In this document: in pieces, positions 1 through 64,000 of the stretch | How positions within the stretch are numbered: position 1 is the stretch's first letter | Layout of the letters: every line of letters starts with the position of its first letter | Assembly: GCA_028706745.1 (NCBI GenBank) | Contig: JAQTVM010000004.1 | Coordinates: 5,137-69,136 of the forward strand | DNA: 64,000 nt | From: Candidatus Nanoarchaeia archaeon | Lineage (GTDB): Archaea > Nanobdellota > Nanobdellia > SCGC-AAA011-G17 > GW2011-AR17 | Direction: 5' to 3' | Notes under the pieces: generated by a model | The model's database searches: none | Seen by the model: the letters and a program-made list of their open reading frames with translations, nothing else | Told to the model about the DNA's origin: nothing | Translations under genes and position numbers: made by a program

Positions 1-14
1 AAGAAGAAAATTTC

Positions 15-512
15 TTAAAATTCAAACGGGTCGTAGTTAAACTCGCCGTTTTTCCATTTCTCTTCCAGTTCCTTGCAATTAAACCTTTCACACTGCTCTT
101 GCCATGCTCTGGTTGCTCCTCCTAGGTAACTTTGGAAATCCCTGTCTCTTGGTAAGAAGCATCCGTCAAAAGGCACGCATATCCAATATATGTTTGGATT
201 GGAAATGCTTCCTTTAGCATATATATGTATAATCTCTCCTTTAGGATTATGATAGTATAAATCAGATTTTCCGGAGTTTACCGCGCTTTCAGCGGAACTA
301 TCCTGGCACCATCTGATATAATCCTGGGATATGCCAAATTTATCAATTTTTTCTGTTGCTTCGATGCAGCGAAGAGATATTATTGCTGTCTTTTCGCCAG
401 TATGATCTTCCTTTGGCGTTGGCGTTCCCGGTATTAATCCCCTTTCCGACTTGCATCCGATTATAGCTGCCAAACCGGCAGCCGCGACGATTCCAACTGT
501 TCTTGCTTTCAT
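15..512 (-). CDS. hypothetical secreted lipoprotein
   Basis: 165-aa ORF. The N-terminus MKARTVGIVAAAGLAAIIGC looks like a signal peptide with a lipobox-like Cys. A GGGGGT Shine-Dalgarno lies just upstream on the minus strand. Confidence 0.55.
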   Translation of the reverse strand: MKARTVGIVAAAGLAAIIGCKSERGLIPGTPTPKEDHTGEKTAIISLRCIEATEKIDKFGISQDYIRWCQDSSAESAVNSGKSDLYYHNPKGEIIHIYAKGSISNPNIYWICVPFDGCFLPRDRDFQSYLGGATRAWQEQCERFNCKELEEKWKNGEFNYDPFEF

Positions 513-627
513 TTGAATTACCCCCTATAAGGCTTTTATTGCCTTTCTGGGCATGAAATGCATTAGGGCTATTTATAGGTTTCGGAATCTGCCGCAGAAT
601 TATCCATCCGAAAGCTTTATATACACA

Positions 628-645
628 TTACGTAATATTACGTAA
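628..645. promoter_or_regulatory. 18-bp perfect palindrome TTACGTAATATTACGTAA; candidate operator
   Basis: Read directly: two self-complementary TTACGTAA octamers separated by TA. It sits between a TATA-like box (ctttatatac, 615-624) and the ATG at 647. Confidence 0.4.
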
Positions 646-646
646 T

Positions 647-1432
647 ATGGTAAATGGAATAATCGCGAGGGTAAGCAAGGGGAGCGTTATGGACCAAATC
701 TACCTGCCGAAGAACCGCCCTTCTGCATTAGGAATAGGGGAATATGTAGTGATAGCCCCTGCTCTCCAAAAAAAGCAAATAATGCCTTACTACTACAATG
801 CGCAAAAGATAGAGCCGATAAAGGCAGAAATCATACAGGGAATTATAAGCAATGCGGATGCAGAGAACATAATCATAGCAGGCTCTTTTCTTGAAAAAGG
901 GTTTAATTTTGATGACATAGACATAATAGTCATAAACGGGGAAGGCAAGGCAATAGAAAAGTATGCAGAAACCGCTTTCGGGCTAAAAGCCCACATAATT
1001 AACATGAAATACGACACATTAAGGGCAGGATTGAACACAGACCCTCTTTTCCAGATGATTTTAAGTCGGTTTGCCTCAAAAGAGAGAATCCTGTTAAACA
1101 TAAAGCCAATAATAAACTACAAATTGCTTGACATGCACTTGCTGAAAAGCAAGCTGCTTCCTGAGCAGTTTGAGTATCTGAATGGGAAAGAGAAATATAA
1201 GCTGACAAGAAACATGATTGCAATAAAGCTATTTTTAGAAGGCAAGACAGCAACAATTGAAAAAACCAATAAGGAAATAGAGAATTTGTTTGGAAAAGGC
1301 GCAGTAAGCAGGCTTCTCGAGAATACAATGGAAAAAACGCTGTTCACGGCAAAATACAAGCAAGTCTACAGAAAAGTATTTAATGTAATAATGGATGGCA
1401 TAAGCCATGCCAAACAAAAGCAAGCTGGTTAG
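647..1432 (+). CDS. hypothetical protein with nucleotidyltransferase-like motif
   Basis: 261-aa ORF. IIIAGSFLEKGFNFDDIDIIVI resembles the GS...DxD motif of minimal nucleotidyltransferases. Confidence 0.5.
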   Translation: MVNGIIARVSKGSVMDQIYLPKNRPSALGIGEYVVIAPALQKKQIMPYYYNAQKIEPIKAEIIQGIISNADAENIIIAGSFLEKGFNFDDIDIIVINGEGKAIEKYAETAFGLKAHIINMKYDTLRAGLNTDPLFQMILSRFASKERILLNIKPIINYKLLDMHLLKSKLLPEQFEYLNGKEKYKLTRNMIAIKLFLEGKTATIEKTNKEIENLFGKGAVSRLLENTMEKTLFTAKYKQVYRKVFNVIMDGISHAKQKQAG

Positions 1433-1736
1433 GATATTCATAGGAAATATCGCAAATGCCGTTGTGCATGAAGTTCTTGAAAATGCGATAGAAGAGCAGA
1501 GCCTGCGCTCGCATTATGGAAAAGAAATGCTCAATAGCATGCAGCTGGCACGGAAATACAGGGAGCAATTGAACCCGATAGACAAGACGCTTCCGGAAAG
1601 CGTAAATATAAGGCGGCAGATAGTAAAGAAGGCAGAGCAAGAGCTGAAATTAAGAATAAAGAAGGGCTATACAGGCATAAATATTGACTCAACAAGTAAA
1701 ATTGCTGAAAAGCTGCTTAAGAAGCTGAAAGCGTAG
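1407..1736 (+). CDS. hypothetical protein
   Basis: 109-aa Lys/Glu-rich helical ORF overlapping the upstream gene by 26 nt. No recognisable motif. Confidence 0.4.
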   Translation: MPNKSKLVRIFIGNIANAVVHEVLENAIEEQSLRSHYGKEMLNSMQLARKYREQLNPIDKTLPESVNIRRQIVKKAEQELKLRIKKGYTGINIDSTSKIAEKLLKKLKA

Positions 1737-1772
1737 AAAGCTTTATTAACACTTGTTATTATATTATAACAT

Positions 1773-2297
1773 ATGTTAGGAAATTATAACAAATATAAAC
1801 TATTAAAGGTGTTTTTCCTCAATCCGACAGACAGCCTCAGGCTGAGGGAAATAAGCAGGATGGCCAATCTGTCCCCTCCGTCTGTAATGCAATATCTGAA
1901 AGAATTTGAAAAGCAGGGGCTTGTAAAGAAATACATAAAGCGGAATATTCCCTTCTATCAGGCGCAAAGGGACAATGAAGATTTCAAGGCATACAGCCGG
2001 ATTGGAATTATATTTGAGCTTCATGATTCAGGGCTTATAGAACACATATGGGAAAAATTAGCGCCGGAAGCAATAATCCTCTTCGGCAGCTGCGCAAAGG
2101 GGGAATGCATTGAAGAATCAGACATAGACCTCTTTATTATAGGAAAAGAAAAAAAATTGGACTTAAAGGCATTTGAAAAGAGAATGGGGAGAAATATCCA
2201 TTTGCTCTTCGAAGAAAACCCCAAAAATATTTCTAAAGAATTAATCAATAACCTTATAAACGGGATTGTTCTTAAAGGCTACCTGAAGGTAAATTGA
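1773..2297 (+). CDS. wHTH-fused minimal nucleotidyltransferase (MNT-type, antitoxin-like)
   Basis: ILFGSCAKGECIEESDIDLFII matches the GSxxxG...DxD nucleotidyltransferase motif. The N-terminal LRLREISRMANLSPPSVMQYLKEFEKQGLV is winged-helix-like. Confidence 0.75.
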   Translation: MLGNYNKYKLLKVFFLNPTDSLRLREISRMANLSPPSVMQYLKEFEKQGLVKKYIKRNIPFYQAQRDNEDFKAYSRIGIIFELHDSGLIEHIWEKLAPEAIILFGSCAKGECIEESDIDLFIIGKEKKLDLKAFEKRMGRNIHLLFEENPKNISKELINNLINGIVLKGYLKVN

Positions 2298-2701
2298 TAA
2301 TAAAGGTAACACCTAACAAGGAAAAGGCAAAATCAATGCTCTTGCTTGCTGAGCAGAAGGAATCCTTTGCAAACACCATAGATATAGCAAAATACCCAAC
2401 AAATGCGGCTGAAAACTATTATGACGTGGCAAGGGAGCTTGCTTCTGCCATACTTCTTCTTGACGGAAAAAAGGCAATGGGCGAATATGCGCATAAGGAG
2501 ATATTAGATGAGCTTGCAAATTACAAGGCGTTTGCTGTCGATGAAATATCTTTAATTGATGATCTGCGCATAAAGCGCAATAACAGCTCTTATGAGGGAA
2601 AGCCGATAGATATTATATATGTTGAAAATAAGAAGTTAAAATGGATAGCGGTAATCCAAAAGATGAAAGATTTTATAAGAAAAAGGCTTGAAAGCAAATA
2701 A
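2294..2701 (+). CDS. HEPN-like partner of the upstream nucleotidyltransferase
   Basis: 4-nt overlap with the MNT gene. The 135-aa helical protein occupies the same position as the HEPN genes at 46956 and 51643. TTG start; an alternative ATG lies at 2336. Confidence 0.5.
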   Translation: MIIKVTPNKEKAKSMLLLAEQKESFANTIDIAKYPTNAAENYYDVARELASAILLLDGKKAMGEYAHKEILDELANYKAFAVDEISLIDDLRIKRNNSSYEGKPIDIIYVENKKLKWIAVIQKMKDFIRKRLESK

Positions 2702-2932
2702 AAGTCCCTTGGAATCTCTTTCTTAATGTTAATTCAGGAAATTAGCAAAAGTAATGCTGGAAGCCCGCCTTTATTATCTTTTTTCCATAAAACCTTGATT
2801 TTTTCCACGCAATCATAACAAATTTCCGGCAATAACGCGTCTTTTTTCAGAAACATCAACTCCATCACAGAAATCTTAATAAAGCAAGACAAGTTTCTCC
2901 ATCTTATACTTATTCAAAAAGAGGGGTTGAAA

Positions 2933-3913
2933 ATGGCTGCAATGACTTACGAACAAATCAAGGCAAGAATAAAAGACACAACAGGGCTTTCTGAAGCTGA
3001 CATTGACTTGAAGGTTAATGACAAGCTCAGGCAGCTTTCTGACTTAATATCAAAGGAAGGCGCTGCGCATATCGTGGCAAACGACTTGGGCGTGAAAATA
3101 TTCCAGCAGAGGCAGGGAAGATTAAAAATCACAGAGCTTATGCCGATGCAGAGGAATGTGGAAGTATTAATCAGGGTCGTAAAAAGCTACGGAATAAGAA
3201 ACTTCAAGACAGAAAAGAAAGAAGGAAGAAATGCGGCATTTTTGGCAGGAGACGAGTCAGGAATAATCAGGACAACAGTCTGGGACGAGCCGGTGATACA
3301 GCAGATTGAGCAATTAAAGGAAAATGATATTCTGTTAATCAAGGGCGCATACGTCAGGGAAAACAACGGTTATAAGGAGCTTCATCTTGGAACAGGCTCT
3401 TCAATTGCATTAAACCCTGCGAATGAAACAGTGGGGTTCTCAAAAGTTCAGCCTTCAAACAAGTCAATATCTGAATTAAAGGACAAGGACAGCGCAGTTA
3501 TTGCAGGGACAGTTGTCCAGCTTTTTGAGCCAAAGTTCTATGACGCGTGCAATATATGCAGCAAGAAAGTAATTGACGGCGCATGCCCCAATCACGGCAA
3601 GGTTGAAAAAAGGGTTGTTCCGATAGTGAATGTAATCCTGGATGACGGCACTGACAACATCCGCGTTGTCTGCTTCAGGGACGCTGCAGAGTCTGTTTTA
3701 GGCAAGGACGCCGAAACTCTTTCGAAAATCAAGGAAAATCCGGGCTTGTTTGAGGAAATAAAGAAAAGCATTGTGGGAAAACAGCTGCAGGTTACAGGCA
3801 GGGTTAACATGAACGAGATGTTTGCAAGGCTTGAGATGGTTGCAAGCACAGTGAAAGAGGCGACCCCTGCTGATGTTGTCGCGAATGTCAAGCACGAAGA
3901 GCTTGTAGCATAA
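2933..3913 (+). CDS. rpa: replication protein A-like ssDNA-binding protein (OB folds plus zinc ribbon)
   Basis: Two OB-fold-like segments (NVEVLIRVV..., AVIAGTVVQLFEP...) and a Cys/His cluster CNICSKKVIDGACPNHG. A GAGGGGT SD precedes the ATG at 2933; the track ORF starts at a TTG at 2927. Confidence 0.7.
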   Translation: MAAMTYEQIKARIKDTTGLSEADIDLKVNDKLRQLSDLISKEGAAHIVANDLGVKIFQQRQGRLKITELMPMQRNVEVLIRVVKSYGIRNFKTEKKEGRNAAFLAGDESGIIRTTVWDEPVIQQIEQLKENDILLIKGAYVRENNGYKELHLGTGSSIALNPANETVGFSKVQPSNKSISELKDKDSAVIAGTVVQLFEPKFYDACNICSKKVIDGACPNHGKVEKRVVPIVNVILDDGTDNIRVVCFRDAAESVLGKDAETLSKIKENPGLFEEIKKSIVGKQLQVTGRVNMNEMFARLEMVASTVKEATPADVVANVKHEELVA

Positions 3914-3915
3914 CT

Positions 3916-4377
3916 ATGATGTTCAAGACGCATTTGGCAATCGGCGCTTTAGCTGGAATAACTCTTTTCCATTATTACATTCCTGAGCATCCATTTTTGT
4001 TTGCTTTTATTTTTCTTTTTGCTTCAATTCTTCCTGACATTGACACCACAAAAAGTGTTATAGGAAAACGGCTCTGGCCTGTCTCATCATTTTTAAGCAT
4101 ATTCACAAGGCACCGCGGCTTTTTTCATACAATATGGATTCCCTTGGCTGCTTTTGGAATAGGATTTTATTTTAATATTGGATTATTTGCAGCATTCACA
4201 ATGGGCTATCTGGTTCATCTGCTTTCAGACGCAATGACTTCAGAGGGAATTTCCCTGTTTTCGCCTGTTCTGAAGCGCAGGACAAAAGGCTTCATAAAAA
4301 CAGGCAGTGCGCTTGAATATGTGTTTCTTGTTTTTGTCTGCGTTGGCATTGGACTACAGGCAGCGCTTAGCCTGTAA
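3916..4377 (+). CDS. membrane-bound metal-dependent hydrolase, YdjM/DUF457-like
   Basis: 153-aa polytopic membrane ORF. The HLLSDAMTSEGISLFSP motif is typical of the YdjM family. Confidence 0.6.
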   Translation: MMFKTHLAIGALAGITLFHYYIPEHPFLFAFIFLFASILPDIDTTKSVIGKRLWPVSSFLSIFTRHRGFFHTIWIPLAAFGIGFYFNIGLFAAFTMGYLVHLLSDAMTSEGISLFSPVLKRRTKGFIKTGSALEYVFLVFVCVGIGLQAALSL

Positions 4378-4405
4378 CAATTAGCTGCCTCCTGAAATCT
4401 TTTAA

Positions 4406-5443
4406 CTATAAACTAATAATCAGCGTTGCAGAAACAGGCAGATGGTCAGAAAGCTCGGCGTGTATTACTTGATAGTCTCTTATCCAAATATCGTTCGTGG
4501 GTATTATGTAGTCAGCTGTCCAGTAAAGGTTTTCAGTGTCTGACGTGTAATATGATGTGTCATTCGGGTTTACAGTTAGCATGTATATGCTGAAAAGCTT
4601 AGAGTCATACAAAAGTTTCATTGCATTTGCCTTGCACCATTTCAGCTCTTCAGGGACATCTTCCTCTGTCGGGATTAAGAGGTGCAGTGTTCCGCCAAAA
4701 ATAAGAGGCATACTGCTGTTTTCAGCTTCCTGAATCATCTTTCTTGTTTCAATCTCCCCAAAATTAAAATGCGTTGATATAACTCTTGTTAGCTTTCCGT
4801 GTATGTCAATCACTGCATCAAGATACCTTTCCTCTCCTGCAATCCAGTCAAGCAGGGACCTTTTGTCAAATGCCTTGTTCTCGGCTGATATTATCGGATA
4901 CCGGCTCATTATTGCATTGCCCATATTAAATTGCAGGATATCCCACCCTCTTTCTCCTCCGTAAGGATAGCCGCCCCACAAAAAATCATATTTTGCGCCG
5001 TAGGCATAATAATTAAATCCTGCTTTTCTTGCAAGATAAGGCATAAAATCAATTCCAAAGCTCCATGTTGCATCCTTGTCTGTTTCCTGAATTAAAACAA
5101 TGTCTGCATCTTCTTTTATCAGCATCTCAGCGACATCATCAAGGCACCTGTATACTGCGGCAGGCGATTCTATTGTCATATTAGTCTCCAAATCATTCAT
5201 GCTGCTTTTGCCGTAAAAGTCATAAGAACCCCTGCAGTGCGCAATATTGTAAGTGATTATCTTTATCTCTGTTGTTTCCTCATAAGAATTATTCAGGTTT
5301 TCCTCAATCGTAACAACCTCGGCATTCATATCGCTTAATGCGGCGTTAATCAGCGTTGGACCAACCATGCCTGCAAGCCCGGCAAATCCTGCTGCTGCAA
5401 ACAAGGCGGCTTTGTTTCCCAGCCCGGTTTTATTCTTTTTCAT
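4406..5443 (-). CDS. membrane-anchored endonuclease/exonuclease/phosphatase (EEP) family protein
   Basis: N-terminal hydrophobic anchor. Motifs: ITYNIAHCRG, DIVLIQETD and a C-terminal SDHLPVSATL, the EEP catalytic signature. Paralog of the next gene. Confidence 0.75.
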   Translation of the reverse strand: MKKNKTGLGNKAALFAAAGFAGLAGMVGPTLINAALSDMNAEVVTIEENLNNSYEETTEIKIITYNIAHCRGSYDFYGKSSMNDLETNMTIESPAAVYRCLDDVAEMLIKEDADIVLIQETDKDATWSFGIDFMPYLARKAGFNYYAYGAKYDFLWGGYPYGGERGWDILQFNMGNAIMSRYPIISAENKAFDKRSLLDWIAGEERYLDAVIDIHGKLTRVISTHFNFGEIETRKMIQEAENSSMPLIFGGTLHLLIPTEEDVPEELKWCKANAMKLLYDSKLFSIYMLTVNPNDTSYYTSDTENLYWTADYIIPTNDIWIRDYQVIHAELSDHLPVSATLIISL

Positions 5444-5453
5444 ACTCTTTTCC

Positions 5454-6542
5454 TTATTTTAACTCATTAAATACAAGTGTTGCAGAAACAGGCTTGTGGT
5501 CTGAAAGCTCTGCATCAATCACGTGATAATCTGTTATTGCAAAATCATTTGTGGGTATTATGTAGTCAGCTGTCCAGTAAAGGTTTTGAGTGTCAGAAGT
5601 GTAATAAGTTCTGTCAAGCGGGTCAATGCCGAGCATGTATATGCTGAAAAGCCCGGAGTCATCCAAAATCCGCATTGCATTTGCGCTGCACCAGCTTAAT
5701 GAGGGATTTGCTTCAAGCGCGGCAGGCGTCACCAAATGAAGCGTGCCTCCAAACACAAGAGGCATTCCAGCTTTTTTTGCTTCTTCTATCATAAGCCTTG
5801 ATTCAATCTCCCCTGCACCGAAATGCGTTGAAATAAACCTCGCCTGTCTTCCATTTATGCTAATCCTGGCGTCAATGTATCTTTCTTCTCCTGCAATCCA
5901 TCCAACGAAATCCTGCTCGCCAAATGGCTTGTTGCCAGCAGTAAGAATTGGATATTTGCTTATGATGCCGTTTCCTATGTCAAAATAAAGAGTGTCAATC
6001 CACTGCCCGTTTGCTCTTTGGTGTTCATATGGCCACCATACAAAATCATACTTTGAGCCGTAGGCATAATAATCCATTCCTGCTTTTTGCGCAAGATAAG
6101 GCACAAAATCTATTCCATAGCTCCAGACGGCATTTTTATCCGCCTCTTGCAGCAAAACAATGTCAGCATCTTCCCTCATGAACATCTCTGCAAAATCATC
6201 AAGGCACTTGTAAACCTGTTCAGGGGAGTTTATTGTAAGATCCATATCCAATTCATCAAGATGTCTCCCATCTCCATAAAAATCATAAGGCCCCCTGCAG
6301 TGCGCAAGGTTTGCGCTTATTATTTTTATTTCATTTGAATTTTCATATTGCTGCTGCGCACTTGTTCCAACATATCCTGTTTCTGCCGAGAAATCCCTGG
6401 ACATTGCATTGAATACAACAGCGCAGCCGGCAGAAGCAGCTATGAAAGCAGCCCCCATTGCGAGCAATGCCAGTTTTGCCATGACATCGAGCATAATTGC
6501 CCTCGGATTAATAAGCTTTTTGTGTAAACCCTTTTTTTTCAT
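5454..6542 (-). CDS. membrane-anchored EEP family protein (tandem paralog)
   Basis: Same motif set as the neighbour (ISANLAHCRG, DIVLLQEAD, SDHKPVSATL) and collinear with it along the whole catalytic domain. Confidence 0.75.
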   Translation of the reverse strand: MKKKGLHKKLINPRAIMLDVMAKLALLAMGAAFIAASAGCAVVFNAMSRDFSAETGYVGTSAQQQYENSNEIKIISANLAHCRGPYDFYGDGRHLDELDMDLTINSPEQVYKCLDDFAEMFMREDADIVLLQEADKNAVWSYGIDFVPYLAQKAGMDYYAYGSKYDFVWWPYEHQRANGQWIDTLYFDIGNGIISKYPILTAGNKPFGEQDFVGWIAGEERYIDARISINGRQARFISTHFGAGEIESRLMIEEAKKAGMPLVFGGTLHLVTPAALEANPSLSWCSANAMRILDDSGLFSIYMLGIDPLDRTYYTSDTQNLYWTADYIIPTNDFAITDYHVIDAELSDHKPVSATLVFNELK

Positions 6543-6574
6543 TGCTTAAAATAAAAGAAAATGGCTTTTTAACC

Positions 6575-8992
6575 TTATTCTTTCTTGTCTTCTTTTTTAT
6601 CCTTCTTAAGCCATTCCTGGATTGAATTCAGCTGTTCTTTCACTTTTGCATGAACTTCTGAGGCAGGCATCCGTGTTCCTATTTCCAGTGTTTCATTGAT
6701 GTTTGAATGCGCATAAACCCTGAACCTGCCTGACTTTATCGCTTCATGCACTTCCCTGTCAACAAGGTGCAGATTTTCAACATTGGCTTTTGGGATTACT
6801 GCTATTGCCTGCTCTATTCCCAAATCCCTGCAAGTTTGATAAGCGCCCATCACTTTTTCATTTATGCCGCCGACAGGCGTTACATTTCCTGACTTCGGGT
6901 CAATGCCACCTGTAATAAACACATAAGGCTGTACAGGGATATTTGCAATTGCCGAGATGCATGCAAGGGACATTGCAGCGCCGGCGCTTGGACCGTCTAT
7001 TCCGTGGTCGCTTTGCGAAACGCTTGCCTCCAGGTCAAAATTAAACTGGGTTTCAGAGTCCATATACTTCTCCTTCAGCATGGATGCAACCTGCAGGAAG
7101 CTTTTAGTGAACATTTTTCCGCTTAGCCCTGCATCCTTGTCGATATTTACAAATCTTCCAAGCCCCTGATTGTTGGGCCTTACTGTAACACCTATCCTAA
7201 GGTGATTGCCAAAAGGTATTTCTGCGGAAAGCACTGCAAGCCCGTTTACAACACCAACCTCTGGCGAGTCTCCGACAATTATCTTTCCGCTTCCTATGTA
7301 TTCCCTGAACCATTTTTCAGCTGTGTTTTTTTCATTCTTGTAATTTCTGTAAGCTGTGTCTATGTCTTCTCCGGTTGCAATATCTCTGCCTGCGTTTTTT
7401 GCAGAAACGCCTGCCCTTACAAGAATGTCCCTGTAAAATGACACGTCTGTTGAAAGCTTTTTCTTTCCAAAAGGGAGCATCAGGTATTCTGCCAGTCTTG
7501 CTACTGCCTTGCAGTCAAAGTCAGGCAGCCCTGATTCAATTACTTCTCCTTTAACAGCTTTTCCAAGCTTTGCAATATTCTCAAGAGTCATTGGCATTTC
7601 GCTTTTAAGCGCTATTCTTTTCTTAAAGTAAGCAATGAACCTGTCATTGTCCGGAAACATTGCAAGGTATTTTCCCAAATCTGACACAAACAGCATAAGC
7701 TTTGTTTTTGCTTCGCATTTTGCGTCAACCTTGTCATACAGGGAAATACCGCCTATGTCTGCCTTTCCTGTTTCAAGCGCCTGCAAAATCTTGTACTTTA
7801 AAATTCCCTGCGGGTGAAGAGCCCAGTCAGCATGAGTTATTGCCAAAACGCCCCTGTTTGCCCTTGCAAGCAGCCCCGCATTAAGCCGCAGATGGCTTGC
7901 CTTTTGGGAATGTTCAATGCTCCCAAGCAATGCTGAAGGGTTGGGGTCTGTTTCCACAATTGAAATCAGCCCTTCTTTCTTTGTATTGTCAACAATTATG
8001 TGAGGCAGAAATTCAGAAACGCCTTTTTCAGGGGAGGCGTCAATTCCCATCAATAGCCCCAGTCCTGATGCTTTTTCCTCTTTCAGCTTTTCAGGATGCT
8101 CTGCAATGTGCGTGAAAACATCAGTGATATATTCTTTTATTGCAGGCAGGCTTTCTGCTGATATTGTTCCGGCTTCTGCCATGATTTCATATTGCGCAAT
8201 AATGTCTTCGCTTTTCGCAAGCGCATACTTTTTTATTGCTTTTGCCGTGCCGTCATTGATAAAATCAGTATAGCCTTTTGCGGAGTCAATTATTTGTTCA
8301 TCCATCTTTTTTTTCACTTCTGATGCGATTTCTGCTGCTTTTTTCTTTTGTTTTGCATTCAGCTTTTCAGGCTCCTTGACTATGATTGCGCCCATGTTTT
8401 TTTCAACTTCTACGCCCTCTTTCTTGAATTTTGCAAGGGCTTCCTCTTCTATTTTCTTTACGATTGTATTGCTTTCTGCAATTTTTTTTGTGAAGTCAAG
8501 CATCTGTCCGGCATATCCCTCTAGTTCGCTTGCCTTTGGCTTGTAGCTTGCAATGCCTGCAATTTCTTTTTCCATGTAGCTTCTGAAAATTTTCCCGTAT
8601 CCTGCGGGCACAGAGCCGGTCTTTGGGCTTAAAGGCTCATTAAAATTCTGCCATGCAATCTGGTCAACATTCTGCACTTCTGCTTTTGCAGCATACTCTT
8701 CGGTTACTGCCTTAATCAGCAAAGGCACATCTTGTTCTGAACCGCATTTTATTATAAGATTATAATCAGACCGCTGTATGGCAAGCCCTTCCATTATCGC
8801 GGAAAGCTGTTCTTCCTGCCCCAGGATTCTTTCAAGCCCCGCAGGCGCTTCAAGCTCTGCTGTTGTCCTGAATCCAAGCTTGCCGGGCATTACATGCGCA
8901 TAAATCCCCGGTTTGCCCTGTTTTTCGAACAGCGGCAGCCCATATTTAGCATCAAGCGCGTCAAGAGAAAGTTCAGCATTGTCTTTTTTCAT
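6575..8992 (-). CDS. Lon-like protease with degenerate ATPase module (LonC-like)
   Basis: The C-terminal S16 peptidase motif DGPSAGAAMSLACISAI is present. A Lon-like NAGLLARANRGVLAI segment is also present. I found no GxxxxGK[ST] Walker A anywhere; the expected position reads NLIIKCGSEQDVP. There is a long Lys/Glu coiled insert. Confidence 0.75.
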   Translation of the reverse strand: MKKDNAELSLDALDAKYGLPLFEKQGKPGIYAHVMPGKLGFRTTAELEAPAGLERILGQEEQLSAIMEGLAIQRSDYNLIIKCGSEQDVPLLIKAVTEEYAAKAEVQNVDQIAWQNFNEPLSPKTGSVPAGYGKIFRSYMEKEIAGIASYKPKASELEGYAGQMLDFTKKIAESNTIVKKIEEEALAKFKKEGVEVEKNMGAIIVKEPEKLNAKQKKKAAEIASEVKKKMDEQIIDSAKGYTDFINDGTAKAIKKYALAKSEDIIAQYEIMAEAGTISAESLPAIKEYITDVFTHIAEHPEKLKEEKASGLGLLMGIDASPEKGVSEFLPHIIVDNTKKEGLISIVETDPNPSALLGSIEHSQKASHLRLNAGLLARANRGVLAITHADWALHPQGILKYKILQALETGKADIGGISLYDKVDAKCEAKTKLMLFVSDLGKYLAMFPDNDRFIAYFKKRIALKSEMPMTLENIAKLGKAVKGEVIESGLPDFDCKAVARLAEYLMLPFGKKKLSTDVSFYRDILVRAGVSAKNAGRDIATGEDIDTAYRNYKNEKNTAEKWFREYIGSGKIIVGDSPEVGVVNGLAVLSAEIPFGNHLRIGVTVRPNNQGLGRFVNIDKDAGLSGKMFTKSFLQVASMLKEKYMDSETQFNFDLEASVSQSDHGIDGPSAGAAMSLACISAIANIPVQPYVFITGGIDPKSGNVTPVGGINEKVMGAYQTCRDLGIEQAIAVIPKANVENLHLVDREVHEAIKSGRFRVYAHSNINETLEIGTRMPASEVHAKVKEQLNSIQEWLKKDKKEDKKE

Positions 8993-9056
8993 GTTAGCCC
9001 CCTTGCTGTTTGCTATAAGGGCAGACTATATAAACCTTTTGAGGCAATTTGAGAAT

Positions 9057-9965
9057 TCAGCGCCTTGCATACATCCAGGGATACTTCTTCTTGGTTTCTT
9101 CAATGAACAGGTCGTTGTTGTAAATGCCAAGCTCTGAAACAATGGCAGAAACATTCTCGGGGATTACTTTTTCAAAAGCATAATTCCTGACTTTAATTGA
9201 TTTCGGCGCCTTGCTCCACACTTCATCAGGGCTTCTTTCCTCAATAACCTCCTCGTGTCCGAATATTGCCTCAGGGTCAAACTTCCATGATACTGAGCAG
9301 ACATAAACAGGCACATCATATCTCTTTGCAAGCTCTGCAAACAATCCGGAGCCAATCTTGTTGTAAACCCCTGTGGGTGTTATTGCATCAGCGCCGATAA
9401 GCATTATGTCGGCTTTCCTCATCGCAAACTTCACAGCAGAGTCAACAAAATGAGTCACGGGAATTTTTGCCTTTGCAAGCTCCTCAGCAGTAATCCTTCC
9501 CTGAAACTTAGGTCTTGTTTCTGTGTTATACACTTCAAACTTCTTTGTTTTTGCAGCTTCCTTTAATATTGAAGTTACAGTGCTTGCATGGCAGTGAGTG
9601 TAAACAATGCTTCCATCCTCTATAAGCCCTGCGCCTATTTTTACAATTGCCTGCTTGGCAGCCTCTTTCATCATCAGCGCTTCCCTTGCAGCCCGTTTCG
9701 CTTCCTTTTTAATATCTTTAACGTCTTTTCCGACAGAAGCCCGCGCCTGCACGAAATTCACAAAATTCCTCATCATCGGCTCTGTTGCCCTTAATGCAAA
9801 CAGCTTTTTCTTTCCGGCTTCAATCTCGGCAAGAATCCTTGCCCTTGAGCCTGCCTTTGACTTTTCTATCAATGAGGAAAGGGCTTCAACTCCGGCAGCA
9901 GCGACATTTGTTGCGCCCTGTATTTTCAAGTCCTTTATTTTTTTGCACGTCGCATTGAATTCCAT
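9057..9965 (-). CDS. eIF-2B alpha/beta/delta family protein (ribose-1,5-bisphosphate isomerase-like)
   Basis: 302 aa. Family-like segments GATNVAAAGVEAL, VYTHCHASTV, NTETRPKFQG and IGADAITPTG. Confidence 0.75.
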   Translation of the reverse strand: MEFNATCKKIKDLKIQGATNVAAAGVEALSSLIEKSKAGSRARILAEIEAGKKKLFALRATEPMMRNFVNFVQARASVGKDVKDIKKEAKRAAREALMMKEAAKQAIVKIGAGLIEDGSIVYTHCHASTVTSILKEAAKTKKFEVYNTETRPKFQGRITAEELAKAKIPVTHFVDSAVKFAMRKADIMLIGADAITPTGVYNKIGSGLFAELAKRYDVPVYVCSVSWKFDPEAIFGHEEVIEERSPDEVWSKAPKSIKVRNYAFEKVIPENVSAIVSELGIYNNDLFIEETKKKYPWMYARR

Positions 9966-10018
9966 CGCTTAATCATTGCCAAGGAAAGTATATAAACCTT
10001 TTCGGCTGTATAATTATT

Positions 10019-10972
10019 ATGCATAAGGCGCTGATGCTTGAAAACGGGGAAATAAAAGAATGCCCCCTTAGCAATATAAGGCAGAGGCATGTTTTTTGGG
10101 TGGATTTTATTGCGCCCACAAAGCAGGAGATAGCTTCTGTTTCCGAGATTGTCGGAATGAGTGAAAGCGAGATTAATGAGATGCTTATGGATGACAGCCG
10201 CCCCCTGCTTACGAATATTGAAAAATATTCAGTGGTGCTGATGCAGACTCCGGCTGAAAGCGACGAAGCAGACACCCTGCCTTTTCTTGCATTTATATCA
10301 AAATCAAAAAATGACCTGATTACAATACACAGGCATAAGATGCAGTCGCTTGAAAAGATTAGCGGTTGGGACAGCAAGAGAAAAAAAGCAGCTTTTGTAA
10401 AAGGCCCTTCATTTATCCTTTACAGGATTATTGATGAGATTACAGCAAGCTACTTAAATATACTGACAGGGATTGATGACCAGATAGAAAAGCTTGAAGA
10501 CGGGATATACAAGGAAAACGGCTCGCATAAGACAATGATGCAGGATGCATTTGAGATAAAGAAAAAGCTGATTTATTTCTACAAGGCGCTTACTGCAAAC
10601 AGGGAAGTTGTCTCTGCAATTGAAAAAGAGTACGGCATGTTCCTTGAAAAGAAGGATTTGTCAAAGTTCCGCCTGCTTTACTCGGATTTCACCCAGCTTA
10701 TTGATTTGACTGTCACTTACAGGGATATTCTAACAACAACAATTGAGGTTTACCTGTCAGTTGTCTCAAACAATCTTAATGTCACTGTCAAGAAGCTAAC
10801 TGCGTGGGGTGCGATTATCCTTCTTCCAACGCTGATAACCGGGATTTACGGGATGAACTTCGACAGGATGCCGGAGATTGCCTGGAAACACGGTTACCTG
10901 TTTGCGCTTTCTCTGATGGTGGTTTGCGTTGCAACAGCTTACTTCTATTTCAAGAGAAAAGACTGGCTTTGA
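10019..10972 (+). CDS. corA: CorA-family magnesium/cobalt transporter
   Basis: 317 aa with two C-terminal TM helices and the signature GIYGMNF (GMN motif) before the last helix. Confidence 0.85.
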   Translation: MHKALMLENGEIKECPLSNIRQRHVFWVDFIAPTKQEIASVSEIVGMSESEINEMLMDDSRPLLTNIEKYSVVLMQTPAESDEADTLPFLAFISKSKNDLITIHRHKMQSLEKISGWDSKRKKAAFVKGPSFILYRIIDEITASYLNILTGIDDQIEKLEDGIYKENGSHKTMMQDAFEIKKKLIYFYKALTANREVVSAIEKEYGMFLEKKDLSKFRLLYSDFTQLIDLTVTYRDILTTTIEVYLSVVSNNLNVTVKKLTAWGAIILLPTLITGIYGMNFDRMPEIAWKHGYLFALSLMVVCVATAYFYFKRKDWL

Positions 10973-11011
10973 AAAAATAAGAGGAAAAATAAAAAAAATA
11001 AACCTGTTTTC

Positions 11012-11182
11012 TTATAAGTCGCACGGTTTCAATGTTTTTCTTCCGTTTTCCGAAGCTCTCTTTGCAGCTTCCTTTATCATTGCGACAACCTTGTCGCTTA
11101 ATGCGTCTGCAAAGTCTCCTGCGACATTCATTCCTTCTGCAAAGTCCTTTACCTTGCTTCTTACTACAACTAGTTCTCCCAT
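11012..11182 (-). CDS. small histone-fold protein (DUF1931-like)
   Basis: 56 aa, MGELVVVRSKVKDF...AAKRASENGRKTLKPCDL. The C-terminal NGRKT+KxxD resembles the archaeal histone HAGRKTV motif. A GGAGGT SD lies 8 nt upstream of this ATG; the track ORF starts 15 nt earlier. Confidence 0.5.
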   Translation of the reverse strand: MGELVVVRSKVKDFAEGMNVAGDFADALSDKVVAMIKEAAKRASENGRKTLKPCDL

Positions 11183-11238
11183 CTTGATTACCTCCATTTA
11201 AGCTTATTAGCTTGTATTTTACGTGCCTTATGGCTTAT

Positions 11239-12300
11239 TTAAGCTTTTTGGGTTATCCTTTTGATATAAGAATCAGCTGTTTCATCATTTTCAAAAGGAT
11301 TAATGCAGAGTTTTTTTAATGTGATTTCAGGGTATATCCTGCATATTTCCATTGTTCTCATCAGCCCTCTTGGATAGCATTTTGCCTTTCCATACATATA
11401 ATCCCAAGACATTTCCCTTGAATATTTAACATCCTGCCTGTAGATTGCCAAAACGTGTTCAACATCTTTTTTTTCTTCATCACCCATAAGCGATGGAATG
11501 CTGAAAGGCAAATCAAATGACTCAATCTCAATTGGCTTTTTGTTAATCAGCCCTATGATTCCCAAAAGCTTCCCTAGCCTGTAAGAGCCCATTATGTTTT
11601 TATGCCTGAGGCAGTATGTTATTGCAGAGATGTCAGCGATTGCTTCAATGCAAAAGTTGCTTTTGTTCCATTTTTTATGTTGTTTTCTGCAGATATAATC
11701 CTTTTTTCTTCGGATTTTAGTCTCATATTTTATTATCTTATTATCATATTCCTGCACACTTATTTTTGTATAATCCTTTTTTTGATTGTCATCTAATATA
11801 TCTCCCAAGGTTGAATGCAGGTATTTTAATTTCTTGTCAGAAAATCCTGAAATCAAGGCAAGCCAGTGCAATGAATGAGCCAGCTCATGCGCCATGACTT
11901 CTTCTACAATGCCGTGAATGGGCGCTTCAAGCATTGGTATACCTTTTTTTCTGTCCAGAGTATCCATGCCCAATGCAGGATAAGAATATGTTAGTTTGCC
12001 ATCTTCAAGCGGCTTTTCAAAGCGCTCGGATGATATCTGTATATATGGCTCTTTGTAAAACAAGTGAGTATACATCATTCCCCAATACCTTCCCAGTATG
12101 CTTGAATAAGAATCTATATTCCATGAGAATGCCTTTGGCTTTTCCTGGTTTGGAAACAGAATATCAGCTATTTCCTTCCTGCATTCAGGCTTAACCTGCT
12201 CCATAAATATTTCAAGCTTGCTTGGCTTAAGCTCTTCATTTAATTCCTCGAGCAATTTTCTGTTTTTTTTCAGCAGTTCTTCTATTTTTTCTTGTTCCAT
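11239..12300 (-). CDS. hypothetical zinc metalloprotease-like protein (HExxH)
   Basis: 353-aa ORF with VMAHELAHSLHW (HExxH). Confidence 0.5.
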   Translation of the reverse strand: MEQEKIEELLKKNRKLLEELNEELKPSKLEIFMEQVKPECRKEIADILFPNQEKPKAFSWNIDSYSSILGRYWGMMYTHLFYKEPYIQISSERFEKPLEDGKLTYSYPALGMDTLDRKKGIPMLEAPIHGIVEEVMAHELAHSLHWLALISGFSDKKLKYLHSTLGDILDDNQKKDYTKISVQEYDNKIIKYETKIRRKKDYICRKQHKKWNKSNFCIEAIADISAITYCLRHKNIMGSYRLGKLLGIIGLINKKPIEIESFDLPFSIPSLMGDEEKKDVEHVLAIYRQDVKYSREMSWDYMYGKAKCYPRGLMRTMEICRIYPEITLKKLCINPFENDETADSYIKRITQKA

Positions 12301-12478
12301 TTTAATATTTAGCAGCTGATTGTGCTTTAACCCGCGAATATCCTTAAGTATTAATAAATTATTGCATTTCGCAGCGCCATTGCCTATTTATCTTATTTAT
12401 GTAAAATGTCGCTAAAGCCCCGTCCCTTTGTTTTAACGGAAGGTTTATAAATGAATCAGATTTCAACTCTATGTAATT

Positions 12479-14362
12479 ATGGGGGATAATATGCCGAAAC
12501 AAGACAAGAACACTCAAAAGGACGAAAAGAAGGAAGAAAATCAGGGCATACAGGTGCCGCAGGCGCCGTTAGTTCCTGAGGGAATGCCTTCAATTCCGCC
12601 TGAAATGCAGGAAAAGCTTAAGGCAATAAAGGAAAAGCTTGACAATTTCACAAAGAAAATTCTTGAGAAGTTTGACAAATACATTATCGGCGTTGCATTA
12701 ATGCCTCCTGACAAGATGCTTCCGCCTGAATTAAGGGATGAAAAGGCAGAAGATAATCCTGACAAGATAAATACCTTGGTTCTTGTTGATGATTCTGACA
12801 GCACAAAGATGCCAAAGCAGGAGCTTGGGGCAAAGCTTGAGCAGATAATAAAGGGAATAGCAAAGGAGATTGACCCGAACATATCTGTTGAGATACTTCT
12901 TTCATCAGAATTAAAGGAGTCATGCTATGACGCAAAATATGACGTGCTGAAGATGATTGCAATGTCTGCTCCTGTCTATGACCCTGCTGACATGATTGCT
13001 GCATTGAAGATTTCAGAAGTGCATAAGACAATGGTGCTCAAGAAGTTTGAGAAATACATTGTAAGCTATGTAGCGGCCGGCTCTTTGTTCAGGGGCGAAA
13101 AATCAAATGATATTGATGTTTACATTGTTATAGACGACACAGACGTCAAGAAAATGCCAAGAGCAGAATTAAAGGACAAGCTCAGGGCGATAATCATAGG
13201 AATGGGCTTTGACGCAGCAAGAATCACAGGCGTGAAAAAGCAGTTTCATGTACAGACATACATTCTGACTGACTTCTGGGACTCTGTGAAAGACGCAAAC
13301 CCGGTAATCTACACATTCCTGAGGGACGGCGTTCCCTTGTATGACAGGGGCGTATTCATGCCTTGGAAGCTTTTATTGCAGATGGGAAGAATAAGGCCAA
13401 GCCCTGAGTCAATTGACATGAACATGGACATTGGCGAGAAATTAGTCCAGAGGGCAAAGCAGAAACTGCTCAGCATTCTGGGCGAGGACTTGTTTTACGC
13501 AATCCTCAATCCGACACAGGCTGCATTGATGCTTTACGGAATACCTCCGCCAACGCCAAAAGAAACAATACAATTAATGGACGACATATTTGTAAAAAAG
13601 GAAAAAATGCTTGAGAAAAAGTATGTTGACGTGCTTGCAAAAGTCAGGCAGGCATACAAGGATGTTGAGCACGGCAAGGTCACTTCTGTAACAGGAAAGG
13701 AAATTGATGACTTATTGAAGGATGCCGAGGACTATCTTGCAAGGATAAAGAAGCTGTTCAAGCAGATTGAGGAAAAAGCTGAAAAGGAAAGCATACTTGA
13801 CGTGTATGACTCCTGCATGGCAATCACAAGGGACATTCTTGCTGAAAAGGGAATCAAGTCATTTGATGACAAGGAGCTTTACAATATTTTCAAGGCAAGG
13901 CTTGTCAAGGAAGATGGAATTCCCGAGAAGTTTGTCAGGATACTAAAGGATGTTGAAAAGGCAAAGGAGGATTTCCTTTTGGGCAAGGTTTCAAAGCAGG
14001 AAGTCCAGAAAGTCAAGAAAGACGCAAGGGTTTTCATAAAAGCGCTTGTCGAGCATATGCAGAGGAAAAAGTCAGTAAGCCTTGAGAAGACAAAGATAAG
14101 GTTCAAGTACGGAGAAAAGATAGGCGAACTGCTTGTTTTGGACGAGACTGCATTTGTCCTAAAAGACATTGAAAAGCGCGATGAAATACTTTCAGCCACT
14201 TTAAACAAGCAGGGCGGACTTGAAAATGCCAAAAAAAGCTCTGCAGAGGAATTAGAAAAGCATATAAGTAAGCTCGTATCTCCCATGAGGATGTCTATCA
14301 AGGAGAGGCTCTTGGAAGACCTCAGAACCCTTGTTGGCGCAGATATAGAAATATTATTGTGA
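12479..14362 (+). CDS. hypothetical protein with internally duplicated nucleotidyltransferase-like module
   Basis: 627 aa. GSLFRGEKSNDIDVYIVIDD looks like a nucleotidyltransferase motif. The segments LVLVDDSDSTKMPKQELGAKLEQII and YIVIDDTDVKKMPRAELKDKLRAII are an internal repeat. An alternative start at 12491 follows a GGGGGA SD. Confidence 0.5.
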   Translation: MGDNMPKQDKNTQKDEKKEENQGIQVPQAPLVPEGMPSIPPEMQEKLKAIKEKLDNFTKKILEKFDKYIIGVALMPPDKMLPPELRDEKAEDNPDKINTLVLVDDSDSTKMPKQELGAKLEQIIKGIAKEIDPNISVEILLSSELKESCYDAKYDVLKMIAMSAPVYDPADMIAALKISEVHKTMVLKKFEKYIVSYVAAGSLFRGEKSNDIDVYIVIDDTDVKKMPRAELKDKLRAIIIGMGFDAARITGVKKQFHVQTYILTDFWDSVKDANPVIYTFLRDGVPLYDRGVFMPWKLLLQMGRIRPSPESIDMNMDIGEKLVQRAKQKLLSILGEDLFYAILNPTQAALMLYGIPPPTPKETIQLMDDIFVKKEKMLEKKYVDVLAKVRQAYKDVEHGKVTSVTGKEIDDLLKDAEDYLARIKKLFKQIEEKAEKESILDVYDSCMAITRDILAEKGIKSFDDKELYNIFKARLVKEDGIPEKFVRILKDVEKAKEDFLLGKVSKQEVQKVKKDARVFIKALVEHMQRKKSVSLEKTKIRFKYGEKIGELLVLDETAFVLKDIEKRDEILSATLNKQGGLENAKKSSAEELEKHISKLVSPMRMSIKERLLEDLRTLVGADIEILL

Positions 14363-14371
14363 GGAACTAAA

Positions 14372-14632
14372 ATGGAAGCAACGGTTTGCAATTTCAGACA
14401 GGGAAGGCACACGCAAAAAAACAAGCATATGATACTTGCAGTAAGCGGAGTGTCAAGCAAGGACAAGGCATTGAAGCTTGTCGGCAAGAAAGTAGAATGG
14501 GCTTCGCCTTCCGGCAAAAAGCTTTACGGCGAAATCAGGGCTGCTCACGGCTGCAAGGGCGCAGTAAGGGCAATATTCGAGACAGGACTGCCGGGGCAGG
14601 CAATCGGCACTAAAGTCAAGGTGGTGGAGTAA
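14372..14632 (+). CDS. rpl35ae: 50S ribosomal protein L35Ae (eL33)
   Basis: 86 aa. GRHTQKNKHMIL...GKKVEW...GEIRAAHGCKGAVRAIF...G matches the L35Ae pattern. Confidence 0.85.
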   Translation: MEATVCNFRQGRHTQKNKHMILAVSGVSSKDKALKLVGKKVEWASPSGKKLYGEIRAAHGCKGAVRAIFETGLPGQAIGTKVKVVE

Positions 14633-14687
14633 ATATGGTCTGCGAACAAAGTGAGTGGACCTTCGAAGGAGCAGGGGTGAACTGAGA

Positions 14688-15206
14688 ATGGCAGGACTAA
14701 GACCGGGAAGATGCTACAGGGCAATTGAGCGCCCATACACAAGAAAGTCAAAATACAAGAGAAAGGCTTTTATCAAGGCAGTTCCGCCTACAAAGGTTGC
14801 GCGTTACGACACAGGCGATCTTAAGAAAACATTCAATACAAGGATAGACCTTGTTTCAAAAACAGACATTCAAATCAGGCACAATGCAATAGAGTCCGCA
14901 AGGCAGGTTATTGCAAGAAAGCTTGACGCATTAAATAAGTCATATCATCTGCAGGTAAAGGCATTTCCTCATCACGCAATAAGGGAAAACAAGATGCTTA
15001 CAGGAGCAGGAGCAGACAGAATGCAGACAGGCATGCAGCGTTCATTCGGAAGAATAACAGGCATGGCTGCGCAGATAAGGGCGGGGGCAACTGTGTTCAG
15101 CGTGCATATAGATGCAGCTGACAAGCAGTGTGTTTTGGATGCTTTTCAGTCTGCAAAATCCAAGCTTCCCTGCAGGTGCAGCGTGGCTGTTGCAGCAAAG
15201 GCTTAA
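14688..15206 (+). CDS. rpl10e: 50S ribosomal protein L10e (uL16)
   Basis: MAGLRPGRCYRAIERPYTRKSKYKRKAFIKAVP is the canonical L10e N-terminus. I chose the ATG at 14688, which lies inside the longer track ORF. Confidence 0.9.
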   Translation: MAGLRPGRCYRAIERPYTRKSKYKRKAFIKAVPPTKVARYDTGDLKKTFNTRIDLVSKTDIQIRHNAIESARQVIARKLDALNKSYHLQVKAFPHHAIRENKMLTGAGADRMQTGMQRSFGRITGMAAQIRAGATVFSVHIDAADKQCVLDAFQSAKSKLPCRCSVAVAAKA

Positions 15207-15399
15207 AACCTCTTATTTTGCCTTCTTTTGGCTTATAACGCCCGAAAACATGGTTTTTTCTATTTTTCGACATATATAATGCAATTCAATAATCTTTAAA
15301 TACAACTTCTGCGTTAAGTATTACTATAGGATTACAGCAATCACCAGTAATCCCAATGCATTGATGACATCAAGTTCAGTATTCTCAGGTCTTACAAGG

Positions 15400-15860
15400 G
15401 GAGCTTTATGCTCGTCTTGGTTAGAGGGACAATTTAACATGAAAAGAAAAATTATCGTGAAACCAAACGGAGGTGAATAAAAAGGAAAAAAAGTTTTCCT
15501 CAAAGTTTCCACACCCAGAGGAAAACAAAATAAATGAGTTCCTGGAAAACTGAAGGCGTCCGCATTAATAAATGTTGCGGTTAAAATTTTGCATAAAATT
15601 TGCCTGAAACAGGAATTCTCCTTAACACTCAACATGATTTCGCAGCTTCAGGTGTGTATCGGTAATAGTAAGGGCAAGGGGCTAGTTAATACTCACGGGG
15701 GTAATATCGTCGCAACCGGCTTGTGGTGTAGAGCCAAAACAACTCCCTCCTGGAACATAGAAGAAGGGCAGAAGGATATCAGGAATGCTGTCCCTTCTAG
15801 AACGTCCCACACCAACCCTTCCCTCCCGAACCAGGGAGGGGGGGCTATTTTCAACATGGA
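15400..15860 (+). ncRNA. candidate structured RNA, possibly RNase P RNA (boundaries approximate)
   Basis: ~620-bp gap without a credible ORF in a dense genome. On the plus strand GUAAGGGCAAGGGGC resembles the GGUAAGGGUGAAAGGGUG module. AACAACUCCCUCCUGGAACAUAG resembles AAACUCCACCCGGAGCAAG...AUAGG. UCUAGAACGUCCC resembles the ACAGAA P4 3' strand, and GAGGGAC upstream could pair with it. Local hairpin CCCUCCC-GAACCA-GGGAGGG. Confidence 0.3.
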
Positions 15861-15869
15861 GGCAGGGGC

Positions 15870-16031
15870 ATGACAGAAGAGCTTCAGTTGAATGACAGGC
15901 AGAAAGCGGACGTGTTCGTGGAGATAGAGAACTGCAGGAAGAACATAGAGTTCTACAAGGAGCAGATTGACATGCTGCAGGAAAAGATGGATGAGCTGGA
16001 GAATTTGAGGGAAGCTTACGAGTATTACTAA
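15870..16031 (+). CDS. small coiled-coil protein (53 aa)
   Basis: Not in the track because it is under 60 aa. A GGAGG SD lies 8 nt upstream. Translation: MTEELQLNDRQKADVFVEIENCRKNIEFYKEQIDMLQEKMDELENLREAYEYY. Confidence 0.45.
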   Translation: MTEELQLNDRQKADVFVEIENCRKNIEFYKEQIDMLQEKMDELENLREAYEYY

Positions 16032-16084
16032 GCACAAGCTTTAAATAATTGCATCTCATATCCACATACAGGAGAGGTGAGAAT

Positions 16085-16318
16085 ATGGTTAATACAATTC
16101 CTGAGCACAACATACTGCAAATAATGAACAAGATGGAAATTCTTGAGAAGAAAATGCAGGACACATCCGCTTTTCTCGGGCTTTACAATGAGATGAAGGA
16201 GCTTGAGGCGAAGTTCCTTGAATCTGTAAAAAACGCAGAAGCAAGCGCTTATCAGCTTTCAGATCAGGTAAAAAAGCGCATAAAGATAAGAAAGGACAAG
16301 ATTCTAAGGAAGAAATGA
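16085..16318 (+). CDS. small coiled-coil protein
   Basis: A GGAGAGGTGA SD precedes the ATG at 16085. 77-aa Lys/Glu-rich helical product. Confidence 0.5.
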   Translation: MVNTIPEHNILQIMNKMEILEKKMQDTSAFLGLYNEMKELEAKFLESVKNAEASAYQLSDQVKKRIKIRKDKILRKK

Positions 16319-16322
16319 CATT

Positions 16323-16730
16323 ATGGAAAAAGTTGTCTTAAAGTTCAGGAGAATAGAAGTTGCCAGGATTGACACCCGCGAGAATGTAATGCATATGCTG
16401 TTTTATTTTGATGAGAATGGCAATCCGATGAAGCACAGCAAGAATTATTCCCTTGAGCAGGACGTGGATGATTTTGTGAACACGCTGATACATGAGGTAA
16501 AAACAAAGGCGCACGAGAGGCATGCTGTTGTTGTTGATGACGATGACTTCCTGAGCTACCATCTTAATGTTCTCATTGACGAAGCAGAGCCAGGATTGTC
16601 AAAGGACAAGATTGCAAATGCAATAAGAAGATTCAAGGACAAGGTAAGGAGCTTCCGCGCAATAAGAAAATCTGACGGGTATATGGAGCAATACCAGTCC
16701 CTTATTGGATTGAAAGCGAGTGTTGAGTAA
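16323..16730 (+). CDS. hypothetical protein
   Basis: 135-aa ORF, 4 nt after the previous stop. No motif recognised. Confidence 0.55.
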   Translation: MEKVVLKFRRIEVARIDTRENVMHMLFYFDENGNPMKHSKNYSLEQDVDDFVNTLIHEVKTKAHERHAVVVDDDDFLSYHLNVLIDEAEPGLSKDKIANAIRRFKDKVRSFRAIRKSDGYMEQYQSLIGLKASVE

Positions 16731-17198
16731 TCAGTTAAGCATCCAGATTGAGAAATTCAGCACGGCTGCAAAGCTTACCCATAAGATATAGGGGATTAAC
16801 AAGTATGCCGCTTTCTTTGATATTTTATAAAACAGCAAGATATTTGCGAGTATTGCAAGCCAAAGGATTATAATTTCAATGAATGCAGCTCCCGGCGACT
16901 GCATGCCAAAGAAAAGAATTGACCATAATGTGTTAAGAATCATCTGGAATCCAAACGCAAAAACAGCTGTCTTGTTCTTTTTTGTTATCCCTTTCTTGAC
17001 AATAAGGTAAAGCGAAATTCCCATTAGAATAAAAAGTATTGTCCATACAGGGCCGAAAACCCACGACGGCGGATTAAACAGCGGCTTGTTGATTGAAAGA
17101 TACCAGCTTCCCACCGAAGATGTTGTGAATATTGAGCCAATCCAGCCTGCTGAAAGGGGGATAAGTATGCAGACTGCAAGCTTCAGCCATTTGTTCAT
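16731..17198 (-). CDS. tspO: TspO/MBR tryptophan-rich sensory protein
   Basis: 155 aa with five TM segments. The family segment is WYLSINKPLFNPPSWVFGPVWTILFILMGIS. Confidence 0.85.
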   Translation of the reverse strand: MNKWLKLAVCILIPLSAGWIGSIFTTSSVGSWYLSINKPLFNPPSWVFGPVWTILFILMGISLYLIVKKGITKKNKTAVFAFGFQMILNTLWSILFFGMQSPGAAFIEIIILWLAILANILLFYKISKKAAYLLIPYILWVSFAAVLNFSIWMLN

Positions 17199-17272
17199 AG
17201 GATATTAGCAGTATTTTTGCTTAATATAGCTTTTGGGGAAGCTTTTTATTCTGCACTTCCTTCTTTTTTTGC

Positions 17273-18064
17273 ATGAAACGCAGCTTTTGGGACATTGTGA
17301 ACAAGGTTATTGAGCAGTCTGACGTGCTTCTTGAAATTCTTGATGCAAGGTTCATAGACGAGACAAGAAATCCCGAAATAGAAGACAAGGTAAAGAAAAG
17401 CGGCAAGCAGCTTATATATGTGTTTAACAAGTGCGACCTTGCTGACACAAGGGTGCTGGAAAAAAAGAAAAAACAGTTCCATCCCTGCGTTTTTGTCTCT
17501 TCAATAAAAAGATACGGGATTACAATGCTCCTGCACGAGATACAGAAGCACGCAGATAAACCCGCGAAACTTTCTAAGTTTCGGGGCGCCGAAACTCCAC
17601 GGGAGTTTCGAGCGAAGGAAAAAGTCATTGTCGGAGTTTTAGGATACCCGAACACAGGCAAGAGTTCTGTGATAAACGCATTGTCAGGCAGGTCAGCCGC
17701 GCTTGTTTCCCCGCAGAGCGGGTTTACAAAGGCGATGCAGCTTATCAAGGTTACAAAAAGCATTTTTCTTCTTGACACTCCCGGCGTATATTCATATATG
17801 GAGAAGGATTTCACAAAGCACGCAATGAGGGCGTCGCTTGATTTCACAAGGATAAGGGACCCCGAAACAACTGCATTATTCCTGATTGAGGGGAACAAGG
17901 CGGCAGTCTCTAAGCAGTATAACATAAAGGAAGGCAATTCCGAGAAAATGCTTGAAGAAGTTGCTTTAAGATTGAACAAATTAAAAAAAGGCGGCATTCT
18001 TGACACTAATCAGGCGGCAAGAGCGCTTTTGAAAGACTGGCAAAGGGGAAAAATAAACTTATAA
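17273..18064 (+). CDS. circularly permuted GTPase (YlqF/RbgA/YawG-like ribosome biogenesis GTPase)
   Basis: G4 (VFNKCDL) precedes G1 (GYPNTGKSSVINAL) and G3 (LLDTPG), which is the permuted order. Confidence 0.8.
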   Translation: MKRSFWDIVNKVIEQSDVLLEILDARFIDETRNPEIEDKVKKSGKQLIYVFNKCDLADTRVLEKKKKQFHPCVFVSSIKRYGITMLLHEIQKHADKPAKLSKFRGAETPREFRAKEKVIVGVLGYPNTGKSSVINALSGRSAALVSPQSGFTKAMQLIKVTKSIFLLDTPGVYSYMEKDFTKHAMRASLDFTRIRDPETTALFLIEGNKAAVSKQYNIKEGNSEKMLEEVALRLNKLKKGGILDTNQAARALLKDWQRGKINL

Positions 18065-18283
18065 TTCAACCAGCTTAAGTTTCTTTTCCTTTGAGAATTC
18101 GCCGCGCAGGTTTGCAATCTCGAATTTCTTTATTCCCTGCTTTTCAGCGTATGCTTTTGCAGCTTCTTCTGTCTTGAATGTTCTTGACCTGAGGCTTCTC
18201 TTTCTGCTTTTCAGCCTTATGCTCCTGTGGTGTGAAGGCGAGCCAAAGTACCTTTTCTTCTTGGTATGTATTTTCTTAGCCAT
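18059..18283 (-). CDS. small basic protein, hypothetical
   Basis: 74-aa ORF with a very basic N-terminal half (KKKRYFGSPSHHRSIRLKSRKRSLRSR). Confidence 0.45.
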   Translation of the reverse strand: MAKKIHTKKKRYFGSPSHHRSIRLKSRKRSLRSRTFKTEEAAKAYAEKQGIKKFEIANLRGEFSKEKKLKLVEL

Positions 18284-18341
18284 AGGAGTATAATATTTGG
18301 GGTTCCTTTTATAAGCTTTTTGGCTTGTTTAAGGCTTTTGT

Positions 18342-18644
18342 TTAGCAGTGCCTAATCTTAAGTTTTCCGCACATTGCCAGCTTATGCTCATGCTCAAGGT
18401 TTGTGAATCTCTCTTCAATCTTAAGAATCTTGTCAACTTTCTTTTCAGTGTCTTCTATGCCTTTTCTTATTTTTCCAAGCTTGTAAGCTGCGCCAAGTAT
18501 TGCTGTGCCGCCTCCAAAGTAAGGCAGCATCTCAACCCATACAGGCGAATGTATTATTCCGAATGCTTTCAGCAGCGCCCACGCAAGAATAAGCAGCGAG
18601 CCCGCGATTATTACAACATCCCATATATCCCATTTTTTGTTCAT
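18342..18644 (-). CDS. small membrane protein
   Basis: 100 aa: two predicted TM helices followed by a charged helix. Confidence 0.5.
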   Translation of the reverse strand: MNKKWDIWDVVIIAGSLLILAWALLKAFGIIHSPVWVEMLPYFGGGTAILGAAYKLGKIRKGIEDTEKKVDKILKIEERFTNLEHEHKLAMCGKLKIRHC

Positions 18645-18740
18645 GATTATTCATCTCCTTTTGTTCTTTATATACCTTTTGTTAAAATAAAAAAAGAAGG
18701 GCAAGCCGCGCGTTTCAAGCCCTCTCTTTCGTATGAAGGC

Positions 18741-18905
18741 TTACTGCCCTCCGAATACTTTCTCAAAGTAGCCCATGGGTTTTATGTCTGTTATTGTTGT
18801 CTTGTGCAAAACCCACTTGCCGTCCTTGCTCATCTTAACGCCTGTCTTTATGATAGGCTGCTGGTTAAGCTGCTCAAGCTTCTTTTCTGTCAGCTCTCTT
18901 GCCAT
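18741..18905 (-). CDS. small hypothetical protein (54 aa)
   Basis: Not in the track. A GGAGGTGA SD lies upstream. Translation: MARELTEKKLEQLNQQPIIKTGVKMSKDGKWVLHKTTITDIKPMGYFEKVFGGQ. It is preceded by the promoter module shared with the PIN genes. Confidence 0.4.
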   Translation of the reverse strand: MARELTEKKLEQLNQQPIIKTGVKMSKDGKWVLHKTTITDIKPMGYFEKVFGGQ

Positions 18906-18945
18906 TCAACTCACCTCCTGCCCCTGTTTTTCGGGACTCAAGGCA

Positions 18946-18997
18946 TTTTGCAGAACTTATATAAAAAGTTTTGTCCGGAAAATCGCTCCTTTTTCCG
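18946..18997 (-). promoter_or_regulatory. shared promoter module, copy D (TATA box plus CGGAAAA-N7-TTTTCCG palindrome)
   Basis: ttttgcagaacttatataaaaagttttgtccggaaaatcgctcctttttccg. Near-identical blocks occur at 35509, 42791 and 53505. Confidence 0.5.
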
Positions 18998-19078
18998 AAG
19001 TCAGTGAAGGATTTTCGGATTTATAAAGCGGAAAAGTTTTCAAGCTGCGTGGAAATGTTTCCAGAATGTTTAGAAATT

Positions 19079-19714
19079 TTATTCCCTTACCTTAATGCTG
19101 AACAAGTCCTTGAAAAATCCGGTTTTTTTCTTGACTTTTTCGGTTATTCCCGCTTTCTCAACCTTCGCGTCCTTGCTGCCCCACTTGTCAAAATAGCAAA
19201 AGTTGTTGAACTCGTTTCTTATGTGCCCTTCGTGCTTTTTGTCGTCAGGAAAGCCGAGCGTAAGCACCGCTTCCACTTTTACATCTGCAGGAACCTGCAA
19301 AATAGGGCTGTGAATAATCCTGTTCAGCTCTTCAGGATTGAATGCGCCCACCCAGCAGGTGCCTAATCCCCTTTCAACTGCAAGCAATTGAATGTAAGAT
19401 GAGATTATTGCGCAGTTTTGAGTCGAGAAAAGCATTCCCTTGTCCTTGTGCATGTCCCTTAATCTTTTGTGGAAATTGCAGACAACAATGAGCATTGGCG
19501 CCTCTGAAATCCAGTGCTGGCTGAAGCAGGCTTCTGAAATTTCCTTTTTCTTGTTTTTTTCTGTTATTATTATGAAACGCCAGTTCTGCGCATTGTATGC
19601 AGAAGGCGCAAGCCTTGCCATCTCAAGTATTTCGCAGACAAGCTCGTTAGGGACTTCCTGCTCCTTATACTTTCTCACGCTTCTCCTGTTTTGTATGCAT
19701 TGCTGAAGTTCCAT
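19079..19714 (-). CDS. nitroreductase family protein
   Basis: RRSVRKYKEQEVP, LAPSAYNAQNWRFIII and GLGTCWVGAF are classic nitroreductase segments. Confidence 0.8.
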   Translation of the reverse strand: MELQQCIQNRRSVRKYKEQEVPNELVCEILEMARLAPSAYNAQNWRFIIITEKNKKKEISEACFSQHWISEAPMLIVVCNFHKRLRDMHKDKGMLFSTQNCAIISSYIQLLAVERGLGTCWVGAFNPEELNRIIHSPILQVPADVKVEAVLTLGFPDDKKHEGHIRNEFNNFCYFDKWGSKDAKVEKAGITEKVKKKTGFFKDLFSIKVRE

Positions 19715-20457
19715 TATCCTTTCCTCGCCATTTTTGCCCTTGCGATGTTCATGTCCCTGTCAACATAATAAAGCCATCCCGGCTCCCTCTTAATCCTGCA
19801 TTCGTGAAGAACTTCCTGCTCCGGCTTTTCAGCGCTTCTTCCCCTTGCCATTTTTGCTCTCGCAAGGTTTCCGTCCTTGTCGAGAAAGTAAAGATACCCT
19901 TTTTCCTTGAATAGCCCGCTGTGCCTGCACAGCATGCCGTCTGTCTTCTCAAAAAAGCACAGGTCAATGAATTCGTTTCTAATCTTTTTTTTCTCTTCCT
20001 CTTCTGCTGAATGCCCCATGGTGATTACTGCCTCAACGCTTACATCATCAGGGCATTTGATTGCCGCCTTTACCTTGTCTTCGTCAAATGCGCCCACCCA
20101 GCAGGTGCTTAATCCCTTGTCAACTGCAAGCAATTGAATGTAAGATGAGATTATTGCGCAGTCCTGTATTGAAAAAATCTTTCCTGATTCTGCGTAAAGC
20201 GAAGTGAGCTTTTTTGAGAAATTGCATACAACCACGTGGACAGGCGCTTCCTTCATCCACGGCTTGTTTGCAGCCTCTGCTATTTTTTCTCTTTTGTCTT
20301 TTTCAAGAACAATTACAAATCTCCAGTTCTGCGAGTTTCCTGCTGAAGGGGCAAGCCTTGCAAACTCCATTATCTCGCCAAGCGTTTCAATAGGCACTTT
20401 TTTCGGAAGATACTTGCGCACACTTCCCCTTTCTGCTATGCATTCCTGCAATTCCAT
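19714..20457 (-). CDS. nitroreductase family protein with C-terminal repeat extension
   Basis: RGSVRKYLPKKVP, LAPSAGNSQNWRFVIV and GLSTCWVGAF. An extra ~70-aa tail has two copies of the LY(F/Y)(L/V)D+D.N.ARAKMAR motif. Confidence 0.8.
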   Translation of the reverse strand: MELQECIAERGSVRKYLPKKVPIETLGEIMEFARLAPSAGNSQNWRFVIVLEKDKREKIAEAANKPWMKEAPVHVVVCNFSKKLTSLYAESGKIFSIQDCAIISSYIQLLAVDKGLSTCWVGAFDEDKVKAAIKCPDDVSVEAVITMGHSAEEEEKKKIRNEFIDLCFFEKTDGMLCRHSGLFKEKGYLYFLDKDGNLARAKMARGRSAEKPEQEVLHECRIKREPGWLYYVDRDMNIARAKMARKG

Positions 20458-20474
20458 TCTCAGTTCACTTCGTT

Positions 20475-20533
20475 CCTTTGAGACTTCGTCTCAAGGTGCC
20501 GAAAATCTCGGATTTTCGAGCACCTTCGAAGGT
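20475..20533. other. three consecutive palindromes/hairpins in a divergent intergenic region
   Basis: TTGAGAC-TTC-GTCTCAA (20478-20494). GGTGC-CGAAAATC-TCG-GATTTTCG-A-GCACC (20495-20524). ACCTTCGAAGGT (20522-20533). Confidence 0.5.
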
Positions 20534-20596
20534 TCCCTTCGATTTTCTCGGTAACCATAGCAATACTTAAAAAGAACCCTGCTTTTATATTTTGCT

Positions 20597-22333
20597 ATGG
20601 ACTACAGCGAGCTTGCAGGCGCATACGATGAGCTTGAAAAGACATCAAAGAGGCTTGAAAAGACGGCAATCATTGCAAAAATCCTGAAAGACGCCTCAAA
20701 AGACGAGATTGCAGACGTAATCTGCCTTCTCCAGGGCTCTGTTTTCACTGCAGCTGAAAAGGACAAGCACATAGGAATAAGCTCAAAGCTTGCCGCAAAG
20801 GCGGTTGCAAACTGCGCAGGGGTTTCCCAGGAAAAGGTTGAGGAGCAGCTTGGCAAGGAAGGAGACTTGGGAATTGTCGCTGAAAAGCTGTTTGCAAAAA
20901 AGAAGCAGTCAACATTATTTTTGCAGAAGCTCAGCGTTAAAAAAGTTGTTGCAACAATAAGAAAGCTTTCTGAAATTGAAGGCAGGGGTTCTGTTGACAT
21001 GAAAGTGGGATTTGTTTCCCAGCTTTTGAATTCAGCCTCGGGCATTGAGGCAAGATATATTGCAAGGACTGTGCTTGAAAACTTGAGGACAGGAGTAGGA
21101 GACAGCACAATAAGGGACGCAGTGGTTCTGGCTTTTTCAGGATTCAGCCCTGATAACAAGGAAAAATACAGCGAAGCAATAAATGCAGTTCAGTCTGCCT
21201 ATGACTTGTCAAATGACCTGGGAAAAGTTGCGATTACGCTTAAGGAAAAAGGGATTGAAGGCCTGAAGGCAATTGAAATCTCTCCGGGCAATCCGCTCAA
21301 GGTAATGCTTTACGTAAAGGCGCAGGATTTTGCAGACGCATTTGAAATTGTGGGCAAGCCTGCACTTGCTGAAAGAAAGTTTGACGGTTTCAGGATGCAG
21401 ATTCACGGCGAAAACGGAAATATAAAGCTTTACACAAGAAGGCTTGATGACGTGACAAGGCAGTTTCCTGATGTTGTCGAGCTTGTGAAAAATGCAGTAA
21501 AGGCAAAATCATTCATAATTGATTCTGAAGTTGTAGGCATTGACCCGAAAACAAAAAAATTCCGCCCGTTCCAGGACATTTCGCAGAGAATACAGAGAAA
21601 GTACGGAATACAGGAGATGATTAAGGAGCTTCCCGTAATTGTTGAGATATTTGACGCAATGGAACTTCACGGCAGGAGCCTTTTGAACTTGTCATTTGAG
21701 GAAAGAAGAAAATCATTGAAAGGCATTGTAAAGGAAATTCCCGGAAGAATAGTGCTTGTTGAGCAGAAGCTTGTGAAAAGCGAGAGTGAGCTGGAAAAGT
21801 TTTATAATTCAGTCTTGAGGGAAGGCGTTGAGGGAGTGATGCTGAAAAACATTTCAGGCATATACAAGCCGGGTTCAAGGGTCGGATTCGGAGTAAAGAT
21901 AAAGCCGACAATGGAAACTCTTGACCTGGTAATCACAAGGGCTGAATGGGGCGAGGGAAAAAGAGCGCAATGGCTCAGCAGTTTTACTCTTGCGTGCAGG
22001 GATGATGAAGGTTTCCTTGAGATTGGAAAAGTCGGGACAGGCGTGAAGGAAAAAACAGGCGGAGAGGTTTCTTTTGAACAGCTTACTGAATTATTAAAGC
22101 CATTGATTATATCACAAAAAGGGAAGCAGGCTGTTGTAAAGCCAAAAATAGTTGTTGAAGTTCTTTATCAGGAAATCCAGAAAAGCCCCTCATATACTTC
22201 AGGATATGCATTAAGGTTTCCGAGAGTTGTGAGAATGAGGGATGAGAAAGGCGCAGATGACGCGAATTCTTTGTCAGATGTCGAGCGGCTTTATTATCAC
22301 CAGTTGTCAAGGAAGCACTCGAAAAAGCCGTAA
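20597..22333 (+). CDS. lig: ATP-dependent DNA ligase
   Basis: 578 aa. Adenylation motif I is AERKFDGFRMQIH (KxDG). Also EGVMLK, and an OB-domain C-terminus ending ...LRFPRVVRMRDEK. Confidence 0.9.
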   Translation: MDYSELAGAYDELEKTSKRLEKTAIIAKILKDASKDEIADVICLLQGSVFTAAEKDKHIGISSKLAAKAVANCAGVSQEKVEEQLGKEGDLGIVAEKLFAKKKQSTLFLQKLSVKKVVATIRKLSEIEGRGSVDMKVGFVSQLLNSASGIEARYIARTVLENLRTGVGDSTIRDAVVLAFSGFSPDNKEKYSEAINAVQSAYDLSNDLGKVAITLKEKGIEGLKAIEISPGNPLKVMLYVKAQDFADAFEIVGKPALAERKFDGFRMQIHGENGNIKLYTRRLDDVTRQFPDVVELVKNAVKAKSFIIDSEVVGIDPKTKKFRPFQDISQRIQRKYGIQEMIKELPVIVEIFDAMELHGRSLLNLSFEERRKSLKGIVKEIPGRIVLVEQKLVKSESELEKFYNSVLREGVEGVMLKNISGIYKPGSRVGFGVKIKPTMETLDLVITRAEWGEGKRAQWLSSFTLACRDDEGFLEIGKVGTGVKEKTGGEVSFEQLTELLKPLIISQKGKQAVVKPKIVVEVLYQEIQKSPSYTSGYALRFPRVVRMRDEKGADDANSLSDVERLYYHQLSRKHSKKP

Positions 22334-22446
22334 TTTCTTATTATTTATATATGCAGGAATAAAATATTCTTATAAGAATAATTTGGTGCGTAATCTTTAA
22401 AAACAGATTTTCGATTTTTGCTATTAAATGAATTTTAAAAAGAGTT

Positions 22447-22481
22447 TAGGAGGTATCGAAACTAGCGTTTCGGACCTCCTA
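22447..22481 (+). promoter_or_regulatory. 15-bp-stem hairpin in the metK leader carrying GGAGG and CCUCC arms
   Basis: UAGGAGG-UA-UCGAAAC-UAGC-GUUUCGG-A-CCUCCUA. The real SD GGAGG lies at 22491-22495 and the ATG at 22505. Confidence 0.45.
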
Positions 22482-22504
22482 CTAAAAGAAGGAGGAAATT
22501 AAAA

Positions 22505-23734
22505 ATGGGAGACGACTATGTACTTAGTTCGGAATCAGTCGGGCCGGGGCATCCGGATAAAATGTGTGACGTTATTTCAGACAGCATTCTTGATGCTTGC
22601 TTGAAAGAAGACCCTAACAGCAGGGTTGCATGCGAGACTCTGGTAAAGACTCTTAATGCAAAAGAAACAAAAAAAGGCAAAGGCGGAGTTGTTCTTGCCG
22701 GGGAAATCACAACGCTTGCAAAGCCGGATTATGAGAGGATTGCAAGAGAGGCAATAAGAAAGATAGGATACTCAGACGCTTCCTGGGGAATAGACCCTGA
22801 CAAATGCAATGTTCACGTCTGGCTTTCAACGCAGAGCCCGGACATTGCGCAGGGCGTTGACACTGCAGAGCAAAAAGAGCAGGGCGCAGGCGACCAGGGC
22901 ATTATGTGGGGCTTTGCAACAAGGGAGACAAAGCAACTTATGCCTCTTTCAGCATATCTCGCGCACAGGCTTGTTGAAAGGCTTGATGAATGCAGGAGAG
23001 AAAGCTATGATTCCTACGGAAAGAAAGGCAAGAATGGAGAATCAGTCCAGCCTCATTCCTATTTCAGGCCTGACACAAAAAGCCAGGTTGCAGTAAGATA
23101 CGAGGATGGAAAGATTGCGGGCTTGGACAATGTTGTTGTTGCATTGTCGCATTCGCCTGAAGTTGACATGGAAACATTAAGGGCGGATGTTTTGAAGGAC
23201 GTGATAAAGCCTGTTTGCGGAAAGTACCTTACGCCTGATACGAAATTCTTCATAAACGGCACAGGCAGGTTTGAGTTCTGCGGCCCGTATGCAGATGCAG
23301 GATTGACAGGAAGAAAGATTATTGTTGACACCTATGCAGGCATTGGAAGGCACGGCGGCGGAGCATTCTCAGGAAAAGACCCAAGCAAGGTTGACAGAAG
23401 CGCAGCATATGCGGCAAGGTATATTGCCAAAAATATTGTTGCTGCAGGATTCTCAGATGAATGCGAGGTCCAGCTTGGATATTGCATTGGGATTGCAGAG
23501 CCGACTTCACTTCTTGTAAGGGCAAAGGGAATGACAAAAGCTCAGAACAAGAAGCTTGCAAAGGCAGTAAGGGCTGTGTTCTCGCCAAAACCGGCTGACA
23601 TAATTGCGCATTTTGGTCTTAAGAATCCAAACGGTTGGTGCTATGCAGAAACAGCTGCCTTCGGGCATTTCGGAAGAGAGCAGTTCCCGTGGGAAAAAAC
23701 AGACTTGGCTGAAAAGCTGAAGAAGGCATACTAA
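22505..23734 (+). CDS. metK: S-adenosylmethionine synthetase, bacterial/eukaryotic MetK type
   Basis: ESVGPGHPDKMCDVISD, GAGDQGIMWGFA, DTYAGIGRHGGGAFSGKDPSKVDRSAAY. Confidence 0.9.
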   Translation: MGDDYVLSSESVGPGHPDKMCDVISDSILDACLKEDPNSRVACETLVKTLNAKETKKGKGGVVLAGEITTLAKPDYERIAREAIRKIGYSDASWGIDPDKCNVHVWLSTQSPDIAQGVDTAEQKEQGAGDQGIMWGFATRETKQLMPLSAYLAHRLVERLDECRRESYDSYGKKGKNGESVQPHSYFRPDTKSQVAVRYEDGKIAGLDNVVVALSHSPEVDMETLRADVLKDVIKPVCGKYLTPDTKFFINGTGRFEFCGPYADAGLTGRKIIVDTYAGIGRHGGGAFSGKDPSKVDRSAAYAARYIAKNIVAAGFSDECEVQLGYCIGIAEPTSLLVRAKGMTKAQNKKLAKAVRAVFSPKPADIIAHFGLKNPNGWCYAETAAFGHFGREQFPWEKTDLAEKLKKAY

Positions 23735-23738
23735 CTGC

Positions 23739-23776
23739 CTTTTTTTCTTATTTTTCTTTTATTTTCTTCTTTTTTT
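23739..23776 (+). terminator. oligo-T tract, archaeal-type terminator candidate after metK
   Basis: cctttttttcttatttttcttttattttcttcttttttt immediately after the stop codon. Confidence 0.4.
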
Positions 23777-23814
23777 CATAGCCTTTATATATTAATCCAA
23801 CATTACACCCAAGT

Positions 23815-24807
23815 ATGGACTACATACAGCGCTTTCTTTCTGATGAGGAGCCGAAGAAGCTTTCTTCACTTGAAAAAATGCTGCTTACTGCATCTGCATT
23901 AAAGCAGATTGACAGCGAAATGTTGAATTCAAAATACCAGCACAAATTGAACGAGCTTTATTATCCTGAGGAAAAGATTGTTAACTGGCTTGACACTTTA
24001 AATCAATCATATCTTTGGCAGTTTTTTGAAAAATATTTCAAGCCGAGGCTTTACAACGCTGAGAACATTCCTGACAAGACAGGCGCAATGCTGATTGCAA
24101 ACCATTCAACAATATTCCTTGCAGACCTGGCTCCAGTTTATTTTGGCGTTCACGAGCAGAAAAGGCGTTGTGTTTACGGCATGGCTTACAAGATGTTCGG
24201 GCAGTCTGATTTTCTGAAAACAATCGGTGGAGTTATAGGAAAGATGGAGAATGCCGTAAAGCTTTTGAATGACGACAAGCTGCTGATTGTATGCCCCGGC
24301 GGAATTCTTGACGCTTGCAAGCCTTTTTACGAAAGATATCTTGTAAGGCCTGTTGAAGGCTTTGCTCCTGAAAACTGCGGGTACATAAAGGCTGCTTACA
24401 AGGCAGGCAAGCCGATAATTCCCGTGGGGATAATCGGCGCCGAGGAAACACTATTTACATTGACAGACATGAAGCCTTTTGTGAAAAAAGTTATGGGCTG
24501 GCTTGATGAAAAATATTCCTTAAGCAAAAAGCCAAGGATTAAAGAGCTTTACGGGCTTGTTGATTTTGCAAAAATAATCCCGCTTCCATTGAATCTGTTG
24601 CCTTTCAGGAGCAATGTTGAAGGCTATGCCGGGCAGCCTATTGATGTAAGGAAGATTGTTGGCGAGAATCCGGTGCAGGAAGATTATGCAAGGGCAAACT
24701 CAGTCGTAATGCAGTCACTGCAAACGCTTATTGACAAGGGGCTTGGCAAAAGAAGGGATTGCGCAATGTTAAGCGGCATTGTCAAGGATATAATCGAAGT
24801 ATCTTAG
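23815..24807 (+). CDS. acyltransferase, LPLAT/PlsC superfamily-like
   Basis: 330 aa. IANHSTIFLAD (NH...D block) and VCPGGILDA (PGG block) resemble lysophospholipid acyltransferase motifs I and III. Confidence 0.55.
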   Translation: MDYIQRFLSDEEPKKLSSLEKMLLTASALKQIDSEMLNSKYQHKLNELYYPEEKIVNWLDTLNQSYLWQFFEKYFKPRLYNAENIPDKTGAMLIANHSTIFLADLAPVYFGVHEQKRRCVYGMAYKMFGQSDFLKTIGGVIGKMENAVKLLNDDKLLIVCPGGILDACKPFYERYLVRPVEGFAPENCGYIKAAYKAGKPIIPVGIIGAEETLFTLTDMKPFVKKVMGWLDEKYSLSKKPRIKELYGLVDFAKIIPLPLNLLPFRSNVEGYAGQPIDVRKIVGENPVQEDYARANSVVMQSLQTLIDKGLGKRRDCAMLSGIVKDIIEVS

Positions 24808-25853
24808 GCATAGTTGTTCTCAATGTAGTGCTCAGCCATTTTTCTCAGCCCATTTTTTGCAGAAGCGTGCTTTAATGCGAATCCAACGCTTTCCAGCTTT
24901 TCAATTGAGAAAACCTTTTCATAGGCAAGATAGTCAAGCCATGCAGTGTCTATGCAGGGGAAAAGTCCTGCTTTAACATTATGTTCTTCCCTGTATTTAT
25001 CCCACTTCTTTCTCAGGCGGCTGTTTGTTTTTCTTATTGCCTCCTTTGGCACCCTGTTTAGCATCCATCTTAATGCTTTCATTGCTGTTGGCGAATAAGG
25101 AATAACAGGATTTATTTCAACGCCAAACGGCTCTGCCATTGCTTTTGCAAAATCCTCCAGATATATCGGCGCGTCATCGCAGATATTGAAGGCATCCCCT
25201 GCCAAATCTTTTCTTTTTAAAAGAAAAACAGCCGCTCTTGCAACATCTTCTGCGTGCACGTGGCTCGCCCTTGGACCTTTTTTTATCATTGGAATCTTCT
25301 TGCCTTGCAGCATCCTGAATATGGGCAATGCATCCTTGTGCTGGCATCCGATTCCGTAAACAAAAGAAGGGCGGAGCATTGCGATGGGCAGAATATTCTT
25401 GTATTCCTCAACCGCTTTCTCTGCATTGTACTTGCTTAATTCGTATGCATTTCTCGGCATTTTTGCATCCTCTTCATAGATTGGAGCCCTGCAGTTTTTG
25501 CCGTAAACCCCTATTGAGCTTAAATGGACAATCATGTCTATATTCGGATTATTCTGCTTTATGGTTTCAAGAAGATTTCTTGTTCCGAGATGGTTTACCT
25601 TGTCCAATGCATCTGCATTTGCATCCAATCTTACAAGCCCTGCTGTGTGGATTATTGCGTCTGCTTTTTTTACAAGATTAACAAGAGTATCGGGTTTTGT
25701 GACGTCTGTTTTTTCGTATTCATAAGGACAGAATCCCCTGTCTATTTCATAAATATCTGTTGCAAGCACGCCGCAACCCTGCCGGAGCAGTTCATTGACT
25801 ATGTGCCTGCCTATGAATCCTTCAGAGCCTGTCACGAGAATGCGATTTGCCAT
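24804..25853 (-). CDS. NAD-dependent epimerase/dehydratase (extended SDR)
   Basis: N-terminal ILVTGSEGFIGRHIV Rossmann motif and YELSKYNAEK (YxxxK). Confidence 0.8.
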   Translation of the reverse strand: MANRILVTGSEGFIGRHIVNELLRQGCGVLATDIYEIDRGFCPYEYEKTDVTKPDTLVNLVKKADAIIHTAGLVRLDANADALDKVNHLGTRNLLETIKQNNPNIDMIVHLSSIGVYGKNCRAPIYEEDAKMPRNAYELSKYNAEKAVEEYKNILPIAMLRPSFVYGIGCQHKDALPIFRMLQGKKIPMIKKGPRASHVHAEDVARAAVFLLKRKDLAGDAFNICDDAPIYLEDFAKAMAEPFGVEINPVIPYSPTAMKALRWMLNRVPKEAIRKTNSRLRKKWDKYREEHNVKAGLFPCIDTAWLDYLAYEKVFSIEKLESVGFALKHASAKNGLRKMAEHYIENNYA

Positions 25854-25854
25854 A

Positions 25855-25926
25855 AGCCTCCGACGGGAGTTGAACCCGCGACCTACTGCTTACGAGGCAG
25901 TCGCGCTACCACTGCGCTACGGAGGC
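25855..25926 (-). tRNA. tRNA-Thr (anticodon CGU)
   Basis: Folded by hand. Acceptor GCCUCCG/CGGAGGC, D stem GCGC/GCGC, anticodon stem ACUGC/GCAGU with loop CUCGUAA, T arm GCGGG-UUCAACU-CCCGU. Confidence 0.9.
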
Positions 25927-25942
25927 GCAAGTTTTCAGTCTT

Positions 25943-26098
25943 TTACTTGACCATTTCCCTGACTTTGTCGCCGTACTTCTTCTGGCAGCTGCTGCAAACT
26001 GCCTTTTTTCTTTTTCCTCTTCCGACATAAGCCCCGAATATCTTTTCAAGGAAATTCGCTTCTATCTTTTCTCCGCATATTTCGCATTTCAATGCCAT
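25943..26098 (-). CDS. small zinc-ribbon protein (51 aa)
   Basis: Not in the track. MALKCEICGEKIEANFLEKIFGAYVGRGKRKKAVCSSCQKKYGDKVREMVK has a CxxC...CxxC pattern. Confidence 0.5.
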   Translation of the reverse strand: MALKCEICGEKIEANFLEKIFGAYVGRGKRKKAVCSSCQKKYGDKVREMVK

Positions 26099-26207
26099 GC
26101 AATTCCTTACTCCCTCTCTGTTTATAAGCCTTTCTTGAATCAGGAGAGGGCTTCCTGCCTGCTTATCCTTACCGGCATTTCATAATCTTTATAAAATCAT
26201 ATGAAGT

Positions 26208-26528
26208 ATGAGTAATTCAAAGGAGCGTGATACAATGTGCGAATACTGCAACTCAAACGATATTGACAGGGCAAAGGCACAGGATGCCGCCAAAACTTAC
26301 AAGGCAATGGAGCGTCATTCAATTGTTCCTGCAGACGATGTTTTCGAGCATATGCTTGCGATTTACAGCAATCCTGTTATGGCTGATTATGCGGTGAAGC
26401 GCATTGAGTCAAGGAATGTAAAATGCACTCTCAGGGGGCAGATTGGGGTTCTTGCAGGCGATGTTGTTTCTGAGCTTGAATCCCTGCTTTTCTGCAGAGG
26501 GGATGTCTCATCCTTGCTTGACGGCTAA
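26208..26528 (+). CDS. hypothetical protein
   Basis: 106-aa ORF. No motif recognised. An internal ATG (MCEYC) is an alternative start. Confidence 0.45.
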   Translation: MSNSKERDTMCEYCNSNDIDRAKAQDAAKTYKAMERHSIVPADDVFEHMLAIYSNPVMADYAVKRIESRNVKCTLRGQIGVLAGDVVSELESLLFCRGDVSSLLDG

Positions 26529-26582
26529 TGGCAACGCTTAAATACTCTCCTGTCCTATATATTACTTGAAAGGAGGTGCAAA

Positions 26583-26696
26583 ATGGGTATATTCGACTGG
26601 TTTAAGAAGAAAGACGAAGAGTCGTGCAGCTGCTGCTCCTGCGGAGAGCCTGCAAAGAAAGCTCCTAAGAAAAAGCCAAAGAAGAAAAAGCGATAA
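26583..26696 (+). CDS. small Cys-rich, Lys-rich peptide (37 aa)
   Basis: Not in the track. An AGGAGGTG SD lies 6 nt upstream. Translation: MGIFDWFKKKDEESCSCCSCGEPAKKAPKKKPKKKKR. Confidence 0.4.
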   Translation: MGIFDWFKKKDEESCSCCSCGEPAKKAPKKKPKKKKR

Positions 26697-26734
26697 GCAG
26701 TTTTATATATTCCTTCTTTATATTTATTTTTTCA

Positions 26735-27289
26735 ATGGAGAAAAGTGATATTTCAAGTATTGTCATTAATGCGATAAAAGACGCAAAAACAACCATTGAC
26801 AATTATGATTATTTCAATGACACTGATTCTGAAGGGCTGAATGGCGACATGTTCAAGGCAAAATGCTATCTGGGCTCTTTGGAAAATTATTATGCAGGAA
26901 GCAGGTGCCTTGAAGACGCGCTTTCTTATCTGCACTCATACTATGAGCCGTACATGGCTGAATTTGAAGCGGCAGAAACTCCTGACATGAAAAAGGCAAA
27001 AAGGTTTGTTAATGCCTGCTTATACGGGGCTGCAGTAAGCACGGTAATCACCGCATTTGAGCGCGGATTTTTTCCTGTCGCCCTGGCTATGAGCGCTTTT
27101 TCGCTTGTTTCGCACCTGTATGCAAAGACAAGGGAAATGCAGAGAGCAGGCACTTTGAAGCATCTTAAAATCAATGATTCAGAGGCAAAGACAATAACAA
27201 GGCAGGAGCTTTCTGATGTTCTTGATTCTGAAAAAGAAACAATGCTTGACGCGCTTGCAAAAGACTACACTTTTAAAACAGAAGATTAA
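26735..27289 (+). CDS. hypothetical protein with central hydrophobic hairpin
   Basis: 184-aa ORF. The hydrophobic segment is ACLYGAAVSTVITAFERGFFPVALAMSAFSLVSHL. Confidence 0.5.
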   Translation: MEKSDISSIVINAIKDAKTTIDNYDYFNDTDSEGLNGDMFKAKCYLGSLENYYAGSRCLEDALSYLHSYYEPYMAEFEAAETPDMKKAKRFVNACLYGAAVSTVITAFERGFFPVALAMSAFSLVSHLYAKTREMQRAGTLKHLKINDSEAKTITRQELSDVLDSEKETMLDALAKDYTFKTED

Positions 27290-27315
27290 TAAGGCAATCT
27301 GCCTTTAATATTCGC

Positions 27316-27840
27316 ATGGAAAAAGAGAGTTACCTGAAGCAGCTTGCGCTGAGGGTTCTTGCAGGATTTGCTGTACTGCTCGGGCATAATCTTATCTACG
27401 GCATTATTGCAGTTTTTACCCTGCACTTTTCATACTTCTTTTTCAGCATTTTTGTTCCTTCTGCGCTGATAGGAAACAAGATTGCAACTCTTACCACTAC
27501 ATTTGAGTTTATACCTGCGTGCGTTGCAGTGTCTGCTTATATCCTGCTTGCCCTTCTTGTTTTTTTAACAAAGGGTATCTCGTGGAACGAAAGGCTGCAG
27601 ATGATTGTTTACGGCTGGCTTGCCATACTTGCGTTTAATTTATTGAGGATAGAAATTCTTTTGCTCACATTCTTCAGTCTTGAAACAGCTTATGACACAT
27701 TGCACTTGTTTGTCTGGAAATTCATGTCAACCGTGTTTGTTGTCTTGTTATGGTTAGGGCTTGCAAGGCTTTACAAGGTCAAGGCAATACCTGTATTTTC
27801 TGACATAAAGGCGCTTGCCGGAATGATAAGGAAGAAGTGA
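27316..27840 (+). CDS. exosortase/archaeosortase-family membrane protein (short form)
   Basis: 174-aa polytopic protein. The ordered Cys (FIPACVAVSAY), Arg (AFNLLRIEILLL) and His (LHLFVWKF) correspond to the catalytic triad pattern of the family. Confidence 0.5.
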   Translation: MEKESYLKQLALRVLAGFAVLLGHNLIYGIIAVFTLHFSYFFFSIFVPSALIGNKIATLTTTFEFIPACVAVSAYILLALLVFLTKGISWNERLQMIVYGWLAILAFNLLRIEILLLTFFSLETAYDTLHLFVWKFMSTVFVVLLWLGLARLYKVKAIPVFSDIKALAGMIRKK

Positions 27841-27913
27841 GATTTTAATTAGCATATCGATAATTATATATAGATACATATTTACTATAATAAGCAAGTA
27901 AAGGAGGTTATTT

Positions 27914-28903
27914 ATGAAAAAACTAGGATTATTTATTGTCGTGCTGCTTTTGATGAGCAGTTTTGCCTCTGCCGGTTTCTGGGATTTGATTACCGGAAAA
28001 GTAGTAGATGCAGAAAAAGTAAATCTGAATTTATGCACGCCAAAGATTACGCCTGATGCAACCACGGCCGCCTTGGGCAAAAATGTGTTTGTCCAAGACT
28101 ATAACCGTTTTTCGGGAACAGGAATAACCAGACTGCCTGAGAATCAAGTGCTTGTAGGCGTAAGCGCAACAACACATTATGAAATGGAAGGACAGGAAGT
28201 AATGCTCGAAGGTGAAACAAAAGACATAGCAGGATTAAGAATCAAAGTTGCTGATGTCTATATGCCTTCTGGCAATTATGCACGAAGATGCGCAAGACTT
28301 GAAGTTTCAAGAACACCTGAATCTGTTGTAGTTCAGGGTGTAGCAGTTGATAATGATGCCGGGATGATGATGGCAAACCCCCAGTTGAATTTGCAAGCGC
28401 AGCCTGCAAAACCAAGCCTCATAGCAAGAATCTTCGGCACTAAAACTGTAACAAGGGCGCCTCCGTTAACAAACGTTCCCGGAGGGGCAGCTGCTGCAAC
28501 AAATAAGCCCGGGTCTTCAACTGAAGTTGATCCTGGTGCAGTCGGAATTGCATCCGTTCCAACTGTTGATGCAGGAAGAGCCGCAGGCGTGCTGAAGGAA
28601 TGCAAGCCCATTGATGTAATGGAAGGCGGCAAAAATGGAAATGAAATATGCAGAGGCAATGGATTCCCATTATGCCTGACAGTATTGCAAGAATTTTCAA
28701 CAAAGCACTATGGTTCTAAAGATGCAACATGTAAAGGATTGCAGTACCACACTAGAAGCTCAAGATTGCTTCTTTGCAATGAGGCCATTACTGAACCTTT
28801 TGATGATGGGTGCTACACTGGAAGGGACGCAGAGCCTTCTTTAGAGCCGATTACCGGAGATATGACTGCATTACGCTCATATCAAGTACTTTGCTGCAAG
28901 TAA
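27914..28903 (+). CDS. secreted hypothetical protein with Cys-rich C-terminal domain
   Basis: Signal peptide MKKLGLFIVVLLLMSSFASAG. A Pro/Ala/Gly linker. The C-terminal ~100 aa contain 10 Cys. Confidence 0.6.
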   Translation: MKKLGLFIVVLLLMSSFASAGFWDLITGKVVDAEKVNLNLCTPKITPDATTAALGKNVFVQDYNRFSGTGITRLPENQVLVGVSATTHYEMEGQEVMLEGETKDIAGLRIKVADVYMPSGNYARRCARLEVSRTPESVVVQGVAVDNDAGMMMANPQLNLQAQPAKPSLIARIFGTKTVTRAPPLTNVPGGAAAATNKPGSSTEVDPGAVGIASVPTVDAGRAAGVLKECKPIDVMEGGKNGNEICRGNGFPLCLTVLQEFSTKHYGSKDATCKGLQYHTRSSRLLLCNEAITEPFDDGCYTGRDAEPSLEPITGDMTALRSYQVLCCK

Positions 28904-28910
28904 ATCGGCG

Positions 28911-28947
28911 TTTCTTTTTTTTCTTTTTTTAATTCTTTTTCTTCTTT
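28911..28947 (+). terminator. oligo-T tract terminator candidate
   Basis: tttcttttttttctttttttaattctttttcttcttt directly after the stop codon. Confidence 0.4.
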
Positions 28948-29086
28948 GATTTAATGCCGGCACTCTGCGAGCTTGCGAGTGGAGTTCGGAATGGAGCGCA
29001 GCGGAATGACAGAAGGCTGGCTTTCTGTTTTGGCTTTAATGGGCATTTAGCAATCTTTAAATAAGGCAAAACCTCTTATTTTACCC

Positions 29087-30583
29087 ATGGCAGACGGGCT
29101 TTTCGGGCTATTCAAAAAACAGAAGAAGTCCAAAGAGGAAATTGAAAAGGAGAAGAAGGAGAAGGCAAACGAAGAGCTTGAAAAAGCCTATAAGGAAAAT
29201 CCGCTTATACAATACAAGCCCCTTGCACCGAAATTCGCAAAAGACAAATACGAGCTAGTTGTCGAGAGCATGGGCTCCGGGCTTGAAAAATATTATTTCT
29301 GGGTTCTTAAGTTCATGCGCGAGCCGTTTCCGTCAGGGCTTGGCTTTGACAATGTTGAAAAAATAAGGGACTTGTTTGACGCTTCTGTCACAAGCAGCTT
29401 TCACGGGCACGTGGGAAGCAAGATGTCTGCAATGCAGCAGCAGGCTCAGCAGTACCTTGCACTTATAGCCCAGCTCGTGAAAACCCTTTTCCCCATAGTA
29501 AGGGAATTAAGGATTTCAGATGAAAGATTGCAATACTATGAAGACAGCCTGAAAGGAAACGAGAGCGCTGAGATTGCACTGAAATCAATATGGGTTGAGA
29601 TGGTTGAAAAGGGGATGGAAAACCCGAATTCAGTTTACGGGCTTTCAACAAAGGTTGGATTTCTTTCCCTGCCTGACTTGTTTTTCAGCATGAACCCGAA
29701 GGACGGGCTTAAGGGAGTTGATGCTGCGATAAAATCAGCAAAGCAGAACGGCGTGAATGACAAAGTTGCCAATGTGCTTGCAAAAAAGCTGTATTCTTAC
29801 TACGACTGGAAGGATAAAACATACAAGGAGATGCAGCATACAAGGCAGTTCAAGGTTTCTTATCTCAGGCAGCATTACAATTCAATAAGATTGTACATGA
29901 ACTGGGTGCGCCCTTATCTTCAGAACATAAGGCAGCTTCAGATGAAAGGAAACATGAATGACGCTGACATTGTAAATGCGTTTGAGACAAGCAAGATTTA
30001 TGTCGAGCTCATGGCGCAGAAAAAAGGCGGGTATGAATCAAAAAAAGAGGGATTTACCGCATATTATCCTGTTGTGCTTGTTAAAATGACGCACGTGACA
30101 AGACCTGACCTGACTTACACGCCGCAGGGGCAGAAGCAGCCCACCCATGTCGGAAAAGTGCAGGTTGAAATCTCCTCTTATGCAGTCACTCAGCCGCAGA
30201 TTGAAGCTTACAAGGGAAACAAGGACCAGGAAGATGTTGAGCTTCTTGCCTCTGTTGACGCGACTATGATGGCAATCAAGGATGACCTGAAGAAATACCT
30301 CGGCGACATGGGCGAGAAATTCGCAGAGGACAAGAAAAAGGAAGAAAAAAAGCTTGACGACAGCATAATAGGCATATTTAAGGATTTGTTTTCCGGATTC
30401 AAGGACATATTTATGTTATTCAAGCCTGAAAAGAAAGGCGAAGGTTTTTTCAGCTCAAAGAGCAAGAAGACGGCAAAGGAAGAAGAGGAGCAGAAGGAAA
30501 AAGCCAAGAAGTACGCAGTTGACATGGCTGCGATAATGTATGATGTTTTCAAGAAAGTAAACAGGATGTATAGCACTGTGTGA
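29087..30583 (+). CDS. hypothetical protein
   Basis: 498-aa ORF with Lys/Glu-rich termini. No catalytic motif recognised. Confidence 0.6.
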   Translation: MADGLFGLFKKQKKSKEEIEKEKKEKANEELEKAYKENPLIQYKPLAPKFAKDKYELVVESMGSGLEKYYFWVLKFMREPFPSGLGFDNVEKIRDLFDASVTSSFHGHVGSKMSAMQQQAQQYLALIAQLVKTLFPIVRELRISDERLQYYEDSLKGNESAEIALKSIWVEMVEKGMENPNSVYGLSTKVGFLSLPDLFFSMNPKDGLKGVDAAIKSAKQNGVNDKVANVLAKKLYSYYDWKDKTYKEMQHTRQFKVSYLRQHYNSIRLYMNWVRPYLQNIRQLQMKGNMNDADIVNAFETSKIYVELMAQKKGGYESKKEGFTAYYPVVLVKMTHVTRPDLTYTPQGQKQPTHVGKVQVEISSYAVTQPQIEAYKGNKDQEDVELLASVDATMMAIKDDLKKYLGDMGEKFAEDKKKEEKKLDDSIIGIFKDLFSGFKDIFMLFKPEKKGEGFFSSKSKKTAKEEEEQKEKAKKYAVDMAAIMYDVFKKVNRMYSTV

Positions 30584-30593
30584 GGTGATTTTA

Positions 30594-30824
30594 ATGTCAA
30601 AACGAATAGAAGACATGATAAGGACAAAGCAGCTTGGCGATGTGTCAAGGTCTGACATGCTCAGGTTTTTTCGCGATGACGGATATTATGAAGCAGGCGG
30701 AAAAGGCGGGCACACAAAGCTTGTGCGTGATGCGCCTGTGCACAATGTGATTGTTCTTCCAAGCGGAAAGATTTTGAGAAAAGACCAGGTAAGGTATATC
30801 CTTAAAGAAGGGCATTATCTTTAA
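30594..30824 (+). CDS. hicA: HicA-like mRNA interferase toxin
   Basis: A GAGGTGA SD lies upstream. GGKGGHTKLVRD...VIVLPSGKILRKDQVRYILKE matches the HicA pattern (G-S/G-H ... h..k.l..g). Confidence 0.6.
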   Translation: MSKRIEDMIRTKQLGDVSRSDMLRFFRDDGYYEAGGKGGHTKLVRDAPVHNVIVLPSGKILRKDQVRYILKEGHYL

Positions 30825-31366
30825 TGCGGGTGATGAATTTTTTGAAAAAGCTTCTGCCACCACTTCCTGTCGTCGTGATATTCGTAAATAAGCTCCATTG
30901 GTATATTCCATCTTGAAAGATTGCGGTGAAGCATTTTTTCTATTATTTCCTTGTTTGGATATGGCCTTACAATAATTCTTCTCATATAATCCCTTGCATC
31001 AACTTTGTATGAATGCAGCTTTTCCTTTTCAATGACTTTTGCAAGCTCTTCATCATCGATTATTATGTCTTTTTCAGTTCTCGTGACTGAGTAGCCTATC
31101 TTTTCATCAAAGCAGAATGCGCCTGTGATTAATGCGGTTTTTTCCTGCCTGAAATAAGTTTTATATGACGGCTCAATATCCGGAATAAGGCTGTCAAGGA
31201 ATGCGTTTAGCTCGTCTGCCTTGTATAAAGGCTCATTTGGCGCAATGTAAAAGTCAATCCTGCGGGGCCAGCTCATGCAGATATCTATCGGAATGTTTTC
31301 TTCCTCAACGTGCGTTATTGCTGCTTTCTCTTCAAGCGTCTGCCTTATGACTGAAAGCCTGCTCAT
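30821..31366 (-). CDS. hypothetical protein
   Basis: 181-aa ORF, convergent with hicA with a 4-nt overlap. Confidence 0.55.
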   Translation of the reverse strand: MSRLSVIRQTLEEKAAITHVEEENIPIDICMSWPRRIDFYIAPNEPLYKADELNAFLDSLIPDIEPSYKTYFRQEKTALITGAFCFDEKIGYSVTRTEKDIIIDDEELAKVIEKEKLHSYKVDARDYMRRIIVRPYPNKEIIEKMLHRNLSRWNIPMELIYEYHDDRKWWQKLFQKIHHPH

Positions 31367-31417
31367 AATATCCTTATTACCGCTTTATTTATATAGTTTT
31401 ATGCCGGATTATATGCT

Positions 31418-31987
31418 ATGGCTCCATTGCTTTCAGCGAATGAAGAAGAAATCCCGTTTGACATTAATGAGGATGAGATACTTGCAAAGCCGCTTGATGA
31501 TGCAAAGCCGTCAAAACTAAAAAAGGCAGCTGCGGCTTTTGCAGCTTTCCTGCTTTTCTTTCTGATTGTCAGCTATTCAGTTGCATTCCTTGGAATGGAT
31601 TCAATTCCCGGACTGATAAAGAGCAGGCAGATGGATGTTTACGGCATACCGCTTGGAGATTCAATGCTTGTATTCTCTGAAGGTATTTATGATGAGATTG
31701 TATCTTATGCAAATGAGAACGAAGGTGTTGAGACAAAATTCTGCCTGATGGGTGAAAGGAAAGATGGTATTATTACTGTCACATCTCTTTTCAAGCCGCT
31801 GATAATTGCGCAGGATTTTAAGTCAGTAACTTCCAAGCCCTGCCCTGAGGGCACGATTGTTTCAGTGCACACTCATCCTTTACTGCACTGCACGCCTTCG
31901 ATTCAGGATTACAGGGCTCTGCACTCTTCTCAAGATTCAGAATACAATGCAGTGATGTGCGAGAGAGGAAGATTTTATTTCTACTAA
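31418..31987 (+). CDS. membrane-anchored JAB/MPN+ (JAMM) metallopeptidase
   Basis: One TM helix (AAAAFAAFLLFFLIVSYSVAFLG). The soluble domain has E (CLMGERKDG) and HTHPLLHCTPSIQD, an exact H-x-H-x7-S-x2-D motif. Confidence 0.65.
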   Translation: MAPLLSANEEEIPFDINEDEILAKPLDDAKPSKLKKAAAAFAAFLLFFLIVSYSVAFLGMDSIPGLIKSRQMDVYGIPLGDSMLVFSEGIYDEIVSYANENEGVETKFCLMGERKDGIITVTSLFKPLIIAQDFKSVTSKPCPEGTIVSVHTHPLLHCTPSIQDYRALHSSQDSEYNAVMCERGRFYFY

Positions 31988-32376
31988 ATTCCTAATTCTG
32001 CCTTTGCTTCTTCGAGCATTTTATCCGCTTTCTCAAAAAGCCATTTTTGGCTATGCTGAAACCTGAAATACATATCGTCAAGCCCAAGCTGATTCCTTAT
32101 TACAACCATGTCTGCAATTCCGTCGCATCTGTTGTCAGTTATGCTCATGTTTATCTCCGGGCTGTTTATTACAATGAAATCATAGTTTCTTGGCTTGTTG
32201 TGGTGGAACTTTATATATGGCTCTTCCTTGACTATTTCATAGCTTCCGTCAAAATGCTGTGTTATAGTGATTCCCGGCTCTCTTTTTATCTCAAAATCAT
32301 CCCTTGGCTTTATTTCCGGAGAAGCGCATCCTGCGATTAATGCCGCCAATCCCATTGCAACTGCTTTTGATTTCAT
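31984..32376 (-). CDS. hypothetical lipoprotein
   Basis: MKSKAVAMGLAALIAGC is a signal peptide plus lipobox. Confidence 0.55.
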   Translation of the reverse strand: MKSKAVAMGLAALIAGCASPEIKPRDDFEIKREPGITITQHFDGSYEIVKEEPYIKFHHNKPRNYDFIVINSPEINMSITDNRCDGIADMVVIRNQLGLDDMYFRFQHSQKWLFEKADKMLEEAKAELGI

Positions 32377-32477
32377 TTTTTGCCTCCAAATTGTTTCTTT
32401 TCGTTAATTGCAGGTGGTATTTATAGCTTTCGGACTTTGACGATAACTATAAATATACTGCAATATTCTCTCCTTCC

Positions 32478-33872
32478 ATGCTCAAGCTTTACAACACGCT
32501 GACAAGGAAAAAAGAGGATTTCAAGCCCATTAAGCCGGGCGAGGCAGGCCTGTACTGCTGCGGTCCGACTGTTTACAATTATGCTCACATAGGGAATTTA
32601 AGAAGCTACATTTTCGAGGATATCCTGAGAAGAGTTCTGGAATTCAATTCATTTGACGTTAATCAGGTAATGAACATCACAGATGTCGGGCATCTTGCTT
32701 CTGACGCTGATGAAGGCGAGGACAAGCTGATGAAAGCCCTTGTGCGTGAGGGAAAGAAGCCTTCTGTTGAGGCAATGAAAGAGCTTGCAAGGATGTATGA
32801 GGATGCTTTCAAGAAAGATATTAAAATGCTTAACATAGCAGAGCCGTCTGTTTGGTGCAGGGCAACAGAGCATATATCTGACATGATTGAGCTGATAAAA
32901 CGTATTGACAAGAACGGCTATGCATACAAAACAACAGGCGGATTGGTTTTTGACACTTCCAAGTTCAAGCACTACGCTGAATTGGGAAAGCTGAAGCTTG
33001 AAGAGCTGAAAGCTGGCGCAAGAATTGCCTTGGATGAAGAAAAGAAAAATCCGTCTGATTTTGCATTGTGGATTACGAACCAGCCAAACCATCTGATGCA
33101 GTGGGAAAGCCCTTTTGGAAAAGGATTTCCGGGTTGGCACATTGAATGTTCTGCAATGTCAATAAAATATCTCGGCGAGCAGTTTGACATACACTGCGGA
33201 GGCATTGACCATATTCCTGTTCATCACACGAATGAGATTGCGCAAAGCGAGGCTGCAACAGGAAAGCATCCGTGGGTAAATTACTGGCTTCACGGCGAGT
33301 TTTTGATTATGGAAAAGGGAAAGATGTCAAAGTCTTCAGGGGAATTTCTTACATTGCAGGTTTTGATGGAAAAGGGATATGAACCCTTGGTTTACAGGTA
33401 TTTTTGCCTTGGCGCGCATTACAGGCAGCAGCTGACTTTCTCGTTTGAAGCGCTGGAAGCTGCGAAAAACGCTTATGAAAAATTAAAGGCGCGCGTGATT
33501 GAGCTTAAGCAGAAAGGCGAGAAAGGCGGTGTTGATGATGTCGGTTATTTATCAAGATTCACAGAGGCAGTCAATGATGACTTGAACACTCCAAAGGCGC
33601 TTGCCTTGATGTGGGACATGCTTAAGGATGAGGATGTCGGGAATAAATTTTCTCTGCTATTGGAATTTGACAGGGTTCTTGGCTTGGGGATAAATGAGAT
33701 GAAGAAGAAAGCGCTTGAAGTGCCTGAGGAAGTTACTTATCTTATGGCGCACAGGAAGGACGCAAGAAAGAAGAAGGACTGGAAGCTTGCGGATGAGATA
33801 AGGGACAAGATAAAGGCGAAAGGATTTTTGGTTCTGGACACGCCCGAAGGGCAGAAAGTGGAAGCTGCTTAA
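32478..33872 (+). CDS. cysS: cysteine--tRNA ligase
   Basis: Class I motifs HIGN (YNYAHIGNLRSY) and KMSKS (GKMSKSSGEF), plus WHIECSAM. Confidence 0.92.
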   Translation: MLKLYNTLTRKKEDFKPIKPGEAGLYCCGPTVYNYAHIGNLRSYIFEDILRRVLEFNSFDVNQVMNITDVGHLASDADEGEDKLMKALVREGKKPSVEAMKELARMYEDAFKKDIKMLNIAEPSVWCRATEHISDMIELIKRIDKNGYAYKTTGGLVFDTSKFKHYAELGKLKLEELKAGARIALDEEKKNPSDFALWITNQPNHLMQWESPFGKGFPGWHIECSAMSIKYLGEQFDIHCGGIDHIPVHHTNEIAQSEAATGKHPWVNYWLHGEFLIMEKGKMSKSSGEFLTLQVLMEKGYEPLVYRYFCLGAHYRQQLTFSFEALEAAKNAYEKLKARVIELKQKGEKGGVDDVGYLSRFTEAVNDDLNTPKALALMWDMLKDEDVGNKFSLLLEFDRVLGLGINEMKKKALEVPEEVTYLMAHRKDARKKKDWKLADEIRDKIKAKGFLVLDTPEGQKVEAA

Positions 33873-34693
33873 CGGCTCTGTCCTAAAAGTCCACTGAACC
33901 AAAAAGAAAAGAGGTTATGGGCGGCTAATCTACCGTAAATCTCGGTGCGGATTGTCCGCACCGTTTTGGCTGAAACACTCATGCCAAATTTACGTTTGAT
34001 ACTTCCAAAACCTGCTTCGATAAGCTCTCGCCTATGATATGTTCTTATTCTAAACTTCTTGTGCATTTTTCTGCGGGCATATCCTCTCCTAATATTCTTC
34101 TTCTTGGGTATCATCAAGAGCATATTCTGCTCTTCCGCAAAACGATAAAGCTTTTCAGCATTATATTCCTTATCTGCAACAGCAATTTTCGGCTGCGCAT
34201 GTTGCAAGAGATATTGTGCATCCCTAATATCATGCGCAGGCAAAACTCTTATTTTTGCAGCGCAAAATTTCTTTTTACGCGTATCAAACGCCGCACTTAA
34301 TTTGACAGGGACTTTAGGCATTTTCCCGTCGATGCGCCGCAAATAATGATAACTCGGATTGGTTCTGGAAAATCCTGTGCTATCAAGAGCGACTAAATAG
34401 CTAATTCCACTTGTTATTTTGAGTATCCGCATCCATAAACCAGAACCAAGCTTCTTTGCAGTATACTGCAAAGCAGATTTGCTAGGACAATCATGCCCTA
34501 ATAATTCCATAGCAACTACTAGACGCCTATATGATAAATGGGCATAATAGCCAAAGAGCAGGGCTTGTAAATGCTCTCGAAATTCATATTTCTTTGGACC
34601 ATAGCGGTGTAACCATCTTGGCATGCCTAGGCGTTTTACCAAACGCTTAACTATTTTAATCAGTTTTGTTTCTTTGCTCATGGTGGAGCTCAT
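33869..34693 (-). CDS. DDE transposase (IS5-like)
   Basis: ALDSTGFS, VADKEYNAEKL and RELIEAGFGSIKRKFG correspond to the D, D, E regions of IS5-type transposases. The ORF runs through the IR and stops in flanking DNA. Confidence 0.8.
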   Translation of the reverse strand: MSSTMSKETKLIKIVKRLVKRLGMPRWLHRYGPKKYEFREHLQALLFGYYAHLSYRRLVVAMELLGHDCPSKSALQYTAKKLGSGLWMRILKITSGISYLVALDSTGFSRTNPSYHYLRRIDGKMPKVPVKLSAAFDTRKKKFCAAKIRVLPAHDIRDAQYLLQHAQPKIAVADKEYNAEKLYRFAEEQNMLLMIPKKKNIRRGYARRKMHKKFRIRTYHRRELIEAGFGSIKRKFGMSVSAKTVRTIRTEIYGRLAAHNLFSFWFSGLLGQSR

Positions 34694-34785
34694 CCTCCAC
34701 CCTGTGCCTCTTCAGGGTAATACCCTAAGAGGCATTGTTTTTATTAAAAGTTTCTACTGCCTTTATTGAGACTTAGGACAGAGCT
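33874..34785 (-). mobile_element. IS element (IS4/IS5-superfamily DDE transposase), ~912 bp, with terminal inverted repeats and 9-bp target duplication
   Basis: IRL is GCTCTGTCCTAAAAGTC (33875-33891). IRR is GACTTAGGACAGAGC (34770-34784). Direct repeat CTGCTTAAC occurs at 33865-33873 and 34786-34794. Confidence 0.75.
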
Positions 34786-34859
34786 CTGCTTAACGATAAG
34801 CTTTTATATTCCTGCTCCATTTCATCTCTGCTTCGGAAGGGGCTGAATGGAGGGGTAAA

Positions 34860-35408
34860 ATGAAGAAAATATTAGCATTGGTTTTAGTGCTATTGGTCGC
34901 GCTGCCCATGACACTGGCTTTGACAAGGGCAGATATAACTAATTTTGGAAAAGTTACAAAGGTATCTCCGTTTGCAACAAGTTCTTCGACTTTATCTGCA
35001 AACTTTGCGCAGAAGCTTTTTGCAGACAGGCTCAGGGAAATATCAAGTGCAAGGGTAAGGATTCCGCCCGAACCCTGCGTGAAGGCGGCAACTCCTGAGA
35101 CATTCAACACATTAGTGCTTGAAAGCGATTTGCCTGTTGTAGTTGACTTCTGGGCGCCTTGGTGCGGATGGTGCACAAGATTTAAGCCGGTGTTTGACCA
35201 GGCTTGCAATGAATACAAGGGCAGGATAAACTTTGTCACATACAATACAGACCTTGACGAGGGCGTCTGGGAAAGGTATGGGATAAGGGGAATCCCGCTT
35301 CAGATAATGTTTAATGAAGGTTCTGAAGTTGCCAGAAACAGCGGCTTTGTGGGGATAGAAATATTCAGGGGCTGGCTTAACGGCGTCCTGAGAAATCTTG
35401 GGATGTAA
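34860..35408 (+). CDS. exported thioredoxin-fold protein
   Basis: Signal peptide MKKILALVLVLLVALPMTLA. Thioredoxin core VVVDFWAPWCGWCTRFKP with a CGWC active site. Confidence 0.8.
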   Translation: MKKILALVLVLLVALPMTLALTRADITNFGKVTKVSPFATSSSTLSANFAQKLFADRLREISSARVRIPPEPCVKAATPETFNTLVLESDLPVVVDFWAPWCGWCTRFKPVFDQACNEYKGRINFVTYNTDLDEGVWERYGIRGIPLQIMFNEGSEVARNSGFVGIEIFRGWLNGVLRNLGM

Positions 35409-35412
35409 ATCC

Positions 35413-35448
35413 CTTTTTTCTTTATTTTTCTTTTTTCTATCCTTATTT
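35413..35448 (+). terminator. oligo-T tract terminator candidate
   Basis: cttttttctttatttttcttttttctatccttattt after the stop codon. Confidence 0.4.
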
Positions 35449-35508
35449 GAAAACCTTTCAATAATTTTGTACAATTTTTGTGTTTCTTGAAACTTTTACG
35501 GCAATGTA

Positions 35509-35560
35509 GGAAAAAGGAGCAATTTTCCGGACGAAAAATTATATATTACTTCTGCATAAC
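35509..35560 (+). promoter_or_regulatory. shared promoter module, copy A (palindrome plus TATA) upstream of PIN gene
   Basis: ggaaaaaggagcaattttccggacgaaaaattatatattacttctgcataac is the reverse complement of the blocks at 42791 and 53505. The TATA box lies ~25 nt from the ATG. Confidence 0.5.
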
Positions 35561-35570
35561 TGCCTGCGCG

Positions 35571-36008
35571 ATGGAAAAGAGGCGTTATTACGTTGATTCA
35601 TGCATTTGGCTGAATCTGTTCAAGAAAGGGGGCGATGCAAGCAGGGGAAAGCCGTATTGGGAGATTGCAGAAGAATTTGTAGAATGGGTAATACATTCAG
35701 CAGACAGCGAGATAATTTATTCAGGCATAGTCCTGAAAGAGATAAAGTTTAAGCTGCCGAGTGAACTGGATTCTAATGAGAAAGAAGCCTACTTGAAAAG
35801 AGAATTTACCCCTGTTAGAGTAACGGAAGAGGATAAGGCATTTGCAAGAAAATTAGAGGCAGAGTCAAACTACCAGATTAGCTTTTATGACTGCATTCAT
35901 ATAGCAATATGCTTCAGATTAGCGCTTATACTGGTTACAAGAGACAAATCTCTGCTGGTTTTTGCAAGAAGATATATTATGGCGGAAAAACCCGAGAACT
36001 TAATCTAA
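35571..36008 (+). CDS. PIN-domain protein (VapC-like)
   Basis: MEKRRYYVDSCIWLNLF... and YDCIHIAICFRLALILVTRDKSL. Paralog of the genes at 42366 and 53074. I chose the ATG at 35571 by alignment with the paralogs. Confidence 0.7.
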   Translation: MEKRRYYVDSCIWLNLFKKGGDASRGKPYWEIAEEFVEWVIHSADSEIIYSGIVLKEIKFKLPSELDSNEKEAYLKREFTPVRVTEEDKAFARKLEAESNYQISFYDCIHIAICFRLALILVTRDKSLLVFARRYIMAEKPENLI

Positions 36009-36257
36009 TAGGCTGTTTATTTTGTCAATATCAAATTTTTCCTTTGACAGCTTCTTTCTTATTGCCCTTATTTCCTTTACAGAATCGCCTGTATTTGGTA
36101 TTATTCCTACCATAGAATGCACTTTCTCGTGTATCAGCTTTCTTATGCCTTCTCTGAACACGTCTGATTTGCTTGCATAATCCCCTGACTCAACCAAAGC
36201 ATCAACCTGCTCCAGTATTGCCTTTGGCAGCCTTACCTGCGCCACGCCCATTGCCAT
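36000..36257 (-). CDS. ribbon-helix-helix (CopG-like) protein
   Basis: VAQVRLPKAILEQVDALVESGDYASKSDVFREGIRKLI is an RHH pattern. Convergent with the PIN gene, with a 9-nt overlap. Confidence 0.7.
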   Translation of the reverse strand: MAMGVAQVRLPKAILEQVDALVESGDYASKSDVFREGIRKLIHEKVHSMVGIIPNTGDSVKEIRAIRKKLSKEKFDIDKINSLLD

Positions 36258-36344
36258 TGTAATACAGATGTAGTACGGGCTGATATATAAGGGTTTCGGC
36301 TCAAATAAAGAAAGCTTTTAAACAAAAGCGTTTCCTTTTTCCCT

Positions 36345-37487
36345 ATGCAAATAATCCAAAAAACACCCTACAAGTCCTACTGCGCGGGCACTCTTCCAAA
36401 AGGCTGCCAGATGTGCGTCAGGGGAGAGAAGGAAGTAATATTCGTTACAGGAGTATGCTCTCGCCAGCCGGCGTGCTATTTCTGCCCGATATCTGACCAG
36501 AAGTATGGCAAGGACGTAATTTACGCAAATGAAATGCCTCTTTCTGACTTGAAAGAGATTATTCACGAGGCAAGGCTGTGTGAAAGCAAGGGCGCAGGGC
36601 TTACCGGGGGAGACCCTCTTTCCCGCTTGGACAGGACACTTGAAATTATTAAGATGCTTAAGAATGAGTTTGGAAATGAGTTTCATATACATCTTTATAC
36701 TCCATTGGAGCTTGTGACTCCTGAAACAATCAGGAAATTGGAAGAGGCAGGGCTTGACGAGATTCGATTTCATCCTTCTTTGGATGATAACTCATTGTGG
36801 GCAAGGATTTCTGTCAAAACAACAATGGCAAAGGGCGTTGAAATACCGGTAATACCCGGAAAAGAGGAGGAAACAAAAAAGCTTATTGATTTCATCAAGG
36901 ATAAAGTGTCTTTCCTGAATCTTAATGAGCTTGAGATATCTGATACGAATGTGAATAAGCTGTACGAGCATAAGTTTGAGGCAAAGAATGACATTTCATA
37001 TGCAGTGAAGGGAAGCGAGGAGATGGCTCTTGAATTAACTCAATATGCTGCAAAAAATACTTCCTTGGATGTCCATTACTGCACTGTTGCATTGAAGGAT
37101 ACTGTTCAATTGCCTAAAAGGATTGCACGCAGGGCAAAGAATGTCAAGCAGAAGTTTGACTTGCTGACAAAAGAGGATACGTTGATTAGGGGTGCTGCTT
37201 ATTTCCTTGAGCCTTCATTCGGGTATAATGAAAAAGTCCGTAATATGGCTGCTGATGAAAGGGAAAGGATTATTTCCAAATTAAATGAGATTATGAATGA
37301 ATTAATTGCAAAGCACAAGGTGAATGCCGACGCAATTGCTGTTGATGATGTTAAATTAAGGCTTTTGATGTCAAGGACTGCTGTGCAGAACCTGAAGAAA
37401 GATTTAAAAGCAAAGGGGCTTTATCCTGCTGTTGTCGAGGACTTGCCCACGTACGACGAGTTTGAGATAGAGTCAGAAGAGATATAA
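36345..37487 (+). CDS. radical SAM domain protein
   Basis: 380 aa. Cys clusters CQMCVRGEK and VCSRQPACYFCP. GLTGGDPL is a SAM-binding-like segment. Confidence 0.7.
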   Translation: MQIIQKTPYKSYCAGTLPKGCQMCVRGEKEVIFVTGVCSRQPACYFCPISDQKYGKDVIYANEMPLSDLKEIIHEARLCESKGAGLTGGDPLSRLDRTLEIIKMLKNEFGNEFHIHLYTPLELVTPETIRKLEEAGLDEIRFHPSLDDNSLWARISVKTTMAKGVEIPVIPGKEEETKKLIDFIKDKVSFLNLNELEISDTNVNKLYEHKFEAKNDISYAVKGSEEMALELTQYAAKNTSLDVHYCTVALKDTVQLPKRIARRAKNVKQKFDLLTKEDTLIRGAAYFLEPSFGYNEKVRNMAADERERIISKLNEIMNELIAKHKVNADAIAVDDVKLRLLMSRTAVQNLKKDLKAKGLYPAVVEDLPTYDEFEIESEEI

Positions 37488-37488
37488 C

Positions 37489-37560
37489 GCGCCGGTGGTT
37501 TAGTGGTTAGAATCTCGGCTTCCCAAGCCGATAACCCGGGTTCGAATCCCGGCCGGCGCA
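37489..37560 (+). tRNA. tRNA-Gly (anticodon CCC)
   Basis: Hand fold. Acceptor GCGCCGG/CCGGCGC, anticodon stem UCGGC/GCCGA with loop UUCCCAA, T arm CCGGG-UUCGAAU-CCCGG, discriminator A. Confidence 0.9.
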
Positions 37561-37650
37561 TCGAGCGGCGGACGGTCTCGAACGATAGTGAGAATACCGG
37601 CCGGCGCATATTCATAAGCAATTAGCAAATTCGTCCTCGCTTACTATGCT

Positions 37651-37923
37651 TCAAGCCCTTGAACTTTCCTTAACTGCGGCATCTACATTCACCTCAAACA
37701 TTGTTACTAATGGCACTTCAGAATTCTCCAATGGAAATTCTTCAAGATAAAGCTCAGTAGCTTCCTTAAGGTTTGCAACAGCTTCCTCTATGGTATTTCC
37801 CTGGCTGGCTGTGCCCACTTCAGGGCATTTTGCCACATATACGCCTTCCTCTTTATGTATAACCGCAGTAAGCGCTTTCATACTGCTTAAGTTGGTTATT
37901 TCTTTTATATATCTATCGCTCAT
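37651..37923 (-). CDS. hicB: HicB-like (UPF0150) antitoxin-family protein
   Basis: LTAVIHKEEGVYVAKCPEVGTASQGNTIEEAVANLKEATELYLEE is the typical HicB N-terminal domain. Confidence 0.65.
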   Translation of the reverse strand: MSDRYIKEITNLSSMKALTAVIHKEEGVYVAKCPEVGTASQGNTIEEAVANLKEATELYLEEFPLENSEVPLVTMFEVNVDAAVKESSRA

Positions 37924-38076
37924 TTTATCATCTCCTTTGCTGGAAAATCATAATGTTTTGCTATTTAAGCTTTCGCCCTGAAAAATGCGTTTTTTCCGTC
38001 GTCAGATAAAAATTTGCATTAATTTTGAAAATAGGCGCATTCTTCCGGAAAAATGCGCAAAAATTCGGAAAGAGGT

Positions 38077-38958
38077 TTATAAAACTCTATCCTGGTTCAA
38101 TTCTTCAAGAAGCTTCTTCTGCTCTTCCTCCTGCTGTATCTCTGCAGGGGTCTTTACTTTTGTTGTGTTGCCTTCAACCCATCCTTCTCTTGCAAACGCC
38201 CTGCAGATTGACTTTGACTTGTCGTCATTCAAAAAGCAGAGGTTGTACCTGTCAATGTCAGATACTGCAATGCTTGTCTTTATCGGAGACCAGCAGGAAA
38301 GCACAATATCCTTGTTTGTCTTTATGACTTCATCAAGAATTCTTTTTGCTTCTGAGATATTGCCTGTATTGCCGTACTCCAGCCCTAAATTAAGATACCT
38401 GCACGGATGCGGGTATAAGTCATACGCCTTTTTTCCGTATTCAAAGCTTTCCTTGTTCCTGTTCATTGTGTAATATGATATTCCCAATACATCAAGGCAG
38501 AATGTGTCGTTTGCTTCTTCCTGTATTATGCTTTCGCATAATTCAGCAGCCCTTCCGTATTCTCTTAAGTTGATGCTTGCGAATGCCAAATCTTTCTGTA
38601 CAGAAGTGTCATTTATTACAAGTTTTTCAAGTATTTCTTTAGCTCCTGAGAAGTTTGAAAGCACTATTGCAGCTTCTGCTTTTTCTTTATTGCTTTCGCT
38701 CCACATAAATACGTGTTCTGCTGATTCTGTTGCTTTTTCTGCTTTAACACCAAGTGTTTTTGCGCAGTCTTCCAATGTTGTTGGCAAGCCGGTAACCACA
38801 AGGCAGTCTTTTATTGCAGACACCTCATTGATTTCCCATTGCTTTAAGTCAGGCTGTCCGGGATATGGCAGCAAGACTATTATTATTGTAAATATGAGGA
38901 TCAAAGTGTATTGTATGAGCCTTGACTGCTTTATCCTGTGCTTGATTCGATGGTACAT
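38077..38958 (-). CDS. membrane-anchored TPR-like protein
   Basis: N-terminal TM helix (LIQYTLILIFTIIIVLL) and repeated helical pairs (GRAAELCESIIQ, GISYYTMNRNKESFEYGKKAYDL, NLGLEYGNTGNISEAKRILDEVI). Confidence 0.5.
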   Translation of the reverse strand: MYHRIKHRIKQSRLIQYTLILIFTIIIVLLPYPGQPDLKQWEINEVSAIKDCLVVTGLPTTLEDCAKTLGVKAEKATESAEHVFMWSESNKEKAEAAIVLSNFSGAKEILEKLVINDTSVQKDLAFASINLREYGRAAELCESIIQEEANDTFCLDVLGISYYTMNRNKESFEYGKKAYDLYPHPCRYLNLGLEYGNTGNISEAKRILDEVIKTNKDIVLSCWSPIKTSIAVSDIDRYNLCFLNDDKSKSICRAFAREGWVEGNTTKVKTPAEIQQEEEQKKLLEELNQDRVL

Positions 38959-38995
38959 CGTAGAATAGTATGTAATAATTGTTTTAAATGGTTTT

Positions 38996-39550
38996 CTATT
39001 TCTTCTTTATAACCGCTGTCTTCAGAATCAATGCATTAGGCACCAAAACAATGTCTTTTTCTTTTGTCTTAATCTTTGTTTCTATCGTATCAATTGAAAC
39101 AACAGTGCCTGTGACAGCTCCAATGCTTACCTTGTCCCCTTCCTTAATTGCTCCCTTGGAATGTATGTAAAACCCTGCAGTGATGTTTGGTATGAAGTCC
39201 TTGAAAGCCAGTATTATGAATATTATAATTATTATCAGCATCACAACAAGTATTATCTGCAGTATTGTGCTTGCAAGCCCCAATACATTTAACGCCCATA
39301 TTATTGTCATGAAGTAAAGCAGGTATTTCAGGATGTTTGATGCAAATTCCTCAAAAGGAATCTTGACTCCCTGCTCTTTTAACACGGCGTTTATCTCAAA
39401 ACTGTGCAAAAGCTTTTTGAAAAGCTTGCTCACTATGATGCTTCCTATTACTCCCAATATGAGAACAACAAGCGCAGCCACTAAATTTATCATGAAAGCT
39501 GACAATGCTTCCGGCCTTGCTATTCCCTGTATATAATCCGTGAATGCCAT
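38996..39550 (-). CDS. small-conductance mechanosensitive channel (MscS family)
   Basis: Three TM helices followed by GDKVSIGAVTGTVVSIDTIETKIKTKEKDIVLVPNALIL (MscS beta domain). Confidence 0.75.
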   Translation of the reverse strand: MAFTDYIQGIARPEALSAFMINLVAALVVLILGVIGSIIVSKLFKKLLHSFEINAVLKEQGVKIPFEEFASNILKYLLYFMTIIWALNVLGLASTILQIILVVMLIIIIIFIILAFKDFIPNITAGFYIHSKGAIKEGDKVSIGAVTGTVVSIDTIETKIKTKEKDIVLVPNALILKTAVIKKK

Positions 39551-39573
39551 ATGTTATTGGTGGGGATTGGTGT

Positions 39574-40347
39574 TTAAAAAGCTTGCTTCTCCGCCTCTTC
39601 CAGAAACTTCTTTCCATGAACCAGCTGCCTTGCATCTTCTATGAGCTTGTCCATTTCATCTGCCTTCTGCGGAATCATTGCCTTGAAGAACATTGACAAA
39701 GGCACTATCTGCGACTCAGAAGCCATTTTCAATAAAACCTTTGGCTCAAATCCCTTTGCCGGCGATATAACTCCTTTAAGTATCAGCATGTTAATCCAGT
39801 CAGTAATCTGCTTTGACATTATTTCGTATTCAACCTCTGCCTCAAATATCTCGCCGTATCTCTCGTGTATCTTTTTTATCATGGCTTTTGGCTCAAGGTT
39901 AAGCTTTGCGGATTCTTCCCAGTCATTATGCTTCATGTCATAAGGGCAGGAGGAGCAGTTAAGCGTGATTGTGCCTGAAGTGATTCCTCTTGCATTTGGC
40001 GGAAACAACCTGCAGATTAGCGGTCTTTTTGCATATATTGAGCAGGCATTGAATTTAAGAAAAGGGCATACATTGTGCGCAAGGGCGTACTGCAGAATAA
40101 TCGCTGTTTTTGAGTTTGTATCATAGACTAATTTATATGGCGTCATCTTCAGCTTAATGCCTTCTTTCTCAGCTTCTTCAGCCATTTCTTTTGCTTCCCA
40201 GTCAAATAAGGTTAATGACGGCTTGCAGCAGTGCAGGATGTATGCTGAGTTGAAGTATCCCGGAAACAAGCCTGCGTCCTCCTCCAGTTGCAGTGTGCTG
40301 CAGCAGTGGGCGCATTTCTGGCACTTGAATTTCTCGTCGAGCTTCAT
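39574..40347 (-). CDS. YkgJ-family Cys-cluster protein
   Basis: The N-terminal FKCQKCAHCCS (CxxCxxCC) is typical of the family. Further Cys residues are spread along the 257 aa. Confidence 0.55.
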   Translation of the reverse strand: MKLDEKFKCQKCAHCCSTLQLEEDAGLFPGYFNSAYILHCCKPSLTLFDWEAKEMAEEAEKEGIKLKMTPYKLVYDTNSKTAIILQYALAHNVCPFLKFNACSIYAKRPLICRLFPPNARGITSGTITLNCSSCPYDMKHNDWEESAKLNLEPKAMIKKIHERYGEIFEAEVEYEIMSKQITDWINMLILKGVISPAKGFEPKVLLKMASESQIVPLSMFFKAMIPQKADEMDKLIEDARQLVHGKKFLEEAEKQAF

Positions 40348-40464
40348 GTTAGCTAGAATGTGTTTTAAAGTATATATACCTTGCGAGTGAAACGAGCGAG
40401 GTTGAGAGCGAAGCGAACATATATATTGCTAATTTTTATAAATACAAAAGCATTCTAAATATGC

Positions 40465-42033
40465 ATGAAACTACCCGCACTAATCCTTCTAGCCGTGCTT
40501 TTTGCTGTTTCTTTTGCAGCAGCCAATGAATACGCAGAGCAGTTGAATGAAGCAATTGAAGATGTAAGGGAAAGAGCTGCTTCCGGAGAGGAGATTGATT
40601 TGGCTGCCTTGGAGCAGAGAAAGGCAGAGGCAATGACAGAGATTGCAGAAAGGGCAAGGGAAACCTGCAGGGAAACCCCAGAGAAATGCTCCTGCGAAGG
40701 AATAGAGGATGCAGATGCAAGGGCAGAGTGCGAAGCTGCATTGCAGGAAGGGCTTGATGAGATGGAGTCTGCAAAGGAAAAGGCGAAACAGTTAAGAGAA
40801 AGAATAATGGCAAAATGCGCTGAGAATTTTGATGAATGTTCGTGCGATGAAATAGATGATGAAAAAGGAAAAGAGGAATGCGAAGCAGCTATTGAGAAGG
40901 CAAAGTACGAGGCAAAAGAGGCAAGGGACAAGGCAATAAGCAGCTGTGTTTCAAATCTTGATGCCTGCGACTGTTCATCTGTTGAAAATGCGCAGGGCAA
41001 GCAGGAATGCGAGGCAGAAAAAGCAAAAGCTCTTGGCTTGAAATCAAAAATAGAGTCAGCGTGCAATGCAGACCCTTCATTATGCTCCTGCTCTGAGATT
41101 GAGAATGATGAAGGAAGAAAGGAATGCGAAAATAAGAGAAAGGAAGCAATCAAGATGGCTGAAGGCGAGGTTTTGGCTGCCCTGAACAAGTGCTTCAATG
41201 ATGTTGATGCCTGCGACTGCAACGCTTTGGAATTGCCAAAGCAGGAATACATTGATTTCTGCGAGGCTGAAAAGAATTACGGCATATCCTGCAGGGACAA
41301 GGGACTGTATTGCGATGAGCTGGAAGAGATGGAATTGACACCTCCGTCACTGCCTTCTTTTTTGCAGCCGATATTCAAGAAGACTTACAAGCAATTGATT
41401 GAAAAAGAAAAGGAAAAGGGGGCAAAAGAAGGCGCAAAGATTATGGAGCAGTGCATATTAAAGCCGTCAGAGTGCGATTGTTCTTTAACTCCTGAGTATG
41501 CGCAAAGCTTTTGCGAGCAGAAAAAGCAGCTGCAATTGAAATGCCTTGCTGACAATTATGATGCGTGCATGGAATTGGATGCAACCCCTGACTTGCCTGA
41601 GGGAATGCCTAAATTCTCTGTAGGGCTTTTCTCAAAAATAGCATCTGCTGCCAAGAAAATTCAAAAGGGAATAGTGCAGTCCCGCGCTGCATCAAAAGTA
41701 GGCGATGCAATAATGGCTTGCATGGATTCTGCAGAATCCTGCGACTGCTCTGTTGCGCCTGAAGGCAGATGGAGGGCATTCTGCGAGCACAAGAAGGAGC
41801 TGATTGGTCAGTGCAGGGGCGAGAAGAATTATGACGCCTGCTTTGCCTTGGATGAGGAGCCTGTAATTACAGAAGATGTGCCTGACGTGATTAAGAATTA
41901 CGTGAACAAGAACATTGTGCCAAAGGTTGATGAGAAGAAGGCTTTGATATATAATGAGATGAAGGCGGGCACAGTGTGCGAGAATGTGGCGACTTTGAAG
42001 GAATGCAGGGAAGTTTATTACAGAAAAGCTTAA
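40465..42033 (+). CDS. secreted protein built of CxC...C(E) repeats
   Basis: Signal peptide MKLPALILLAVLFAVSFAAA. At least 7 units of the type C(S/D)C-x(8-14)-(E/F)CE. Examples: CSCEGIEDADARAECEAA, CSCDEIDDEKGKEECEAA, CDCSSVENAQGKQECEAE, CSCSEIENDEGRKECENK. Confidence 0.65.
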   Translation: MKLPALILLAVLFAVSFAAANEYAEQLNEAIEDVRERAASGEEIDLAALEQRKAEAMTEIAERARETCRETPEKCSCEGIEDADARAECEAALQEGLDEMESAKEKAKQLRERIMAKCAENFDECSCDEIDDEKGKEECEAAIEKAKYEAKEARDKAISSCVSNLDACDCSSVENAQGKQECEAEKAKALGLKSKIESACNADPSLCSCSEIENDEGRKECENKRKEAIKMAEGEVLAALNKCFNDVDACDCNALELPKQEYIDFCEAEKNYGISCRDKGLYCDELEEMELTPPSLPSFLQPIFKKTYKQLIEKEKEKGAKEGAKIMEQCILKPSECDCSLTPEYAQSFCEQKKQLQLKCLADNYDACMELDATPDLPEGMPKFSVGLFSKIASAAKKIQKGIVQSRAASKVGDAIMACMDSAESCDCSVAPEGRWRAFCEHKKELIGQCRGEKNYDACFALDEEPVITEDVPDVIKNYVNKNIVPKVDEKKALIYNEMKAGTVCENVATLKECREVYYRKA

Positions 42034-42062
42034 ATATTACTTTGTATATACTAAGTAATACC

Positions 42063-42374
42063 ATGCAAGTAATAAGCCTAAAGATGGAGGATTCTCTTCT
42101 GGATGAGATAGATGCTTCTTTGGCAAAGCACAGGTATAGCACAAGAACAGAGTTCTTAAGGGATGCAATAAGGTGCAAGCTGACGGATTTTGAGAAAGAG
42201 GAGGCTATAAGGAAGCTGACTGCGATGAAAGGTTTCCTTAAAGGAAAGGCAAGGATGAGCGAAGAGCAGGCAAAGAAGGAGATAGAAGAAGAGCTTCTTA
42301 GCGGCGTGAACAGCAGGAAAGACGATATTGCTTTTGCAAGATTCGCCAAAAAGCTTGGCGCAAAATTAGAATAG
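42063..42374 (+). CDS. ribbon-helix-helix (CopG-like) protein
   Basis: MQVISLKMEDSLLDEIDASLAKHRYSTRTEFLRDAIRCKL. Convergent with the PIN gene, with a 9-nt overlap. Confidence 0.7.
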   Translation: MQVISLKMEDSLLDEIDASLAKHRYSTRTEFLRDAIRCKLTDFEKEEAIRKLTAMKGFLKGKARMSEEQAKKEIEEELLSGVNSRKDDIAFARFAKKLGAKLE

Positions 42375-42779
42375 TTCTTCAGGCAGTTTGATATCAATTC
42401 CGCGGATTAAGAAAAAATGCTTGTCCCTTGTAATAAGCACTGCGGAATTGTCTCTTGCGATTATTGCATGAAGCGCATCGCTTACAGGAATGCCAAGCAT
42501 CTTTGCAGTTAAAATCGCTTCCTTCTTCTGGGATTCCGAGTAAAACACCATTTTCAATAAAATAGCAGGGATATGGGAAACCAGATTCTTGATTTGTACT
42601 TCTGTGTAGAATTTCTTCAGCTCTTTGTGGTTAAGGCTTGATATTAATATTATCCCTTCTTCAGCGATTATTTCATTTATAGCCCTTAATGCCCATTCTC
42701 CCAATGGCCTGAATCTATCCTTTCTGTTTTCGAAATAGTCAATCCAGATGCAGGTGTCCAAATAATACCTCTTTTGCAT
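42366..42779 (-). CDS. PIN-domain protein (VapC-like)
   Basis: MQKRYYLDTCIWIDYF, SDALHAIIARDNSAVLITRDKHF. Confidence 0.75.
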   Translation of the reverse strand: MQKRYYLDTCIWIDYFENRKDRFRPLGEWALRAINEIIAEEGIILISSLNHKELKKFYTEVQIKNLVSHIPAILLKMVFYSESQKKEAILTAKMLGIPVSDALHAIIARDNSAVLITRDKHFFLIRGIDIKLPEELF

Positions 42780-42790
42780 TCTGTGGGCGC

Positions 42791-42842
42791 TTATGCAGAG
42801 GTTATATATAATGGTTTGTCCGGAAAATTGCTCCTTTTTCCG
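42791..42842 (-). promoter_or_regulatory. shared promoter module, copy B
   Basis: ttatgcagaggttatatataatggtttgtccggaaaattgctcctttttccg. The TATA box lies ~25 nt upstream of the PIN ATG at 42779. Confidence 0.5.
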
Positions 42843-42914
42843 ATTTTAATGAAGGATTTGCGGGTTTAAAAAGAAAAGCTGAAAAAGTATGAAGAAAAGA
42901 TGAAAAAAATAATA

Positions 42915-43039
42915 CGCCACGGGTGGGATTTGAACCCACAAACCCTTGCGGGCACTGAATCATTGCGTAAAGCGTGGTGATCATAAGCACTTAGGCGTAC
43001 TTAGCAATCCAGCGCAGTACCAGGTTGTGCCACCGTGGC
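42915..43039 (-). tRNA. tRNA-Ser (anticodon GCU) with ~41-nt intron at the canonical 37/38 position
   Basis: Hand fold. Acceptor GCCACGG/CCGUGGC. Anticodon stem CUGGA/UUCAG with UUGCUA | intron | A. Long variable arm UGCCCGCAAGGGUUU. T arm GUGGG-UUCAAAU-CCCAC. Discriminator G. Confidence 0.85.
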
Positions 43040-43089
43040 ATTTGGCTAATTATAGGCATTAACGTTTATTTATATGCTTTTTGATAGCA

Positions 43090-43235
43090 GAAGGCGGGCC
43101 TTCGGCATGAAGATCGTGGTTAAAGTGTTCGGGCATACGGCGGGTATTGGAACTCTGTTCCAGACCCCGCCGCTACGGCAGGGTTCAGGGGCGCAGCCCC
43201 TGTGGCTTTCCCTACCTCCAAAACCTTAATAAACC
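43090..43235. ncRNA. GC-rich structured intergenic segment; candidate small RNA of unknown class
   Basis: No ORF. Three hairpins: GAAGG-CGGG-CCTTC (43090-43103), CGGCGGG..TGGAAC-TCT-GTTCCA..CCCGCCG (43138-43172) and CAGGGG-CGCAG-CCCCTG (43186-43202). It is clearly more GC-rich than its surroundings. Confidence 0.25.
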
Positions 43236-43256
43236 CTCAATCTACCATCTAAACCC

Positions 43257-44012
43257 ATGGCTTTATACATAATAGGGCTCGGACTGGGCTCTGAAAAGGA
43301 CATTACTGAAAAAGGACTGGAAGCAGTAAGAAACTGCAACTTCGTCTACATAGACACATACACTTCAATACTTCCCGCCGAACTAAAGAAATTAGAGGAC
43401 TTTTACGGCAAGAAGATTATACCTGCATCAAGAGAATTGGTTGAGAAGCAGGCAGAGGAGGAGATGCTGAAGAAAGCAGTAGAGAATGACGTTGCTTTTT
43501 TGGTTGTAGGAGATGTTTTCTCGGCAACAACTCACGTTGATTTGGCTTTAAGGGCGAGAAAAGCAGGACTCAAGGTTCATCTGATTCACAATGCATCTAT
43601 TTTGACAGCAGTAGGAGATACCGGATTGTCTTTGTACAAGTTCGGAAAGACAACTTCAATACCTTTTGAAAACAAGGATGTTGAAGCGCCGTATGATGTA
43701 TTGAAAGAAAATGCAGGAATGCACACCTTATTCTTATTGGACTTGAAAGTGGAAGAAAACAAGACAATGTCTGCGAAGGAAGCAGTTGATTTTCTTTTGA
43801 AGGTTGAAGACAAGAGAAAGGAAAAGGTATTCACTGAGGAAACAATGTGCGTTGCGTGCGCAAGATTGGGATTTGAAGACGAGGAAATTGTTTATGCGGC
43901 TGCAAAGCAGATATTGAAGGAAAAGATAAGCAAGTTCCCGCAGTGCCTGATAGTTCCCGGCAAGCTCCACTTCATGGAAGAGGAGTATCTGAAGGGCTTT
44001 GAGGTTAAATAG
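43257..44012 (+). CDS. dph5: diphthine synthase
   Basis: MALYIIGLGLGSEKDITEKGLEAVRNCNFVYIDTYTS..., LVVGDVFSATTH. Tetrapyrrole-methylase fold typical of Dph5/DphB. Confidence 0.9.
   Translation: MALYIIGLGLGSEKDITEKGLEAVRNCNFVYIDTYTSILPAELKKLEDFYGKKIIPASRELVEKQAEEEMLKKAVENDVAFLVVGDVFSATTHVDLALRARKAGLKVHLIHNASILTAVGDTGLSLYKFGKTTSIPFENKDVEAPYDVLKENAGMHTLFLLDLKVEENKTMSAKEAVDFLLKVEDKRKEKVFTEETMCVACARLGFEDEEIVYAAAKQILKEKISKFPQCLIVPGKLHFMEEEYLKGFEVK
43932..44008 (+). repeat. 77-bp direct repeat, left copy (authentic in-frame 3' end of dph5)
   Basis: 76/77 identical to 46874-46950. Confidence 0.9.
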
Positions 44013-44022
44013 CTAAGATGCA

Positions 44023-44628
44023 TTATAATACCTGCATTATTTTTTCTACCAAATCTTTTTGGATTTTTGGAATATCTCTATTAGTAATTATTAGTTCCAT
44101 TTCACAATTTTGTTTTAATAGTTCATAATAATTATCTCGTATTTTCTCAACATTTCTAATGTTTGTTGAGAATAATGATCCTATTCCTGTAATTGCATTT
44201 CTGCTTTGGCTTCTGCTAAAAGATTCTATGGTATTGCAATCTAATAAAAAGGTTAAATTAGGTGTTGGCGCCCCATATTTCTTGTTTATATTTAATATCT
44301 CTTGAGACCTTAATCCGCAGCTTGTTTGGTATGCGGCACTCGTATAATAATATCTATCAAATATCAATAAATCATAATTAGACTTACGAAAATTATCCTT
44401 AAATGTTTGTGCTCTCGCTTTTGCGAACCCCTCTATATCTTCGATTGAAAAAGGCAATTTAGGTCCTTTTGTTTGATACCATGCTTCTACCTCTCTTTTG
44501 AAGGGCTCATAATGTTTTTCTACTATTCCTAATGTCCTAATCTTAGTATTCTTGAAATATTCTATGAGTAACCGGAATTGTGTTGTTTTTCCGACTCCGC
44601 TGCATCCTTCCAAGCATATTAGATCCAT
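44023..44628 (-). CDS. thymidylate/dNMP kinase-like P-loop kinase
   Basis: MDLICLEGCSGVGKTTQ (P-loop as in Tmk) and IFDRYYYTSAAYQ (Tmk DRY..S..AYQ block). I chose the start at 44628; the longer track ORF would overlap the divergent gene. Confidence 0.65.
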   Translation of the reverse strand: MDLICLEGCSGVGKTTQFRLLIEYFKNTKIRTLGIVEKHYEPFKREVEAWYQTKGPKLPFSIEDIEGFAKARAQTFKDNFRKSNYDLLIFDRYYYTSAAYQTSCGLRSQEILNINKKYGAPTPNLTFLLDCNTIESFSRSQSRNAITGIGSLFSTNIRNVEKIRDNYYELLKQNCEMELIITNRDIPKIQKDLVEKIMQVL

Positions 44629-44692
44629 ATTATAATCACGGAGTAGTGAATAATGGTAAAGTTTATAAACCTTTCTTATATCTCTCAAAGGC

Positions 44693-46132
44693 ATGGCAAT
44701 TGAAGACATAATAACAGATTATACAAGGGCTAAAGACCTTATAAGGGCAAATACCTTGTTTAAGGCTTCAAATAGTGAATATGATGGTATTCAGATGGTC
44801 TTGAATTATACCCATGTAATGGAAAGTGTAGTAAAAGACTTGTTTAATATGTCCGCAAATGGAATAAAAGGGATAGGGGTATTTCTTTATGGTTCATTAG
44901 GAAGAAAAGAGATGGTTAGTGAATCTGATGTAGATATGCTTATTTTACACGAAGAAAAAGGTGAGGGTACATATAAGGAAATTAAAACACGTTTTAAGCA
45001 ATATGTTAAACCCTTTCAGTTTTGTAAAATTGATCTTCCGGAATGGGGCAACTTGGCTGAAGCGGAAATATTCGCACGAAAAAGTATAACCGAGGGGAAT
45101 CAGGTATTGGAAGCTAGATTCTTAAGCGGAGATAGAACTATAGCTAATAAAGTTGAGGATATACAAAAAATGTATGCAAGCCCAGAGAGGATGGTTAGAA
45201 ATATAGTTTTCCAAAAATTTTACTTTGAGCAGTATTTCAAACAAAGAGTAAGGGAAGGGAATGTAAATGTCAAATATTGTCATGGTGGGAGCAGGGATCT
45301 TATGTTCATAAGTTGGTTTGATACGCTTATGTCAAGAAAGTACGATAATTGGAAACAAACAAAATCAGAATCGCCAGCAGCACTTGTAGGTTTGCTTAAT
45401 CTTTATAATAATGGATTAATAGATGCACTAACGTTAAGCAGGGATATAGAAGCCCTAAACTTTAATCTTATATTAAGAAATGAAATACTGCAAGCTAATA
45501 AGGGGACTTTTGATGAAGGATTGACTTTTATGGACGATATTACAGCAATGAAAGTATTTAGCAGAATATCTGATTTTATGGGCTATATGAAGATACGAAA
45601 TCATCAGGAACTTAGAGAAGAATTTAATAGGCAAAGAAAACATATTAATGATGTTAAATCTCTTATCTGGAATCAGATGATAACAGAAAAATCCAAAGTT
45701 TTTGGGGCTAAATGGGGTTGCGATTTCAAAAGGGCATATGCTGAATCTACTCCTGAAAAAGAAAGAGCAAAAATTGCTAAAACAGATGACTTATTAATTA
45801 GAATTGCAGCAATTTGGGGAGCAACTAATTCAGGGCAGCAAAGATTACTTAGAAAACTTATGGAAAAGGAAAGAGATACTGATTCTTGGGAGATACAGGC
45901 CTCCTTTGCAACAAGCCCTTTTTGTACACCTGACTATTTGCATCATTTAGGTACTGGTCTGGCAAAAGAAATAGGCTATGGTTATATATTGAGGATAATT
46001 TGCAGAAATCCGAATGTATCTATGGAAACATTAAAGAATATAGCTAATGATACTTCTTTGGAGAGCAGATACAAACAATTAGCAGAAACTGCCTTAGAAC
46101 ATGGAAAGGATGCTGCTAATCATCAGGTATGA
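44693..46132 (+). CDS. GlnD-like nucleotidyltransferase (stand-alone, no HD/ACT domains)
   Basis: FLYGSLGRKEMVSESDVDMLIL matches the GlnD/GlnE-type GxxGRxE...SDxD motif. NVKYCHGGSRDL matches the GlnD N(I/L)K..PGG.RD block. A ~250-aa C-terminal region is uncharacterised. Confidence 0.6.
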   Translation: MAIEDIITDYTRAKDLIRANTLFKASNSEYDGIQMVLNYTHVMESVVKDLFNMSANGIKGIGVFLYGSLGRKEMVSESDVDMLILHEEKGEGTYKEIKTRFKQYVKPFQFCKIDLPEWGNLAEAEIFARKSITEGNQVLEARFLSGDRTIANKVEDIQKMYASPERMVRNIVFQKFYFEQYFKQRVREGNVNVKYCHGGSRDLMFISWFDTLMSRKYDNWKQTKSESPAALVGLLNLYNNGLIDALTLSRDIEALNFNLILRNEILQANKGTFDEGLTFMDDITAMKVFSRISDFMGYMKIRNHQELREEFNRQRKHINDVKSLIWNQMITEKSKVFGAKWGCDFKRAYAESTPEKERAKIAKTDDLLIRIAAIWGATNSGQQRLLRKLMEKERDTDSWEIQASFATSPFCTPDYLHHLGTGLAKEIGYGYILRIICRNPNVSMETLKNIANDTSLESRYKQLAETALEHGKDAANHQV

Positions 46133-46872
46133 AAATGAAACTAAAAGTAATAACTAATAATATCTGGAGATATTACGAGTGGGAAACTCGAAAAGACAAG
46201 CTTATAGCTTTCCTAAAAGAGAAGAATGCAGATCTTATTTTCCTGCAGGAAGCCGCTTATGATGAAAGAAAAAAGTGGAAAAATCAGGTTCATGAGATTA
46301 ATGAAGCATTAAATTACAAAGATTTTGCTTTCGGAAAATTAGCTGATATGACCAAATGGCACAAAGAGCCCATTAATTGGGTAATGCATATTGGGCTGGG
46401 AATACTTTCAAAATATCCCCTTAAATATTCAGAAGTTGTTCTATTGCCTATTTATCCGCAATTTGGAGATAAAAAACAGTTGGGATTCTATCATGTGGTT
46501 ATCAATACACCTGAAGGAGATATGGACCTAATTAATGTTCATTTTTCCAATAATAATGAATCTGCAAAATTGCATTTAAAGGAAACACTAAACTGGTGTA
46601 AGGAAAGGAATATTAAGCCGATAATTGCAGGCGATTTTAACATAAAGATAGTTGGACATTTGCTGGAAGAATCGCAAGAAGAATATGAAATATCTTACGC
46701 TATTAAGTCCTATAAATCTTTCTATCCAACAGAATTTTCGCATGATAAAGAGCCGATAACATTGGATTATATACTAGCTCACAAGAATAAATTCCGGATG
46801 ACTGATGTAGAATGCATAGATACAGATATTTCAGATCATAAGCCTGTGATGGCTATAATAACTATTATCTAA
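46129..46872 (+). CDS. EEP (endonuclease/exonuclease/phosphatase) family protein
   Basis: 4-nt overlap with the nucleotidyltransferase gene. Motifs: DLIFLQEAAYDE, GDFNIK, ISDHKPVMAI. Confidence 0.7.
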   Translation: MKMKLKVITNNIWRYYEWETRKDKLIAFLKEKNADLIFLQEAAYDERKKWKNQVHEINEALNYKDFAFGKLADMTKWHKEPINWVMHIGLGILSKYPLKYSEVVLLPIYPQFGDKKQLGFYHVVINTPEGDMDLINVHFSNNNESAKLHLKETLNWCKERNIKPIIAGDFNIKIVGHLLEESQEEYEISYAIKSYKSFYPTEFSHDKEPITLDYILAHKNKFRMTDVECIDTDISDHKPVMAIITII

Positions 46873-46873
46873 G

Positions 46874-46950
46874 AAGTTCCCGCAGTGCCTGATAGTTCCC
46901 GGCAAGCTCCACTTCATGGAAGAGGAGTATCTGAAGGGGTTTGAGGTTAA
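46874..46950 (+). repeat. 77-bp direct repeat, right copy (orphan dph5 3' end)
   Basis: It still encodes KFPQCLIVPGKLHFMEEEYLKGFEVK plus a stop. It differs from the left copy only synonymously (GGC/GGG, and just outside the repeat AAA/AAG and TAG/TAA). Confidence 0.9.
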
Positions 46951-46955
46951 GTAAG

Positions 46956-47471
46956 TCAATACTCCTGCAGTATCAGCGAAGCCTTGGCCACAAACTTTCG
47001 TGCATTCTCAAAAATTTCATCAAGCCTTCTTTCGCTGTAAGTCTTTATGGCTGAATACCTTGCAATCCTGCTTTCTGTTTTTGCATCCTCAAAATATTTC
47101 ACGTATTCGTCCTCAAATATCTTGTAAGACTGGCTTAGCAGTTCCAAATCTTCCTTTTCCATTTCATTAGGCACGCAAAGATATCCCAATGCAGCCTGGC
47201 AGGCGTCGTGGGTGTGCACTTCGTACCCTTTTGACAGAATCAGCGCCTTTGCGCAGTAAAGCATTGAATAATAAGAGATGATTATTGCCCAGTAATTCCA
47301 GTAAATCTTGTCCGCTTCCCCTTTCTTCGGCTTTATGTCCTTGTTGTGCTTTGCTATTAAAAGGCTGTTCTCGCCTTTCTTGAGAAAAAGCTTTATCTTG
47401 AAGAATGAATCTGATTTTGTTATAAGCTGCTTCCGCTGCATTTCATTAAAGATTTCCTTATACTCATCCAT
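46956..47471 (-). CDS. HEPN-like protein, partner of MNT at 47464
   Basis: 8-nt overlap with the upstream nucleotidyltransferase gene when started at MDEYKEIF. The helical protein has KGYEVHTHDACQAAL, similar to the paralog segment HGYESQNHECTITAV at 51643. Confidence 0.55.
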   Translation of the reverse strand: MDEYKEIFNEMQRKQLITKSDSFFKIKLFLKKGENSLLIAKHNKDIKPKKGEADKIYWNYWAIIISYYSMLYCAKALILSKGYEVHTHDACQAALGYLCVPNEMEKEDLELLSQSYKIFEDEYVKYFEDAKTESRIARYSAIKTYSERRLDEIFENARKFVAKASLILQEY

Positions 47472-48030
47472 ACACGCACTCCCAGAACCCTTCCGGATTG
47501 TTAAGCAATATATGGCTTTCAAGCGCCTGCTTCCCGACATTTTCCACTTTTTCCCTTAGCATCTGCCTTAATTCCTGCTTTGCAACGAAGATTGCATTGA
47601 TTTTCTTTTTGAACATCACTTCATATTTAGAGAATGAAATGCTTCTTTCGCCTTTAGTGTTGACAACCAGTATGTCTATGTCCGAGCTTTCCTTTTCCCT
47701 GCCTTTTGCATAGCTGCCAAAGAGCAATACAATGTCTTTTGTGTCAAGCTCTGACGCAATCTTTCTTATTATCGGCTGTTTCTCAAGAAAATCATTCTTT
47801 TCCTCTTCAGAGCTTACGGCTAGGTATGATTTTATAACGGGATTTGAGGTACTAAGCGAGACAGCCTTTGCCTTGCCGATTGCATCAAGCACAACAATCC
47901 CTTTCATTTGATTAATCGCCCTGTGGAATGTGGCATAGGGGATTTTAACTGCCTTGCTCAATGCGTACATTGTAATCTGCTTTCCCCTGTGCTTTCCGAG
48001 CCAGTTTATTATCTTCATTTTATTATCCAT
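47464..48030 (-). CDS. wHTH-fused minimal nucleotidyltransferase (MNT-type)
   Basis: LLFGSYAKGREKESSDIDILVV. The N-terminal MYALSKAVKIPYATFHRAINQMKGIVVLD is HTH-like. Confidence 0.75.
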   Translation of the reverse strand: MDNKMKIINWLGKHRGKQITMYALSKAVKIPYATFHRAINQMKGIVVLDAIGKAKAVSLSTSNPVIKSYLAVSSEEEKNDFLEKQPIIRKIASELDTKDIVLLFGSYAKGREKESSDIDILVVNTKGERSISFSKYEVMFKKKINAIFVAKQELRQMLREKVENVGKQALESHILLNNPEGFWECVYG

Positions 48031-48268
48031 TTTCAGATAATATTATCCATTATTGATATATAAACCTTGCGGATAAGCATTATCTGCATTAATCAGCGTG
48101 TCTCTGCTTTCCCTTAATAAGGATTGCTGTAAAAAAACGCGTGTTTTTCCGGCATACCTTGGAAAATCCAACAGGCGCACTGAAAATGGTTTAAAAACAA
48201 ATGCAAAAATGCATCAGAATTTCCAACCTCTCCGGAAGGCTTTATTTTTCACGAGGGGAAATCTGCGC

Positions 48269-50029
48269 TCACTTTCTCCAGTTCTGCATCAAAACAAAAA
48301 CATCGCCAGAATATTCATGCCTCATCTTGTAATAAGTTGTGTCTTTCCTGCCTAACTTCATAAGCTTTACTTTTCTTTCTGTGTTGCCAAAAGCCTCTTT
48401 TGGCCCGTAATTGATTCTTGCGTCATTGCATACCACTTGTTTTGCTCCAATGTCCATTCCAAGCTCTATTGCCGCAAGGCACATTGCTTTTATCAAATCC
48501 TTGCTTCCGTCAAAGTTCTGCTTTGGCGGCTCTATTGTGTCTATAGCCAAAACAGGCTCATTCTTGTCATTTCCCATTAAGAACATCCGCACATACCCTT
48601 TTATTTCATTATTGTGAAATGCCGTAAGGCATATTGCCCCTCTGTCGCTTAAGTCCTTGGAATAAAATTCAATGCCTCTTTTGCGTATGCATGACTCGGC
48701 AGCCTTGGTTGCTGCCTGCATCTCTTCGGCATTTTTTGTAAGCCTGAACAAGTATTCGCCTTCAATCCTGTATTCTTCAGGATGGAATTTTTCAGCAACA
48801 AGCTCAAGGGATTTTGTTTTTGGATTTTTCGGCTTTGACTGGAGCATTATTTTCATCTCATTTATCATTTCCTTCTTTATTTCTCTTTTTTCATCGCCTG
48901 AAAGGCTGCCAAACCTGTTTTTGAGCATTATTCTGCCGATTTTTTCATCAAGCCTCTGCCTTGTTGCCTTGGAAATTGCGCCCATGTATTCATCCATGAC
49001 AAGGCTGCCATCATTGTCAAGCACTCTTTTTATAAGCTGCACTTTTTTTTGCTCTTTTTCGCTTGAAACTGTTTTTTCGCAGTATTCTGCAAAGCTGAGC
49101 GCAAATTCATCCCGCATTAATTCAGGCTTTATTCCTTTTTCTCCGCCCACTGCATATTCTTTGATTGCAATAGCGCTGATATCAAACCCCATTCTTGCAA
49201 ATGGAATCCAGCCCAGCCTTTTTACTTTCTCTGTATTTACTGAAAATTCACCTGGTTTTCCGCATATTTTTTCAAGAAGTCCGCATTCATCTGAAAAAAC
49301 ATAAGAGCCAAGCTGCCTGTAAGCCCCATACTGGAGCCCCTGCTTAATTTCTTCCCTGATTCCCCAATCAATTGCCTTTTCCACAATCTTTTCTGCAATC
49401 TTTTCATCAGTCATTCCGCAGGTGCGCATTGATTCTATGCAGTCAATGGCTCTCTTGTCATCAAGGTAATTATTATGAATATGCTTCGCCATTTCAGGCA
49501 GGGATAAGTCTCCGTTCTTTTTTATCAGTTCTTCAAGAACGAATGCATCACGGCGCTCAAGATATGAATCAGCGTATCTTCCTGCTTTTGCAGACAGCTT
49601 TTTAGCAAGCATCAATGTGTATTCCAGAATTCCGTTTTGAAGCTCTTTTGGGCTCATTTTTTCATAATCCTGCATTCTTGCCCTTATTGTCCTTATTCCC
49701 ATTAACGTATCTTTTACCAGCCTTTCCTTATACTGCTTTAATGTGAAAGTTTCCATTATTGGAATACGGCGCGTATGAACCCTTTCTTTTGTCTGCCGGG
49801 TTATTTGGTAATATACTTTTGAGTCAAGGCTTGAACTTACATTGTCTTCATCTTTTTTTGGAATGCGGTCAATGAAACTCTGCATCAGCTCGTCAGAATA
49901 ATATGCGCTTGAAAATTCTGAGTATGAAAATTGAAGCAGTATGCTGTCCAGCTTTTTATCGTCAATGGTATTGATATCAGCAAAATGCTGTGACAGTGCA
50001 ATCAGTCCTTCTTCGCTTAGTATTTGCAT
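48269..50029 (-). CDS. large hypothetical protein (586 aa)
   Basis: I chose the start at 50029 (MQILSEEG), which is preceded by a GGGGGT SD. The longer track ORF would overlap the divergent promoter. No catalytic motif recognised. Confidence 0.6.
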   Translation of the reverse strand: MQILSEEGLIALSQHFADINTIDDKKLDSILLQFSYSEFSSAYYSDELMQSFIDRIPKKDEDNVSSSLDSKVYYQITRQTKERVHTRRIPIMETFTLKQYKERLVKDTLMGIRTIRARMQDYEKMSPKELQNGILEYTLMLAKKLSAKAGRYADSYLERRDAFVLEELIKKNGDLSLPEMAKHIHNNYLDDKRAIDCIESMRTCGMTDEKIAEKIVEKAIDWGIREEIKQGLQYGAYRQLGSYVFSDECGLLEKICGKPGEFSVNTEKVKRLGWIPFARMGFDISAIAIKEYAVGGEKGIKPELMRDEFALSFAEYCEKTVSSEKEQKKVQLIKRVLDNDGSLVMDEYMGAISKATRQRLDEKIGRIMLKNRFGSLSGDEKREIKKEMINEMKIMLQSKPKNPKTKSLELVAEKFHPEEYRIEGEYLFRLTKNAEEMQAATKAAESCIRKRGIEFYSKDLSDRGAICLTAFHNNEIKGYVRMFLMGNDKNEPVLAIDTIEPPKQNFDGSKDLIKAMCLAAIELGMDIGAKQVVCNDARINYGPKEAFGNTERKVKLMKLGRKDTTYYKMRHEYSGDVFVLMQNWRK

Positions 50030-50123
50030 TTTACCCCCATTTCCCCTTATTAAGTGGTTATTTATAAAGGTTGCTATGGAAAGCAATATAAAGGAAAATA
50101 TTATTTTTTCAAAAGGTGATACA

Positions 50124-50837
50124 ATGGCAAAATACGACATTTTTCTTGATGAATTAGGCAAGATAAAAGACATTGATATATGGCAGTTCACATTATCAGC
50201 TTTGGAAGCTGTTGATGACAAGTTTTACACAGAGCCTGCAAGCAGTTCAGGCAAGTACCATCCGCCTGAAGACAATGGTATTGGGGGCTTGGTAAGGCAC
50301 GTGAAGAAAGGCGTTATTGTGGTAGAGGAGTTTGCAAGAAGGGCGTTGTTTTCTGATATGGAAAAAGACATTTCAATATCCGCATTCTTATTGCACGACT
50401 CGTGCAAGGACGGAGTTGTATGGAAAGGGCACACTGATTACACTCACGGATATATTGCATATGAATGGCTTCAGCAGTTCAAGCTTGAAGATGCATTTGC
50501 AAAGGAAGTTTTGACATCTGCTGTAAGGTTTCACATGGCTCCGTGGGTTTACAGGCATCCCCCTTTTTCACAGGATACCTTTACAAAGAAAGAAATGCTT
50601 GAAAACATGGAAGAGATGCAAAGGGCTTTGACAAACCCCTCAAGGGTTGAGCTTGCTGTCCAGCACGCTGATTATTGGTCTTCGAGGAAAGAGATGTCTT
50701 ATTTGCCGGGAGCGAAGATTGTGGCTGTCCACGACATGACTCCCGAAGATATGGCAAAGTGCTCGCCTGAAGTATTGGCGAAGAGATATGGGCTGGCTGT
50801 TGAGAACGGCGTGTTGGTTCCAAGCAAACCGCAATAG
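50124..50837 (+). CDS. HD-domain phosphohydrolase-like protein
   Basis: GKYHPPEDNGIGGLVRHVK (H...) and SAFLLHDSCKDG (HD). A GGTGA SD precedes the ATG at 50124. Confidence 0.6.
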   Translation: MAKYDIFLDELGKIKDIDIWQFTLSALEAVDDKFYTEPASSSGKYHPPEDNGIGGLVRHVKKGVIVVEEFARRALFSDMEKDISISAFLLHDSCKDGVVWKGHTDYTHGYIAYEWLQQFKLEDAFAKEVLTSAVRFHMAPWVYRHPPFSQDTFTKKEMLENMEEMQRALTNPSRVELAVQHADYWSSRKEMSYLPGAKIVAVHDMTPEDMAKCSPEVLAKRYGLAVENGVLVPSKPQ

Positions 50838-50941
50838 GAAGAGGCAGGGGAAATAAGAGCTTCGCTCCTATCACCTCAAGCGGGCTGAAGCCCGCATGGC
50901 TCGCCCACATTCTGGCTCGCTACCCCTGAACCCCTTTTAGA

Positions 50942-51004
50942 TTATAATTAGGTGACTACAAATGTAGTCACCTAACTGGTATTTTAATTAAAATTGTAGT
51001 CACC
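50942..51004 (+). repeat. 63-bp direct repeat, left copy, containing palindrome GGTGACTAC-AAAT-GTAGTCACC plus a third GTAGTCACC half-site
   Basis: 60/63 identical to 52153-52215. Confidence 0.85.
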
Positions 51005-51071
51005 TGCTAAATTAAGAGTTTAGAAAGGTTTATATAGTTATTCATTATTATTGAATAATTATTCACTTAAA

Positions 51072-51656
51072 ATGAAAGATAATAACGAATCAAGAATACT
51101 CAGGTTTTTGCTTAGAAACAATGCAAGACCCGGGTTTAACATAAACAGCATTGCAAGAAATATCGGGATAAGCGTTGGCAGCGCATTCAAGATACTTAAG
51201 GAGCTGGAAAAAAGCGGCATGGCTTCTGTTGAAAGGCTTGGCAATGCCTGCTTTTACTCGCTTAATCTTGCAAATGAAGAGGCTGCCAAGAGATGCGAGC
51301 TTCTGCTTCTTGAGGAAAAAAGGGATTTAACAGGGCATGCGAAGATTTATGCAGAAGACATACAGAAGTTTGAAAATGCGGAATTGATTGTAATGTTCGG
51401 CTCTGTTTTAAGAAAAAAGGATTTTAATGATGTTGATATTTTGTTTGTTACAGATAAGGCAAGGGAGGCAAGCTCATTCTGCCTTGAAATATCAAAGGTG
51501 CGGGCAAAGCCCGTTGTCCCGATGTTATTGAAAAAAACAGACGCAGTCAGGGAATTGAGGGAAAGGAAAGAGGTTATGCAAACAATTATAAGGGAAGGCA
51601 TTGTTTTAAGGGGCGAACAAGTGTTCATAGAGATTATAAAAAATGGCAGGGTGTAA
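51072..51656 (+). CDS. wHTH-fused minimal nucleotidyltransferase (MNT-type)
   Basis: VMFGSVLRKKDFNDVDILFV. The N-terminal ILRFLLRNNARPGFNINSIARNIGISVGSAFKILKELEKSG is a wHTH. The first ATG is at 51072; the track ORF starts at a TTG at 51051. Confidence 0.75.
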   Translation: MKDNNESRILRFLLRNNARPGFNINSIARNIGISVGSAFKILKELEKSGMASVERLGNACFYSLNLANEEAAKRCELLLLEEKRDLTGHAKIYAEDIQKFENAELIVMFGSVLRKKDFNDVDILFVTDKAREASSFCLEISKVRAKPVVPMLLKKTDAVRELRERKEVMQTIIREGIVLRGEQVFIEIIKNGRV

Positions 51657-52113
51657 GACAAAGCTGGATTGGTGCCTTTCAAAAGAAACAAGGCTAAAGC
51701 GGATTGCTCCTAATCCTGTCCGTTCAAGGGAGCATATTGAAAAGGCAAAGCATAATCTTCTGGCTGCTGATTACAATGCCCAAGGCGGCTTCAGCGACTG
51801 GGCTGTTTCACAGGCATATTATGCAATGTATCATGCGCTTTTGGCGGTATTGTTCAAGCACGGATATGAGTCGCAAAACCATGAATGCACGATTACTGCT
51901 GTTGAACACCTTATCAGGATTAAAAAGGTGAAGCTGGAATTAGGGGATATTGCATTCATAAGGACAGCGGAGCAGATGAAGCCGCAGGATGCAAAATCAT
52001 TAAGGGAAGAGTTTCAGTACGGGGCAAAAACAGATGTGAATAAGGAAATTCTTGATTTTCTTGTTAAAAAGGCAAAAGAAATAGTCGAGAAGGTTGAGCT
52101 GGCGTTGCAGTGA
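51643..52113 (+). CDS. HEPN domain protein
   Basis: 14-nt overlap with the MNT gene. Segments: EHIEKAKHNLLAADYN, AVSQAYYAMYHALLAVLFKHGYESQNHECT. Confidence 0.6.
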   Translation: MAGCKTKLDWCLSKETRLKRIAPNPVRSREHIEKAKHNLLAADYNAQGGFSDWAVSQAYYAMYHALLAVLFKHGYESQNHECTITAVEHLIRIKKVKLELGDIAFIRTAEQMKPQDAKSLREEFQYGAKTDVNKEILDFLVKKAKEIVEKVELALQ

Positions 52114-52152
52114 ATTGTTAGGGAAGAGAAACCCCTGGGCCCCTCGCCCAGT

Positions 52153-52215
52153 TTATAATTGGGTGACCACAAATGTAGTCACCTAACTGGTATTTTAATG
52201 AAAATTGTAGTCACC
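52153..52215 (+). repeat. 63-bp direct repeat, right copy
   Basis: Same palindrome-containing unit as 50942-51004, with 3 mismatches. Confidence 0.85.
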
Positions 52216-52434
52216 CAAAAAAAGCCGAATAATTACTTATAGAAGTAACGATAGTTACTCAGTTAAGTATCATTATATTTCCCGAAAAGCAAACGTTTTG
52301 AGAGGCAAGCAAAGCCGAAGGCTTTGCCATCATACTATGGCCGCACTGCGGCCATCTGCCTTATTTTTCTCTGCTTTCCCTATATCCCTTTTTAAACCAT
52401 AACCCTTATAAACTCTCCAACCACGTTCTAAACT

Positions 52435-52704
52435 GCGGTGGATATGCCGGGGTGTTGGTTCTACCCTGTCACTTCAAACGAACCTCATGGAAGGGCTATC
52501 GTCCGGGAGCGGGCCGTGCTTTGGCATTGGTCACTTGCCTACTGTTGACACCTTGTCCTGCAGGGTCGTTGCTTTTGGGAATCAGGTCAGGCCAGGAATG
52601 GAGCAGCCTTAACCAACTGCAGTGTCGCTTGCGGGTTCGCAGGGCCGAGGGAAGCTTGGGATTCACCAGTGGCGAGGCATGTAACAATTTCGGGCTTCCG
52701 CCGC
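52435..52704 (+). ncRNA. signal recognition particle RNA (archaeal 7S type)
   Basis: AUCAGGUCAGGCCAGGAAUGGAGCAGCC matches the universal helix-8 motif (CAGGUCAGGUCCGGAAGGAAGCAGCC in 4.5S RNA). The 5' GCGGUGGA pairs with the 3' UUCCGCCGC as a terminal stem. GC-rich and followed by a T-rich tract. Confidence 0.8.
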
Positions 52705-52815
52705 AATTTATTTTCTTTATGTTATTGCTGTCTTATTTCACCCTTAGCTCTTTCATCATTTTATCCCATTTCCACCAAAAGCCTTATATATTACATGCGT
52801 AATACAATATATTAC

Positions 52816-53082
52816 ATGGACACAATCTCTTTCAAGCTCCAAGAGGATATCGTCAAGACAATGGACAAGCTCATCAAGCCCCTGCATTTCAACAACAGGA
52901 CAGAGTTCATAAGGGAGGCAATAAGAGAAATGATATGGAAAGTCGAGGCGGAAATCACGATAAAGAAGCTGGAGAAGTTCAAGGGCGCCGCGAAGGTGCA
53001 TATAACTGACGAGCAGTTTGAAAAAGGAAGGGAAGAAGTAGGAAAGCGGTATGCTGAAAAATGGGGCATAAAGCTAGATTAG
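52816..53082 (+). CDS. ribbon-helix-helix (CopG-like) protein
   Basis: MDTISFKLQEDIVKTMDKLIKPLHFNNRTEFIREAIREMI. Convergent with the PIN gene, with a 9-nt overlap. Confidence 0.7.
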   Translation: MDTISFKLQEDIVKTMDKLIKPLHFNNRTEFIREAIREMIWKVEAEITIKKLEKFKGAAKVHITDEQFEKGREEVGKRYAEKWGIKLD

Positions 53083-53493
53083 CTCTTCCGGCTTTTTGAA
53101 TTCAGTTATTTCTGCAAGCAATTCAAAGTGATGGTCTCTTGCAACCATAATTGCTAAATTATCTCTTGCAAGTATGGCGTAAATGCAGTCGCTAAACGGT
53201 ATTTTAAGTCTATTGCACAAGATGCCTGCTTCCCGCCTTTGTTCCTGGCTTATATCAACTTCTTCCAAAAGCCCCTTATCAGCAACAATACTAAACATTT
53301 TGTTTATTTTTTCCATGCTAAAATAATGTAGCAGTTCTTCAACCACTAAATCTGAATACAGCACTATATCCTTTTCCCTGATTATCTTCTTTAATAGCTC
53401 AAATGCCCATTCACCAAGAGGGCGAAATCTATCCACTCTGTTTTCATGAAAATCCCACCATATTGAAGTGTCCAAATAATACCTCTTTTGCAT
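53074..53493 (-). CDS. PIN-domain protein (VapC-like)
   Basis: MQKRYYLDTSIWWDFHENRVDRFRPLGEW, SDCIYAILARDNLAIMVARDHHF. Confidence 0.75.
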   Translation of the reverse strand: MQKRYYLDTSIWWDFHENRVDRFRPLGEWAFELLKKIIREKDIVLYSDLVVEELLHYFSMEKINKMFSIVADKGLLEEVDISQEQRREAGILCNRLKIPFSDCIYAILARDNLAIMVARDHHFELLAEITEFKKPEELI

Positions 53494-53504
53494 TTTAAGC
53501 GCTG

Positions 53505-53556
53505 TTTGCAGAACTTATATATAATCTTTCGTCCGGAAAAACGCTCCTTTTTCCGG
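53505..53556 (-). promoter_or_regulatory. shared promoter module, copy C
   Basis: tttgcagaacttatatataatctttcgtccggaaaaacgctcctttttccgg. The TATA box lies ~25 nt upstream of the PIN ATG at 53493. Confidence 0.5.
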
Positions 53557-53643
53557 GATTGCCGAAAATATAACAGTATCCTTGGGGCTGCCTTTTTTGC
53601 GTTATCGATACTTTAATAAGGATTTATTGCCATTAAAAATACC

Positions 53644-54375
53644 ATGAAACCATGGCTGCACAAGATTGAGCATTTCGTTGACAGGGCAATACCCTACGCC
53701 TTAATCGTGCTTGCGGGCATTATAATCACTGAACTGTTTTTCAAGCAGTTTGCAGAGGAATACCATCTTGTTATTTCAGTTCTTGACTATTTGATAATCT
53801 CGTTCTTTGTTGCGGACCTGATATTCAAGTACAACAGGATAAGGAAGTTCAAGGAATTCATAAGAGAATGCTGGCTTGACATAATAGCTGTTTTTCCGTT
53901 TGTCCTGTTTTTCAGGTTTTTTGAGGGATTTGCTGCATTTTTCAGGTACAGTTCGGAATTAAAGGAAGGGCAGTCAATCCTGCACACAATTGTCGAGGGC
54001 AGAAAGGAGATAGCAGAGCTGTTCGGCAGGGGCTCAAAGCTTGTTGAAGAGGCAAAGCTTGCTGGCGAGCTGAGCAGGTCGGAAAAAATTCTTAAGGCAG
54101 TAAGGCCCTTGGCAAGGTCTCCAAGGCTGATAAAGGCAATACCTTTTTATGAAAAGCCCACAGGAAGGCACCATCTTCACGAAATGGAGGAGCTGGATGT
54201 GGCTGAAAAAGAAATAAAAAAACAGGAAAAAAACATTGAAAAAGGCGCCAGGAAATTAAAAAATAAGCTGAACAATTTTTGCGGCAAAAACCGGAGCCAG
54301 CCTGACGAGGCGCTCCAAAAACCGCTTTCAAGGAAGTTGAAAAAAAGCGGCAAAAAAAGCAAAAAGAAGCGTTAA
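53644..54375 (+). CDS. membrane protein resembling an isolated ion-transport/voltage-sensor-like module with Lys-rich tail
   Basis: Three or four TM helices. The WLDIIAVFPFVLFFRFF segment resembles ion_trans family helices. No pore/selectivity motif seen. The C-terminal half is charged. Confidence 0.45.
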   Translation: MKPWLHKIEHFVDRAIPYALIVLAGIIITELFFKQFAEEYHLVISVLDYLIISFFVADLIFKYNRIRKFKEFIRECWLDIIAVFPFVLFFRFFEGFAAFFRYSSELKEGQSILHTIVEGRKEIAELFGRGSKLVEEAKLAGELSRSEKILKAVRPLARSPRLIKAIPFYEKPTGRHHLHEMEELDVAEKEIKKQEKNIEKGARKLKNKLNNFCGKNRSQPDEALQKPLSRKLKKSGKKSKKKR

Positions 54376-54505
54376 TTTCCGCTCATTCTGCGTGATTTTC
54401 CAAGGTATGCCGTAAAATTTGCGGATTTTTTCCAGCAAAGTTTATTAAGAAGTTCTGTGCAAAAACCAATCAGCTTCACGGAAGCAAAAAATAAAGGAGG
54501 AAAAA

Positions 54506-54928
54506 ATGGAAGACACAAAGCTTGTTGGAATCCTGAACACGGAGGTGTACAGGCAGAAGGCGCTGAATGCAAAAGACGACGAAAAAGCGCTTTATGAGTC
54601 AAAGGCAGTATATGCAGAGCTGGAAGAAAGGATGAGGAAAGGCACTCTGAAAGACGTGATTGAGGCAATCATCAAGAATTCAGATGAGCCTGTTGCTGTT
54701 GAGGCAAGGGACTACCTTAGATTGCACAACGGCTCAAACACGATATGCGAGGTAAGGGCGTATAATACGGATAACAGCAGGAAAAAGAAAGAAGACACTG
54801 AAATACTTCCCCTTGATGAAAAAGCAGCCGCATACATTGACATGAGAAAGACAGCTGACGAGACAGAATATGACTGCCTTGACCTGACTGTAAAGCTATA
54901 CGATGATGTCGGAAATGGAACTGCCTGA
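54506..54928 (+). CDS. small protein, candidate ubiquitin-like modifier precursor (first gene of the E1/E2/JAB operon)
   Basis: A strong AAGGAGG SD. 140 aa. The C-terminus is ...CLDLTVKLYDDVGNGTA. Overlaps the JAB gene by 26 nt. The functional call is inferred from context only. Confidence 0.4.
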   Translation: MEDTKLVGILNTEVYRQKALNAKDDEKALYESKAVYAELEERMRKGTLKDVIEAIIKNSDEPVAVEARDYLRLHNGSNTICEVRAYNTDNSRKKKEDTEILPLDEKAAAYIDMRKTADETEYDCLDLTVKLYDDVGNGTA

Positions 54929-56276
54929 ATTCCTTTACAGCAGGATTTGCAGCACTGCAAGGGCTGTTTCAGATATTGCAGAGAGGGAAATCGAGTGCAT
55001 GGGCTATTTGCTTCAGAAGAAAGGCAGCCTGTTAATCACTGATTTCTTTTTTCCAAAGCAGAACGGCATGGACGCAAGAAGCGGCACTTCTGATTTCCCT
55101 CCCAGGGACATGTATGAGAAAGGATTTTACATTGCAGGAATGTGGCACAGCCACGGCGCCTTTCCCTTGTTTCATTCTGAAATTGACTATGCCCATATCG
55201 CAAACAAGCTGAAGGCAATGGAGAGGGAATACAAAACATTGGGCTCATGGCTCTCATTTTCATCCGGAAATGAAATTGCAATGTACAACAAGGAGACAAT
55301 GCAGGGATTCAAGATAATGCTGAAGGATAATCTGGGAGCGCAGGCAGACAAAACAGTTCCTGAAATAAATGTAAAAGAGGTTTTTCCGGATGAATTTCTC
55401 AGCATTGTGGTAAATGAAGGTGTTTACAGGAATGGAAAAAAGCCCCACGCAATGAAGTTTTCCCTTGACGGCTCAAATCTCCTGAAATCCAAGGAAGAGA
55501 CAGGGATTATTCCTTCGTTGCCGGACGAGACGCTTGAGGAAATAGCTGAAAAATTTTACTTCAACGGAAAGCCCCTGAAGGAGTCAGGGAATTATAAGCA
55601 AATTAATGCGCCAAAAGCAAAGGCAGAGGGAAAACAAGTGCATTTGAACTGCAAAAAAGGGAATTTCCTTTTTGAATGCAAAAATAAGGAAGAAGCAAAT
55701 GAATTGCAAGAGTCAATATTGTCTGTTGAAGAGCTTGGAGAGCAGGAGAAAAAAGAAATAAGCGCCAGAATCCCAAAGCCGCTTTCTTTGGAACAAAATC
55801 TTGGCTTAATTCTGAAAAAGAAAACAACAGCAATAGCGCCTGAAAAGCAATACGCTTCAAATGACGACTACCTTAACGGCTCAAAAGAGTTTCATTTGTT
55901 TTACGTTGGAAAGTTTCTCGCTTTGCTGCCTTATTATACAAGGGCAGAGCTTGAATCAGAAAAGGCAGTGCTTGACCTGCTTGCGGCAGTAGCGGGAGTG
56001 TTTGACGATGCGGAAACAAGGGAAGAGGCAATCAAGGCAAGAGCGGTAAAAATCAAGCAAGCCTGCAGAAAAATAAAAGCTGCAGACAAGTCAGCAAAAG
56101 AGGCGCTGAAAAAAGCAGGAGAAATAATAAGGGGAGGGGATTACAGCAAGGATGAAAAAAGAAAAATTCTTGCAAGGCTGAGGATGATTAGAAAGAAGAA
56201 TGCCGGGGAAAAAGAGATGAAAAATGGTTTGCGAGCAGGGCGAAGTGAACCCTTGAACGGAGTGGGGACGAAGTGA
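54903..56276 (+). CDS. JAB/MPN+ (JAMM) metallopeptidase with long C-terminal extension
   Basis: E in REIECMGYL. GMWHSHGAFPLFHSEID gives H-x-H-x7-S-x2-D. A ~300-aa Lys/Glu-rich tail follows. Confidence 0.7.
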   Translation: MMSEMELPEFLYSRICSTARAVSDIAEREIECMGYLLQKKGSLLITDFFFPKQNGMDARSGTSDFPPRDMYEKGFYIAGMWHSHGAFPLFHSEIDYAHIANKLKAMEREYKTLGSWLSFSSGNEIAMYNKETMQGFKIMLKDNLGAQADKTVPEINVKEVFPDEFLSIVVNEGVYRNGKKPHAMKFSLDGSNLLKSKEETGIIPSLPDETLEEIAEKFYFNGKPLKESGNYKQINAPKAKAEGKQVHLNCKKGNFLFECKNKEEANELQESILSVEELGEQEKKEISARIPKPLSLEQNLGLILKKKTTAIAPEKQYASNDDYLNGSKEFHLFYVGKFLALLPYYTRAELESEKAVLDLLAAVAGVFDDAETREEAIKARAVKIKQACRKIKAADKSAKEALKKAGEIIRGGDYSKDEKRKILARLRMIRKKNAGEKEMKNGLRAGRSEPLNGVGTK

Positions 56277-57292
56277 AAATGCCTGATACATTCTTCAAGT
56301 CATTTATTGCAAAAAAGCCGTGCGCTGTTGTATTCCCTTATGTCCATATGCAGGCAGACGCAAGAGAAAGCTATGTTGATTTCAATAAAAGCAGGTTCTG
56401 GCTTTCAATGACAGGCACTATAAACGGGCTTGAGAATGCGCTGCTTGAAAAAAACAGCGAATCATCATTCGCAGACAGGGTAAAGCAGGATGTGATTGAA
56501 AAAGGCGCCTTAAGCCTTGAGCAGTCTTTGAATGGCATGCCCAAGGAATATGTCCGGCTTGCAGAATTTGTAATGCACGGAGATTTGCCGCAAAAAAAAG
56601 GGATTATTGCAGAGCGGGTGCTTCCTTCCAAAAACTTTTTTGCTGTTTCAGGAAAAATCTACCCGCTTTTTGAGGGAGGGCAGAATGCGGCAATAGCGAA
56701 TAAAAGATACAGCCTCGGGCTTACACCCTCCTCCTCGATTGATGAGCTTGACTCAAAATATATGAAAGCCTTAGAATATGAAAAAAGAAAGCGGGGATTG
56801 TGCGCAAAGCTGGATGCAATGCAGGGATTAAAAGAAAAGAGGTGGCTTGACAGCGGCAAAAACATCGGTTTCAGAATAATAAAAGAAAGGTTCTATGCAT
56901 TCACAAAAGTGGATTCATATGTTCTTTTTGAAAGGATGAACAATGCATATTATGAATTCCCTGAGGCAGAAGTGGGTGTTCCCTTGTTCCTTAATGAAAA
57001 GGGAATTGACTTTGGAAAGCTTTACGTGCTGAACACATACAGCCATCCTTCAATATCCTGCTTTGAAATCCCTATGCAGCCGATATGCGCAGGCAGCTAT
57101 GATTATGAATCTGTGAAAAGAAGGCACAAGTCGCCCTTTGCAGTGCTTGAAGAGCTTATGGAAAAGGCAAGGACTGTTCTTACGGAAGAATACAGGAGCA
57201 GGGGAAAGCCGTACTACTTTCTTACAAATGCAAAATTTGACAAATTCAAAACATCTTATTTCAATGAAAAAAAGGTGACAAACATTGGCTGA
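56273..57292 (+). CDS. protein with C-terminal E2 (UBC)-like core
   Basis: YSHPSISCFEIPMQPICAGSYDYESVKRRHKSPFAVLEELMEKA resembles UBC HPN(I)...(I)C...SP...(helix). GTG start at 56273, or ATG at 56279. Confidence 0.45.
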   Translation: MKMPDTFFKSFIAKKPCAVVFPYVHMQADARESYVDFNKSRFWLSMTGTINGLENALLEKNSESSFADRVKQDVIEKGALSLEQSLNGMPKEYVRLAEFVMHGDLPQKKGIIAERVLPSKNFFAVSGKIYPLFEGGQNAAIANKRYSLGLTPSSSIDELDSKYMKALEYEKRKRGLCAKLDAMQGLKEKRWLDSGKNIGFRIIKERFYAFTKVDSYVLFERMNNAYYEFPEAEVGVPLFLNEKGIDFGKLYVLNTYSHPSISCFEIPMQPICAGSYDYESVKRRHKSPFAVLEELMEKARTVLTEEYRSRGKPYYFLTNAKFDKFKTSYFNEKKVTNIG

Positions 57293-58568
57293 CTATTCAA
57301 GGCAGGCTGCAATCTTTGACCAGGCGGTTTTAAGGAATTCCAAGATTGCAGTAGTCGGCTCAGGGAATACAACTGATTTTTTTCTCCTTTACGCAGCAGG
57401 GCTTGGAATTGGAAATATCTTGCTTTTCAACAAGGGAGAAAGCGGTTTCTTGAAGAAAGATTATTCCTTAATCAGCAGGATAAATTCAGATGTAAATCTT
57501 GAAACAGTCAATAGCGGTTTTGAGCCTGCATTTATCGGCAAGATTGGCGCTTTGGCTGACTTTACAAATGACAAAACCTCAAAAAAAGCAGCCTTGAATT
57601 ACTGCGCAAAAAATAATGCAGGATTGTTTGTAAGCTCTTCGCCTTTGGAAACAATTTATTCCCCTTTTATTTTGTCTTCATTGCTTTGGAAGCCGTCAAT
57701 TGAAAATTCCCCTATGCCATTTTCTGCGGGATTAAAGGCGGCAATTGCCTTGGACGAAATAAGAAAAGCATTGCTTCCCCTGCCCGGAGATGAAACATTG
57801 CCGGGCAGGCTTTATTTCGGCATTTTTTCAAAAAGGCGCTTTTTTGAAAAGCAGTCGCTTGTTGAATCAATAAGCAGAAATTATCCTGCGTCAAAAGCAG
57901 GAAGGGCTTTGATAATAGGAGCAGGGGGGATAGGAACATATGTTGCATTGAACCTTGCGCTTTTGGGAATCCCGATGGAGATTTATGACGGGGACAAGAT
58001 AGAGCCGACAAATCTAAACAGGCAGGTATTTTATTATGATGCAATCGGAAAAAACAAGGCAAAAGTCCTGAAGGAAAATCTTGAAGCCCTTGTCAATGCT
58101 GATATCAAGGCAAACAGCTTTAATTTTGAAGAAAAGCACGGAAAAAAAGCAGGTTACAGCGCAGTATTTTCGTGCGTTGACAGCTGGCCTGCAAGGAAGA
58201 TTCTCAATGCATATGCCTTGAAAAATAATATTCCCTTGATAGACGCAGGAGTAGGGCCTTTCACAGCAAGACTTGACGTCTGCAACAAGAATGCCTGCCT
58301 TGAATGCAGAAGGGGAAAAAGGGAGGAAAAGCCATCCGCAGGCGGCTGCGCTTCGCTTCAGGAGTCAAATGTCGTGATGTGCAATGCATTCATCGGTGCA
58401 ATGGCTGCTGCTGAATTCTATGCAATGCAGATGTCAAGGGAAAACAAGGGCAGGCAGCTTTTGTATTTCTCAAAAAAATCATTAAAAGAAAAGGTTTGCC
58501 TGCTTGAAACTGAAACGCAGTGCAGTGAAAGCTGCGAATGCCCATGCCATGGAGTAAAAAATGCGTGA
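57285..58568 (+). CDS. E1-like (ThiF/MoeB/UBA family) enzyme with degenerate N-terminal and active C-terminal adenylation domains
   Basis: The C-terminal domain has IIGAGGIGTYVALNLALLGI, DGDKIEPTNLNRQ, CVDSWPARKILN and CLEC. The N-terminal domain has VVGSGNTTDFFLLYAAGLGIGNILLF without the NLNRQ block. TTG start. Confidence 0.75.
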   Translation: MADYSRQAAIFDQAVLRNSKIAVVGSGNTTDFFLLYAAGLGIGNILLFNKGESGFLKKDYSLISRINSDVNLETVNSGFEPAFIGKIGALADFTNDKTSKKAALNYCAKNNAGLFVSSSPLETIYSPFILSSLLWKPSIENSPMPFSAGLKAAIALDEIRKALLPLPGDETLPGRLYFGIFSKRRFFEKQSLVESISRNYPASKAGRALIIGAGGIGTYVALNLALLGIPMEIYDGDKIEPTNLNRQVFYYDAIGKNKAKVLKENLEALVNADIKANSFNFEEKHGKKAGYSAVFSCVDSWPARKILNAYALKNNIPLIDAGVGPFTARLDVCNKNACLECRRGKREEKPSAGGCASLQESNVVMCNAFIGAMAAAEFYAMQMSRENKGRQLLYFSKKSLKEKVCLLETETQCSESCECPCHGVKNA

Positions 58569-58971
58569 ACGAGAAATAATGAACCTGCTCAGGCAGGATG
58601 CAAGGCTTACAATAAGGCAGGCTGCCTCATCTTTAGGGGAGTCAAGGCATTCCGCTGCAAGGGCTTTCAGGAGGGCTTTGAGAAAGGCAGGCAGGTTCAC
58701 GATAATACTTGATTTCAGGCAGATGGGATTTGAGATACACGCGCTTTTTCTTCTTGAGCCAAGGACAATAAGGCTTGTAAAATTCCTGAAACAAAATGCC
58801 AGCGTAAACTCTGTCTTTGGATGCAGGGGGAATTATTCGCTTATGGTATATGCAATATTCCGCAATATGCGGCGGTTTGCTGACTTTGACGACAGGGTGT
58901 CAAGGCTGTGCACGGGAAAAAGAATTCATTTTATTGTTGAGGAGGTGAAGCAGGAAGATGCCTTTCTATGA
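58561..58971 (+). CDS. Lrp/AsnC-like transcriptional regulator
   Basis: REIMNLLRQDARLTIRQAASSLGESRHSAARAFRRALRKAG (HTH_AsnC pattern) followed by a RAM-like domain. 8-nt overlap with the E1 gene. Confidence 0.55.
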   Translation: MREREIMNLLRQDARLTIRQAASSLGESRHSAARAFRRALRKAGRFTIILDFRQMGFEIHALFLLEPRTIRLVKFLKQNASVNSVFGCRGNYSLMVYAIFRNMRRFADFDDRVSRLCTGKRIHFIVEEVKQEDAFL

Positions 58972-59632
58972 AAAGCTTAGGAGAATAAAATATCCGCTGG
59001 CTGCGGTTTTGGCGGCGGGTTTAATAGGCACAGGAGTATTTGCAGGAGCCAGCTGCAATACTAAAAGCCAAGATAACCCTCCGCAAACAGGAAGCATTGA
59101 GCCATACAGGCAGGCGCTTGAGAAACTTGCAGAATGCGAAACATACCTCCTTGATGAGAAGTATGAAAAAGCAAGCGAGTGCAATGATTCTTTTGCGTTA
59201 ATTGAGCAGGAAAGCAGTGAATACAGGCAAAGCATAAGCAGCCTTTCTGAGCGCTTTTCAAACAGGCTGCAGGATTCCATTGAAAGCAAATATAACCTTA
59301 TGCTTAAGCAGGCAGAAGCAGAGCTTTCTCTTGATAATTACAGCTATGCCTTGGAGCTTTCAAACAGGGCTGAGAATGAGCTTGAAAAATTGGATTTCTT
59401 TGAAAAGCAGAATGAGATGCTTGCAAAATCCAACGAGCTTGAAAGGAAAATAAATGATGAAAAATCAAATAATACTGCTGACTTTTCTTACATTGAGCAT
59501 TATTACGGCAGGATAAAGCAGCTTTACCTTTTATTGGGCTTTGGACAGCCGTTGTCAGACATTGCAGCCGCTTTGACAATATTGCTGCCTGTATACGGCG
59601 TTGTGAGAAGGATGAGAAAAAGGTTTGTCTGA
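58958..59632 (+). CDS. lipoprotein with C-terminal TM helix and basic tail
   Basis: Lipobox FAGASC, a coiled central part, and the C-terminus GQPLSDIAAALTILLPVYGVVRRMRKRFV. Confidence 0.55.
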   Translation: MPFYEKLRRIKYPLAAVLAAGLIGTGVFAGASCNTKSQDNPPQTGSIEPYRQALEKLAECETYLLDEKYEKASECNDSFALIEQESSEYRQSISSLSERFSNRLQDSIESKYNLMLKQAEAELSLDNYSYALELSNRAENELEKLDFFEKQNEMLAKSNELERKINDEKSNNTADFSYIEHYYGRIKQLYLLLGFGQPLSDIAAALTILLPVYGVVRRMRKRFV

Positions 59633-60283
59633 TTATTCAGCCCCAAGCTTTACAGGCTCTTCCTCTTGTGCTTCTGTTGTTTCAGGAGCGATTTCCTGTT
59701 CTGCAGGAGGTGTTTCTTCAACCTTTCCGGCATTTTCAATATTGCCTGTTGCTGGAGTGTATGTTATTTCTCCGGTAATGCCTGTCTCAATGAATACCCT
59801 GAAATTTGGTGAAAAGGTATAGTCGTGATATTCTGTGGAAATCATAATCTCCTTTTCAGTAAGCCCGAAAAGCCCCCTGCTGTCTATCCTGAATATGTAG
59901 TCTTCTGCCTTCAGTTCAGCACCCGGATAAGCCTTGTTGAATTCAGCAAGATATTTGCCGAATTCCCCTGAAAAGTCCCTGATGAACTGCTCAGGATTTG
60001 CCTTTAATGTCTCAATTGGCTTTTTTATATGCAATTCTTCCTCTCTTATCTCAATAAATTTTCCCGCTTTCCTGAATGAGTTGTAAGCAGCAGTATCAAT
60101 GAACAACAGCTGTTTTTCTCCTTCAAGGTATGTATTATAAATATTAATTTCTGTTTCTCCAAGGTAGCTTGTAACCGGGCCTTCCTTGAGCGAGTCAGTC
60201 CTGTTGTAAAATATTATCATTGCAATCAGGAAAGCGATTGCTGAAAACGTGAGCACAGCCATTGCCTTTTTTCTTATGGGCAT
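59633..60283 (-). CDS. membrane-anchored hypothetical protein with acidic C-terminus
   Basis: A GGAGGTG SD precedes the ATG at 60283 (MPIRKKAMAVLTFSAIAFLIAMIIFY). The Glu/Pro-rich tail is PPAEQEIAPETTEAQEEEP. Confidence 0.55.
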   Translation of the reverse strand: MPIRKKAMAVLTFSAIAFLIAMIIFYNRTDSLKEGPVTSYLGETEINIYNTYLEGEKQLLFIDTAAYNSFRKAGKFIEIREEELHIKKPIETLKANPEQFIRDFSGEFGKYLAEFNKAYPGAELKAEDYIFRIDSRGLFGLTEKEIMISTEYHDYTFSPNFRVFIETGITGEITYTPATGNIENAGKVEETPPAEQEIAPETTEAQEEEPVKLGAE

Positions 60284-60921
60284 AATCCCACCTCCAAAGT
60301 AACTGTCTTTCCGCTGTCCGTGGGCAGCTTTATGTCGCTGATTTCGCATCCCCTGAATCCGCCTTCAACAAAAAGTTCGGGATTTCTTTGGCGCTTTTCA
60401 ATGATTTTTGCATGCTCATAACGCGGCGTGCATATGAAAACTTCTTTTCCTGTGTCATCATACATTGCAATCTGCCATACAAAAGGCAGCCTGCTTTCAA
60501 GAAAATCATAAAAATTCTTAGTGCATTTTGTGCTGTCGCTTGTCTTTGCAAAGCCTGCATCTGTTCCAAAAGGCGGCTGTGAAAACACCCAGGGATAAAG
60601 CTCCTTGTTTCCGTCAGCTATTATGCCCAGCATTTCCCCGACATTAACAGGTATGCTTTTTTCAAACCATGCGCTGTCTCGCAAGTAACTGTCAAGTATC
60701 GGCGTTCTCACAAGAGTCATTGCATCAAGCATGTAAAGCCCTGCCATGTCGTTCATCTGCTTTGGCTCAATCTCCTTCTTTTGATTAAATTCAGACAATG
60801 CAATTATTCCCATTGTTATTGCTATTATTATAATCGAGATTATCAGGTCTGCGAACAGGTCCTCTGTCTGCCCTTTCTTGCCATTTATCTTATAAATTGA
60901 TTGTTTTTTCAAGATTTTCAC
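60274..60921 (-). CDS. prepilin-like (class III signal peptide-like) protein
   Basis: N-terminus ...INGKKGQTEDLFADLIISIIIIAITMGIIAL: basic residues, then G, then a polar residue, then a hydrophobic helix. Confidence 0.4.
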   Translation of the reverse strand: MKILKKQSIYKINGKKGQTEDLFADLIISIIIIAITMGIIALSEFNQKKEIEPKQMNDMAGLYMLDAMTLVRTPILDSYLRDSAWFEKSIPVNVGEMLGIIADGNKELYPWVFSQPPFGTDAGFAKTSDSTKCTKNFYDFLESRLPFVWQIAMYDDTGKEVFICTPRYEHAKIIEKRQRNPELFVEGGFRGCEISDIKLPTDSGKTVTLEVGLCP

Positions 60922-61453
60922 CTGTTTCTTCGCTCATTCTCTCCAGTGTTTCCCTGTTGTCTGACGGCTTGCTTTGGCGGTTTCCTAAGTAATAATCATT
61001 CATTTCTGCCTCAAATTTCACATAAACAAGCTTGTCGCTGGTTGCTTTTTTTAAAAGAACTCCCCTTTCTGCTTTGTCAGTGTTTTCACCAAGCATCCCT
61101 CCAGCTATAACCTTATCTGAGCCTGTCATTGAAATTGCATAAGGAATATCTCCCAGATATCTTCTGCATAATTTATTTTTTTCTCCATTATATTTTGATT
61201 CGTCTATTATTCCCGGATAAGTCCTTCCTGTTGTTTCGTCATAATAGGCAAGGCAGTAAGGGGAGTATATTGTTTCCTGAAGAAGAATCTGCCCCATGAC
61301 TGCGTCCTTGTTTTTTGATGAGATTGTATAATGCTTGCTTATCGTGCCTGCAGTGTATATGAAAATAAAGGCAAGTACAAAGAGCACGATTATGAAATAA
61401 AGGGTTTTTCTTGATATGTCATAACTTCCTCGTTTCCCTATTCTTTTAATCAT
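60890..61453 (-). CDS. N-terminally anchored hypothetical protein (possible prepilin-like)
   Basis: MIKRIGKRGSYDISRKTLYFIIVLFVLAFIFIY. Confidence 0.4.
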   Translation of the reverse strand: MIKRIGKRGSYDISRKTLYFIIVLFVLAFIFIYTAGTISKHYTISSKNKDAVMGQILLQETIYSPYCLAYYDETTGRTYPGIIDESKYNGEKNKLCRRYLGDIPYAISMTGSDKVIAGGMLGENTDKAERGVLLKKATSDKLVYVKFEAEMNDYYLGNRQSKPSDNRETLERMSEETGENLEKTINL

Positions 61454-61847
61454 GCAGCACCCTTTTTATGTCATATAATCCTGCTTCAGGGTTTGCCCTG
61501 AAAACAATATTGTCTTTTTGAAAACCGCCCCATATCGGGCTGTCATCGCTGCTTAGCACTTTTATCCTTTTGCATTCTTCTGTGTCAGCTGAGCAAATGC
61601 CTGAAACCTTGTAATTTGGGCTTAATGGATACTTTGCAATGATATCTCCGGGGGATGACATAAGCGCGCTTACCATCATTGACAAGTCATTTTCAACATA
61701 AAGCTTTCCAAGCCCTGACAATCCGGAGTATGAGAATACTGCAAGAATAAGCAGTACTGCAACAGCAATTCCTATTATTATGTCAAAAAGCGTAAGGGTT
61801 TCCATCTCTTCCGCTTCCCCTTTTTTGTTTAGATGCAATCGTTTCAT
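61446..61847 (-). CDS. prepilin-like protein
   Basis: MKRLHLNKKGEAEEMETLTLFDIIIGIAVAVLLILAVF has the same KKG-(E/Q)-x-E...hydrophobic layout as the gene at 60274. Confidence 0.4.
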   Translation of the reverse strand: MKRLHLNKKGEAEEMETLTLFDIIIGIAVAVLLILAVFSYSGLSGLGKLYVENDLSMMVSALMSSPGDIIAKYPLSPNYKVSGICSADTEECKRIKVLSSDDSPIWGGFQKDNIVFRANPEAGLYDIKRVLHD

Positions 61848-61889
61848 CCATCTTATTTGAGGGAAAGGGAATTTAAATAACTAACCCTT

Positions 61890-62264
61890 TTAAGATTTCC
61901 ACAATCCGTGCAGGTTGCAGTATTCCCTTGCGGTTATTGACTTTGCCTTTACGCAGAATTCTGCCTCCGGCTTGTCTGAGGGCTTCAGGAACTTCTTGTA
62001 AGAAACTCCGTCAGCAATCAGCTCAATCCACTGGATGTAATGCTTTTCTTCCATTGGATGCTCAACAGAGCCGATTTTTACCTTAAATCCTTCATTTGTT
62101 TTTTCAACAACAGGAACGTGCTTTTCCTTTGCAGCGTCTGTTGAGTTTTCCTTCAAAAGCTCCATCGGCTGATTGCAGCAAACCAATTGCCCTGCTCCTG
62201 TTTTCACAATCTCAATTATGTGCCCGCAGATATTGCATCTGAAGATATCGTTCAGTTTGTCCAT
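61890..62264 (-). CDS. dfx: desulfoferrodoxin (2Fe superoxide reductase)
   Basis: [34 protein letters not shown] (desulforedoxin CxxC...CC) plus EKHVPV...[13 protein letters not shown]...CNLHGLW (neelaredoxin centre). I chose the start at 62264. Confidence 0.85.
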
Positions 62265-62272
62265 TTTTCTTC

Positions 62273-62851
62273 CTAATAGCTCTCGCACTTTACTTGGTAA
62301 AATGCCCGCGGATGATCGCAGGAAGGGCATTTTTCAGGCGCTTCTTTTCCTGTATGCACATACCCGCATTCCCTGCATACCCATTGTGTTTCCTTTTCTT
62401 TTTTGAATACAGCGCCTGCTTCAATCTCTTTCAGAAGCTTCTTGTATCTTTCCTCGTGATGCTCTTCTGCTTTTGCAATAGCCCTTATCCTTCTTGCAAT
62501 TTCCTTGAAACCCTCTTTTTCGGCAGTGTCTGCGAATTCAGGGTAGAGCTTTGTATGTTCCATATTTTCGCCGTGAATTGCTTCCATAAGGTTCTCGGCA
62601 GTTGTGCTTAATGTTGTATTAACAGGAACTTCAACAGGAATCTCAATCAGCTTCTTGTCGTCTTTTTTCAGCTCATTAGCCATTCTCAAAAACCATTTTG
62701 CGTGCTGTTTTTCATTGTCAGCAGTCAGTGTGAATATCTCGGCTATCTGCTCATAGCCCTCTTTTTTTGCAGCAGAAGCAAAATAAGTGTAGCGGTTTCT
62801 TGCCATGGCTTCGCCTGCAAATGCTTTTGACATATTTTCGATTGTTTTCAT
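62273..62851 (-). CDS. rbr: rubrerythrin
   Basis: Ferritin-like [12 protein letters not shown]...EKQHAKWF...E..H repeats and a C-terminal rubredoxin domain [25 protein letters not shown]. Confidence 0.9.
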
Positions 62852-62906
62852 TGTATCATCCCCTTTTTGTAACCTAAAGCAATCTTTTGCCTGTTTTTAT
62901 ACTTTA

Positions 62907-63101
62907 TTATGCAAGAATGGTATACAATGCATATCCGCCGTGAGCCAGCGCAATAAAAACCGCTATTTCTGCAAGAGCTTTGTGAAGCCCCATCTTTGCC
63001 TTGCCTTTCAGGACAAGGTTGCCGGTAACTGCAGTAGCAATTAGTATAACTGCGCCGATTATTCCGCCTATCGCAAGCGGAGGTATTGCCATTATTCGCA
63101 C
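62907..63101 (-). CDS. small two-TM membrane protein
   Basis: 64-aa hydrophobic ORF overlapping the upstream gene end by 10 nt. Confidence 0.45.
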   Translation of the reverse strand: MRIMAIPPLAIGGIIGAVILIATAVTGNLVLKGKAKMGLHKALAEIAVFIALAHGGYALYTILA

Positions 63102-63874
63102 ACCCCTTTTATTTTTCCTTTCAGCTTTTTTTCAATGTCAAGCTTCACCATTTCAGCAATATTATTTGAAAAGTTCTCAATATCTGTTTTCAGCTTCCTG
63201 TCATTTTTGAAGTAGGCATTGTCCTCTTTTGTGTCATGAATTGCATTATGCGTCCTGTAGAGGAATGTAAATGGCGCAAGCACAAAGCCCATTTCCTCAA
63301 GATAAAGGTGAATGTCTGTTGCTGTCTTCAATGCTCCGTCTTCGTGCCCGTTAACCATTATTCCTGCAATCTTTCCTGCGCAAAGCGGCTCTTTCCCAAG
63401 CAGTGACTGATTTTGTATTGAAGTAAGCCTGTCCATGAAATCCTTTAGCCTTGCAGTCATGCTGTTCCAGTTTATAGGGGTTGCAATGACAATTGCCCTT
63501 GAATTAAGCAAATATTCATGCAGCGCAGGCGCATCATCAAACTGGTTCCTGCAGGGATAAGTGCAGGCATTGTCCCTCATGCTGTAGCAGCACCAGCAGT
63601 GCTGTATGTTAAGCATATTAAGGTCAACTCTTTTGACATTTAACTTTCTTTTTTTTAATTCCTTCTCGCAAAGCTCTGCCATTATTCCTGTATTGTGGCT
63701 CTTGTGGTTGCTGCCGTTTACCAGCAATACTTCATATTTCTTTCCGTCATATTCTAGCTTCTTTATATTTGAGTATTCAATAAACTCATTTGCATCAGAA
63801 CTGCACTGCGGACATTCAACAGGCGGCTTGTTGCCGTCGTGCACATATCCGCATACTGCGCATTTCCATTTCAT
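63092..63874 (-). CDS. rubredoxin-fused iron-sulfur flavoprotein (NADPH-dependent FMN reductase/Isf-like)
   Basis: The N-terminal MKWKCAVCGYVHDGNKPPVECPQCSS is a rubredoxin knuckle pair. VLLVNGSNHKSHNTG is flavodoxin-like. CWCCYSMRDNACTYPC is an Isf-type Cys cluster. Confidence 0.75.
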   Translation of the reverse strand: MKWKCAVCGYVHDGNKPPVECPQCSSDANEFIEYSNIKKLEYDGKKYEVLLVNGSNHKSHNTGIMAELCEKELKKRKLNVKRVDLNMLNIQHCWCCYSMRDNACTYPCRNQFDDAPALHEYLLNSRAIVIATPINWNSMTARLKDFMDRLTSIQNQSLLGKEPLCAGKIAGIMVNGHEDGALKTATDIHLYLEEMGFVLAPFTFLYRTHNAIHDTKEDNAYFKNDRKLKTDIENFSNNIAEMVKLDIEKKLKGKIKGVCE

Positions 63875-64000
63875 TTAAAGTGCGCCCTCTCTGTCTTTGT
63901 TGTCTGCTTTTTTTCTCCGCCTCTTGTACAGAAGAAAACATGCCTGAATCCCATCTTTTCATGCACAGGGCATCCGCGGCAGAGGCAGCTTTTTTCAATC
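63871..64000 (-). CDS. partial CDS (C-terminal 42 aa), Cys-rich, truncated by window edge
   Basis: The frame gives ...IEKSCLCRGCPVHEKMGFRHVFFCTRGGEKKQTTKTERAHFK. Its TGA overlaps the ATG of the next gene (ATGA coupling). Confidence 0.35.
   Translation of the reverse strand, partial: IEKSCLCRGCPVHEKMGFRHVFFCTRGGEKKQTTKTERAHFK

Follow-up and report, generated by a model that had tools for sequence, protein, structure and literature searches.

Genomic islands that occupy the 3′ ends of tRNA or protein genes are known, including Islander-type islands (PMC4383910) and islands in dusA (PMC4482086). In these islands, the incoming sequence regenerates the target and a displaced fragment of the target lies at the far end. 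The block between is foreign in composition, and relatives have an empty site. All of these characteristics are found at the dph5 gene of the window, by which we mean the whole 64,000-nucleotide stretch of DNA that was analyzed, from a symbiotic archaeon of the DPANN group that is tiny. In contrast to the known islands, the cassette at dph5 holds no integrase inside its repeats, is only 2.9 kb long, has repeats that touch coding sequences, and uses dph5 as its target, with an 81-nt repeat that includes a 65-nt identical core. A repeat of this type is compatible with either homologous or site-specific recombination.

The central gene of the cassette encodes a nucleotidyltransferase (NTase) that shares with GlnE, GlnD, and Legionella DrrA/SidM a Pol-beta core (G-S...D-x-D) followed by a helical domain of the GlnD_UR_UTase type. 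Unlike these proteins, it stands alone at 479 aa with no HD, ACT, or second NTase domain, carries at its C terminus an additional conserved helical region that ends in ANHQ[IV], and is confined to DPANN archaea and a few Patescibacteria. DrrA is an AMPylase that is paired with SidD, a neighboring de-AMPylase with a phosphatase fold of the PPM type. The cassette likewise places a GlnE-fold NTase gene beside one for a metal-dependent phosphoesterase, which could undo the modification, but here the phosphoesterase is an EEP enzyme or, in other loci, a histidine phosphatase, and a kinase is always present as well. Type VII HEPN-MNT systems also encode a Pol-beta NTase beside an enzyme that it may modify, in a mobile and patchily distributed set, and one such pair lies directly downstream from the cassette. 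However, the cassette NTase is four times larger and GlnE-like, and its partners are a kinase and a phosphoesterase rather than a HEPN RNase. The features of the locus are as follows.

43257 to 44012, forward strand: dph5 (diphthine synthase), the intact target gene (TIGR00522, 4.1e-79, 265.6 bits against a cut-off of 114.3)
43932 to 44012, forward strand: left repeat copy (attL-like), the functional dph5 3′ end, whose last 16 nt carry GGC, AAA, and TAG as in relative L042
44013 to 50113, no strand: strain-variable hot spot downstream from dph5, with the cassette nested inside and with different gene content in relatives L042 and L043
44023 to 44628, reverse strand: Tmk-like P-loop kinase, 201 aa (Thymidylate_kin, 1.5e-17); the open frame continues to 44709
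44629 to 44692, no strand: divergent intergenic region, 64 nt, that separates the start of the kinase from that of the NTase and contains TTTATAA
44693 to 46132, forward strand: GlnE/GlnD/DrrA-type NTase, 479 aa (Pfam and NCBIfam matches)
46129 to 46872, forward strand: EEP-fold phosphoesterase, 247 aa (Exo_endo_phos, 7e-12), with a 4-nt overlap with the NTase stop
46874 to 46954, forward strand: right repeat copy (attR-like), a displaced dph5 3′ fragment that is non-functional but retains its original context
46956 to 48030, reverse strand: HEPN/minimal-NTase (MNT) toxin–antitoxin-like pair (HEPN, 1.5e-5; NTP_transf_2, 3.9e-9)

The earlier note described a 77-bp repeat with one mismatch (43932–44008 and 46874–46950), and sequence comparison bears this out. 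When the stop codons are included, the duplicated dph5 3′ end forms an 81-nt direct repeat (43932–44012 and 46874–46954), and the translation of the right copy reads KFPQCLIVPGKLHFMEEEYLKGFEVK. The first 65 nt of the copies are identical, and the three mismatches, at 43997 (C/G), 44009 (A/G), and 44012 (G/A), fall in the last 16 nt, where they give the GGC/GGG, AAA/AAG, and TAG/TAA differences that had been noted. If mismatches are assumed to be evenly spread, the chance that all three would lie in the final 16 of 81 nt is (16/81)^3, or ∼0.008. None of 100 dinucleotide shuffles gave a 65-mer match, and the local alignment of one flank with the other scores 153, compared to a shuffle maximum of 27. 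The right copy begins 1 nt past the EEP stop, and its own stop is 1 nt from that of the convergent HEPN gene.

The block between the repeats (44013–46873, 2,861 bp) has a GC content of 0.333, whereas non-overlapping stretches of the same size average 0.422 ± 0.013 (z = −6.9), and it is the minimum among such stretches in the window. An estimate by eye of ∼30% GC against the low 40s is thus replaced by a computed 33.3%. GC3 values are 0.26–0.30 in the three cassette genes compared to 0.44–0.52 in the genes on either side. Profile matches and domain searches agree with the earlier note that exactly three genes lie between the copies (Tmk-like kinase, NTase, and EEP) and that the last two overlap by 4 nt (46129–46132). 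As had also been noted, there is no integrase; the domain search found no recombinase domain in or beside the cassette.

Relatives with an empty site were sought and found. The two closest, L042 and L043, carry dph5 genes that are 94% and 88% identical to that of the window, and both lack the trio and the repeat duplication at this gene. L042 is collinear with positions 36251–44012 and 50114–54645 and carries other genes in between, and L043 is arranged likewise. The HEPN/MNT pair has a host-like GC content (0.41–0.42) and is the neighbor that dph5 had before the insertion, outside the cassette. The duplication, the GC shift, and the absence of the block from L042 and L043 support the insertion of an AT-rich three-gene block at the dph5 3′ end, in the att-like manner that had been proposed.

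An alternative is that the assembly is at fault: a free 2.94-kb circle (EEP, dph5-like fragment, kinase) and an uninterrupted chromosome could have been mis-threaded through the shared 65-nt stretch. Two sequencing runs yielded Logan contigs that match positions 43967–46903 at 100% identity and cover both inner junctions. However, a k=31 graph is the same for the integrated copy as for the circle plus an empty site, and the contigs end exactly at the branch points that the repeat forces on such a graph. Despite this ambiguity we consider an artefact very unlikely. The cassette contains no replication gene, and a molecule of 33% GC would still have to bear an 81-nt, ∼50%-GC copy of the host's dph5 end, and therefore would still be a dph5-targeting element. 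Moreover, trios homologous to this one lie within long contigs of chromosomal DNA (L007, 189 kb; L013; L008).

The most likely route of entry is one reciprocal crossover of the Campbell type, between the chromosomal dph5 3′ end and a circular DNA on which at least 81 nt of the 3′ end of a closely related dph5 were present. With the exchange point inside the 65-nt identical stretch, dph5 would have stayed intact, and its last 16 nt would now be those of the incoming molecule. The 3′ end that was there before would have been pushed to the far side, where it still abuts the HEPN gene, its old neighbor. Host homologous recombination could have catalyzed the exchange, as could an integrase supplied in trans. 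A low-GC DPANN archaeon is the probable donor. The closest trio (L003) is 75% identical at the DNA level and resides in a genome of 29% GC, where its composition matches its surroundings (GC 0.291 compared to 0.286 in the flanks).

Alternatively, the three genes could be what is left of a larger integrative element or provirus, since decayed, whose own integrase gene once lay beside the att site. A regenerated target and a displaced fragment at the island ends are hallmarks of integrase-mediated islands (PMC4383910), and the surrounding 6 kb is variable. We regard this as quite unlikely, given that the repeats abut the genes (the kinase stop is 10 nt away and the EEP stop 1 nt) with no decayed DNA, and that the repeats of L007, L006/L009, and L012 enclose the same gene set and nothing more. 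The idea of a viral remnant in particular is not supported: there were no relatives in IMG/VR and no fold match in BFVD, and the sole PHROG match is a generic thymidylate kinase. On balance, we favor a laterally acquired, integrase-less cassette at 44013–46873 that probably encodes a kinase, NMP-transferase, and phosphoesterase triad tied to nucleotide metabolism.

The kinase resembles thymidylate kinases (TIGR00041/PF02223) in having a P-loop (GCSGVGKTT) and the DR[YF] and S..AYQ motifs (DRYYYTSAAYQ), and the family profile aligns over its full length. However, its TIGR00041 score of 74.6 bits is below the equivalog cut-off of 83.25, and it resembles solved Tmk structures only weakly (3ld9, 8e-6). 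Its score is ∼80 bits with other kinases of the module but only ∼28 bits with the solved Tmks. These scores therefore place it in a dedicated kinase subfamily that travels with the NTase. A start at 44709 was replaced by 44628, which is the most likely start because it is the one called on the Logan contigs and in homologues. The kinase and dph5 stops are 10 nt apart. The divergent region between the kinase and NTase, whose counterparts in homologous loci measure 13–55 nt, may serve as a promoter.

The label GlnD-like that was given to the NTase is a good one. Domain matches include NTP_transf_2, Polbeta, and GlnD_UR_UTase, and the GlnD N-terminal region is matched at 8.6e-14. Residues G67-S68, D79, and D81 are invariant among 61 homologues. 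Foldseek searches with an AF2 model (pLDDT 94.2) retrieve GlnE (1v4a, 1.5e-6; 3k7d, 7e-5) and DrrA (6yx5_B, 3e-5), whereas small-molecule Pol-beta NTases (AadA, LinB) reach only E ∼0.8 and RNA-specific NTases (TUTases, CutA) score poorly. MntA and HalB models match the core motif only, far under their cut-offs. The family has few members, with 83 clusters at E ≤ 1e-30 among 1.84 billion representatives, and is highly conserved over its full length (50%–56% identity). The best non-self match is 75% identical; dph5, by contrast, has a 94% relative.

The catalytic set of the EEP enzyme is also intact, with residues N9, E39, H136, D167, N169, D211, D234, and H235 invariant in 53 homologues. In Foldseek searches with its AF2 model (pLDDT 95.9), the best matches among characterized proteins are TDP2, with nearly the same scores for sphingomyelinase, LINE-1 endonuclease, and CNOT6L. 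The fold search thus fails to tell TDP2 apart from sphingomyelinases, LINE-1 endonuclease, or deadenylases.

If the three genes never co-occurred elsewhere, a functional unit would be doubtful, but the trio is present in the same order in nine other distinct complete loci. Partial contigs agree, and among clade-A loci with enough sequence, only L010 and L049 depart in order or orientation. Across ∼120 loci from Woese-, Pace-, and Nanoarchaeota-type DPANN, and additionally in two Patescibacteria, the NTase almost always adjoins a P-loop kinase and a phosphoesterase. The families differ by clade: the phosphoesterase is an EEP in one and a histidine phosphatase in others, and the kinase is either Tmk-like or APH plus AAA_18 (His_Phos_1, APH, NUDIX, and Tmk were confirmed by Pfam in other clades). 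Each genome has one module locus, flanking genes vary from genome to genome, and in other clades the module is found in operons with Nudix and methyltransferase genes. These results show that the trio represents one version of a kinase–NTase–phosphoesterase module that is conserved in DPANN. As had been suspected, it corresponds to no named system, and PADLOC returns only weak, generic matches.

Signs of mobility are found at other loci. A tRNA-Asp 3′-end repeat brackets the trio in L006/L009 and L012, and other bracketing repeats measure 37 nt (L007), 46 nt (L059), 108 nt (L087), and 198 nt (L023). No random control segment (0/45) had a repeat with z > 9. A tRNA lies within 400 nt of 13 of 150 module ends, compared to ∼1.5% expected. 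No bracketing repeat was detected at L008, L011, L013, or L048, which make up four of the nine clade-A loci with both flanks. Some of the bracketing repeats may be REP-like rather than att sites, because their sequence is a hairpin motif that is found away from modules as well. Old synteny could account in part for the adjacency to tRNA-Asp, which is seen in both clades. As a separate observation, a RelE-like ORF accompanies the module in L023.

For the biochemical role of the trio, we tentatively propose a reversible nucleotidylylation switch, a possibility that falls short of being probable. The kinase would phosphorylate a thymidylate-like nucleotide, and the NTase would move an NMP onto a target hydroxyl, most likely a protein tyrosine as for GlnE, GlnD, and DrrA. 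The target possibly is a partner enzyme of the trio. The phosphoesterase would reverse the mark or remove the product, so that the trio would act on nucleotide salvage in an organism dependent on scavenged nucleotides. The motifs and fold of the NTase, the intact EEP catalytic set, the presence of TDP2 among the top folds, and the Tmk motifs DR[YF]..S..AYQ are consistent with this proposal.

The location of the cassette could point to a different role. The hot spot contains RHH-PIN, HEPN-MNT, MazG, Fic, and CPT-kinase genes, and the trio could be a toxin–antitoxin or antiviral defence module of type VII logic, in which the NTase would neutralize one toxic enzyme (for example, a pool-disturbing kinase) by NMPylation and the phosphoesterase would reset the system. 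The module is patchy, laterally transferred, and modular, a RelE-like ORF moves with it in L023, and PADLOC weakly matches the kinase (PDC-M51B, 1.4e-6) and the NTase core (PDC-S09). However, the gene set fits no defence-system model, there is one locus per genome, no viral homologues were found, and the Nudix/methyltransferase operons of other clades look metabolic. The full-length conservation of the NTase is likewise unlike that of fast-evolving defence genes. We therefore judge the defence or addiction module suggested by the earlier note to be unlikely, its sole positive evidence being location in a toxin–antitoxin-rich hot spot.

The PIN and HEPN RNases that flank the site also bring to mind RNA or tRNA end-healing that counters nearby ribonuclease toxins. 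The kinase would add phosphate to 5′-OH ends, the phosphoesterase would strip 3′-phosphates or cyclic phosphates, and the NTase would rebuild 3′ ends. These activities formally fit the chemistry, modules are enriched beside tRNA genes, and RtcB is a few kb away in three loci. This scenario is barely plausible nonetheless, as RtcB is never directly adjacent to the module, the kinase has Tmk-specific nucleotide-binding motifs rather than polynucleotide-kinase features, and the NTase resembles GlnE/DrrA and not TUTases or CutA.

Small-molecule activation is a stronger competitor to the nucleotidylylation switch, though still a somewhat improbable one. By a logic like that of the HldE/GmhB route to ADP-heptose, the kinase would phosphorylate a metabolite, the NTase would make an NDP- or NMP-activated form, and the phosphoesterase would trim a phosphate, feeding surface glycan, lipid, or cofactor modification. 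The triad is kept while its kinase (Tmk-like or APH plus AAA_18) and phosphatase (EEP or His_Phos_1) families are swapped. Distant NTase homologues form part of giant fusion proteins with radical-SAM, APH, phosphatase, and glycosyltransferase domains, such as P0442 (B12-radical SAM, APH, NTase) and P0463 (HD, ARMT1 phosphatase, radical SAM, NTase, Bac_transf, GT1), which points to small-molecule chemistry over protein modification. The relationship of these fusions to the NTase, however, is remote (E 1e-14 to 1e-19). Every significant match of the NTase, whether by sequence or by fold, is to a protein NMP-transferase, with AadA and LinB far behind, and the kinase retains thymidylate-binding motifs that indicate a nucleotide rather than a sugar or alcohol substrate. 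Solo EEP genes, which count against our favored reading, occur in L125, where the gene adjoins radical-SAM and APH genes in line with small-molecule chemistry, and in L129, which retains a 36-nt remnant of the NTase gene.

The cassette behind the diphthine synthase gene dph5 is foreign in composition and flanked by repeats. The duplication of the dph5 3′ end that the earlier note had reported is real: 81-nt copies lie at positions 43932–44012, through the TAG stop codon of the gene, and 46874–46954. The first 65 nt of the two copies are identical, and all three mismatches fall within the last 16 nt (left/right copy: 43997, C/G; 44009, A/G; 44012, G/A; stop codons TAG and TAA). Within the window there are exactly two instances of the 65-mer, compared with none in 100 shuffles, and local alignment of one flank of the cassette to the other gives a score of 153 (shuffle maximum 27). 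Because dph5 is full length after the insertion (TIGR00522, 265.6 bits), the target gene is intact. The right copy translates as KFPQCLIVPGKLHFMEEEYLKGFEVK and lies outside any long ORF. The 2,861 bp between the copies (44013–46873), previously judged AT-rich by eye, have a GC content of 0.333 compared with 0.422 ± 0.013 elsewhere (z = −6.9), the lowest among same-size stretches of the 64 kb. Likewise, GC3 is 0.26–0.30 in the three cassette genes and 0.44–0.52 in the flanking genes.

Logan contigs from two sequencing runs match positions 43967–46903 at 100% identity, which indicates that both inner junctions are present in independent read sets. Exactly 30 nt to either side of the bases that first distinguish the two copies, these contigs break off, as a k=31 graph requires. 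An assembly artefact is a less likely explanation for the arrangement.

The interval carries exactly three genes, as had been proposed, and no other ORF of at least 50 aa is plausibly coding.

Minus strand, probable start 44628: Tmk-like kinase, 201 aa, a length shared with homologues and supported by independent gene calls.
Plus strand: nucleotidyltransferase (NTase), 479 aa, with Pfam and NCBIfam matches.
Plus strand, start overlapping the NTase stop by 4 nt: EEP enzyme of the Exo_endo_phos family.

The dph5 and kinase stops are 10 nt apart, and the EEP stop is 1 nt from the right copy. These noncoding flanks leave no space for an integron attC site. No recombinase is present in the cassette: across Pfam, NCBIfam, and PHROGs, the matches of its three products are confined to families of kinases, NTases, and EEP enzymes. 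The absence of an integrase from the interval is thereby confirmed. Classical islands at gene 3′ ends have the same insertion architecture as the dph5 cassette (PMC4383910). The common features are repeats of the target 3′ end, an intact target, an empty site in relatives, and foreign composition. However, classical islands carry a resident integrase as a defining feature, whereas the dph5 cassette has none. Decay of an element that once bore an integrase would fit the shared architecture, and we consider this scenario less likely.

An archaeal SRP RNA and intron-containing tRNAs are present in the window, and the nearest proteins to its dph5 product are annotated as “Candidatus Nanoarchaeia / Nanoarchaeota.” The dph5 locus was examined in the two closest relatives by this gene, L042 (dph5 94% identical) and L043 (88%). 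Each has a single dph5 end and lacks the trio, although the downstream cargo of both also differs from that of the window, which qualifies their reading as empty sites. L042 is collinear with window positions 36251–44012 and again with 50114–54645; its dph5 is followed by unrelated genes over 3.4 kb, and a second dph5 end is missing. L043 behaves in the same manner, yet with different cargo. This synteny and the differing cargo indicate that 44013–50113 is a strain-variable region with the AT-rich trio nested inside it. The remainder of the variable region, including a HEPN-MNT pair and a 650-aa ORF, has host-like GC. Exact-sequence look-ups with the window dph5 and HEPN proteins found no same-species contig with an empty site on record. 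The hot spot thus delimited holds three different cargos in three close relatives:

Window, 44013–50113: besides the trio, the HEPN-MNT pair and the 650-aa ORF.
L042, 10550–13989: 421-aa and 285-aa ORFs, a CPT-like kinase, and MazG.
L043, 2687–8155: TrmB, a methyltransferase, MazG, Fic, a CPT-like kinase, and MNT.

The two repeat copies differ in a manner that may record how the cassette arrived. Between the right copy and the stop of the convergent HEPN gene the distance is 1 nt, a spacing as tight as would be expected for an original dph5 end. The last 16 nt of the left copy (GGC, AAA, TAG), in contrast to the right copy, match L042. If mismatches were evenly spread, the chance of finding all three among the 16 terminal positions of 81 would be (16/81)³, or ∼0.008. 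A single crossover within the 65 identical nt would produce just such a pattern, given an incoming circle with a slightly different dph5 end. We infer that the cassette most likely entered by such a crossover at the dph5 3′ end, between the chromosome and a circular DNA bearing its own dph5 end; the catalyst would be either the recombination machinery of the host or an integrase acting in trans. A low-GC relative was the probable donor. The closest trio, that of L003/L045 (75% DNA identity), resides in a 29%-GC genome and has the same GC as its flanks. The database that includes the 94% dph5 relative has no NTase with more than 75% identity to that of the window. A donor arrangement, with dph5 beside the kinase, is absent at the closest EEP relatives (P0212, P0214, and P0216), which are solo EEP genes, one of them with a 36-nt NTase remnant. 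Transfer of a gene cassette into the 3′ end of a housekeeping gene without a resident integrase bears on gene exchange in reduced genomes.

Several other features lie near the cassette. Three toxin–antitoxin-like pairs occur within 10 kb, and their types are RHH-PIN, HEPN-MNT, and a second MNT/HEPN-like pair.

41976–42779, 46956–48030, and 51024–52113: toxin–antitoxin-like pairs.
40465–42033, plus strand: Cys/Glu/Ala-rich repetitive ORF, 522 aa, with repeated C-x-C motifs; strongly skewed in GC and AT, with a long ORF on the antisense strand.
42914–43040, minus strand: intron-containing tRNA-Ser(GCT), just upstream of dph5; found by Rfam and an intron-aware run, and missed by the ARAGORN default run.
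48269–50221, minus strand: 650-aa ORF with no Pfam or PADLOC match.
49941–50837, plus strand: 298-aa ORF matching only phrog_5889 (function unknown; 4.6e-33); its 3′ part, from 50114, lies inside the segment that is again collinear with relatives.

The kinase resembles thymidylate kinase but remains below the family threshold (TIGR00041, 74.6 bits; curated cut-off 83.25). Its P-loop, GCSGVGKTT, and the sequence DRYYYTSAAYQ align with the same motifs of 3ld9. Module kinases in general score just below the TIGR00041 cut-off and retain the P-loop and DR[YF]..S..AYQ; they give ∼80 bits against each other and ∼28 bits against solved thymidylate kinases. No second tmk gene is present within the 64-kb window.

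The NTase carries the Pol-beta motif G[GS]-x(9-13)-D-x-[DE], and all 61 sequences compared share residues G67, S68, D79, and D81. A helical domain of the GlnD_UR_UTase type follows the core (PF08335, 24.6 bits; cut-off 21). The AlphaFold model built with 61 sequences (pLDDT 94.2, pTM 0.91) has significant Foldseek matches in the PDB only to the GlnE halves 1v4a (E 1.5e-6, 364 columns, TM 0.53–0.58) and 3k7d and to Legionella DrrA (6yx5_B, 3e-5). E. coli GlnE (glutamine synthetase adenylyltransferase) and Legionella DrrA attach AMP to protein tyrosine. The description of this protein as GlnD-like was apt. Residues 28–209 align to the GlnD N-terminus in NCBIfam (8.6e-14), and the predicted fold is that of the GlnE/GlnD/DrrA structural class. 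However, the match to GlnD proper (TIGR01693) reaches 48.3 bits against a cut-off of 519 and covers residues 26–210 only, and Pfam and NCBIfam detect no HD or ACT domain. On the basis of its model, the NTase belongs to this structural class and is neither GlnD nor GlnE.

RNA-specific and antibiotic NTases have far worse fold scores against the NTase model, and RNA end-healing is a less likely role for the module. RtcB is present in three module flanks. We dropped it as a functional partner; in one of the loci, L013, another gene separates RtcB from the trio.

The catalytic set of the EEP enzyme (N9, E39, H136, D167, N169, D211, D234, and H235) is entirely invariant, and its model (pLDDT 95.9) confirms the EEP fold. 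The best characterized fold match is tyrosyl-DNA phosphodiesterase 2 (TDP2; E ∼1e-12, TM 0.67–0.73), with sphingomyelinases, LINE-1 endonuclease, CNOT6L, and Nocturnin statistically equal to it. Judged from the model, the enzyme is a bona fide family member whose fold matches span several substrate classes.

The NTase has ∼90 close homologs, each ∼450–490 aa and alignable end to end. Profile scans recovered 35 loci from archaeal and bacterial assemblies sampled at one genome per species and 80 more from metagenomes. With 83 clusters at E ≤ 1e-30 out of 1.84 billion representatives, this is a small family, and it is found in 35 of ∼185,000 species genomes, which indicates that the module is patchy and accessory rather than core. 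A census of neighboring genes with Pfam checks yielded the following arrangements, with NTase identity to the window in parentheses:

Clade A (at least 50%): kinase (minus), NTase (plus), EEP (plus).
Clade B (35%–41%): tmk-NTase-HisPhos or HisPhos-tmk-NTase, genes often overlapping; some expanded loci have tmk-MTase-Nudix-tmk-NTase-HisPhos.
Clade C (33%–36%): NTase-HisPhos-APH-HisPhos-AAA_18 kinase.
Two Patescibacteria (26%–27%): NTase-HisPhos-tmk.

The question of whether the trio recurs elsewhere is answered by clade A, which includes the window: nine other distinct complete loci have the same arrangement. Partial contigs agree except for L010, which lacks EEP, and the short contig L049, which has the NTase alone. 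Almost everywhere, the NTase is accompanied by a P-loop nucleotide-kinase-like gene and a phosphoesterase, and the family of the latter is exchanged between EEP and histidine phosphatase (HisPhos). Kinase, GlnE-type NTase, and phosphoesterase form a conserved triad. The fact that both partners accompany the NTase despite this swap is strong evidence, drawn from gene order, that the three form a functional triad and not a chance assortment.

Some EEP relatives occur apart from the triad. At L129 (111–170; also L130 and L131), where a solo EEP gene has 79% identity to that of the window, 36 nt of the NTase 3′ end (EHGKDAANHQV) persist ahead of it, right behind a superoxide dismutase gene; this lineage lost the kinase and the greater part of the NTase by deletion. 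At L125 (5311–8741), an EEP relative (75%) is part of a cluster comprising radical SAM, APH kinase, a 243-aa unknown, and EEP, from which the NTase is absent.

The finding defines a compact, widely shared yet patchy three-enzyme module around a GlnE/DrrA-type NTase. We found no account of the triad among defense-system models, viral families, or the papers searched, and no relevant publication emerged on DPANN thymidylate kinase and nucleotidyltransferase or on thymidylate kinase AMPylation. DPANN archaea and Patescibacteria are ultra-small symbionts dependent on scavenged nucleotides, and a large share of the genes conserved among them still lacks an explanation. As to function, we tentatively favor a switch that works by reversible nucleotidylylation and is linked to nucleotide salvage. 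The NTase, judged by its predicted fold, would place an NMP on a protein, possibly a partner enzyme, and the phosphoesterase would take this mark off. The Tmk-like kinase could be the regulated enzyme or the nucleotide supplier. There is precedent for such a switch in Legionella DrrA/SidD, where the gene for a GlnE-fold AMPylase lies beside that for a phosphatase-fold de-AMPylase. If this hypothesis is true, the module would add a new mechanism of archaeal regulation.

A pathway for small-molecule activation is the chief alternative. Kinase, phosphatase, and NTase together follow the classic logic for nucleotide-activated precursors, and in remote homologs the NTase domain is part of giant fusion proteins (P0442, 2,924 aa; P0463, 4,223 aa; P0476, 3,487 aa). 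The domains joined to it in P0442 and P0463 are B12-radical SAM, APH kinase, HD, ARMT1-like phosphatase, sugar-phosphate transferase, and GT1 glycosyltransferase.

A toxin–antitoxin or defense role fits the neighborhood and the patchy, mobile distribution, and there is no direct support for it. Both a defense module and a viral remnant had been raised as possibilities, and neither was borne out. PADLOC-DB 2.0 gave weak generic matches (kinase, PDC-M51B at 1.4e-6; NTase, short core-motif matches; EEP, nothing), and no system was matched. The NTase profile has no relative in IMG/VR, BFVD contains no fold match at E ≤ 0.001, and PHROGs have no match for the NTase or EEP.

Judged from its sequence contexts, the module appears to move between genomic sites. 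The flanks of clade-A trios vary by genome and include PKD proteins, ABC transporters, a Na/H exchanger, tRNA synthetases, and ScpA. A tRNA gene lies no more than 400 nt from a module end in 13 of 150 cases, whereas ∼1.5% would be expected from tRNA density in the same loci. Adjacency to tRNA-Asp, seen in two clades, could partly be old synteny. Repeats or tRNA ends were observed around modules at the following loci:

L009/L006: tRNA-Asp 75 nt from the kinase stop, with a 13-nt copy of the tRNA 3′ end (CTCGGCGTGGGCG) behind EEP.
L012, a different species-level genome: contig beginning within the same tRNA-Asp end, with GGCGTGGGCGTTT again 16 nt past EEP.
L007: 37-nt repeat around the trio (score 64; shuffle maximum 35).
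L059, another clade: 46-nt repeat abutting both module ends.
L087, another clade: 108-nt repeat around the module.
L023, 555–752 and 4055–4253: 198-nt direct repeat.

The 374-kb contig of L009/L006 stops at the first base of the 13-nt copy. The L023 repeat consists of the 3′ end of the histidine phosphatase gene of the module plus 12 nt of the tRNA-Leu 3′ end, and resembles what a tandem insertion at tRNA-Leu would leave behind; within this bracket lies a RelE-like 105-aa ORF. As a control, none of 45 random 2.7-kb segments of the same sequences reached z > 9. Among clade-A loci with both flanks, four of nine have no bracketing repeat, and the bracketed units contain no recombinase.

A more radical scenario, which we regard as very improbable, is that the triad is self-mobilizing: a new kind of integrase-less DPANN cassette whose own enzymes would insert it into tRNA and protein genes at their 3′ ends. 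The inserters would be the EEP enzyme (fold kin of TDP2 and LINE-1 endonucleases), the Pol-beta NTase, and the P-loop kinase. This would explain why the same unit of two to three genes lies between target-derived direct repeats of widely differing lengths (13, 37, 46, 81, 108, and 198 nt) at unrelated sites.

A hairpin motif, AAATTTGGG-(9-nt stem)-TGCA-(stem), was also observed ∼165–250 nt outside both ends of modules in unrelated genomes:

L008: 8636–8665.
L020: 1480–1509 and 4541–4570.
L046: 144–172.
L047: 3923–3951.
L087: 4447–4470 and 7553–7576.

Some of the repeats around modules are made up of this motif. It flanks several modules yet occurs elsewhere (L077, 8112; L079, 6135), and its repeats were not counted as att sites. 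Possible readings of it are a REP-like element and a recombination site. A generic scan for TTGGG plus a hairpin was too noisy and was dropped.

For the intergenic region of L007 with the 37-nt repeat, Rfam gave no match at a permissive threshold, and the repeat has no further copy among the fetched loci. At the same locus, a Dph6-type diphthamide synthase gene (5412–6080, minus strand) lies 1.3 kb from the trio, and the trio of the window abuts dph5. This proximity may be a coincidence or a link to the diphthamide pathway.

Follow-up and report, generated by a model that had tools for sequence, protein, structure and literature searches.

A candidate ubiquitin-like protein-tagging operon in a DPANN archaeon

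Organization of the Gene Cluster

We analyzed a 64,000-nucleotide stretch of DNA (hereafter, the window) from a Candidatus Nanoarchaeia archaeon (GCA_028706745.1, contig JAQTVM010000004.1, positions 5,137 to 69,136 of the forward strand). Six plus-strand ORFs were located at 54506–54928 (ORF1, 140 aa), 54903–56276 (ORF2, 457 aa), 56273–57292 (ORF3, 339 aa), 57285–58568 (ORF4, 427 aa), 58561–58971 (ORF5, 136 aa), and 58958–59632 (ORF6, 224 aa), overlapping by 26, 4, 8, 8, and 14 nt. The ORFs were called from the first possible start codon. Related sequences suggest that ORF2 starts at Met5 (54915) and ORF3 at Met3 (56279), which would shorten the first overlap to 14 nt and remove the second. 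A Shine-Dalgarno-like GGAGG lies at 54496–54500 (+), 5 nt before the ORF1 ATG. A TATA-like box, TTTATTAA, lies at 54441–54448 (+), about 58 nt upstream of the same ATG, and is inferred from the sequence alone to be a candidate archaeal promoter of the operon.

The original prediction described these ORFs as a ubiquitin-like conjugation operon, and its observation was correct: all six ORFs, their overlaps, and every motif it named are present. This is far more than chance, as each ORF has homologues (E down to 1e-223) and the cluster is conserved in every related locus.

ORF2 Encodes a JAB/MPN+ Peptidase

ORF2 consists of a JAB/MPN+ metallopeptidase (about residues 1–175) followed by a ~280-aa Lys/Glu-rich helical tail. 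Residues 27–103 matched Pfam PF14464 (Prok-JAB) with 26.6 bits, above the cut-off of 25. The JAMM motif is contained in REIECMGYL and HSHGAFPLFHSEID. E31, H82, H84, S92, and D95 are invariant in the close family, and E31, H82, H84, and D95 are invariant in distant loci. The tail matched nothing in Pfam or the PDB.

ORF4 Encodes a Tandem-Domain E1

ORF4 comprises an inactive plus an active ThiF-type adenylation domain in a single chain. The inactive adenylation domain (IAD; residues 1–195, 57285–57869, +) contains VVGSGNTTDF. A profile built from 11 N-terminal halves hit ThiF (2e-12) and MoeB (9e-12) in the PDB, with alignment gaps falling exactly where the D-x-D...NL-x-RQ ATP-binding block lies. 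All 11 members hit PF00899. The GxGxxG motif is degenerate, with only G25 retained.

The active adenylation domain (AAD; residues 196–427, 57870–58568, +) contains IIGAGGIGTYVALNLALLGI, DGDKIEPTNLNRQ, and CLEC, and matched Pfam ThiF (residues 205–414, 3.8e-37, 128 bits). The best PDB matches were SUMO E1 UBA2 (1e-12), MccB, and ThiF. G212/G214/G217, D235, D237, N243, R246, Q247, K258, D299, C338, C341, and C413 are invariant even in distant loci. The domain carries a Zn-type C338-x-x-C341 motif, C-terminal C413/C419/C421/H422, and the crossover-loop Cys355 (58347–58349), the predicted thioester site. C355 is invariant in the close family and kept in 6 of 7 of the wider set. There is no inserted CYS domain and no UFD or other recognizable E2-docking domain.

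ORF1 Is a Candidate Pro-Modifier

ORF1 ends in VKLYDDVGNGTA. In an alignment of 14 family sequences, an invariant TVKLYDDVG136 is followed by a tail of 2–33 aa that varies in length and sequence. Distant homologues end in ...KVG/V, ...CG/K, ...VG/R, and ...EGG/RKYRTLDTLFK (the slash stands after the Gly), so that across close and distant homologues the tail spans 1–33 aa. One distant homologue (from a locus designated L015), however, ends in ...TVM without a terminal Gly. The mature form is predicted to end at Gly136 (codon 54911–54913), with the tail NGTA (54914–54925) predicted to be removed. ORF1 is the most conserved protein of the cluster (61–86% identity, against 37–81% for the enzymes).

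The original prediction suggested a β-grasp fold for ORF1, but no such fold could be shown. ORF1 had no Pfam or PDB match, its AF2 model was only moderately confident (pLDDT 69) and gave no Foldseek hit (best E of 0.5), and hhalign against Ub, NEDD8, SUMO, ThiS, and MoaD found nothing.

ORF3 Is a Candidate E2-Type Cys Carrier

ORF3 has a variable N-terminal half and a conserved C-terminal core (residues ~185–339), and contains YSHPSISCFEIPMQPICAGSYD...LEELMEKA. It is the founding member of an unannotated family: an exhaustive profile search found 177 clusters at 50% identity with E ≤ 1e-3. The family shares a near-invariant Y-x-H-P...Q-x-I-C-x-G signature. Across 68 members at 18–44% identity, G199, P259, C272, and Y307 are invariant, while Y256 and H258 are ≥90% conserved. 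Of the two Cys residues in the motif, only C272 is conserved; C264 is not. The codons for H258-P259...Q269-x-I271-C272 (57044–57088, +) are predicted to encode an active-site loop with the acceptor Cys272. In the AF2 model, this loop lies between a β-meander (190–247) and helices (278–304), in a region of pLDDT 84–93. The order of elements in this confident part (helix, β-meander, HP/Cys loop, and helices) follows the UBC order.

Nevertheless, the UBC fold that the original prediction proposed for ORF3 was not supported by any search. ORF3 had no match in Pfam, and profiles against the PDB found nothing. UQ_con and Prok-E2_A-E were absent even at E ≤ 10 in the 68 members, and the best PDB E value from Foldseek was 0.2, with spurious β-sandwich-like hits. 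hhalign placed the motif on the YHPN...G-x-IC of canonical E2s, but without significance (Prob <1%, E 0.09).

ORF5 and ORF6

ORF5 is a divergent Lrp/AsnC-like winged-helix protein and a candidate regulator. It was originally described as fused, but it is a separate gene that overlaps the E1 gene by 8 nt. All hits for the window protein were below the Pfam cut-offs (HTH_24, 0.0036; HTH_AsnC-type, 0.0052; AsnC_trans_reg, 0.023), while NCBIfam Lrp-type models gave 7e-6 to 2e-3. Across the family, 8/10 members hit HTH_24 (best 9.5e-8), 5/10 the AsnC-type HTH, and 3/10 the ligand domain. ORF5 is also present after the E1 in a more distant locus, L016.

ORF6 was originally described as a lipoprotein, but it is a membrane protein and not a demonstrable lipoprotein, since its ‘lipobox’ Cys is not conserved. 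An alignment and a hydropathy scan revealed a TM helix at each end (residues 12–33 and 198–216), basic flanks, and a helical middle region with invariant C60 and C75. It is conserved after ORF5 in the close family and in L016, and no family match was found.

Conservation of the Gene Linkage

The small protein, Cys-protein, E1, and JAB are adjacent in all 12+ distinct loci, and ORF3 is always next to an E1 and a JAB. These loci include four distant ones from Nanoarchaeota/Woesearchaeota at about 20–25% identity, with the gene orders Ubl-E2-E1-JAB and Ubl-E2-JAB-E1. The module appears in three gene orders and next to different housekeeping genes, such as Topo VI-B/eIF-1A, DNA ligase, and LSm/L37e, which argues for one pathway. 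No MoaE/ThiG-type sulfur-transfer genes are nearby in these loci. The operon and both its flanks are syntenic in all close relatives, down to about 40% protein identity.

Proposed Conjugation Pathway

The original interpretation was partly supported. The JAB peptidase and the tandem E1 are confirmed, whereas the modifier and the carrier are supported by conservation and context, but not by fold or profile evidence. Of the conditions set beforehand as arguing against a conjugation operon, none was fulfilled in full: the ORF3 Cys is conserved, no sulfur-carrier genes are linked, and the gene linkage is conserved.

We propose, with moderate confidence, that the cluster is an operon for a ubiquitin-type protein-conjugation cascade specific to DPANN archaea (Nanoarchaeota/Woesearchaeota). 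In this view, the six genes are transcribed together and translationally coupled, as read from the sequence. ORF1 would be made as a precursor, and the JAB peptidase would remove the short variable tail to expose Gly136; this is inferred from the conserved Gly followed by a variable tail and from the invariant JAMM site. The N-terminal domain of the single-chain pseudo-dimeric E1 has lost the ATP site and would serve as a scaffold, while the C-terminal domain would bind ATP, adenylate Gly136, and pass it to Cys355. Here, the domain layout and catalytic residues are shown by the analysis, but the chemistry is inferred. The transfer of the modifier to Cys272 of ORF3 is inferred from conservation and strict gene linkage. 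It is likewise inferred that ORF3 delivers the modifier to target proteins through its variable N-terminal half without a separate E3, as proposed for the Bil and CBASS E2s, and that the JAB also reverses the modification. ORF5 probably controls the operon, and ORF6 is a candidate membrane partner, sensor, or target. As the locus is syntenic and vertically inherited next to housekeeping genes, we favor a cellular regulatory or protein-homeostasis role over a mobile defense role, although the biological role is the weakest part of this explanation.

Comparison with Described Systems

We found no description of this system in the literature accessible to us, and it is probably undescribed; the activating enzyme and the trimming protease are recognizable, but the putative tag and carrier belong to families that no database yet describes. 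In Bil (bacterial ISG15-like, BilA-D) systems, there is no E3 gene and the E2 is thought to pick targets itself (10.1101/2024.11.21.623953). However, the Bil E1 carries a separate mobile catalytic-Cys domain (IAD-AAD-CYS), whereas here the Cys sits in a short crossover loop and the whole E1 is only ~425 aa. The Bil Ubl is a recognizable (tandem) β-grasp protein and BilB a recognizable E2, while neither counterpart is recognizable here by sequence or by the fold searches run. Furthermore, the host here is an archaeon and the locus is syntenic rather than island-like.

Type II CBASS combines E1 and E2 chemistry (Cap2) with a JAB (Cap3) acting on the C-terminus of a protein that is not a classical β-grasp Ubl, the CD-NTase, providing a precedent for a modifier without a ubiquitin fold. 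The E1 hit PADLOC Cap2 ‘E1-E2’ models at 1e-9 to 1e-12 and PDB Cap2 at 1e-7. Cap2, however, is an E2-E1 fusion, and the system needs a CD-NTase and an effector; none is present here, and ORF1 has no nucleotidyltransferase features.

Bub (6E/DUF6527) operons are a diverged prokaryotic Ubl/E1/E2/peptidase family whose components were long thought inactive, and the Citrobacter BubCD E1 was a weak PDB match (4e-6). Bub works through Tyr/Ser oxyesters, lacks catalytic Cys in both E1 and E2, and encodes a DUF6527 serine protease. Here, both Cys are conserved and no DUF6527 protein is present.

Archaeal sampylation (SAMP/UbaA/HvJAMM1) also employs a ThiF-type E1 and a JAMM protease, and the NCBIfam SAMP-activating E1 model hit the active domain (1.8e-15), but with 57 bits against a cut-off of 450. 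Sampylation has no E2 and a single-domain homodimeric E1, its genes are usually dispersed, and it doubles as a sulfur carrier, whereas here the E1 is a tandem IAD-AAD and a Cys-protein is strictly linked. The eukaryote-like ubiquitin operons of Caldiarchaeum and Asgard archaea likewise encode a modifier, E1, E2-type protein, and JAB (Rpn11-like) peptidase (PMC3082918, PMC5654768). Those use bona fide ubiquitin, a Pfam-recognizable UBC E2, and a RING E3, while here we found no UQ_con hit in the 68 family members, no RING protein, and no ubiquitin similarity.

Alternative Explanations

The same chemistry might serve antiviral or anti-MGE defense, as in Bil or type II CBASS, with the modifier conjugated to virus proteins or to an effector on infection. 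We regard this as possible but less likely. All characterized prokaryotic E1/E2/JAB/Ubl operons outside sulfur metabolism are antiphage systems (10.1101/2024.11.21.623953). Accessory genes vary between distant loci (Ser/Thr kinase, transglutaminase-core protein), and the family is patchy and rare. The toxin-antitoxin neighborhood, from which a conflict or defense role was originally suggested, is real: two TA-like pairs (Pol-β NTase+HEPN and RHH+PIN) lie just upstream. However, these pairs are part of the syntenic block conserved in relatives, which is not the behavior of a variable island, and they are therefore weak evidence for defense. Distant copies sit among housekeeping genes. The PADLOC E1 hits are weaker than the generic ThiF/MoeB hits, ORF1–3 had no meaningful PADLOC hit, no relatives were found on IMG/VR viral contigs, and no effector gene is recognizable.

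It appears doubtful, though conceivable, that ORF3 is not a carrier, and that the E1 conjugates ORF1 directly, E2-independently as in archaeal SAMP/UbaA (PMC4895103). ORF3 would then be a target, an adaptor, or a different Cys/His enzyme, such as a peptidase or transglutaminase-like ligase. The absence of any E2 fold or profile match, the lack of a UFD-like domain in the E1, and the β-sandwich-type Foldseek noise drawn by the β-rich C-terminal domain are consistent with this. On the other hand, the HP and Cys were counted as the only invariant polar residues across the 68 divergent members (H258 at ≥90%), are spaced like the HPN...Cys of E2s, and lie in the loop between the predicted β-meander and helices. 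ORF3 is strictly co-inherited with the E1, JAB, and small protein through gene-order shuffling, and a mere target would not be expected to keep a single invariant Cys.

A sulfur-carrier pathway of the MoaD/ThiS/SAMP2-Urm1 type, in which the E1 adenylates and thiocarboxylates ORF1 for cofactor or tRNA thiolation, is improbable. The active domain of the E1 is closest in sequence to ThiF/MoeB/UbaA models and carries the CxxC Zn motif typical of MoeB/ThiF. However, every NCBIfam ThiF/MoeB/UbaA score is far below its cut-off (for example, 79.6 against 275), and there is no rhodanese domain and no MoaE/ThiG/ThiH/NcsA-type gene in any of the loci. ORF1 has no similarity to ThiS/MoaD, and the IAD-AAD tandem, the JAB, a precursor tail, and a conserved Cys-protein are features of conjugation systems.

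Finally, a RiPP-like pathway, in which an MccB/PaaA-type enzyme modifies the C-terminus of ORF1 to make a secreted or bioactive product, with the JAB as the maturation protease and ORF6 as a membrane exporter or immunity protein, is a remote possibility, because although MccB and PaaA are among the best PDB matches of the E1 (2e-12 and 2e-9) and a membrane protein is co-encoded, no transporter is present, the N-terminal domain of the E1 is a ThiF-like IAD and not an RRE peptide clamp, ORF1 is 140 aa, conserved over its whole length, and structured, and its variable part is the piece after the conserved Gly, the opposite of a leader/core peptide.

Organization of the Six-Gene Operon

We located six overlapping ORFs on the plus strand, at 54506-54928 (ORF1, 140 aa), 54903-56276 (ORF2, 457 aa), 56273-57292 (ORF3, 339 aa), 57285-58568 (ORF4, 427 aa), 58561-58971 (ORF5, 136 aa), and 58958-59632 (ORF6, 224 aa), with overlaps of 26, 4, 8, 8, and 14 nt. 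These are the six ORFs of the original prediction, and every motif reported for them was present in the translations; the observation is real. Judging from the relatives, two of the true start codons are probably a few codons downstream of the mechanical ORF start, at Met5 for ORF2 and Met3 for ORF3. Upstream of ORF1, we identified a GGAGG at 54496-54500 and a TATA-like TTTATTAA at 54441-54448. The window is archaeal: it carries an archaeal SRP RNA at 52435-52704, and all close homologues came from MAGs labelled Nanoarchaeota.

Sequence Features of the JAB/MPN+ Peptidase and the Tandem E1

ORF2 matched Pfam Prok-JAB (PF14464) just above its cut-off (26.6 against 25 bits). The residues of the E ... 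H-x-H-x7-S-x2-D zinc site, E31, H82, H84, S92, and D95, were invariant in eight close sequences, and E31, H82, H84, and D95 were also invariant in a set of seven sequences that includes distant ones. The ~280-residue tail matched nothing, and a profile of the JAB family searched against PDB sequences returned nothing relevant.

ORF4 matched ThiF (PF00899) over residues 205-414 with 128 bits, against a cut-off of 28.1, and its best solved relatives were the SUMO E1 subunit UBA2, MccB, and ThiF. G212/G214/G217, D235, D237, N243, R246, Q247, K258, and D299, which represent the GxGxxG motif, the D...NLxRQ ATP/Mg site, and the conserved Asp/Lys of the adenylation superfamily, were invariant. The original prediction of a degenerate adenylation copy in the N-terminal half also held. 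A profile of eleven N-terminal halves (residues 1-135) matched E. coli ThiF (2e-12) and MoeB (9e-12), with alignment gaps falling exactly where the D-x-D...NL-x-RQ ATP block lies, and all eleven sequences hit PF00899 on their own. A direct hhalign comparison of the N-terminal half with the C-terminal half gave a probability of only 15%, but was superseded by these clear profile matches. The E1 is thus a single-chain pseudo-dimer of an inactive and an active adenylation domain (IAD-AAD) of only ~425 residues, a layout shared with the tandem E1s of the eukaryotic Uba1 type and BilD. After the first Zn-type C338-x-x-C341 motif, we observed an invariant Cys355 in the crossover-loop position, which is kept in six of seven sequences of the wider set, while the seventh has a Cys a few residues on. 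Only about 14 residues separate CLEC341 from Cys355, and the protein ends about 70 residues later in a Cys/His cluster, leaving no room for an inserted catalytic-Cys (CYS) domain or a ubiquitin-fold domain (UFD). The NCBIfam equivalog scores were all far below their curated cut-offs (UbaA, 57 against 450; ThiF, 79.6 against 275; MoeB, 68.7 against 449).

ORF1 as a Candidate Modifier

ORF1 had no match in Pfam, NCBIfam, or PDB sequences, the last searched also with a profile of its family; weak hits to PADLOC PDC-M38B (1.7e-4) and to the HNF1-alpha homeodomain (0.03) were judged to be due to chance. Its family in a collection of 5.8 billion proteins is small, comprising 14-20 clusters, all from uncultivated archaea. 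In the alignment of 14 close sequences, the protein is conserved along its whole length up to an invariant ...TVKLYDDVG136, after which both the length (2-33 residues) and the sequence of the tail vary freely. More distant homologues, found next to distant ORF3 relatives, end in ...LNSKVG|V, ...LNTKVG|R, ...LYVDCG|K, and, in a barely alignable one, ...SHDEGG|RKYRTLDTLFK; Gly or Gly-Gly plus a tail was seen in the proteins of the distant loci L012 and L013 and in the proteins P0182, P0185, and P0186. The single exception, from the distant locus L015, ends in ...TVM, with no Gly and no tail. ORF1 is also the most conserved protein of the cluster in every genome pair, with 61-86% identity against 37-81% for the JAB, ORF3, and the E1. 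These features are the hallmarks of a processed, C-terminally activated modifier. A beta-grasp fold could not be shown. The AF2 model, which is of moderate confidence (pLDDT 69), shows one N-terminal strand, four helices, and a C-terminal region of five or six short strands. A whole-chain Foldseek search of this model against the PDB gave only noise (best E 0.5), and hhalign against ubiquitin, NEDD8, SUMO1, ThiS, and MoaD, only a weak test, detected nothing.

ORF3 as a Candidate E2-Like Cys Carrier

ORF3 had no hit in Pfam, NCBIfam, PADLOC, PHROGs, or PDB sequences. A word-indexed search found 15 close relatives, and an exhaustive profile search found 177 clusters at 50% identity (E<=1e-3), which share mainly the C-terminal ~150 residues and range from about 250 to 620 aa. 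Across 68 of these at 18-44% identity, the only invariant residues were G199, P259, C272, and Y307, with Y256 and H258 conserved at >=90%, giving the signature Y-x-H-P-[SA]-L-x(6-8)-Q-x-I-C-x-G. Of the two Cys residues in the proposed UBC-like core, the other, C264, is not conserved. H258-P259 and C272 are 14 residues apart, within the range of about 8-14 residues that separate the conserved His(-Pro-Asn) flap from the catalytic Cys in the UBC/E2 superfamily, and the Asn of HPN is replaced by Ser/Ala. The extreme C-terminus of the family (57275-57289) is a conserved ...V-T-N-x motif, with V335 and N337 conserved at >=90% in 23 sequences, and such a terminal peptide might dock on the E1 or the JAB.

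No significant similarity to an E2 family was detected. Pfam scans of 15 and 68 members found no E2-type family (UQ_con, Prok-E2_A-E, UEV, or RWD), even at E<=10 in the 68 members, and a recurrent MpsC hit (5 of 15 members, 4e-4) was judged to be noise. Three family profiles searched against PDB sequences, which include Cap2, BilB, and BubB, found no E2. Aligning the ORF3 core by hhalign with four canonical E2s (UBE2D2, UBE2N, UBE2I, and UBE2L3), which counts only as a weak test, placed Y-x-HP...IC on YHPN...IC and aligned the following helix, but with a probability of <1%. In the AF2 model, built from a 15-sequence MSA, the C-terminal half is confident (pLDDT 84-93), and its predicted order of elements, helix 176-187, strands 190-247, a 30-residue loop carrying HP and Cys, and helices 278-304, is compatible with that of the UBC fold (alpha1, four-stranded meander, Cys loop, alpha2-alpha4). 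Foldseek with the whole chain against the PDB, however, returned no E2 and only noise (best E 0.2). Against BFVD, two unnamed viral proteins, UniProt A0A516LAI7 (522 aa) and A0A1B0WLX5 (420 aa), gave borderline matches to the model, with Foldseek probabilities of 0.97-0.99 (E about 1e-3) but poor TM-scores (0.19-0.25), which we could not interpret. Caspase- or sortase-like His...Cys enzymes were considered because of the Q-x-C-x-G resemblance, and were rejected on the 14-residue His-Cys spacing, by reasoning alone. We therefore treat ORF3 as an E2-like Cys carrier by motif and context, with an unproven fold.

Conservation of the Gene Linkage

In all close relatives, the six genes are kept in the same order and with similar sizes. 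A search for related loci with the ORF3 family alignment returned only the same lineage. This conservation alone could reflect general synteny, because the flanks are conserved too: RHH+PIN and a ~230-aa three-TM protein upstream, and four single-TM (pilin-like) genes on the other strand, followed by desulfoferrodoxin and rubrerythrin, downstream. Local variations occur among these otherwise syntenic relatives. In locus L011, a DUF1016/YhcG (PD-(D/E)XK nuclease-like) gene (7056-8096) is inserted between ORF6 and the pilin-like genes; in L004, the ORF6 homologue (10728-11942) has a ~180-aa N-terminal extension; and in L001, a reverse-transcriptase (RVT_1) gene (3148-4140) lies upstream. In L001, a 261-kb ENA contig, the JAB and E1 genes are additionally each split over two or three reading frames (6690-8014 and 8989-10287), while ORF1, ORF3, ORF5, and ORF6 are intact, reflecting either frameshift errors of a long-read assembly or a decaying copy of the system.

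The decisive observation, and the strongest evidence we have, is that distant ORF3 relatives, at about 20-25% identity, lie in unrelated neighbourhoods and still have the same partners in other gene orders. Locus L012 encodes a small protein, an ORF3-like protein, the E1, and the JAB, next to Topo VI-B, eIF-1A, and MetRS. L013/L014 have the order small protein, ORF3-like protein, JAB, E1, followed by a Ser/Thr protein kinase (625 aa; 12783-14660 in L013), next to DNA ligase. L015 has the order small protein, ORF3-like protein, E1, JAB, next to LSm and L37e. A Ca. Woesearchaeota contig (JGI 3300072015) has the order small protein, ORF3-like protein, E1, JAB, followed by a transglutaminase-core protein (454 aa). 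L016 keeps ORF5-like wHTH and ORF6-like genes after the E1. The different extra genes that follow the distant versions suggest lineage-specific add-ons to the same core. None of the loci contained MoaE/ThiG-type genes. The persistence of the four-gene set through rearrangement is the classical signature of one pathway.

Accessory Genes

ORF5 is a separate gene, not the fused regulator originally proposed. Its own scores were below the Pfam cut-offs for both the AsnC-type wHTH and the ligand-binding domain (17.0 against 27 and 15.0 against 25), and NCBIfam Lrp-type models matched only weakly. Across the family, 8 of 10 members hit the winged-HTH model HTH_24, 5 of 10 the AsnC-type HTH (best 3.4e-7), and 3 of 10 the AsnC ligand domain, which suggests that ORF5 is a divergent Lrp/AsnC-like protein.

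ORF6 has TM segments at residues 12-33 and 198-216 with basic flanks, and a helical middle region with invariant C60 and C75. The proposed lipoprotein identity was rejected, because the Cys after the first TM segment, taken for a lipobox, is missing in two of nine homologues, and because a second TM segment plus a basic tail is conserved. Hits of ORF6 to a PHROG Rz-like spanin and to PADLOC LmuB were judged to be coiled-coil noise.

Proposed Conjugation Pathway

The best-supported reading is a four-component conjugation cascade, in which the JAB would trim pro-ORF1 to Gly136, the AAD of the tandem E1 would adenylate it, Cys355 would take it as a thioester, and Cys272 of ORF3 would receive it. 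ORF3, whose N-terminal half varies greatly in length across the family, would then deliver it to targets without an E3, and the JAB would reverse the mark. The domain identities, the catalytic residues, their conservation, and the gene linkage are established by our analysis, whereas every chemical step, the targets, and the biological role are inferences. The core of the original interpretation, a ubiquitin-like conjugation operon, is largely right, but it is only partly supported; the folds of ORF1 and ORF3 and the biological role are the main uncertainties. We lean towards a cellular regulatory or homeostatic function because of the stable chromosomal context. Antiviral defence appears unlikely, although it is not excluded.

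In its parts list and E1 layout, the system would work most like Bil (Ubl, E2, JAB, IAD-AAD E1, and no E3), but it differs from Bil in lacking the CYS domain and a recognisable Ubl and E2. It is not type II CBASS, as there is no CD-NTase or effector domain in any of the six proteins, and the E1 and the Cys-protein are separate genes instead of a Cap2 E2-E1 fusion. It is not Bub (6E/DUF6527), which has an E1 and E2 without catalytic Cys and a DUF6527 serine protease, since both Cys355 and Cys272 are conserved here and no DUF6527/PF20137 hit was found. It is not sampylation, which has no E2 and a single-domain E1. It is not the eukaryote-like Caldiarchaeum/Asgard system, having no UBC Pfam hit, no RING, and no ubiquitin. 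Full-text literature searches found no description of an E1/E2-like/JAB system in DPANN, Nanoarchaeota, or Woesearchaeota, although earlier mention outside the incomplete collection searched cannot be excluded.

Prokaryotic E1/E2/JAB/Ubl operons (CBASS, Bil, and Bub) have recently reshaped ideas about where ubiquitin signalling came from, but all the characterised ones are bacterial and defence-linked. The present module is archaeal, chromosomally stable, and confined, as far as our searches show, to uncultivated Nanoarchaeota/Woesearchaeota. Two of its four core parts, the candidate modifier and the candidate carrier, lie outside every curated family, with about 177 sequence clusters for the Cys-protein alone, indicating that a candidate HP...Cys carrier family has been missed by Pfam and NCBIfam. 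If the chemistry is confirmed, the module would add a new branch of ubiquitin-like conjugation, with a minimal tandem E1 and a JAB with a long tail, and would provide a small four-protein system for reconstitution and structural work. It would also open the question of what protein tagging does in symbiotic archaea with tiny genomes.

A more radical possibility, which we regard as unlikely but compatible with the evidence, is that DPANN archaea possess their own protein-conjugation pathway, in which only the E1 and the JAB are inherited from the common ubiquitin toolkit. The modifier would then be a helical/beta protein that is not a beta-grasp, the carrier a structurally new Cys enzyme (an E2 analogue, or an E2 diverged beyond recognition), and the E1 the smallest known single-chain IAD-AAD pseudo-dimer, with no CYS domain and no UFD. 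This would show that E1-driven C-terminal activation has been coupled repeatedly to unrelated tags and carriers, and would give a minimal, core-genome tagging system in organisms with extremely reduced proteomes.

Genomic Surroundings

The toxin-antitoxin-like pairs upstream of the operon, from which a conflict or defence role had originally been suggested, are real: a Pol-beta NTase+HEPN pair at 51051-52113 and an RHH+PIN pair at 52669-53493. They recur at the same place in the relatives, indicating that the region is not a variable island, and no relative of ORF3 was found on IMG/VR viral contigs. An archaeal SRP RNA (Rfam RF01857, 106.7 bits) lies at 52435-52704 on the plus strand, between the HEPN gene and the RHH/PIN pair. 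The mechanical ORFs 52452-52802 and 52669-53082 overlap it, so the real RHH gene must start well downstream; the Pfam RHH_1 match begins at residue 53 of the 137-aa ORF.

Directly upstream of the putative operon promoter, at 53644-54375 on the plus strand, lies a gene for a 243-aa protein with three N-terminal TM segments (weak Ion_trans hit, 2.9e-4) and a very Lys-rich C-terminal tail. It is conserved at that position in the close family, and could be functionally connected with the operon or with ORF6. Downstream of the operon, at 59633-61847 on the minus strand, four consecutive overlapping genes (238, 215, 187, and 133 aa) each encode a single N-terminal hydrophobic segment and have no Pfam match, resembling archaeal type IV pilin-like/class III signal-peptide proteins. 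This set is conserved in all close relatives, followed by desulfoferrodoxin and rubrerythrin.

At 44001-46000, the GC content drops to 0.333, against about 0.42 elsewhere in the window, which may mark a foreign or unusual segment; the region includes a 479-aa ORF at 44693-46132. At 42915-43039 on the minus strand, Rfam calls a tRNA of 125 nt (40.6 bits) that ARAGORN did not report, which is probably an intron-containing archaeal tRNA.
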